This document shows, in pieces, positions 1 to 26,110 of a DNA stretch of 26,110 nt. The notes below the pieces were generated by a model. It worked only from the letters and a program-made list of their open reading frames with translations, had not been told where the DNA came from and ran no database searches. The position numbers and the translations under genes are program-made. Where the stretch lies: contig JBDHDE010000036.1 in the NCBI GenBank assembly GCA_039591655.1, forward strand, positions 1-26,110. Reading direction: 5' to 3'. This stretch comes from Gemmatimonadota bacterium. GTDB lineage: Bacteria > Gemmatimonadota > Gemmatimonadetes > Gemmatimonadales > GWC2-71-9. Positions within the stretch are counted from its first letter, which is position 1, and each line of letters starts with the position of its first letter.

Positions 1-222
1 GGCGGCTGGGCGGAGATGTCGAGCCCGCGCGGTTGTGTGATGATCAAGGTCAAGGCGACGCGCCGTTCTCCGCGGGGCACCGTGTTCGCGAGCTTCTCGT
101 TCAACGACACGCCCGTGAACGTTCTGACCGGTGGGGGCTACGACCCCATCACCCACACCGCCGAGCTCAAGGTGTGTCCGGTGCGGGTCGAGCCGGCGGG
201 CGCGCCCGCCAGGACGGGGTAG
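1..222 (+). CDS. C-terminal fragment of a molybdopterin oxidoreductase (molybdopterin dinucleotide-binding domain, formate dehydrogenase alpha/nitrate reductase-like); 5' partial
   Basis: Frame is open from base 1: GGWAEMSSPRGCVMIKVKATRRSPRGTVFASFSFNDTPVNVLT...DPITHTAELKVCPVRVE. This matches the S-x-RG...PG-x-VF...N-x-LT...DP...E-x-K-x-x-x-V pattern typical of this domain. Stop TAG at 220-222. Confidence 0.8.
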   Translation, partial: GGWAEMSSPRGCVMIKVKATRRSPRGTVFASFSFNDTPVNVLTGGGYDPITHTAELKVCPVRVEPAGAPARTG

Positions 223-1634
223 TGCTGACGGCCACCGCACGCCTGCGCGACCGGGTCGTGGGAGTGGGCCAGCCGAGCCCCCTGCTCGACGGCCGCATGG
301 TGTCGTACGTCAACCTGGATAACGCGGCGACGACACCGCCGCTGAGGGACGCGGCCGAGGCCGTCGCGCGGTTCCTACCGTACTACTCCAGCGTGCACCG
401 GGGCTCGGGCTTCAAGTCGCGCCTCAGCACCATGGTCTACGACCAGGCGCACGAGACCATTGCGCGATTCGTCGGGGCCGATCCCGAGACCAACACCGTC
501 ATCTTCGGCAAGAACACGACCGACGCGGTCAACAAGCTGTCGTACCGCATCCCCCTCGACGCCGACTCCGTGGTGATCACCACCATCATGGAGCATCACT
601 CGAACGACCTCCCGTGGCGCAATCGCGCCAGGGTGGTCCACGCGGGGGCCACTCCGGACGGCCGGCTGGACGAGGAGGACTTCGAGCGACAGCTCCAGAA
701 GCACGCGGGACACATCGCCCTGGTGGCAGTGACGGCAGCGTCCAACGTGTCAGGCTACATCCAGCCGGTTCACCGGCTTGCGGGCCGGGTGCACGAAGTC
801 GGTGCGAAGATCATGGTGGACGCGGCACAACTCGCGCCGCACCGGCAGGTCGAAATGAAGCCCGACGATGACCCGCAGCATCTCGATTTCGTGGCCATAG
901 CGGGACACAAGATGTACGCGCCCTTCGGCACCGGTGCTCTGGTCGGCTCCAAGGACTTCTTCCTCCAGGCCGGACCGGAGTACCCGGGCGGGGGCACAGT
1001 CGACGTGGTTACCCTGGACGAGGTGCACTGGGCCGGGATGCCGGACCGCGACGAGGCCGGGAGCCCCAACGTGGTCGGCGCCATGGCCATGGCCAAAGCG
1101 GCCCAGGTGCTCATGGACGTGGGAATGGACAACGTCGCCGCTCACGAGGCACACCTCACGGCCTACACGCTGGAGCGGCTGCGCAGCGTACCGGGAATCA
1201 GGGTCTATGGGGAAGCGGACCCGGCGAAGAGCGACGAGCGCGTCGGAGTGATCCCGTTCAACATCGACGGCGTGAACCACTATCTGGTGGCGGCGGTGCT
1301 GGGATACGAGGGAGGCATCGGCGTGCGCAGCGGTTGTTTTTGCGCGCATCCGTATGTGGTGCACCTCCTCAACTTGCCCGAGGAGGAGCGGATTGCCTGG
1401 AAGACCCAGGTCCTGGCCGGCGACAAGTCCCACATGCCGGGGATGGTACGGGCCAGCTTCGGATGCTACAGCAATACCGAGGACGTGGACCGTCTGGTGG
1501 AGATGCTGGAGCTGGTGGCGCGAGGAGAGTACCGGGGCGAGTACCGGATCCACGGCGCCAGCGGCGAGTACGTACCGGCCGACTACCCGGAGCCGCTTGC
1601 CGAGTACTTCACTCTCGGACCGACAGACACATAG
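222..1634 (+). CDS. PLP-dependent aminotransferase class V / cysteine desulfurase-like protein
   Basis: Motifs NLDNAATT, SSVHRG, MEHHSN, DAAQ, AGHKMYAPFG (PLP lysine) and RSGCFCAHP (variant of SufS-type RxGHHCA). The likely start is GTG at 222, overlapping the upstream stop (TAGTG), rather than 33. Confidence 0.88.
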   Translation: MLTATARLRDRVVGVGQPSPLLDGRMVSYVNLDNAATTPPLRDAAEAVARFLPYYSSVHRGSGFKSRLSTMVYDQAHETIARFVGADPETNTVIFGKNTTDAVNKLSYRIPLDADSVVITTIMEHHSNDLPWRNRARVVHAGATPDGRLDEEDFERQLQKHAGHIALVAVTAASNVSGYIQPVHRLAGRVHEVGAKIMVDAAQLAPHRQVEMKPDDDPQHLDFVAIAGHKMYAPFGTGALVGSKDFFLQAGPEYPGGGTVDVVTLDEVHWAGMPDRDEAGSPNVVGAMAMAKAAQVLMDVGMDNVAAHEAHLTAYTLERLRSVPGIRVYGEADPAKSDERVGVIPFNIDGVNHYLVAAVLGYEGGIGVRSGCFCAHPYVVHLLNLPEEERIAWKTQVLAGDKSHMPGMVRASFGCYSNTEDVDRLVEMLELVARGEYRGEYRIHGASGEYVPADYPEPLAEYFTLGPTDT

Positions 1635-1712
1635 ACCCCCACCCCGCCAGGTCGCGCCTGACGTGCCCGAGAGCCTCGAATGTCTGGGACTTGCCCCGGA
1701 CTGCGGACTGAG

Positions 1713-1886
1713 CTAGGGCGTTGCCTCCGCCGTGTCGCGCGCCATCACGGTGTCGGCCGGCATGGTATCGGCCATCGCCGCAGCTGTGTCCACCGCCGCC
1801 TCTTCCGCCGCCTCCTCCGCGGGCGGGGCTTCGCCACCGCAGGCACCGAGGGCCAGGATCGCAAGCACTGCCAGCAAACGTTTCAT
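1713..1886 (-). CDS. Small Ala/Glu/Asp-rich lipoprotein (57 aa)
   Basis: MKRLLAVLAILALGA-C: basic N-terminus, hydrophobic core, lipobox LGAC. GGAG lies 8 nt upstream of the ATG at 1886. Confidence 0.8.
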   Translation of the reverse strand: MKRLLAVLAILALGACGGEAPPAEEAAEEAAVDTAAAMADTMPADTVMARDTAEATP

Positions 1887-1980
1887 GTGTTTCACTCCAC
1901 GACCGTTAGTCGAGATGACCCCACCACCTGTAAGTTACGCGTCTGGACCGTGCATCGGTCAATGGGGTGTCCGCGATATA

Positions 1981-1993
1981 TGAAAACTTTTCA
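1981..1993. promoter_or_regulatory. AT-rich palindrome TGAAAACTTTTCA, candidate operator in a divergent intergenic region
   Basis: Perfect 6-1-6 inverted repeat in a GC-rich background, 30 nt upstream of the GH38-like start. Confidence 0.35.
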
Positions 1994-2023
1994 GTCGCAT
2001 TCACACATTCGCTTCCGCATCGC

Positions 2024-4387
2024 ATGACCGACCGGCGGGGCTTCCTCTCTGCGCTCAGCGGCACGCTCACGGGGGTCGCCACACTTCCGGGATGGGCACG
2101 AGTGCGCCCTGCACGGCCCCGCGTGGAGGCCGAGCCGACCGTCTTCCGTGCCAACCCCGATGGACGCCTGACCCTGGTGCGGTTCCTGATCTCGGGCGTC
2201 GAGGCGCCGGCCGGCCGTCTGCGCGTGTACGACCGCCGCCGCCAGCTGCTGGGGACCGCCGGGGTGATCCGCTCCGGCGACACACTGTACGGCGAGCTCT
2301 GGCTTCCAGTCGAGGGCGGCACGACGGTGCGCAGCGAGCTGGAGGCCCCCGGTGTGAGTGGCATACATCGGTCGGACCACCGCCTGCGCCCGCGGCGCCG
2401 CTGGACCATCTACTGGCTCACCGTCATTGAGCCCGCGCAGCTCGCACGCGTTCTCGGAGAGCTCGGCCCCCTGGAGCGCGGGGTGCAGACCGCAGCCTTC
2501 GTCGACGCCGGCGTGATGGGCAACCCCCTCACGGCCGACGCTCTTGACCTGCTGGACCACATCGAATTCCTGCGCGTGTCCCTCCCCGCACGGGACCTGG
2601 AGCTCGACCACGGCATCCCGGCGAGTCCCGTGGCGATGCTGCACGGCAATGAAGGCCTGCCCGCCACCGCGGTACTCGCGCTGGCGGGCTCGGGGGTGAG
2701 CTGCGTCGCCCGCGAGTGGCGCTCCGGCGTACCCCCGTTCGAGTGGTGGACCGGTCCCGACGGGTCGAGGCTCCTGAGCGTGGCCATCCCACCCGACGGC
2801 GATCCACGCACACTCGGGTTCGCGGTATCCCGCAACGAGATGACCCACCGCATCGAGCGCTGGCTGGAGACGACCCCCTTGCTGCTGGCCCCGGGAGAGG
2901 TGCCACCCCGCGGGGACGACGAGGGCGTCACGTTCGTGGTGGACACCGGCCCCGACGCTTCCATCGCAAGCATGCTGGCAGCGGCGCGGGAATGGAATCA
3001 GCGCTTTGCCTATCCCCGCATCGTGGTGGGTCCGGGGAACGACCGGCAGGCCATCATCGGGCGTGCACGCGGAGTTGGCATCCCCACCACCCGCCCCCCG
3101 TCTCCACCGCGGGCCGACGTCCCGGATCTCGCGGCGCTCACGGCTCTCGCGGCGGGGCGCGAGGCCGCACGCGGCGCCCGGGTCAACCAGGTCGTGCGGC
3201 CCCTCACCGCGCTCTTGGGCAGCGGGGGACCCGAGGCAGACGCCCTCGCCGCAATTGCCCGGGAGATCACGACGGAGCTTCCCGGCACGCTGGTGCTCAA
3301 TTCCACTCCGTTCCACCGCAGCGATGCGGCGCTCTTGCCCGATGGCTCGGTGCGGGTCGTGACGGACGTGCCGGGGCTGGGGTACGCGTTCCTGGTGGAC
3401 GCGCCGCGTGGCACCGACCAGCTCGCCGAGGTCGTTCCGGCCAGGCCGCCTTACACGGTCGCTGCGGGAGAGTACGTCCGTCTCCAGCTCGACCCCCTGT
3501 CGGGAGCCATCCGCTCGCTGGTCACACGCGACGATGACAGTGAGTGGGTGGCAGCCGACGGCGACGGCCTCAACGCCGTGCCCGGCGCCAACCTCGAGAA
3601 GCTGGAGCGCGAGACGATCCCCGGAGTGGGTGTCCGCCTGACGGTGCGGCGCTGGTCCCATGCCAGGGGGGAGCTGCGCACCACCGTTACCGTGTACGAG
3701 GCACTCCCCTGGATCGACATCGAGAACGACGCGGCCGCCCTCGGCACCCGCGCGATGGAATACCTGTTCGGCTTCTCCGGGAGCGAGCCGCAGGTCGCCT
3801 GGGAGGTACCGGCCGGTCACGAGGATGCACGGGCGCCGGTCCACCGCATAGCCCACCTGCGCTGGCTGACGCTGCGCAACCAGACGGGCACCGTACTGTT
3901 CCGCGGGCACGATGCTCCGTTCGCCTCGGTGCTGGGGGACGGCACGCTGAGGAGCTTTGCCCCCCGGGGGCGCGCCCGCTATCGCCTGCAGGTCACCACC
4001 GACCCGGTGGGCCCGCCAACGGCGGCGCGCTTCGGGTGGGGGGCGGAACCCTTCGTGGTGGCGCCGGCGGTGGGCACGGGCGGGGGCCGCCTGCCACGGC
4101 ACGGGGCGCTCCTGGTGGTGGACCAACCGGGAGTGGCGATCCTGGGAATCAAGCCGGCAGACGACGGCGAGGGCGTCGTAGTCTACCTGCAGGAGCTCCT
4201 GGGCTCGAGCCGCTTCGTGTCGCTCGGGACGGGACTCATCACATTCGCATCCGCTCGCCTGGTGGACTTGGTCGAGCGCGACAGGGGCCAGGGGGCCACG
4301 TCCGTCCCGCACGGGGTCATCGTGCAGCTCCCCGCCTGGGGGGTGACCGCGGTGCGGCTGGACGGGATCGCACTCCGCGGGACTTGA
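2024..4387 (+). CDS. Tat-exported glycoside hydrolase family 38 (alpha-mannosidase)-like protein, probably catalytically divergent
   Basis: Twin-arginine signal MTDRRGFLSAL at ATG 2024. GH38-like segments FEWWTGPDGSRLL, WNQRFAYPRI, VLNSTPFHRS, DVPGLGY, LDPLSGAIRSL and the C-terminal IKPADDGEGVVVYLQE...LVDLVER...LPAWGVTAVRL. Confidence 0.65.
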   Translation: MTDRRGFLSALSGTLTGVATLPGWARVRPARPRVEAEPTVFRANPDGRLTLVRFLISGVEAPAGRLRVYDRRRQLLGTAGVIRSGDTLYGELWLPVEGGTTVRSELEAPGVSGIHRSDHRLRPRRRWTIYWLTVIEPAQLARVLGELGPLERGVQTAAFVDAGVMGNPLTADALDLLDHIEFLRVSLPARDLELDHGIPASPVAMLHGNEGLPATAVLALAGSGVSCVAREWRSGVPPFEWWTGPDGSRLLSVAIPPDGDPRTLGFAVSRNEMTHRIERWLETTPLLLAPGEVPPRGDDEGVTFVVDTGPDASIASMLAAAREWNQRFAYPRIVVGPGNDRQAIIGRARGVGIPTTRPPSPPRADVPDLAALTALAAGREAARGARVNQVVRPLTALLGSGGPEADALAAIAREITTELPGTLVLNSTPFHRSDAALLPDGSVRVVTDVPGLGYAFLVDAPRGTDQLAEVVPARPPYTVAAGEYVRLQLDPLSGAIRSLVTRDDDSEWVAADGDGLNAVPGANLEKLERETIPGVGVRLTVRRWSHARGELRTTVTVYEALPWIDIENDAAALGTRAMEYLFGFSGSEPQVAWEVPAGHEDARAPVHRIAHLRWLTLRNQTGTVLFRGHDAPFASVLGDGTLRSFAPRGRARYRLQVTTDPVGPPTAARFGWGAEPFVVAPAVGTGGGRLPRHGALLVVDQPGVAILGIKPADDGEGVVVYLQELLGSSRFVSLGTGLITFASARLVDLVERDRGQGATSVPHGVIVQLPAWGVTAVRLDGIALRGT

Positions 4388-4451
4388 TCGGCCCTCGGGC
4401 CGGGGGGTATACGTTGGGTAGGGAGTTCATCCCACTCGCTGAAGGAGCTGT

Positions 4452-5927
4452 ATGAGCCATCCCACGACGCTTGGCGACCTAAAGCAGACCGAATGGGGCG
4501 ATCCCCGGACGCACGGGCGATCGGTGAAGGACGAGATGCGGCAGAACCTCATCTGCATGCTGGAGGCCGGCCGCGAGATCTTCCCGGGCATCGTCGGCTT
4601 CGAGGAGACCGTCGTGCCACAGGTGATCAACGCGGTCCTCGCACGGCACAACTTCATCCTCCTGGGCTTGAGGGGACAGGCCAAGAGCCGCATCCTGCGC
4701 TCGTTGGCGTCGCTGCTCGATGCGGAGATCCCGATCATCGCGGGAAGCGAGGTGAACGACAACCCGTTCCACCCGATCTCCAAGTACGGCCGACAGCTCA
4801 TCGAGGAGCACGGCGACCGCACGCCCATCGAGTGGATTCCGCAGCACCACCGCTATGTCGAGAAGCTCGCCACGCCGGATGTGACCATCGCCGACATCAT
4901 CGGCGACGTGGATCCCATCAAGGCGGCGAGGGGAGGTCACCTGCTGTCCGACGAGCTCACGATCCACTACGGCCTGCTGCCCCGCAGCAACCGGGGGATC
5001 TTCGCCATCAACGAGCTCCCCGATCTGGCAGGGAAGATCCAGGTGGGACTGTTCAACATCATGCAGGAGGGCGACGTCCAGATCAAAGGCTACCCCATCC
5101 GCCTGGCGCTGGACGTACTGCTGGTCTTCTCGGCGAACCCCGAGGACTACACGGCCCGCGGCAAGATCATCACGCCGCTGAAGGACCGGGTCGGGAGCGA
5201 GATCCTCACGCACTACCCCCCGACGATCGAGCACGGGATGGCGATCACCGAACAGGAGGCGTGGATCGAGCGCGAGGGCCGTCCGCTCAACGTTCCCGAT
5301 TTCATCAAGGAGGTCGTGGAGCGCATCGCCTTCGAGGCCCGCGGCGACAAGCGCGTCGACGGCCGCTCCGGTGTCAGCCAACGCTTGCCCATCAGCGTGC
5401 TGGAGAACGTGATCTCCAGCGCCGAGCAGCGCACCCTGAGCACCAAGGAGAAGCGCATCGTGCCGCGCCTGTCGGACATCTATGGCGCGCTACCAGCCAT
5501 CACCGGCAAGATCGAGCTGGAGTACGAGGGGGAGCTCCAGGGCGCCGAGACCATCGCCCGGGATCTGGTCCGCAGGGCGGCCGGCGGCACGTTCGACGCC
5601 CGGCTGGGCGGGCTCGACTGCGACTCCATCGTGGAGTGGTTCGACCAGGGTGGCGCCTTGAAGGTCGCACCCAACGAGCGGTCCGACCTGTGCCTCAAGG
5701 GCTTCTCCACCGTGCCGGGGCTGCTGGACACGATAAAGCTGGCGGGGCTCGCCCCCAAGAAGGATCCCGCCACCGTCGTGGCGGCCTGCGAGCTGATCCT
5801 GGAGGGGCTGGTGGCGCACCGGCGCATCACGCGGACGGACGAGTTGGGCTACACGCGCTCCCGACCGGACCGGCCGCCGGGTTTCAGCTCGGGCATCGGC
5901 GGGAAGGACTCACCCCTTCTTCAATAG
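4452..5927 (+). CDS. AAA+ ATPase, magnesium chelatase ChlI/MoxR-like (vWA-associated family)
   Basis: Walker A-like GLRGQAKS, Walker B-like IFAINE, SANPEDYT and LKDR motifs. RBS GAAGGAG upstream of ATG 4452. Confidence 0.85.
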   Translation: MSHPTTLGDLKQTEWGDPRTHGRSVKDEMRQNLICMLEAGREIFPGIVGFEETVVPQVINAVLARHNFILLGLRGQAKSRILRSLASLLDAEIPIIAGSEVNDNPFHPISKYGRQLIEEHGDRTPIEWIPQHHRYVEKLATPDVTIADIIGDVDPIKAARGGHLLSDELTIHYGLLPRSNRGIFAINELPDLAGKIQVGLFNIMQEGDVQIKGYPIRLALDVLLVFSANPEDYTARGKIITPLKDRVGSEILTHYPPTIEHGMAITEQEAWIEREGRPLNVPDFIKEVVERIAFEARGDKRVDGRSGVSQRLPISVLENVISSAEQRTLSTKEKRIVPRLSDIYGALPAITGKIELEYEGELQGAETIARDLVRRAAGGTFDARLGGLDCDSIVEWFDQGGALKVAPNERSDLCLKGFSTVPGLLDTIKLAGLAPKKDPATVVAACELILEGLVAHRRITRTDELGYTRSRPDRPPGFSSGIGGKDSPLLQ

Positions 5928-5941
5928 TCGAGGGATCACGC

Positions 5942-6580
5942 GTGCCCGTCATCACCATCTCCCGACAGTACGCCTCCGGCGGTTCGGACATCGCGAGACT
6001 GGTGGCTGCGCGCCTCGCCTGGCAGTTGGTCGACAACGAGTTCGTCGACCGCGTGGCGGAGCGCGTCGGGTTGTCGCCCGACGAGGTGGCCGAGCGGGAG
6101 GAGCGTGTCCCCGGCCTGGCGGAGCGATTGGCGAGAGCCCTCGCGATCTCCTCCCCGGAGGTCTTCGTGGCCACCGGCGAGCCCCCCGAGACCCGCTTCG
6201 GCTCCGAGGCGGAGCTGGTGCGCGCCACCGAAGCGGTGATCAACCGAGCGGTACGGGAGGAGCGGCACCTGATCATGGTGGGGCGTGGCGCGCAGGCACA
6301 CCTCGCCCGGCACGAGGACACGCTGCACGTGTACATCGTGGCGCCGCGTGAGGCACGGGTGGCGGCGGCGATGGAGCGGCTGGGCGTGGATCGCAAGGAG
6401 GCGGAGGAGGCCGTGGACAAGACGGACGATGGGCGGCGCCGCTACGTGAAGGCCTACTACGACCGGCACTGGGAGGACGCCACCAACTACCACCTCGCGT
6501 TGAACACCGCGGTGTTCACCTACGAGCAGTGTGCCGACCTGATCGCGGCGGCGGCCCGTGCCCGGGGGTGGTGCGACTGA
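5942..6580 (+). CDS. Cytidylate kinase-like family protein
   Basis: GTG start at 5942: VPVITISRQYASGG (P-loop-like), MVGRGA, LHVYIVAP, D..RRRYVKAYY, YHLALNT. Only this 3' part of the listed ORF 4493-6580 looks coding. Confidence 0.85.
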   Translation: MPVITISRQYASGGSDIARLVAARLAWQLVDNEFVDRVAERVGLSPDEVAEREERVPGLAERLARALAISSPEVFVATGEPPETRFGSEAELVRATEAVINRAVREERHLIMVGRGAQAHLARHEDTLHVYIVAPREARVAAAMERLGVDRKEAEEAVDKTDDGRRRYVKAYYDRHWEDATNYHLALNTAVFTYEQCADLIAAAARARGWCD

Positions 6581-6616
6581 GGGCGTAGCACGCCGCGGTT
6601 GGCGAGTCGCAGCGCC

Positions 6617-7858
6617 TCAGCGCGTTCCCGCCAGCTCTCCGGAGCGCAGCACGCCGAGCAGCACCGCCACCACACTCACCGACCCACCGGCCACCAGCGC
6701 CGGCGTCGGACCCCACCGCTCGGCCACCGCCCCCGCCAGCAGCGCCCCGAAGGGAGCAAAGCCCACGAACGCGAAGGCGTAGAACGAGATCACCCGACCC
6801 CGCAGCTCGTCGGGCGCGATGGTCTGGAGCAGTGTATTGCTCAGCGCAGTGGTGGTGATGAAGCTCAGGCCTATGAGGGCGAGGAGCACGAGCGTGATGG
6901 GGAGTGTCCGCGATACCGCGAACAGGATCACCAGCGCGCTGAAAGCCAGCGACGACCAGGCCAGCACCCGCCCCCGCGGCAGCCGATGACCCACGGTGGC
7001 GAGGACCAGCGCTCCCACCAGCGCCCCGACACCCACGGCCGACATCATCCAGCCGAACTCCACGGCCCCGAGCCCCATGACGTCGCGGGCCACCACCGGC
7101 AGCAGCACGAGAACTGGCAGGCCGAAGACGGAAAGCGCCCCGATGTTCACGATGAGGACCCGGATGCGGGCGTCCGATACTACGTAGCGAAAGCCGTCCC
7201 GGATGGTCGACCAGGCAGACGCTCGCTGCGCGGCCGGCCGGTGCTCCGGGAGGCGCATCACGGCGAGCACGATGATCAACGGCAAGTAGCTCACGCCGTT
7301 CAAGAGGAAGCACACCCCGAGCCCCACGCCGGCGATCAGCGCTCCCGCGATGGCAGGTCCCACCACCCGGGTGCCGTTGAACGCCGACGAGTTGAGGGCG
7401 ATGGCGTTGGTGAGATCCTCCTTGCCCACCATCTCCACGATGAACGACTGCCGGGCCGGGATGTCGAACGCCATCGCGATGCCCAGCCCCGCAGCGACGA
7501 GAATGATGTGCCAGATGGTCACACTGCCGGCGAACACGAAGGCGGCGAGCGCCAGCGCCAGCACCATGGAGCCGGTCTGCGTCGCCATGACGATGCGCCG
7601 CTTCGACACGCGGTCTGCCAGCGCGCCGGCATAGAGGGAGAACAGCAGTGTGGGCAGGTAGCTGAGGGCATCCACCAGGCCGACATAGAACGGCGAGTCG
7701 GTGAGCTCCAGGACCAGCCATGACTGGGCCACCCGGTGCATCCACATCCCCATCAGGGAGACCACCATCCCACCGTAAAACAGCCGAAAACTGCGGTGCC
7801 TGAGGGCGCCGAAGGCGACGGGGCGGGGCGGCGGCCGGATGGTGAGACCCTCGGTCAT
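6617..7858 (-). CDS. MFS transporter
   Basis: About 12 hydrophobic segments. MFS motif A-like GALADRVSKRR, FDIPARQS, GPAIAGAL and PDELRGRV. Confidence 0.92.
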   Translation of the reverse strand: MTEGLTIRPPPRPVAFGALRHRSFRLFYGGMVVSLMGMWMHRVAQSWLVLELTDSPFYVGLVDALSYLPTLLFSLYAGALADRVSKRRIVMATQTGSMVLALALAAFVFAGSVTIWHIILVAAGLGIAMAFDIPARQSFIVEMVGKEDLTNAIALNSSAFNGTRVVGPAIAGALIAGVGLGVCFLLNGVSYLPLIIVLAVMRLPEHRPAAQRASAWSTIRDGFRYVVSDARIRVLIVNIGALSVFGLPVLVLLPVVARDVMGLGAVEFGWMMSAVGVGALVGALVLATVGHRLPRGRVLAWSSLAFSALVILFAVSRTLPITLVLLALIGLSFITTTALSNTLLQTIAPDELRGRVISFYAFAFVGFAPFGALLAGAVAERWGPTPALVAGGSVSVVAVLLGVLRSGELAGTR

Positions 7859-7912
7859 TGCGAGAACTTTATACTGGTTTCAGTTTAGAATGAAGCGAGG
7901 CGCCCGAATTCT
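7859..7912. promoter_or_regulatory. Compact AT-rich divergent promoter region between the MFS and vWA genes
   Basis: 54-bp gap with -10-like TATACT (7870-7875) and TAGAAT (7886-7891) on +, and TATAAA on the minus strand. GAGG precedes ATG 7913. Confidence 0.5.
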
Positions 7913-9214
7913 ATGCGATATACCACCTACTCGAAGTACCTGCCCCAGTTGCTCGATGCCATCAACCTCGAGGACCTGCTCGAGCAGTTGAGCGACTTCC
8001 TGCTGCAGTCGGGGTTTGCCGGGGGACCGCAGTACCACCCGTACTGGGGGTCGTTCGGCGACGAGGGCGAGGGCGACAACTCCCTCGACGCCCTCAAGCA
8101 GGCCATCGTGCAGGCCCTCATGGAGTCGGGAAAGCTCACGCCCGAGATGCTCCAGGTGCTGCGGGGGGAATCCACCGGCGACGAGCAGCGCGACGGCGAG
8201 ATCCAGCAGCAGCTTGCCGATCTAATCGACCAGGTGGTGCAGAAGCTCATCGAGCAGGGCTACCTCAATGTATCCGACAAACCCCAGATGCCCGCGGCCC
8301 ACCAGGAGGTCTTCGGTCCCGGCGGCCAGGCCCAGTCGGCGGCGCAGGAGGTGGAGTTCAACCTCACGGACAGGGCCCTCGACTTCCTGGGGTACCGCGC
8401 GCTGAGGCATCTACTGGGGAGCATCGGCAAGTCCAGCTTCGGCGCCCACGACACTGCGCACCTGGCCACCGGGGTCGAAGCCGAGGCGATCTCCAAGCCC
8501 TACGAGTTCGGCGACACCCTGAACCTGGACGTGCCGTCCACCCTCACCAACGCCATCGCGCGGAACGGGCTCAAGTTCCCGCTGGATCTCGACTACCCGG
8601 ACCTGATGGTGCACCAGTCCGAGTACCGCTCCAGCGCCGCCACGGTGCTGATGCTCGACTGCTCTCACTCCATGATCCTGTATGGTGAGGACCGGTTCAC
8701 CCCGGCCAAGAAGGTGGCGCTGGCCCTCACCCACCTCATCCGCTCGCAGTTCCCCGGCGACTCGATCCGCGTGGTGCTGTTTCACGACACCGCCGAGGAG
8801 ATCCCCCTGGCCAAGCTGGCCCGCGCCCAGGTGGGGCCGTACCACACCAATACCGCCCAGGGGCTCAAGCTCTCCCGCCGCATCCTGTTGGCTCAGAAGA
8901 AGGACATGCGGCAGATCATCATGATCACCGACGGGAAGCCCTCGGCCCTCACCCTGCCCAACGGCCGGGTGTACGTGAACTCCATGGGCCTCGACCCCAG
9001 GATCCTGAAGGAGACCTACCGCGAGGTGGCCATCTGCAAGCGCTCGGGGATCATGATCAACACCTTCATGCTGGCCCGGGAGCGTATGCTGGTGGAGTTC
9101 GTGAAGCAGGTGTGCGAGATTGCGAGGGGGAAGGCCTACTTCACGAACACGATGACGCTGGGGCAGTACATCCTGATGGACTTCATGCGGCGGAAGACGC
9201 GGAAGGTGGGGTAG
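7913..9214 (+). CDS. von Willebrand factor A (vWA) domain protein, likely partner of the AAA+ ATPase
   Basis: MIDAS motif [10 protein letters not shown] of [28 protein letters not shown] precedes the domain. Confidence 0.88.
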
Positions 9215-9225
9215 CGACTCCTCAC

Positions 9226-10023
9226 GTGCGACGTCCACTGCTCTTTAGGATATTGCCTGGCCGGCTGAGAGAGGCAGCATTCTATCGCTGGTACAATCCA
9301 GCTCCGCGTCGGTGGTATCCTCTGTTTCGTGCCGCGGAGCTCCGCTTTGCACCCGGTATCCACATGCGGCTCGTTCCGACGGATGTCGTGCACGGGTGCA
9401 TTGCACTCACGGGTCTATACGAGCGCAGGTTGTCAAAGCGCGTAGTGCATTTGGGACGCAAGGGCGGGTTGATGATAGACGTTGGTGCTAACGCGGGATA
9501 CTTCTCTCTCCTTTGGACCGCGGTCAACAGCAGCAACGAGGTCATAGCGTTTGAGCCGTCACCGCGAAACGTGGAGTTGTTCAGAGACAACCTCGAATCC
9601 AATGGGCTCACTGATAGAACGTGTTTGTATGCGTGTGCCGCCGGCCGCGAGGAAGGAAGATTGGACTTCGCTCCGGGGCCGAAAGAGCAGACGGGTTGGG
9701 GCGGTCTTGCTGCACAACGTAGTGAGGACACGTTCACAGTTGATGTGAGATGCGTGGATTCTGTTGTCGCAACAGATGCGCCAGTCTCGCTCCTGAAGAT
9801 CGACACTGAGGGAGCTGACACATGGGTCTTGATGGGATGTGAAGGTCTATTGCGAAAGCATCACATTGCCGAGGTACATTTCGAACAGAACAAGCCGCGC
9901 ATGCGCGCACTTGGCATAGGCGATGAGGATGCGGCAGATTTCTTGGGGGAAGTCGGTTACGAAATGGCTCCATTGAGCGACCCAGGTGGCGACGTGGTCG
10001 ACTGGGTGGCGACACCAGCCTAG
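9226..10023 (+). CDS. FkbM family SAM-dependent methyltransferase (start uncertain: GTG 9226 or ATG 9364)
   Basis: IDVGANAGYFSL, VIAFEPSP and LLKIDTEGAD motifs. Confidence 0.88.
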   Translation: MRRPLLFRILPGRLREAAFYRWYNPAPRRWYPLFRAAELRFAPGIHMRLVPTDVVHGCIALTGLYERRLSKRVVHLGRKGGLMIDVGANAGYFSLLWTAVNSSNEVIAFEPSPRNVELFRDNLESNGLTDRTCLYACAAGREEGRLDFAPGPKEQTGWGGLAAQRSEDTFTVDVRCVDSVVATDAPVSLLKIDTEGADTWVLMGCEGLLRKHHIAEVHFEQNKPRMRALGIGDEDAADFLGEVGYEMAPLSDPGGDVVDWVATPA

Positions 10024-10032
10024 GAGCACTGA

Positions 10033-10206
10033 ATGTCGAAGAGCGACGAGAAGAAGCTGGCGGCGCTAGTGAAGAAGAACGCTGCCAAGGCTGCCAAGGC
10101 CAAGAAGAAGGAGCGGCGCCAGTACGACGAGACGCTGCCCCCGGAAGGTGATGAGGACACCGAGCTGCGTGACTTCTTCTCCGAGATGAAGAAGCGCGAG
10201 TTCTAG
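10033..10206 (+). CDS. Small Lys-rich hypothetical protein (57 aa), not in the ORF track
   Basis: AGGAG RBS, then ATG 10033: MSKSDEKKLAALVKKNAAKAAKAKKKERRQYDETLPPEGDEDTELRDFFSEMKKREF, TAG at 10204-10206. Codons are mostly G/C-ending and the ORF fills the gap between its neighbours. Confidence 0.75.
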   Translation: MSKSDEKKLAALVKKNAAKAAKAKKKERRQYDETLPPEGDEDTELRDFFSEMKKREF

Positions 10207-10262
10207 CGAGGAACTTCTCTTCAGCTCCGTCCGTCTAACTACTACACACAGCCTTCGGATCG

Positions 10263-10889
10263 ATGAAGCGACCACGGCTCACCGTGATCGCCGTTGCGTG
10301 TCTTGCCGCAGCGCTCAGCGCGGCCACGCTATACGGCCTCGTCTACCGCCCCTGGGCGCTCAACTGGGGCGCAACGGACGAGGAGATTCGCCGCCCCATG
10401 CCCGGCGACGAGATGCTGTTCGACCCCCCGTTCAACGCCACACGAGCCGTCACCATCGACGCGCCTCCGGAGGACGTCTGGCCTTGGATCGTCCAGATCG
10501 GGTACCGGAGAGCCGGCTTCTACAGCTACGACCGGCTGGACAACGACGGAATCCCCAGCGCGGACTCCATCATGCCCGAATACCAGGGCCTCCAGGTGGG
10601 TCACAGAATCCCGATGAGTGAAAACGCATTTGCCGGAGTGCGGATCCTGGAGCCGCCTCACTTCATGGTGTTGGAGTTCGAGACCACGGGAACGTGGGCC
10701 AATAGCTCGTGGGCGTGGGGGCTCTACGCGCAAGGTACGGGGCAGACACGACTCGTGACCCGGCTGCGCGTGCGCACTCCGCACTTCGCGTCCCAGTTCC
10801 TGCTGGACGCCCTCGAGATCGTCATGATGCGGAAGTGCCTGCTGGGCATCAAGCAGCGGGTGGAGCGGGCGGCGTCTCCCTCCAGCTGA
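10263..10889 (+). CDS. SRPBCC/START-fold-like conserved hypothetical protein with an N-terminal hydrophobic anchor
   Basis: WGATDEE..MPGD, TRAVTIDAPPEDVWPWIVQIG and GFYSYD-LDN motifs, followed by SWAWGL...TRLVTR. Confidence 0.7.
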   Translation: MKRPRLTVIAVACLAAALSAATLYGLVYRPWALNWGATDEEIRRPMPGDEMLFDPPFNATRAVTIDAPPEDVWPWIVQIGYRRAGFYSYDRLDNDGIPSADSIMPEYQGLQVGHRIPMSENAFAGVRILEPPHFMVLEFETTGTWANSSWAWGLYAQGTGQTRLVTRLRVRTPHFASQFLLDALEIVMMRKCLLGIKQRVERAASPSS

Positions 10890-10952
10890 AATCACCGACG
10901 GCCCGCGCCCAGATGGGGCCCTGGCCGTGTCAGCGGCTCCTAGGGCCCTGAT

Positions 10953-10976
10953 GGACACGTCGGTTCGGGCGTGTCC
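10953..10976 (+). repeat. 24-bp palindromic repeat, copy 1
   Basis: GGACACGTCGG-TT-CGGGCGTGTCC. Confidence 0.9.
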
Positions 10977-11013
10977 GGAGTCACCTCAAAACCGCGGCTA
11001 ATACCGAAAGCAG

Positions 11014-13728
11014 CTATCTGGTCAACAGCTCCGCCACCCAGACGTTCGCCTCGAACTCCTGAATAGTGAAGTAGAAGCGGGTGCCGTCGACTGTAAACCA
11101 CCACGTGGGGAACCTTCCCGAAGGATCACCGAGCTGGGCAACCATTCGGGACGGACCGCCCGATGCGGGCACGGACCAGATACCGTGAACTTCGCCACCC
11201 ATGCTTGCGATGTAGTAGATCGTGTTGCCGTCCTGCGACCACCGAGCGGACTGTGCGAGAGGGCTCCCCTCCTCAACCTCAACTAGGAGGCGGGGCTGGC
11301 GGTTCTCGAGCGGCAACACCCAGACACTTCCGACGCGATCATCCACGTATACGATCGCGGTGCCGTCCGGTGACCACTGGGGACTGAATCCGCCCTTCGT
11401 AGTCAGCTGCTCGGGTCTGCTCCACTCGGCCGCCCCGGGCTCGCGAGTCATGAGATACAGCTCTTGCTGGCCGGTTCTGTCCGACACGAAGACGATGGCA
11501 TTGCCGTCGGGTGACCAGTCGGGGAGTCGATCCTGGTCCGGGTGATCCGTGAGTTGTTGAAGCGCTCCTCCATCCGCGGACATCACGAACACATCGCGAT
11601 TACCTGTCCGCAGCGAGTAGAAGGCAATCTGGCGTCCGTTGGGTGACCAGCTGGGCGCATAATCATCCTGAAGATGCGTCGTGAGCCGTTGCGGTTCTCC
11701 ACCGGTCAATGGCGCTCGATAGATGTCCTGGTCTCCCTCTCGGTTCGAATCGAACGCCAACCATGCTCCGTCCGCCGACAGATCTGCGATTTCAATCACC
11801 TGAGTCTCCCCCGTCACCCGCGTGGCCTCGGTTATAGAGGCCACCCCCTGACTAGGCATCTCGAGGTACCAGAGGTTGGCCAGGTGGGTGAACACGGAGT
11901 AGGTCAGATGGGCGCCGTCGGCTGACAGGTCGATGCCGTGCGCATTGAGTCCTGTGGTGAGTCGCAACGGCGTCCCACGGGGCTCGCCCGAGCTGGCGAT
12001 GGCCACCTCATAGATGTCGCGGCTGCCGTCTCGGTTCGACACGAACAGGAGGTGTTCCCCGTCGGACCACCAGGCGGGACTGATGTTGAGAGCGTCCTCT
12101 CCTGTCACTTGCATTGGATTCTCGCCGGAGGACTTGACGACCCAGATCGAGCTCGGGTCGACGTTTCCGAAGTCACCGGTCCCGAACACAAAGAGCGAGG
12201 CTCCCGATACGAAGGCCAACATGGAACCGTTGGGAGACCAACGGAGGGAGTGCGCCTCGATCGCGTCGACCACTTTGCGCGGTTCTCCTCCACTCAACGA
12301 CAGGACGTAGATCTCACTCGGCTGACGCTGGTAAGCGATGCTGGCAGGATTCTCCTGCCACACGTAGGCTATCTGCTCTCCGTCGGGTGACCAGACAGGG
12401 CTGTGGAACACACCGCCTGCCGCCGGTTCCCCACTCGCGAAGCCTGGGGAACCTCCCACGACTCGGCGTGGTGTCCCCCCAAACACCGGAATCGTGAAGA
12501 TCGCGCCTTGAGACTCGTAGACGAGCTGCGTGCCATCGGGCGACCATTGGGGCGAACGGTGACTGCCCGTCAACCGGTCGGTGAGCTCGATCGTCCCACC
12601 GCCACCGAGCTGCTGCACGTAGAGACGCATTCGTCCAGCGGTACCGGCGGTGTAGCTCAGCATCCGGCCGTCAGGTGAGAAAGAGGGATCGACTTCGAGA
12701 CCGAGCGCGCGTGTGACCTGAGTCGTGCGACCCACGCGGAAGAGGGGTGCCTCCGGACCCGATCGCAGTACAAAGACGCCCACGATTGCAGCAATGACGA
12801 CGACGCCAATCCCGAGACCGATCGCATTCTTACGCTTGCTGACTGCCGGAACCGGTCGTGTATCGGTAGGGGTGATCCCGTCGCTCGGAGTCGTGAGCGC
12901 CTCAAGGTGTAGGAGCAACTCCTCCGCTCTCTGCCAACGGTCAGCGGGCTTCTTCTCCAAACACCGCATCACTAGCTGGGCCAGCGAACGAGGGACGGTC
13001 GCCCGATGTCTGGTGACGACATCAGGGGCCTGCGTCACGTGTGCCGAGAGCACTTCCTGGGGCGTCGTGCCAGTGAACGGCGGCTGCCCTGTCAGTAATT
13101 CATATGCCAGCACACCCACCGCATAGATGTCTGCCCGATGGTCAATGTGCGGATCGGCGACCGCTTGCTCGGGGGCCATGTAGGCCGGTGTGCCAAGGGC
13201 GACACCCGCCGTAGTAAGCTGCTGCCGCCCGGTAGCCTCGCTCACGGCCTTGGCCACGCCAAAGTCCGTCACCAGCGCGTGGTGCCCGGAGAGCAGCACG
13301 TTGTCCGGCTTGATGTCTCTGTGGACGACCCCGTGCTCATGCGCGTGGGCCAGTGCATCCACTACATCGCGCAGCAGCCGCACGGCCTCAGCGACCGGTA
13401 GCTCACCCTCCTTCGCCAGCTTCTCCCGCAAAGACTCGCCTTCCTCGTAGGGCATCACGTAATAGAGGAAGCCGCCAGCCTCGCCGGAGTCATAGAGTGG
13501 CAGGACGTGGGGGTGATGGAGCTGAGCAGCTATCTTGATTTCCCGGAGGAAGCGCTCCGAGCCCAGCGCCGCAGCGAGGTCCAGGCGGAGGACTTTGACC
13601 GCGACCTTGCGATCATGTCGCAGATCCCGGGCCAGATAGACCGTCGCCATGCCCCCGCTACCCAGCTCGCGCTCGATGACGTAGCGGTCTGCCAGCGCTT
13701 CTTTCAGGCGTTCGAGGAGATCCTGCAT
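11014..13728 (-). CDS. K1: Hanks-type Ser/Thr protein kinase + transmembrane helix + TolB-like (PD40) beta-propeller repeats
   Basis: GSGGMATVY, VAVK, HRDIKPDN, DFG, GTPAYMAPE. TM segment IGLGIGVVVIAAIVGVFVL. Many P-x-WSPDG repeats. Confidence 0.95.
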   Translation of the reverse strand: MQDLLERLKEALADRYVIERELGSGGMATVYLARDLRHDRKVAVKVLRLDLAAALGSERFLREIKIAAQLHHPHVLPLYDSGEAGGFLYYVMPYEEGESLREKLAKEGELPVAEAVRLLRDVVDALAHAHEHGVVHRDIKPDNVLLSGHHALVTDFGVAKAVSEATGRQQLTTAGVALGTPAYMAPEQAVADPHIDHRADIYAVGVLAYELLTGQPPFTGTTPQEVLSAHVTQAPDVVTRHRATVPRSLAQLVMRCLEKKPADRWQRAEELLLHLEALTTPSDGITPTDTRPVPAVSKRKNAIGLGIGVVVIAAIVGVFVLRSGPEAPLFRVGRTTQVTRALGLEVDPSFSPDGRMLSYTAGTAGRMRLYVQQLGGGGTIELTDRLTGSHRSPQWSPDGTQLVYESQGAIFTIPVFGGTPRRVVGGSPGFASGEPAAGGVFHSPVWSPDGEQIAYVWQENPASIAYQRQPSEIYVLSLSGGEPRKVVDAIEAHSLRWSPNGSMLAFVSGASLFVFGTGDFGNVDPSSIWVVKSSGENPMQVTGEDALNISPAWWSDGEHLLFVSNRDGSRDIYEVAIASSGEPRGTPLRLTTGLNAHGIDLSADGAHLTYSVFTHLANLWYLEMPSQGVASITEATRVTGETQVIEIADLSADGAWLAFDSNREGDQDIYRAPLTGGEPQRLTTHLQDDYAPSWSPNGRQIAFYSLRTGNRDVFVMSADGGALQQLTDHPDQDRLPDWSPDGNAIVFVSDRTGQQELYLMTREPGAAEWSRPEQLTTKGGFSPQWSPDGTAIVYVDDRVGSVWVLPLENRQPRLLVEVEEGSPLAQSARWSQDGNTIYYIASMGGEVHGIWSVPASGGPSRMVAQLGDPSGRFPTWWFTVDGTRFYFTIQEFEANVWVAELLTR

Positions 13729-13853
13729 GGAGCGCCTCGCGTCCGAACACCACTACAGTAGGTGCTTCCGTGCTAGTCAGCTAGGTGAAGAGGCGAGAGA
13801 TGCGCTCGGGTTTGGACCGGTGGTGGGGTGGGAGGACGAGAAGCGCCCGGCGC
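13660..13853 (-). repeat. Duplicated kinase leader (about 125 bp upstream plus the first ~23 codons), copy A
   Basis: Matches 22591-22783. About 12 differences in the ~128 nt from the ATG upstream, by manual alignment. Confidence 0.92.
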
Positions 13854-13867
13854 AGGTTGGGCGGGGT

Positions 13868-13891
13868 GGACACGTCCGGTCGGGCGTGTCC
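13868..13891 (+). repeat. 24-bp palindromic repeat, copy 2
   Basis: GGACACGTCCG-GT-CGGGCGTGTCC. Confidence 0.92.
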
Positions 13892-13964
13892 GGCTGCTCG
13901 AACCGTGGCTGGAGGACGTGGTGCCGGACAAGGGCAGACCCTTCGCGACGCCCCTCTTCTGACG

Positions 13965-15638
13965 CTATGTCAGGAGGATCTCCTCGACGCAGGAGTCGTC
14001 GGGTCCCTCCCGGAACTGAAGTAACCGGTAGCGCAGTCGGGGGTTGAGTTCTTTGACCGCCTGGTCCGTGAGTCGCAGCGGGCGGGTACGGCACCAGGCT
14101 TCAATGGCCGAGTGCTCCATGCCCAGCGCTCGTCCCGCTTCGTAGATGGGGCAGCGACCGGGCTTGAGCAGTACCCGGTTCGGACTCGCTTCCAGCACTT
14201 CCGGCTTGAAGCCAAGCGGTCGAATCAGCTCTGCGAGCAGTCTGGAGGTGGTCTTGGCATCCGCGCGCTCCGTGCCGAGCCCATCCTTCAGCTTCTGAAG
14301 CCTCGCACGCAAGCCGTGTATCTCCGAAACAGCTCTCAAATAGCTGTCGTAAGCCACCACACTATCGACGGGTCGCGCCGCCATTCGTTGGTCTTCCTCA
14401 GGGGTCAGCTTCACCTTGAGGGCGTCGACGATCTCTCGGGAGACATTCTCCTGAATATCGAACGCATCGTCGAGGGTCCCACTGAACTTTCCCGCCCAGA
14501 CGTGCACATCACAACTGGTGTCAATGAGCTGGGCCGTGATCCGAAGGCTGGTCCCAGCCTTCCTGACCGTTCCCTCCAGGGCGTACTGAACACCTATTTC
14601 CCGCGCAATGGACTGCATCGACCTGCGAGCACCCTTGAACATCATCGCGGAGGTGCGTGATACCACACGTAATTTGCTCACCTGAGACAAGTCGGTGATG
14701 AGTTCCTCGGTCAATCCATCTGCGAAGTACTCGTTGTCTGGGTCGGGGCTCAGATTCTCAAACGGCAGCACGACAATCGACTGCGTCTCAGTCTCAGGCA
14801 CGGTGCTTTCCGCAAACAGCGCTTCCGCAAACTGCGCAGCCGTCGCAAACCGATCCGCAGGGGTCTTGGCCAACGCCTTCGTTGTCGCCTGCTCAACCGC
14901 GTCTGGCACCGTCTCCCGCACAACCTTCAAGCTGGGGATTGGGTCCATCGACTTCCGCGCCAGGATGGCCTGCGCACTCGGACCCGTGTATGGGGGCTCG
15001 CCCCCCAGCATCTCGTACAGCAAACAGCCGAGCGCGTAGATGTCGGTCCGGCTGTCGGGCTCCCATTCCCCTGCCGCCTGCTCCGGGCTCATGTACGCCG
15101 GGGTGCCTACGGCAACTCCTGTCGCAGTGAGCTGCTCCCCGCCCGCCGCAGTAATCGCGCGTGCAATCCCGAAGTCAGCTACCACCGCATGGCCTGCCTC
15201 GAACAGGATGTTCTCCGGCTTGACGTCGCGGTGCACGATGCCCAGGGAGTGCGCATGGCCCAGCGCGTCCGCGACCTCGCGAGTCACTTGGAGCGCGTCG
15301 TCGATAGAGAGCTGCTTCTCACGCTTGAGGCGATCGCGGAGTGATTCGCCCTCGACGTAGGGCATGACGTAGTAGAGGAGGCTATTGGCCTCACCACAGT
15401 CGTGCAGGGACAGGATGTTCGGGTGGGTCAGCTTCGCCGCGATCTCGATCTCGCGGAGGAACCGCTCGGCACCGAGGGAAGCGGCCAGTTCGGGACGGAG
15501 TACTTTGAGGGCGACCTGGCGGCCGAGCTTCTGGTCACGGGCGAGGAATACCACCGCCATCCCACCACTACCCAACTCCCGCTCGATAGCGTAGCGGTCG
15601 GCGAGCGCGGTCTTGAGGCGGTCCAGCAGGTCGGTCAT
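13965..15638 (-). CDS. K2: cytoplasmic Ser/Thr kinase + TolB-N-like (COG5616-type) domain + C-terminal Cys-containing V4R/ATC-hydrolase-like domain
   Basis: Intact kinase motifs (HRDVKPEN, DFG, SPE) and no TM. SIVVLPFENLSPDPDNEYFADGLTEELI. C-terminus GRCPIYEAG...WC...LNPRL...DSCVEEI. Confidence 0.9.
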   Translation of the reverse strand: MTDLLDRLKTALADRYAIERELGSGGMAVVFLARDQKLGRQVALKVLRPELAASLGAERFLREIEIAAKLTHPNILSLHDCGEANSLLYYVMPYVEGESLRDRLKREKQLSIDDALQVTREVADALGHAHSLGIVHRDVKPENILFEAGHAVVADFGIARAITAAGGEQLTATGVAVGTPAYMSPEQAAGEWEPDSRTDIYALGCLLYEMLGGEPPYTGPSAQAILARKSMDPIPSLKVVRETVPDAVEQATTKALAKTPADRFATAAQFAEALFAESTVPETETQSIVVLPFENLSPDPDNEYFADGLTEELITDLSQVSKLRVVSRTSAMMFKGARRSMQSIAREIGVQYALEGTVRKAGTSLRITAQLIDTSCDVHVWAGKFSGTLDDAFDIQENVSREIVDALKVKLTPEEDQRMAARPVDSVVAYDSYLRAVSEIHGLRARLQKLKDGLGTERADAKTTSRLLAELIRPLGFKPEVLEASPNRVLLKPGRCPIYEAGRALGMEHSAIEAWCRTRPLRLTDQAVKELNPRLRYRLLQFREGPDDSCVEEILLT

Positions 15639-15764
15639 GGGGTGACCTGGGCTGGGAATGGTCTAAGGTATGGCTCAGGAATCGGATGGGCCAGACGGGG
15701 CCTTGAGCGTCAGCTACTCACGTACTCAGCATTAGAGGGCGTGGGCCCGCGATCTCGGGCTCCA

Positions 15765-15788
15765 GGATACGCTTGCACGGGCGTGTCC
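15765..15788 (+). repeat. 24-bp palindromic repeat, copy 3
   Basis: GGATACGCTTG-CA-CGGGCGTGTCC. Confidence 0.88.
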
Positions 15789-15860
15789 ACGGTCCTGCAG
15801 GCATGAGCGGGCGGGAGGCGGTTGGAGGAGTTGGCGGGAGGGGGGTGGTCTTGAGGGGCG

Positions 15861-16565
15861 TTACCGACCGGAGCCTCGCAGTTTCTGAATGTTGCGGTTG
15901 CTCATGGCGGCCAGGAAGGGATACAGCCAGCGCTGCACCGCATTGAAGAACACGTACTTTTCCGTCGCGAAGAACTGGGACGCGTCATCCCACGCGCCGT
16001 AGTCCTCGACTACGGCACCCATCTGCGCGAACCCCTTCTCCCCAAAGTTGAACTCACAGCTGCACTTCCCACCGACACACGCAAGCGAGTATCCCATTGA
16101 GCGCCCCGATTCCTCGAGCCGAGCACGGGCTGCCTTGAAGAGCGCTGCGTCGTTGATGTAGGAGTCGATCGGCCGCCACGTACCGTCGATATCCACCTCG
16201 GTCCAGGAGTGCGGACCAGCGCTCGGCAAGAAGGGGAACGCGAACGAGGGAAAGATGCCTCGCATGACGTCGACACCGATCAACCCGTAGTGCACTCTGG
16301 CAGGAATGCCGGAGGCCTTACAGAGGGCAACCAGCAGCGTCGCCTTGGTGTTGCAGTACCCGTAGCCCGCTCCGATGACTGCCGACGCCTTGATCCTGTC
16401 GAACTCCTTGAACCGTATCGGGAAGCCAAACCTGATGCTGTCACGGACGAAGAGAAACAGGCTTTCGAGCTTGTCCAGCGTGGCGTGTTGCCCGTCCACC
16501 AGCTTGGCTGCTGTTTCCACGATCAGCTTGTGATCGAAGTCCGACAGCCGTTCAGCATGATTCAT
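15861..16565 (-). CDS. Transglutaminase-like cysteine protease family protein
   Basis: Cys-His-Asp triad context GYCNTKATLLVALCKASGIPAR, HSWTEV, WRPIDS. Confidence 0.88.
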   Translation of the reverse strand: MNHAERLSDFDHKLIVETAAKLVDGQHATLDKLESLFLFVRDSIRFGFPIRFKEFDRIKASAVIGAGYGYCNTKATLLVALCKASGIPARVHYGLIGVDVMRGIFPSFAFPFLPSAGPHSWTEVDIDGTWRPIDSYINDAALFKAARARLEESGRSMGYSLACVGGKCSCEFNFGEKGFAQMGAVVEDYGAWDDASQFFATEKYVFFNAVQRWLYPFLAAMSNRNIQKLRGSGR

Positions 16566-16826
16566 AAGAGCATCTAGCAGCGGGCCGTTGAGGCCACTCG
16601 GCGGTTCGACGATCAGCCAAAGATCACCCGAGTGCGGTGGGCATCAAGGTGGGATTCTGTCGGGAATGTTCCTCCTTGGCGCACCGCATTCGGACCTGCT
16701 TCAACACATGTAGCAAGAGGCTCGGCGATCGTTGACAAATGTCGTCGCGTATCGCCCACGTCCTCGCTAGCCCCGCATCGCGCTGTACCCTATTGTAGTC
16801 CTGTCGCTGGCTGAGAGGCGCACCGC

Positions 16827-19778
16827 ATGGCCGACGTCTTCGAACGTCTCAAGGCCGCTTTGGGTGACCGCTACGCGATCGAGCGGGAACTCGGCAGCGG
16901 GGGGATGGCGACTGTCTATCTCGCCGAGGATTTGAAGCACGACCGCAAGGTCGCCGTCAAAGTCCTCCGCCCCGACCTGGCTGCGGCACTGGGCCCCGAG
17001 CGATTCCTCCAGGAAATCAAGATCGCTGCCCAGCTCCATCACCCCCACATCTTGCCGCTCCACGATTCGGGCGAAGCCGACGGCTTCCTGTACTACGTGA
17101 TGCCCTACGAGGCGGGACGCTCACTGCGCGACAAGCTAGCGACTGAAGGTGAGCTCCCCATCGGCGAGGCGGTGCGGCTGCTGCGCGATGTGGTGGATGC
17201 GCTCTCACATGCTCATGAACAGGGGGTGGTTCACCGCGATATCAAACCGGAGAATATCCTGCTATCCGGTCACCACGCCCTGGTGAGCGACTTCGGCGTG
17301 GCGAAGGCGGTGAGCGAGGCCACCGGGCGGGACAAGCTCACCACGGCGGGTGTGGCGCTGGGGACCCCGGCTTACATGGCACCTGAGCAGGCCTCGGCGG
17401 ACCCACACATCGACCAGCGCGCGGACATCTACGGCGTCGGGGCATTGGCATACGAGGTACTGACGGGTCGCCCGCCCTTCCTCGGCTCCACGCCGCAACA
17501 GGTGCTCTCGGCCCACGTGACGGAGACAGCGGAGCCGGTGACACGGTATCGCACGACGGTGCCGCCGGTCCTCGAGCAGCTCGTGATGCGGTGCCTGGAG
17601 AAGCGACCGGCAGACCGATGGCAAAGTGCGCAGGAGCTAGTGACGCAGCTCGAGGCACTGACCACGCCGAGTGGCGGGATCACGCCGACCGACACGCGGC
17701 CGATAACAGCCGCCGTCGGCCGGCGGCGGACCGGGCTCTACGTAGTGCTCGGCATCGCCGCTGCGGTGGCGGCTGTCGCGGCGGCGGCGTGGCTGCTGCG
17801 TCCGGTTGGAGAGCAGGAGCTGAATCCCAACCTGATCGCCGTCGCTCCGTTTGACGTTCTTGACACCTCGCTCGAGGACCCGTGGCGCGAGGGGTTGGCG
17901 CAAATCGTGGCCTTGGGAGTGGACGGCGCAGGGCCACTGCGGTGCGTGCCACCGTCCGTGATCTTCAAACACTGGAGCGGTCCCGGTGACATGGCGTCGG
18001 TGTCGGCCGTAGGGAGGGACGCCGGTGCCGGACTCGGCGTCTACGGCAGGCTGACCGGCAGCGGACCTGACTCGGTGCGTATGACGGCCACCCTGTTCGA
18101 CGTTCGCAATGATGTGGCCCTGGGTGAGTTCGACGACCTGTACGAATCCGTGGACCGTATCGACCGCCTGGGCGACTCCCTGGCGGCGCGAATCCTCACG
18201 GTCTTGAGTCGTGTCCGACCGCTCGGCGCGGTACGCACCAACTCGCTGGGCTCGAGCTCCCCGGCGGCGATCAAGGCTTTTCTGCACGGTGAGCAGCACT
18301 ACCGTCGGTTCAATGTGGACTCCGCACGCTTCTACTATGACCAGGCCATCGCGTCGGACAGTGGGTTTGGCTTGGCGTACGCCCGCAAGTGGAAGGCCAT
18401 GTGGTGGCGCGAGACCGTCGCGGGCGCCCTCATGGCCTTACGAGCCGGGGCTTTGAATCACGGTCTCGCGCGGCGAGAGAGCCTCCTCATCGTTATCGAC
18501 TCACTCTGGGCGGATTACTATGTCGCCGTATCCGCCTTTGCTAGCAATACGGGCGGTTGGTCGCGGTTCGACAGAATCTTCACGACCGGCGACATCCTGC
18601 TGCAGGAGTACCCGCACGATCCCGAGGTATGGTACGAGGTCGGGGAGACGTGGTTCCACCTAGGCCCGTTCGTTGGCGTGACTGAACAAGAGACATACGA
18701 GGCCTTCAGGCGGGCGGTCACACTAGATAGCGGCTACGTACCGGCCTATGAGCATCTGGTGGAGTTGAGTCTGACCCTCGACGGTCCTGCGGAGGCGATG
18801 CGGGTGGTGGACGCGTATCTCGGTCGGATCGATTGGCCGACGTACAGGGAGAGGCTGCGGCTTGTCAGGGAACTGATCAGCGGCGGTGGCGTGACGGCTG
18901 AGGCACAGCGGATGATCGATTCGGCCGATGGCGAGGTACTTTTCGCTGCGTGGCAGAAGCTCCATCCTTGGCCGGACTCCGCCGAGAGCGCTGTACACAT
19001 CACCCGGGCTCTCATGGCGCTGGACGAGAGTCCACTGGCGGTAACCCTCTTGACTACGTCGCTGGCGCAGCGAGGGCGCCTCCGGGAGGCATACGCGCTG
19101 AACGACCGGCTGCTGACTGGGCCTGTCCGCCAGCAGTTTCTGCGCGCCTTCCGAGTGGCTCAGTTCGCGGAGTTTGGGGTTCTGCCTCCGGACACTGCCC
19201 GGGCCGTGTTCGAGAACTGCATGGTCGGCGACCCATCCTGCTTCCTCTACTTCGCACTGCGCTGGTGGGCGGCACAACAGGACACGGCATCGCTGAAGCG
19301 CTACATAGGCATTGCAGACTCGATCCTTCAGATGGCCTCAGTCCCCGATACGAACCGCCTACGGCCCGACACGGCTGCCGTGCAACGATTCGGTGCACAG
19401 GTCGGTCGTGCCTACCTCGCCCTCGCACGGCGCGATACGGCCGCCGCGTTGGCAGGTCTCGCCGCGCTCCGACAGTGGCCGGTGCCCCTGACGCACAACG
19501 AGGAACTGACCCGCGCGCAGCTCCTGATCGCCCTCGACTCGTTGACGGAGGTGGCGGAGCTGCTCCGGGTGTTCCCCGGTCTGGTGGCCGCTGCCGGCGC
19601 GGAAGGCGTGGTCTGGACCTTGGAGCGTGCGCGAGTAGCGGACAGGCTGGGTGACCGCGAGGCTGCGATCCAAGACTACTCCTATGTCCTCGACGCCTGG
19701 CGCCACGCTGACCCCGAGCTTCAGCCTTACGTCGAGGAGGCGCGCACAGCGCTGGAGAGGCTCGCCGGCGGGCGGTAG
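16827..19778 (+). CDS. K3: Ser/Thr kinase + transmembrane helix + TolB-N-like domain + TPR-like helical region
   Basis: HRDIKPEN, DFG, APE. TM segment LYVVLGIAAAVAAVAAAAWLL. IAVAPFDVL, followed by TPR-like A..YY.QAI..DSGF.LAY segments. Confidence 0.93.
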   Translation: MADVFERLKAALGDRYAIERELGSGGMATVYLAEDLKHDRKVAVKVLRPDLAAALGPERFLQEIKIAAQLHHPHILPLHDSGEADGFLYYVMPYEAGRSLRDKLATEGELPIGEAVRLLRDVVDALSHAHEQGVVHRDIKPENILLSGHHALVSDFGVAKAVSEATGRDKLTTAGVALGTPAYMAPEQASADPHIDQRADIYGVGALAYEVLTGRPPFLGSTPQQVLSAHVTETAEPVTRYRTTVPPVLEQLVMRCLEKRPADRWQSAQELVTQLEALTTPSGGITPTDTRPITAAVGRRRTGLYVVLGIAAAVAAVAAAAWLLRPVGEQELNPNLIAVAPFDVLDTSLEDPWREGLAQIVALGVDGAGPLRCVPPSVIFKHWSGPGDMASVSAVGRDAGAGLGVYGRLTGSGPDSVRMTATLFDVRNDVALGEFDDLYESVDRIDRLGDSLAARILTVLSRVRPLGAVRTNSLGSSSPAAIKAFLHGEQHYRRFNVDSARFYYDQAIASDSGFGLAYARKWKAMWWRETVAGALMALRAGALNHGLARRESLLIVIDSLWADYYVAVSAFASNTGGWSRFDRIFTTGDILLQEYPHDPEVWYEVGETWFHLGPFVGVTEQETYEAFRRAVTLDSGYVPAYEHLVELSLTLDGPAEAMRVVDAYLGRIDWPTYRERLRLVRELISGGGVTAEAQRMIDSADGEVLFAAWQKLHPWPDSAESAVHITRALMALDESPLAVTLLTTSLAQRGRLREAYALNDRLLTGPVRQQFLRAFRVAQFAEFGVLPPDTARAVFENCMVGDPSCFLYFALRWWAAQQDTASLKRYIGIADSILQMASVPDTNRLRPDTAAVQRFGAQVGRAYLALARRDTAAALAGLAALRQWPVPLTHNEELTRAQLLIALDSLTEVAELLRVFPGLVAAAGAEGVVWTLERARVADRLGDREAAIQDYSYVLDAWRHADPELQPYVEEARTALERLAGGR

Positions 19779-19915
19779 GCGCCGTGGCGCGCGGGGAACT
19801 GCTCGGTGGCTGAGTTCCCCCGGCAGCTGTCCCAATCCCTCCCGATGCATAGGGTGCGGCTCCTTGAGCCCGCGCCGGATCCGGCTGGAGGTGGGTGCCG
19901 CCTCTGGTGATTAGT

Positions 19916-19939
19916 GGACACGCCTGCACGGGCGTGTCC
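19916..19939 (+). repeat. 24-bp palindromic repeat, copy 4
   Basis: GGACACGCCTG-CA-CGGGCGTGTCC; pairing extends to GT...AC (19914-19941). Confidence 0.92.
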
Positions 19940-20034
19940 ACCTGCGCAGGCATGAGGCATCGTTCACACCGCCCCCGTGCCTCCCCCACCAGCGCCGCCA
20001 GTTCCACCCGCGCCCGGTCCCACTCTTCACGCCA

Positions 20035-20168
20035 TTGAGGGCGAAGGGGCGATCGAGCTTCTGATCGCGCGCGAGGTAGACTACCGCCATCCCACCCTGA
20101 CCGATCTCCTGCTCGATGGCGTACCGGTCGGCAAGGGCAGATACGAGTCGCTCGTCGACGTCAGGCGT
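20035..20168 (-). pseudogene. Truncated N-terminal stub of a sixth Ser/Thr kinase
   Basis: Minus strand reads (ACG)PDVDERLVSALADRYAIEQEIGQGGMAVVYLARDQKLDRPFALN and then loses similarity. ACG sits where paralogs have ATG, overlapping the K4 stop. Confidence 0.85.
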
Positions 20169-22659
20169 GGCTGCCTGAGCTGCTCTCCCTCACGAGCTTC
20201 TGGAAGCGCGGGTGACTCTCAAGTGGGTGCCACATCGGATCGATGGCGAGCCACCGAGCGGAATGCGGTCCAGGAATCGACAACAGGCGCTCCAACTGGG
20301 CGACGGCAGCATCGTGAAGCCCGAGCAGCGTGTAGGTCTGCGCGAGCTCGAGCACGCGGTACGGTGCAATGCCATCCTTGTCGACGGGAGCCAGCGCTTC
20401 GAACGCCGTTCCTTCTGCGATTGCCTCGTCGGCACGGCCAAGCCCTGCGAGCGCTACGCCAAGGGCGCTATGAACACGCGCATCCTGGGGCTGATGCACG
20501 GCCTTCGCTCGCATCAGTGACTCAGCTGCGAGAAAGCCCGCTCGCGCAGCATCGAGATCGCCGCGCAACAGCTGAGCCAGCGCCCGGAGCAGCGCCCTTG
20601 GCGTATAGCCGTGAAGGGTGTCGAGTTCGTCGCTCTCCCATGCGTCGAGACACTCCAAGGCACGGTTGTAGTCACCGTCGAGCAACTCCAGCTGCACCCG
20701 CAGGAGTGGTGCCAGCCAGCCATCGGGAGCGCCGGCGCTGTTTGCTCGCTCGAGGCACAACCTGGCCTGCTGCGTGTCGCCCTTCCACGCTAGGTACAAG
20801 TAGGCCAGCTCGACATACGAGACGATCCAGTCCGGTGATATCTCGATGCCCCGCTCGTAGTACGGCACTGCGTTCTCGTAGTCTCGGGTCCAACGGTAGG
20901 CGCCTGCGACGTTGGTGGTGTGCACGGGATTCCGTGGGTCCAGCCACATGGCTTTCTTCTGACACTCCAGCCCCTCGTCCCACCTGCCTTCCCACATTCT
21001 GGTCAGGCCGATCAAGCGCCACAGCTGTGGGTCATTGGGCTGGTGCTGCAGACATGTGCGGAAGTGTGCCGTGGCTTCCGCATGGTTGAGCAGCGTCCAG
21101 TGCAGCATGCCGAGTGCCAGGTGTCCTTCCGGAAGATCCGGTCGAAGCGCCAGCGCGCGATCCACCGCGCTCCTAGCCTCCATCAGTCGCTGTTCCGTCC
21201 GGTCGTAGCCTATGTGGTACATGCCCGTGTGCATCCTTGAGAGCTGCGCGTAGGCCTGTGCAAACCCGGGATCGCATTCCACAGCCAGCTCGAACATCCG
21301 TTGTGCGTGGTCGTACTCAGACCGCAGGAATCCACGGCTCAGGCCGTCCAGGCCACGGAGGTAGTAATCGTACGCCTCCAGGCTCTCCGTCGGTCGCTCG
21401 CTGATCCGCTGCTCTTCTTCAGGGCTGAGCGTTACACGCAGCGCCTCCACGATGGCACGGGACACTCGCTCTTGGATCTCGAAGATGTCCTCCAGGGTGC
21501 CCGAGTACTTCTCTGCCCACAGATGCGCATCCGCAGGAGCATCGATCAGCTGCGCCGTGATTCGCAGGCTATTCCCCGCCTTGCGCACGCTGCCCTCGAG
21601 TACAAACTGGACGTTGAGCTCTCGGCCGATTGTGGGCAGGTCTTTGTCGGTGCCTTTGTAGCGCATGGTGGATGTGCGGGAGATCACGCGCAGTGCAGCG
21701 ATTTTGGTGAGTTCGGAGATCAGTTCCTCGGTGAGACCGTCCGCAAAGTACTCGTTGTCGGGATCGGGACTAAGATTGGAGAACGGCAGCACCGCGATCG
21801 ACTTGAGGTCGGACACACCTGCAAGTGGCCTAGCCCGGAGAGCCTCGGCGAACGTCGCCGCCGAGTCGAACCGGTCGGCCGGTGCCTTCGCGAGGGCCGT
21901 CATGAGCGCGGTGGCTACCTGCGAGGGCACGCCGGATCGCGCCGGGGCGATCGGCGGCACGGGCTCGGTCATATGGCGCGCCAGCACGGCCCGGGCCGTG
22001 GGGCCCGTGAACGGCGGCCGGTTCGCCAGCATCTCGTACAGCACGCACCCGAGCGCGTAGATGTCGCTGCGCGCGTCGATGGCGCGGTCTCCTGCAACCT
22101 GTTCTGGACTCATGTAGGCCGGTGTGCCCAGGGATAGTCCCGTCTCGGTCAGTCGTTCACCTCCGGCCTGCTGAACGGCCAGGGCGATGCCGAAGTCCGC
22201 CACCATCGCCTCGCCTTCGTGCAGCAGGATGTTCTCCGGCTTGATATCGCGGTGGATCACGTCGTGCCGGTGGGCGTGGTCGAGCGCGGATGCGACCTGG
22301 CCGGTGATGCGCAGCGCATCGTCGATCGGCAGCTGTGTCTCTCGTTTCAGTCGATCTCGGAGGGATTCACCGTCCACGTAGGGCATGACGTAGTACAGGA
22401 GACCATCGCCCTCTCCGCAGTCGTGGACCGATAGGATATTCGGGTGGGTAAGCTTGGCCGCGATCTCGATTTCACGGAGGAAGCGCTCCGTGCCGAGCGA
22501 GGCCGCAAGCTCAGGGCGGAGGACTTTGAGGGCGACGGCGCGGTTGAGCTTCTGGTCGCGCGCCAGATACACCACGGCCATCCCACCGTGACCCAGCTCG
22601 CGCTCGATGAGGTAGCGGTCCGCCAGCGCGGCCTTGAGGCGTTCGAGGAGGTCCTCCAT
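20161..22659 (-). CDS. K4: cytoplasmic Ser/Thr kinase + TolB-N-like domain + TPR repeats
   Basis: Start MEDLLERLK at 22659 (GAGG RBS, homologous to K1). HRDIKPEN, DFG, SPE and no TM. SIAVLPFSNLSPDPDNEYFADG, TPR repeats, terminal DPMWHPLESHPRFQKL motif. Confidence 0.93.
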   Translation of the reverse strand: MEDLLERLKAALADRYLIERELGHGGMAVVYLARDQKLNRAVALKVLRPELAASLGTERFLREIEIAAKLTHPNILSVHDCGEGDGLLYYVMPYVDGESLRDRLKRETQLPIDDALRITGQVASALDHAHRHDVIHRDIKPENILLHEGEAMVADFGIALAVQQAGGERLTETGLSLGTPAYMSPEQVAGDRAIDARSDIYALGCVLYEMLANRPPFTGPTARAVLARHMTEPVPPIAPARSGVPSQVATALMTALAKAPADRFDSAATFAEALRARPLAGVSDLKSIAVLPFSNLSPDPDNEYFADGLTEELISELTKIAALRVISRTSTMRYKGTDKDLPTIGRELNVQFVLEGSVRKAGNSLRITAQLIDAPADAHLWAEKYSGTLEDIFEIQERVSRAIVEALRVTLSPEEEQRISERPTESLEAYDYYLRGLDGLSRGFLRSEYDHAQRMFELAVECDPGFAQAYAQLSRMHTGMYHIGYDRTEQRLMEARSAVDRALALRPDLPEGHLALGMLHWTLLNHAEATAHFRTCLQHQPNDPQLWRLIGLTRMWEGRWDEGLECQKKAMWLDPRNPVHTTNVAGAYRWTRDYENAVPYYERGIEISPDWIVSYVELAYLYLAWKGDTQQARLCLERANSAGAPDGWLAPLLRVQLELLDGDYNRALECLDAWESDELDTLHGYTPRALLRALAQLLRGDLDAARAGFLAAESLMRAKAVHQPQDARVHSALGVALAGLGRADEAIAEGTAFEALAPVDKDGIAPYRVLELAQTYTLLGLHDAAVAQLERLLSIPGPHSARWLAIDPMWHPLESHPRFQKLVRESSSGSHA

Positions 22660-22783
22660 GGAGCACCTCGCTTCCGACACCACTACAGTAGGGGCTTCCG
22701 TACCAGGCAGCTAGGTGAAGAGGCGAGAGATGTGCTCGGATTTGGACCAGCGGTGGGGTGGAAGGACGAGAAGCGCCCGGCGC
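22591..22783 (-). repeat. Duplicated kinase leader, copy B
   Basis: Matches 13660-13853. Confidence 0.92.
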
Positions 22784-22914
22784 GGCCGGGCGCTAGAGAG
22801 GAGCCCCGACCGCCGCTCAGACGCCCGGGGCTGAGCTGCTTCGCACCTGCTCGGCGCTATCAGACAGCTTGTGAGCTGTCGTCGTGGATCGAACTCGTGA
22901 GGAAGTTGCGGTTC

Positions 22915-25599
22915 TCAGGGCACGATCTCCCGCAACTCCTCGAACCAGTTCTGCACCAGCACCAGGTCTTCCGTGGTGGTGGTCTCCTGCCGGATCATCA
23001 CGAACCGGGTATCGTCCAGGCTGACGTCGTACGCACGGTTGACGTTCAATCCCGCGTAGTCGGCTGCGGAGAAGAGCACCCGCTGTGACCCGAGTGCGAA
23101 TGTCGGGCCTGCCACCACCGATGCAGCGATCAGGTCGCCGGCGCCGCTCCGGTAGAACAGCTCCCGCCCGCTGTGACTCCAGAGGGGTTCGCTGCCACCC
23201 TCGGTGGAGATCATCCACATGGCGTCCTGCGAGTTGGGGAACGGCCGAACGTAGATCTCACGCATCCCCGATTCGTCGGACGCGTAGGCGAGCCACCGCC
23301 CGTCAGGCGAGATGGTCGGCGACACCTCCTCGAATGGCGTCGCCACGAGTTCGATGGCCACGCTGTCGATTCCGGGGCGCAGGGCTAGGATGTCGCCCCG
23401 CCCCGCCGCCTGGTTGTCGGTGCGGTAGACCAGCCACTGACCATCCTGCGACCAAATCCCTTCGAACACAATCCGTTCCTCCTCAAGCAGCTGTACCGCC
23501 GCCGCACTCCCGTCCGCTCTCTTCATGAACAAGGTGCTGGCACCATCACGATCGGAAACGAACACCACGGACTGCCCATCCGGGGTCCAGCTGACCCGCC
23601 AGTTCCTAGAGCCTTCGAAAGTGAGCTTAGTGGGCAGCCCAGCGTTCAGGTGCTTCACCCAGATGTCCTCTGGCGCGAACGATCGTGTGGCGCTCACCGC
23701 GAGCCGGGTGCCGTCCGGAGACAGCGCGAGCGTGGTGAAGATGCCGGTCCAGCCAGGCTCGACGTCAGTCTCGCTGCCGTCTCGCTCGACCCATACCAGC
23801 CGGTCCGCTGGAGCAGTCCCCGCCAAGTACAGAAGGTCGCCCGCATCCGACAGCGCCAACTCGGCCGCCCCCGCGAACTTGACCTGCACGCCTTCGAGCA
23901 GCGGCACCGGCGGCCCGGTGAGCTCAAGCCGGTCCTGGTCGAACGGTGCCGCCAGGAGCACGCCGTCATCCTGCACGTAGGCCAGGTGGCCCGTCGGGGC
24001 ATACCGCGCGTACACGCCTTGGACCAGCGTGCGAACACGGCCGGTGGAGAAGTCCACTACGCCGATGACGTAGGCGCTGCGATCGGACAGGTCCTGCGGG
24101 AGGACCGTGACTATGGCACCCCTGCCGTTGGGCAGCGCGTCCGCCCATCCGTGCGTGCGTTCGCCGCGCGCGGAGTCGACGGTCGTTACAAGCTCCAAGT
24201 CACCTCCCTGGGCCGGCACCCGCGCGAGGCCCTCATATGTGCTCACGTACAGGAAGCCGTCCGTTCCCCAGTCGAGGCTGCCCCCGTACAATACGTGCTC
24301 GATCATGCCAGAATCGACGAGCGTCACAGGAGGCCCCCCCACGAGGGAGACGACACGGAGTTCCACGAGGTCGGTGATGAACGCGACCGCCTGCCCATCG
24401 GGTGAAAAGGCCGGGCAACAGGCGGCATCCGTTCCTCGCAGCGGCGTCGCATCCAACTGATCGCGCTCGCGAATCCACAGCTGCCTTCCGCCACCCTGTC
24501 CCGGTCCCTGGTACACGAACCTCGAGCCGTCCGGTGCCAGCGCGACTGTCGGACCGAATGTATTCATGCGATCCTGTCCGGACGCCAACTTGAGGCTGAA
24601 GCGCCCCGTCGGCGCAGGCTGAAGCTCGGGTCCGGAGCGCGTGATGGCCCAGGTTGCCGCGACGACGGCGACCACAGCGACGCCCGCGAGTGCACGGCTC
24701 AGCGTGTTCCACCGCCAGCCACCAGCCGCTTCGGCAGCGGTACGTGCCACCTCCGGCGCCGTGAGGGTTGGGTTCGTCAACGCAGCGGAGAACTGGGCAG
24801 CGCTCGCGAACCGATCGGCGGGGAGTTTCTCCAGTGCCTTGTGCACCGTCGCCGCGACGTGGGCCGGAACCGTGCGCCGTCGTGTTGTGAGGTCCTGCGG
24901 CTCCTCGGTCAGGATGTGCGCCACCACCGCTTGCGCCGTGCTCCCGACGTGCGGGGGATCGCCGGTCAACATCTCGTACACCGTGGCCCCGAGCGAGTAG
25001 ATGTCGCTGCGCGCGTTCAGCTCCCGTGCTCCGGTCGCCTGCTCTGGGCTCATGTAGTGTGGGGTTCCGAGTGAGAGACCCGTTTCGGTGAGCCGCGTGC
25101 CCCCCGCCTGGCTCACGGCCAGCGCGACCCCAAAGTCCGCGACCAGAGGTTGCCCTGCTTGCAGCAGGATGTTCTCGGGTTTGATGTCGCGGTGCACGAT
25201 GTCGTGTTCGTGCGCGTACTGCAGTGCAGCGGCCACGCCCTCGGCTATCCTCACCGTCTCGTCCACTCCGAGTTGCTTCTCGTGATCCAGCTTGTCCCGG
25301 AGGGTGTCTCCCTCCACATACGGCATCACGTAGTAGACGAGGGTGTCCGCTTCCCCCGAGTCGTACAGCGGTAGGATGTTCGGGTGCTGCAGGTTGGCGG
25401 TGACCTTGATCTCGTTCAGAAACCGCTCGCCGCCAAGGATCGCTGCCAGCTCCGGTTTCAGCACCTTGATCGCCACCTGGCGATGATGTTTGAGATCCTC
25501 AGCGAGATAGACAGTCGCCATGCCACCGCGACCCAACTCCCGCTCGACGGCGTAGTGGTCAGCGAGGGCAGAGGTAAGGCGGTCGAGGACGTCGGCCAC
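22915..25599 (-). CDS. K5: Ser/Thr kinase + transmembrane helix + TolB-like (PD40) beta-propeller repeats
   Basis: GTG start at 25599 (VADVLDRL, AGGAG RBS). HRDIKPEN, DFG, SPE. TM segment ALAGVAVVAVVAATWAI. SPDG repeats and terminal LVLVQNWFEEL. Confidence 0.94.
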   Translation of the reverse strand: MADVLDRLTSALADHYAVERELGRGGMATVYLAEDLKHHRQVAIKVLKPELAAILGGERFLNEIKVTANLQHPNILPLYDSGEADTLVYYVMPYVEGDTLRDKLDHEKQLGVDETVRIAEGVAAALQYAHEHDIVHRDIKPENILLQAGQPLVADFGVALAVSQAGGTRLTETGLSLGTPHYMSPEQATGARELNARSDIYSLGATVYEMLTGDPPHVGSTAQAVVAHILTEEPQDLTTRRRTVPAHVAATVHKALEKLPADRFASAAQFSAALTNPTLTAPEVARTAAEAAGGWRWNTLSRALAGVAVVAVVAATWAITRSGPELQPAPTGRFSLKLASGQDRMNTFGPTVALAPDGSRFVYQGPGQGGGRQLWIRERDQLDATPLRGTDAACCPAFSPDGQAVAFITDLVELRVVSLVGGPPVTLVDSGMIEHVLYGGSLDWGTDGFLYVSTYEGLARVPAQGGDLELVTTVDSARGERTHGWADALPNGRGAIVTVLPQDLSDRSAYVIGVVDFSTGRVRTLVQGVYARYAPTGHLAYVQDDGVLLAAPFDQDRLELTGPPVPLLEGVQVKFAGAAELALSDAGDLLYLAGTAPADRLVWVERDGSETDVEPGWTGIFTTLALSPDGTRLAVSATRSFAPEDIWVKHLNAGLPTKLTFEGSRNWRVSWTPDGQSVVFVSDRDGASTLFMKRADGSAAAVQLLEEERIVFEGIWSQDGQWLVYRTDNQAAGRGDILALRPGIDSVAIELVATPFEEVSPTISPDGRWLAYASDESGMREIYVRPFPNSQDAMWMISTEGGSEPLWSHSGRELFYRSGAGDLIAASVVAGPTFALGSQRVLFSAADYAGLNVNRAYDVSLDDTRFVMIRQETTTTEDLVLVQNWFEELREIVP

Positions 25600-25787
25600 G
25601 CTGGCGAACTCCTGGTTGCCCGACAGATGAACGTTACGGATCAGAGCTGCGGTCGGCCAGCCTCCTGAGGAGGCCGACTGAGTGCGATCGTCCTGGTCGG
25701 GATTCTGCGGGGGTTCTGGGCTAGACAGGAGTGGAAACGAGCCCGCGCCTAGTCCGGCTGCAGGTGGTGACGCTTCTAGCGACCAGC

Positions 25788-25811
25788 GGACACGCCCGGT
25801 CGGGCGTGTCC
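25788..25811 (+). repeat. 24-bp palindromic repeat, copy 5 (perfect arms)
   Basis: GGACACGCCCG-GT-CGGGCGTGTCC. Confidence 0.93.
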
Positions 25812-25846
25812 AACGCCTGAGACTCTGCAGCTCACCCAAGCGGCGC

Positions 25847-26110
25847 CTACAGGGTGAGATCCCCCACCGCCCTCCTGACCTCCTCACCATGCGTCAGGGA
25901 CAGCACGTGCCCCGCGCCCTCCACTAGTCGCAGCTCAGCGTCGGGAAGCCGCCGCGCCAGATCTTCCGCCACTGAGGTCGCGAACAGCGTGTCCTCCGTG
26001 CCGTGCAGCACGATGGTTGGCACCCCGATATCACCCAGCATGCCTCGCACATCGAAGCCGCGCATGGCGCAGCGGTAGGAGCGCATCGCCCGCCAGCCCG
26101 TGTTACGCCA
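25847..26110 (-). CDS. Alpha/beta hydrolase, C-terminal part (5' end outside the window)
   Basis: IGVPTIVLHGTEDTLF (catalytic Asp region) and LVEGAGHVL (catalytic His). Frame is open to the window edge. Confidence 0.88.
   Translation of the reverse strand, partial: WRNTGWRAMRSYRCAMRGFDVRGMLGDIGVPTIVLHGTEDTLFATSVAEDLARRLPDAELRLVEGAGHVLSLTHGEEVRRAVGDLTL

Follow-up and report, generated by a model that had tools for sequence, protein, structure and literature searches.

A palindromic 26-bp site in a Gemmatimonadota accessory island, probably the crossover site of a short serine recombinase

Introduction

The hix/gix sites and resolvase site I have a 26-bp 12-2-12 geometry and are served by small enzymes. 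Ccr enzymes, which are full-length large serine recombinases, target a single fixed position in the chromosome; the host XerC/D act at pdif, whose layout is 11-6-11; and the sites of tyrosine recombinases have a centre of 6–8 bp. Among the large serine integrases, the helix equivalent to the one considered below reads positions −11 to −9 in Bxb1 and contacts bp 9–11 in the LI integrase.

Here we analysed a 26,110-nt stretch of a Gemmatimonadota genome (the window), in which an island of accessory genes (10.9–26.1 kb) is punctuated by five copies of a palindrome. From sequence comparison, the palindrome is probably the 26-bp crossover site of a serine recombinase of ~235 aa, and its copies probably mark joints of accessory-block exchange downstream of a recombinase gene that seems to have decayed since. 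With the large serine integrases (Bxb1, SPbeta SprA, LI/A118 and phiC31) the protein shares the catalytic plus recombinase domain fold, and its helix covaries with the site at the base positions that those enzymes read. It differs from them in ending after the recognition helix, short of the at least 400 aa of that class and without zinc ribbon or coiled coil, and in having one symmetric 26-bp site, not a 40–50 bp attP/attB pair. The site has the geometry of hix/gix and resolvase site I, and the catalytic domain matches Gin and gamma-delta resolvase; unlike Hin/Gin and the Tn3-type resolvases, however, the protein carries a C-terminal integrase-type recombinase domain in place of the resolvase HTH. 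In contrast to Hin/Gin, the centre is variable and the sites do not flank a switch as an inverted pair, and most loci lack the subsites II/III of resolvases. As is proposed for this island, composite islands of the staphylococcal cassette chromosome (Ccr) and Acinetobacter pdif modules accrete DNA blocks in tandem with recombinase sites between them, but the enzyme here is not a full-length integrase acting at a fixed site, and the site is not of the 11-6-11 kind. In our literature search, which covered little of the subscription journals, we found no description of this recombinase–site system.

The site and its surroundings

All five copies lie where the original prediction had placed them, with centres TT, GT, CA, CA and GT and an invariant right arm (Table 1). 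Shuffles of the window gave a mean of 0.02 and a maximum of 1 match to the pattern, against the 5 seen. The palindrome itself was borne out, whereas its length had been put too low at 24 bp: a pyrimidine is usual directly 5′ of the 24-mer and a purine directly 3′, and the true unit is 26 bp, arranged 12-2-12. Such inverted ~12-bp arms around a 2-bp centre are the architecture of a serine recombinase crossover site, and the 2-bp centre excludes the 11-6-11 XerC/XerD arrangement, in line with the absence of a dif-type spacer that had been reported. By ORF coordinates, copy 1 lies 37 nt past the stop of K1, copy 2 lies 73 nt past that of K2, copy 3 lies 72 nt past that of the transglutaminase gene and copy 5 lies 35 nt past that of the hydrolase gene, while copy 4 ends 95 nt before the kinase-like stub; these distances and the absence of full copies from positions 1–10,900 agree with what had been reported. 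Site 3 fell below threshold in the profile scans. As the contig ends inside the hydrolase gene, the array may continue past position 26,110.

Table 1 Features of the island, in positions of the window
Feature	Positions	Strand	Remarks
Probable eroded 3′ tail of a serine recombinase gene	10908–10951	+	TAG at 10941–10943, then the family's 8-nt linker to the site
Site 1, 12-2-12, centre TT; gene-proximal, putatively attI-like position	10952–10977	.	Pattern and profile scan
K1, PD40-propeller Ser/Thr kinase; site 1–site 2 block	11014–13728	−	
Site 2, centre GT	13867–13892	.	Pattern and profile scan
K2, Ser/Thr kinase; block between sites 2 and 3	13965–15638	−	
Site 3, centre CA, degenerate left arm	15764–15789	.	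Pattern match
Transglutaminase-like gene; block between sites 3 and 4	15861–16565	−	
K3, Ser/Thr kinase; block between sites 3 and 4	16827–19778	+	
Site 4 left flank, related to site 5 left flank (25739–25786)	19866–19914	+	80% over 75 bp, site included
Site 4 (CA centre); forms a direct matched pair with site 3, 4,151 bp away	19915–19940	.	
Truncated kinase N-terminal stub	20035–20170	−	Family D3, 74% to reference copy
K4, TPR-repeat Ser/Thr kinase; site 4–site 5 block	20161–22659	−	
K5, PD40-repeat Ser/Thr kinase; site 4–site 5 block	22915–25599	−	
Site 5 (GT centre, perfect arms); forms a direct matched pair with site 2, 11,920 bp away	25787–25812	.	
Alpha/beta hydrolase, 3′ part	25847–26110	−	Contig end

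Seven copies are present in the 3.3-Mb genome, five of them in the window, and 12 of 400 other genomes of the order carry the site, each in 1–4 copies; viral contigs searched with the site pattern gave no exact match. The flanks, described earlier as mostly unrelated, are not so to the left of copies 4 and 5, which resemble each other, nor to the left of copy 3, which matches contig C61 over 841 bp, with homology that stops precisely where the C61 copy has its far edge. The 5′ region of K2 is homologous to the C61 kinase region as far as the C61 site. Two transposon-related candidates were rejected. An IS3-like miniature element, judged by TG ~20 nt outside the arms as at IS3 ends, fits no locus beyond the left flanks of copies 4 and 5. 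An IS circle junction or short terminal repeats were set aside because lone half-sites are not enriched (of 16 exact 11-mers in this assembly, 8 lie in palindromes).

The proposal that the site assembles kinase genes did not survive a wider count: 13 of 68 sites have a kinase no more than 1 kb away, against 23 of 236 random intergenic points, 5 of those 13 sites come from this genome, and most of the 89 kinase ORFs of the assembly have no site nearby. An attI- or attC-like site of an integron integrase has the slimmest of chances. Its best case is L033 and L037, where the palindrome lies ~100 nt upstream of an IntI-like gene, together with an IntI-like fragment on contig C97 of this assembly; but L033 and L037 are a single related locus, the C97 fragment has no site, and a 2-bp centre does not suit a tyrosine recombinase. 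As noted in the original prediction, the window contains no attC-type R-box pair (RYYYAAC/GTTRRRY cores), and no IntI tyrosine recombinase was found there beside the array.

A short serine recombinase gene adjoins the site

At other loci the site starts 8–9 nt after the stop of a gene for a ~235-aa serine recombinase, composed of a catalytic (PF00239) and a recombinase (PF07508) domain. Searching from the pattern, 4 of 23 Gemmatimonadota loci have this gene, or its 3′ part, ending beside the site. Searching from the protein, a site lies near the stop in 28 of 32 recombinase loci, against 2 of 758 genes of this assembly; the count covers loci of at least 64% identity with a readable 3′ end, accepts sites between −30 and +120 nt relative to the stop, and leaves out unreadable 3′ ends, lower identities and the duplicate L107. 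The other 4 loci have no adjacent site. The catalytic Ser is present in at least 90% of 38 aligned sequences, and Y8, R10 and the DRLxR residues are invariant. A cognate recombinase with an intact catalytic motif is thus linked to the site at other loci, not in this assembly.

The C-terminal half aligns with the SPbeta recombinase domain, including the predicted recognition helix, and not with the Gin HTH; Bxb1 is matched by the recombinase model over its full length. The best 120 relatives measure 216–365 aa in a search restricted to 129–413 aa, and none longer was found at E ≤ 1e-40, which is weak evidence. We rejected the idea that the short protein is the cut form of a long integrase, as the gene stops before the centre of the site and no long relative was found. 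More distant recombinases (41–59% identity) have palindromes of their own, with 12- or 13-bp arms and a 2-bp centre, located at the stop in 16 loci and upstream in L047; these distant subfamilies have a single site in 18 of 18 loci. Over all the recombinase loci, tandem subsite-like copies occur 3′ of the gene in only 8.

No recombinase of this family was found in the window, which had originally been reported to have no recombinase at all. None was found in the 95%-complete assembly either, by tblastn, with the PF00239 and PF07508 models or in a permissive profile search of all six frames, nor in 4 of 5 other site-bearing genomes checked. Scored against a profile built from 21 recombinase tails, the flank to the left of copy 1 ranks first among the flanks outside recombinase loci (p ~3e-4 for a single flank, with 134 flanks scored), and it probably keeps an eroded tail of the recombinase gene, a signal of modest strength.

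Arm bases follow the predicted recognition helix

Natural variation ties the arms to the predicted helix. At arm position −11, all 13 loci with a W-x-His helix have G, and 14 of the 15 with W-x-Ala have T. The next helix residue goes with position −9: Ser or Thr with C, in at least one arm, in 21 of 21, and Gly or Ala with T in 6 of 6. L054 is an exception to the helix rule, and at L087, L093 and L095 the far arm is of a rare type that keeps company with the near flank, and its T at −9 is contrary to the rule. Hybrid sites with unlike arms occur at L106 and C35. In a tree built without the helix, whose support is mixed, both helix states are scattered over several parts (the position of L051, which was mis-cut and has a long branch, is meaningless). 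Because the site adjoins the recombinase gene and changes with the predicted DNA-reading helix, its copies are likely the exchange points of that enzyme, which upholds the earlier suggestion of a serine recombinase site.

The centre is variable and asymmetric

None of 76 sites has a self-complementary centre, against 24.7% for the same 8-bp context in this assembly, a restriction shared with polar crossover sites of serine recombinases; the count leaves out seven non-Gemmatimonadota pattern matches and the window's own duplicate loci. Three matches inside coding sequences (centres GG, CG and GG), counted apart, make it 1 of 79. Self-complementary centres outside the count belong to L188, in coding sequence, and L025, a non-Gemmatimonadota match. 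The centre nonetheless varies, over five classes, as in the orthogonal att sets of large serine integrases, where the 2-bp centre is variable and the classes are asymmetric only (PMC3936721). Close flank-swapped pairs mostly keep their centre, yet two sites of G214 with a common left flank have reverse-complement centres. Neighbouring sites mostly have unlike centres, which counts against the model proposed below, since a single matched-centre insertion does not yield them. Sharing of a centre class within genomes (13 of 49, against 10.1 expected; p 0.18) is not above chance, and the nested order GT(CA,CA)GT of the window is not significant (p ~0.055).

These rules bear on whether the palindrome is instead a REP-like or terminator-like hairpin, acting behind genes as ssDNA or RNA, an option kept in the original prediction beside an operator. 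Copies 35–73 nt past stops would suit a hairpin, as would two-sided changes in the outer arm and the U-G pair often formed at position 9. The two-sided changes, however, track the recombinase helix, the hybrid sites have unlike arms, in 4 of 18 sequences the outermost bases do not pair, and a loop has no reason to shun self-complementary dinucleotides. Seven genomic copies fall short of the tens to hundreds of a REP-like element, no Y1 (RAYT) transposase gene (PF01797) was found in the 95%-complete assembly, and neither an Rfam match nor a terminator-like hairpin with a U-tract was found, the lack of a U-tract having been reported already. A hairpin is therefore very improbable.

Flanks are exchanged at the site and arrays extend to one side

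Homology between loci breaks at the site. Pairs sharing the left flank and pairs sharing the right flank both occur, with the opposite side at background; in these comparisons a crossover at the centre is not distinguishable from one at the outer edge. Around 47 recombinase loci (L109, L110 and L117 left out), there are 5 extra sites in 90 kb of downstream sequence and none in 143 kb of upstream sequence (p ~0.009; because the loci are related, this and the other p-values overstate the evidence). The array on a single side of the recombinase gene resembles an integron, by analogy only. Neither a partner site nor an attL/attR-flanked element was seen in the 143 kb upstream, and no directionality factor was found. 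Exchanges between arrays were one-sided only: no cargo block bounded by sites at both ends was seen in two different arrays. Cargo homologues occur without sites: in G010, neither an 88% identical copy of the transglutaminase gene nor a full homologue of K2 (76%) has one.

With homology breaking at the site, we hold it highly improbable that the palindrome is the operator of a dimeric regulator, such as the neighbouring Xre or the recombinase itself, for adjacent kinase promoters. Several copies do lie 130–190 nt upstream of kinase starts, and in several loci the recombinase has an Xre gene as its divergent neighbour. But it is the recombinase stop that the site comes after, and not a promoter; kinases are not enriched, and an operator would leave the centre rule without explanation.

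A weightier alternative, though still an unlikely one, accepts the same enzyme and site and assigns them to multimer resolution or to excision of a circular mobile element; the arrays would then be scars of stacked, decayed elements with occasional fusions, and no genes would be captured. Homologues of equal size (40–44% identity) reside on small plasmids, and 2 of 5 checked have a lone 12-2-12 palindrome upstream of the gene. Recombinase loci adjoin genes for Xre, ArdC, primase-like AAA_25 and tyrosine integrases, truncated recombinase stubs beside sites are common, and the site-free cargo homologues and the 1–4 scattered copies of most site-bearing genomes also fit. On the other side, the blocks of the window hold accessory genes and no element genes, extra sites are confined to one side of the gene, both flanks swap, and a single fixed res site would have no need of five centre classes.

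Discussion

The island is best read as an orphaned, integron-like accretion array. In integrons and the integrase-less attC clusters (CALINs), too, a recombinase gene has a site beside it, any further sites are confined to one side, the accessory genes separating the sites are unrelated to one another, and arrays outlast the enzyme. They differ in using a tyrosine recombinase and a folded attC, where the present system has a serine enzyme and a short sequence-specific palindrome. Blocks here measure 1.9–5.9 kb and comprise one to three genes, some of them in opposite orientation, whose upstream regions are long; the arrays are short (2–5 sites), and their cargo has homologues without sites.

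More tentatively, the system may be a 'serine integron', in which a minimal, direction-free integrase of catalytic and recombinase domain builds and reshuffles arrays from a symmetric 26-bp site, the centre serving as an orthogonal address code and a two-residue helix code retargeting the enzyme. In the mechanism proposed under the main reading, a dimer would bind both 12-bp arms through the recombinase-domain helix, and two dimers would cut on either side of the 2-bp centre and exchange strands by rotation. Because the enzyme lacks zinc ribbon and coiled coil, there would be no attP/attB distinction and any pair of sites could recombine. The asymmetric centre would set orientation and serve as a compatibility code of five or six letters. 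Gene and site may travel together on integrative, satellite-like elements, and the sites that these leave behind could capture later circles. Blocks between unlike centres would be locked in; those between like centres (sites 3 and 4, sites 2 and 5) could be excised if the enzyme returned, and the window predicts two exact circles, one of 4,151 bp and the other of 11,920 bp.

The residue–base pairings at −11 and −9 come from natural variation, at the same positions that engineers are reprogramming in Bxb1, and the system makes testable what a serine integrase does without zinc ribbon and coiled coil. If the reading is true, it would offer a compact (~235 aa) recombinase with 26-bp sites, no accessory DNA and five or six natural centre classes, and tools based on attC or on full-length integrases would miss such systems. 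If the enzyme works as proposed, it would be a gene-accretion device whose parts are unlike those of integrons.

A rare palindrome in the window and its genome

All five palindromes of the original prediction were recovered at their positions, against an average of 0.02 in shuffled sequence. The palindromic unit held but its length of 24 bp (11-2-11) was revised to 12-2-12, because the base 5′ of the 24-mer is mostly C/T and the base 3′ mostly A/G. An assembly scan of this genome (G000; 3.31 Mb in 149 contigs, of which the window makes up contig C36 entirely) with at most three mismatches to a perfect palindrome yielded six copies, five in the window and one on contig C61, and a profile added a seventh on contig C35. 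The pattern was present in 3 of 60 relatives, and a looser pattern, applied to 401 genomes of the same order with G000 among them, matched 13 and no controls; the site is therefore rare and patchy, unlike the REP element offered as an alternative in the original prediction. Exact matches in species-representative genomes comprised 30 stretches, 23 titled Gemmatimonadota. By membership tests, the site system also falls outside the REP, dif and Hin/Gin classes. The tRNA-like 3′-end fragments seen near some sites (table) suggest remnants of tRNA-targeting integrative elements.

Between the copies lie five Ser/Thr kinase genes (tails PD40, TPR or unassigned), a transglutaminase-like gene and a hydrolase gene. 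The left edge of the island comes after a VWA gene, and the genes beyond differ in all seven relatives readable there.

Coordinates of sites and side features (K, window kinase genes; L, loci from other genomes, metagenomes or viral contigs)
Feature	Location	Observation
Copies 1–5	window 10952, 13867, 15764, 19915, 25787	26-bp palindromes
Sixth copy	C61:20568	
Seventh copy	C35:68617	Near by-eye tRNA 3′-end fragment; no ARAGORN call
Sites in L011, L015	~1450–1500; ~2930–2980	As for seventh copy
K1/K4 upstream regions	window 13747–13853, 22677–22783	92% identical over 107 bp; K4 copy terminates at GC-rich hairpin in place of site; hairpin family also adjoins sites in C61, L010, L013
K1/K3 kinase domains	window 12853–13729, 16826–17702	877-bp inverted pair, 76% identity
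Low-GC ORF	window 9112–10023	57.5% bin; between core genes and site 1
Short acidic/basic ORF	window ~10033–10206	Between core genes and site 1; 79–89% DNA matches in seven congeners, elsewhere in their genomes
Short motif	L030, L079, L084, L087, L094	Recurs 15–25 nt right of site; loci otherwise different
Tandem arm pairs	L079, L080, L081, L086, L087, L093, L095, L139	2–3 pairs directly past recombinase stop; first has longer centre (~8–9 nt); resemble resolvase subsites
Sites by IntI-like genes	L033:4001, L037:1323	~100 nt upstream of IntI-like integrase gene; in L033 gene split, then IS110 gene
Plasmid palindromes	L222:2890, L224:2817	12-2-12, inner CG-NN-CG as in site, upstream of ~40% homologue
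Reverse-complement centres	L214:5009/L215:4985; L088/L097; L006/L083; L079/L086	Flank-sharing sites
Satellite-like element	L157 (IMG/VR contig) 4000–14100	AAA_25 gene, primase-like ORF, then recombinase, site, kinase and Ig-domain gene, second site

A serine recombinase gene adjoins the site in other loci

The original prediction proposed looking for a co-occurring recombinase: a serine recombinase of about 235 aa does adjoin the site in other loci, but none of this site-linked family was found in the G000 assembly. In 4 of 23 Gemmatimonadota loci (L024, L019, L015 and L040), the end of the gene, or of its 3′ part, lies next to the site; the L024 protein contains PF00239 and the first half of PF07508. 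In the reverse, protein-first search, an alignment of 38 relatives fetched 79 metagenome and 29 viral loci. Restricting these to distinct loci in which identity was 64% or more and the 3′ end could be read left 32. In 28 of them the site was present between −30 and +120 nt relative to the recombinase stop, its start most often 8–9 nt past the stop; the same rule was matched behind 2 of 758 G000 genes. Loci L102, L104, L106 and L115 had no site in that interval; L106 has a distant downstream site. Recombinases at 41–59% identity have other palindromes, again built around a 2-bp centre; some of these overlap the stop codon. We consider it very probable that the palindrome is the recombination site of this serine recombinase family.

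The family is large (best 120 hits 69–100% identical, 216–365 aa, in a search confined to 129–413 aa), and a search of longer proteins returned no longer relatives at E ≤ 1e-40, which is weak evidence. An AlphaFold model (pLDDT 83) aligns over its length with the Bxb1 and SPbeta integrases, the C-terminal half matching SPbeta residues 142–247. The protein ends shortly past the helix following a conserved Trp, and zinc ribbon and coiled coil are absent. By membership tests the system falls outside the large serine integrases, although it resembles their inner half, and outside the integrons, although it shares their layout; that it might be a true integron analogue is a tentative reading, which we lean slightly against. 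No published description was found in the literature searched. A multimer-resolvase reading of recombinase and site is less probable but plausible, since small plasmids carry homologues at about 40%; of five such cases, two show one palindrome, upstream of the gene.

Recombinase helix and site arm covary

With the centre counted as −1/+1, all 13 loci that have His two residues past the Trp carry G at −11, and 14 of the 15 that have Ala carry T (exception, L054); two further loci carry other residues and two are unreadable. At the following residue, Ser/Thr is matched by C at −9 in one or both arms (21 of 21 loci) and Gly/Ala by T (6 of 6). Fisher P values, with kinship ignored, were 7e-7 (−11) and 3e-6 (−9). 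When the helix is excluded from tree building, His and Ala rows interleave in several groups, with strong support on only three branches. Passages of PMC3783163 describe helix alphaH of the recombinase domain touching bp 9–11, and passages of bioRxiv 2024.05.09.593242 describe reprogramming of Bxb1 helix 231–237 against positions −11 to −9. For the window arms we predict an enzyme of the His-Thr/Ser type, as in L024 and L078.

Asymmetric centres and breakpoints at the site

Centres of 67 distinct sites were AC/GT (22), AA/TT (14), GA/TC (13), AG/CT (9), CA/TG (8) and CC/GG (1). None was self-complementary, nor was any of 76 once window copy 3 and eight new extragenic places were added, against 24.7% in the same 8-bp context in G000. 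Three extra matches lie within ordinary genes, one with a CG centre, and one of seven loci left out of the count has an AT centre. According to passages of PMC3936721, only the six asymmetric overlaps yield oriented, mutually orthogonal sites, and symmetric overlaps recombine in either orientation; the make-up of the natural centres is in line with this. Neighbouring sites mostly differ in centre, sites of one genome do not share centres significantly more often than chance, and the window's nested order GT(CA,CA)GT is suggestive at most. Some flank-sharing sites have reverse-complement centres (table), as though the 2-bp centre were able to invert.

Breakpoints at the motif, another proposal of the original prediction, were borne out: homology between loci ends at the site. 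Over 30 nt, random pairs gave a median of 10.5 and a 99th percentile of 15.5. The left flank is shared (19.5–29), with the right at background, by eight pairs, including copy 3 with C61 and copy 4 with copy 5; three share the right flank (17.5–25) with the left at background, and two pairs are uninformative. The centre is kept in six of the eight left-sharing pairs (the G214 pair is reverse-complement, copies 4 and 5 differ) and in two of the three pairs sharing the right. The arms resemble each other so closely that the break may lie anywhere from the centre to the outer edge.

Arrays, cargo and a probable decayed recombinase gene

Four loci (L081, L084, L138 and L157) have the order recombinase–site–cargo–site, the cargo of L157 being a kinase. 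Across 47 recombinase loci, extra sites numbered 0 in 143 kb upstream versus 5 in 90 kb downstream (P ~0.009). Neighbours of the recombinase gene include Xre, ArdC, AAA_25 and tyrosine integrase genes, and DNA past the sites includes SMODS, TIR, restriction-modification, STAND and kinase genes. In the window, no flank outside recombinase loci matches a profile of recombinase tails better than the 44 nt to the left of copy 1, where a TAG and the 8-nt linker also fall in register (P ~3e-4 for one flank, 134 flanks scored). Genome G102 shows like decay, with a recombinase gene stub at one site and a short tail only at another. We read the window as a putative orphaned array whose recombinase gene, once on its left, has been lost; the copies probably mark joints where accessory blocks were exchanged into an island downstream of a recombinase gene that appears to have decayed since.

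The role in kinase assembly suggested by the original prediction was not upheld: kinases are not favoured cargo (13 of 68 sites, five from G000, versus 23 of 236 random points), and the 3.3 Mb of G000 hold 89 Ser/Thr kinase ORFs, many clustered without a site. Another genome, G010, has both the transglutaminase gene and a homologue of K2 without sites, so the blocks resemble accessory DNA that was captured more than cassettes made for the purpose.
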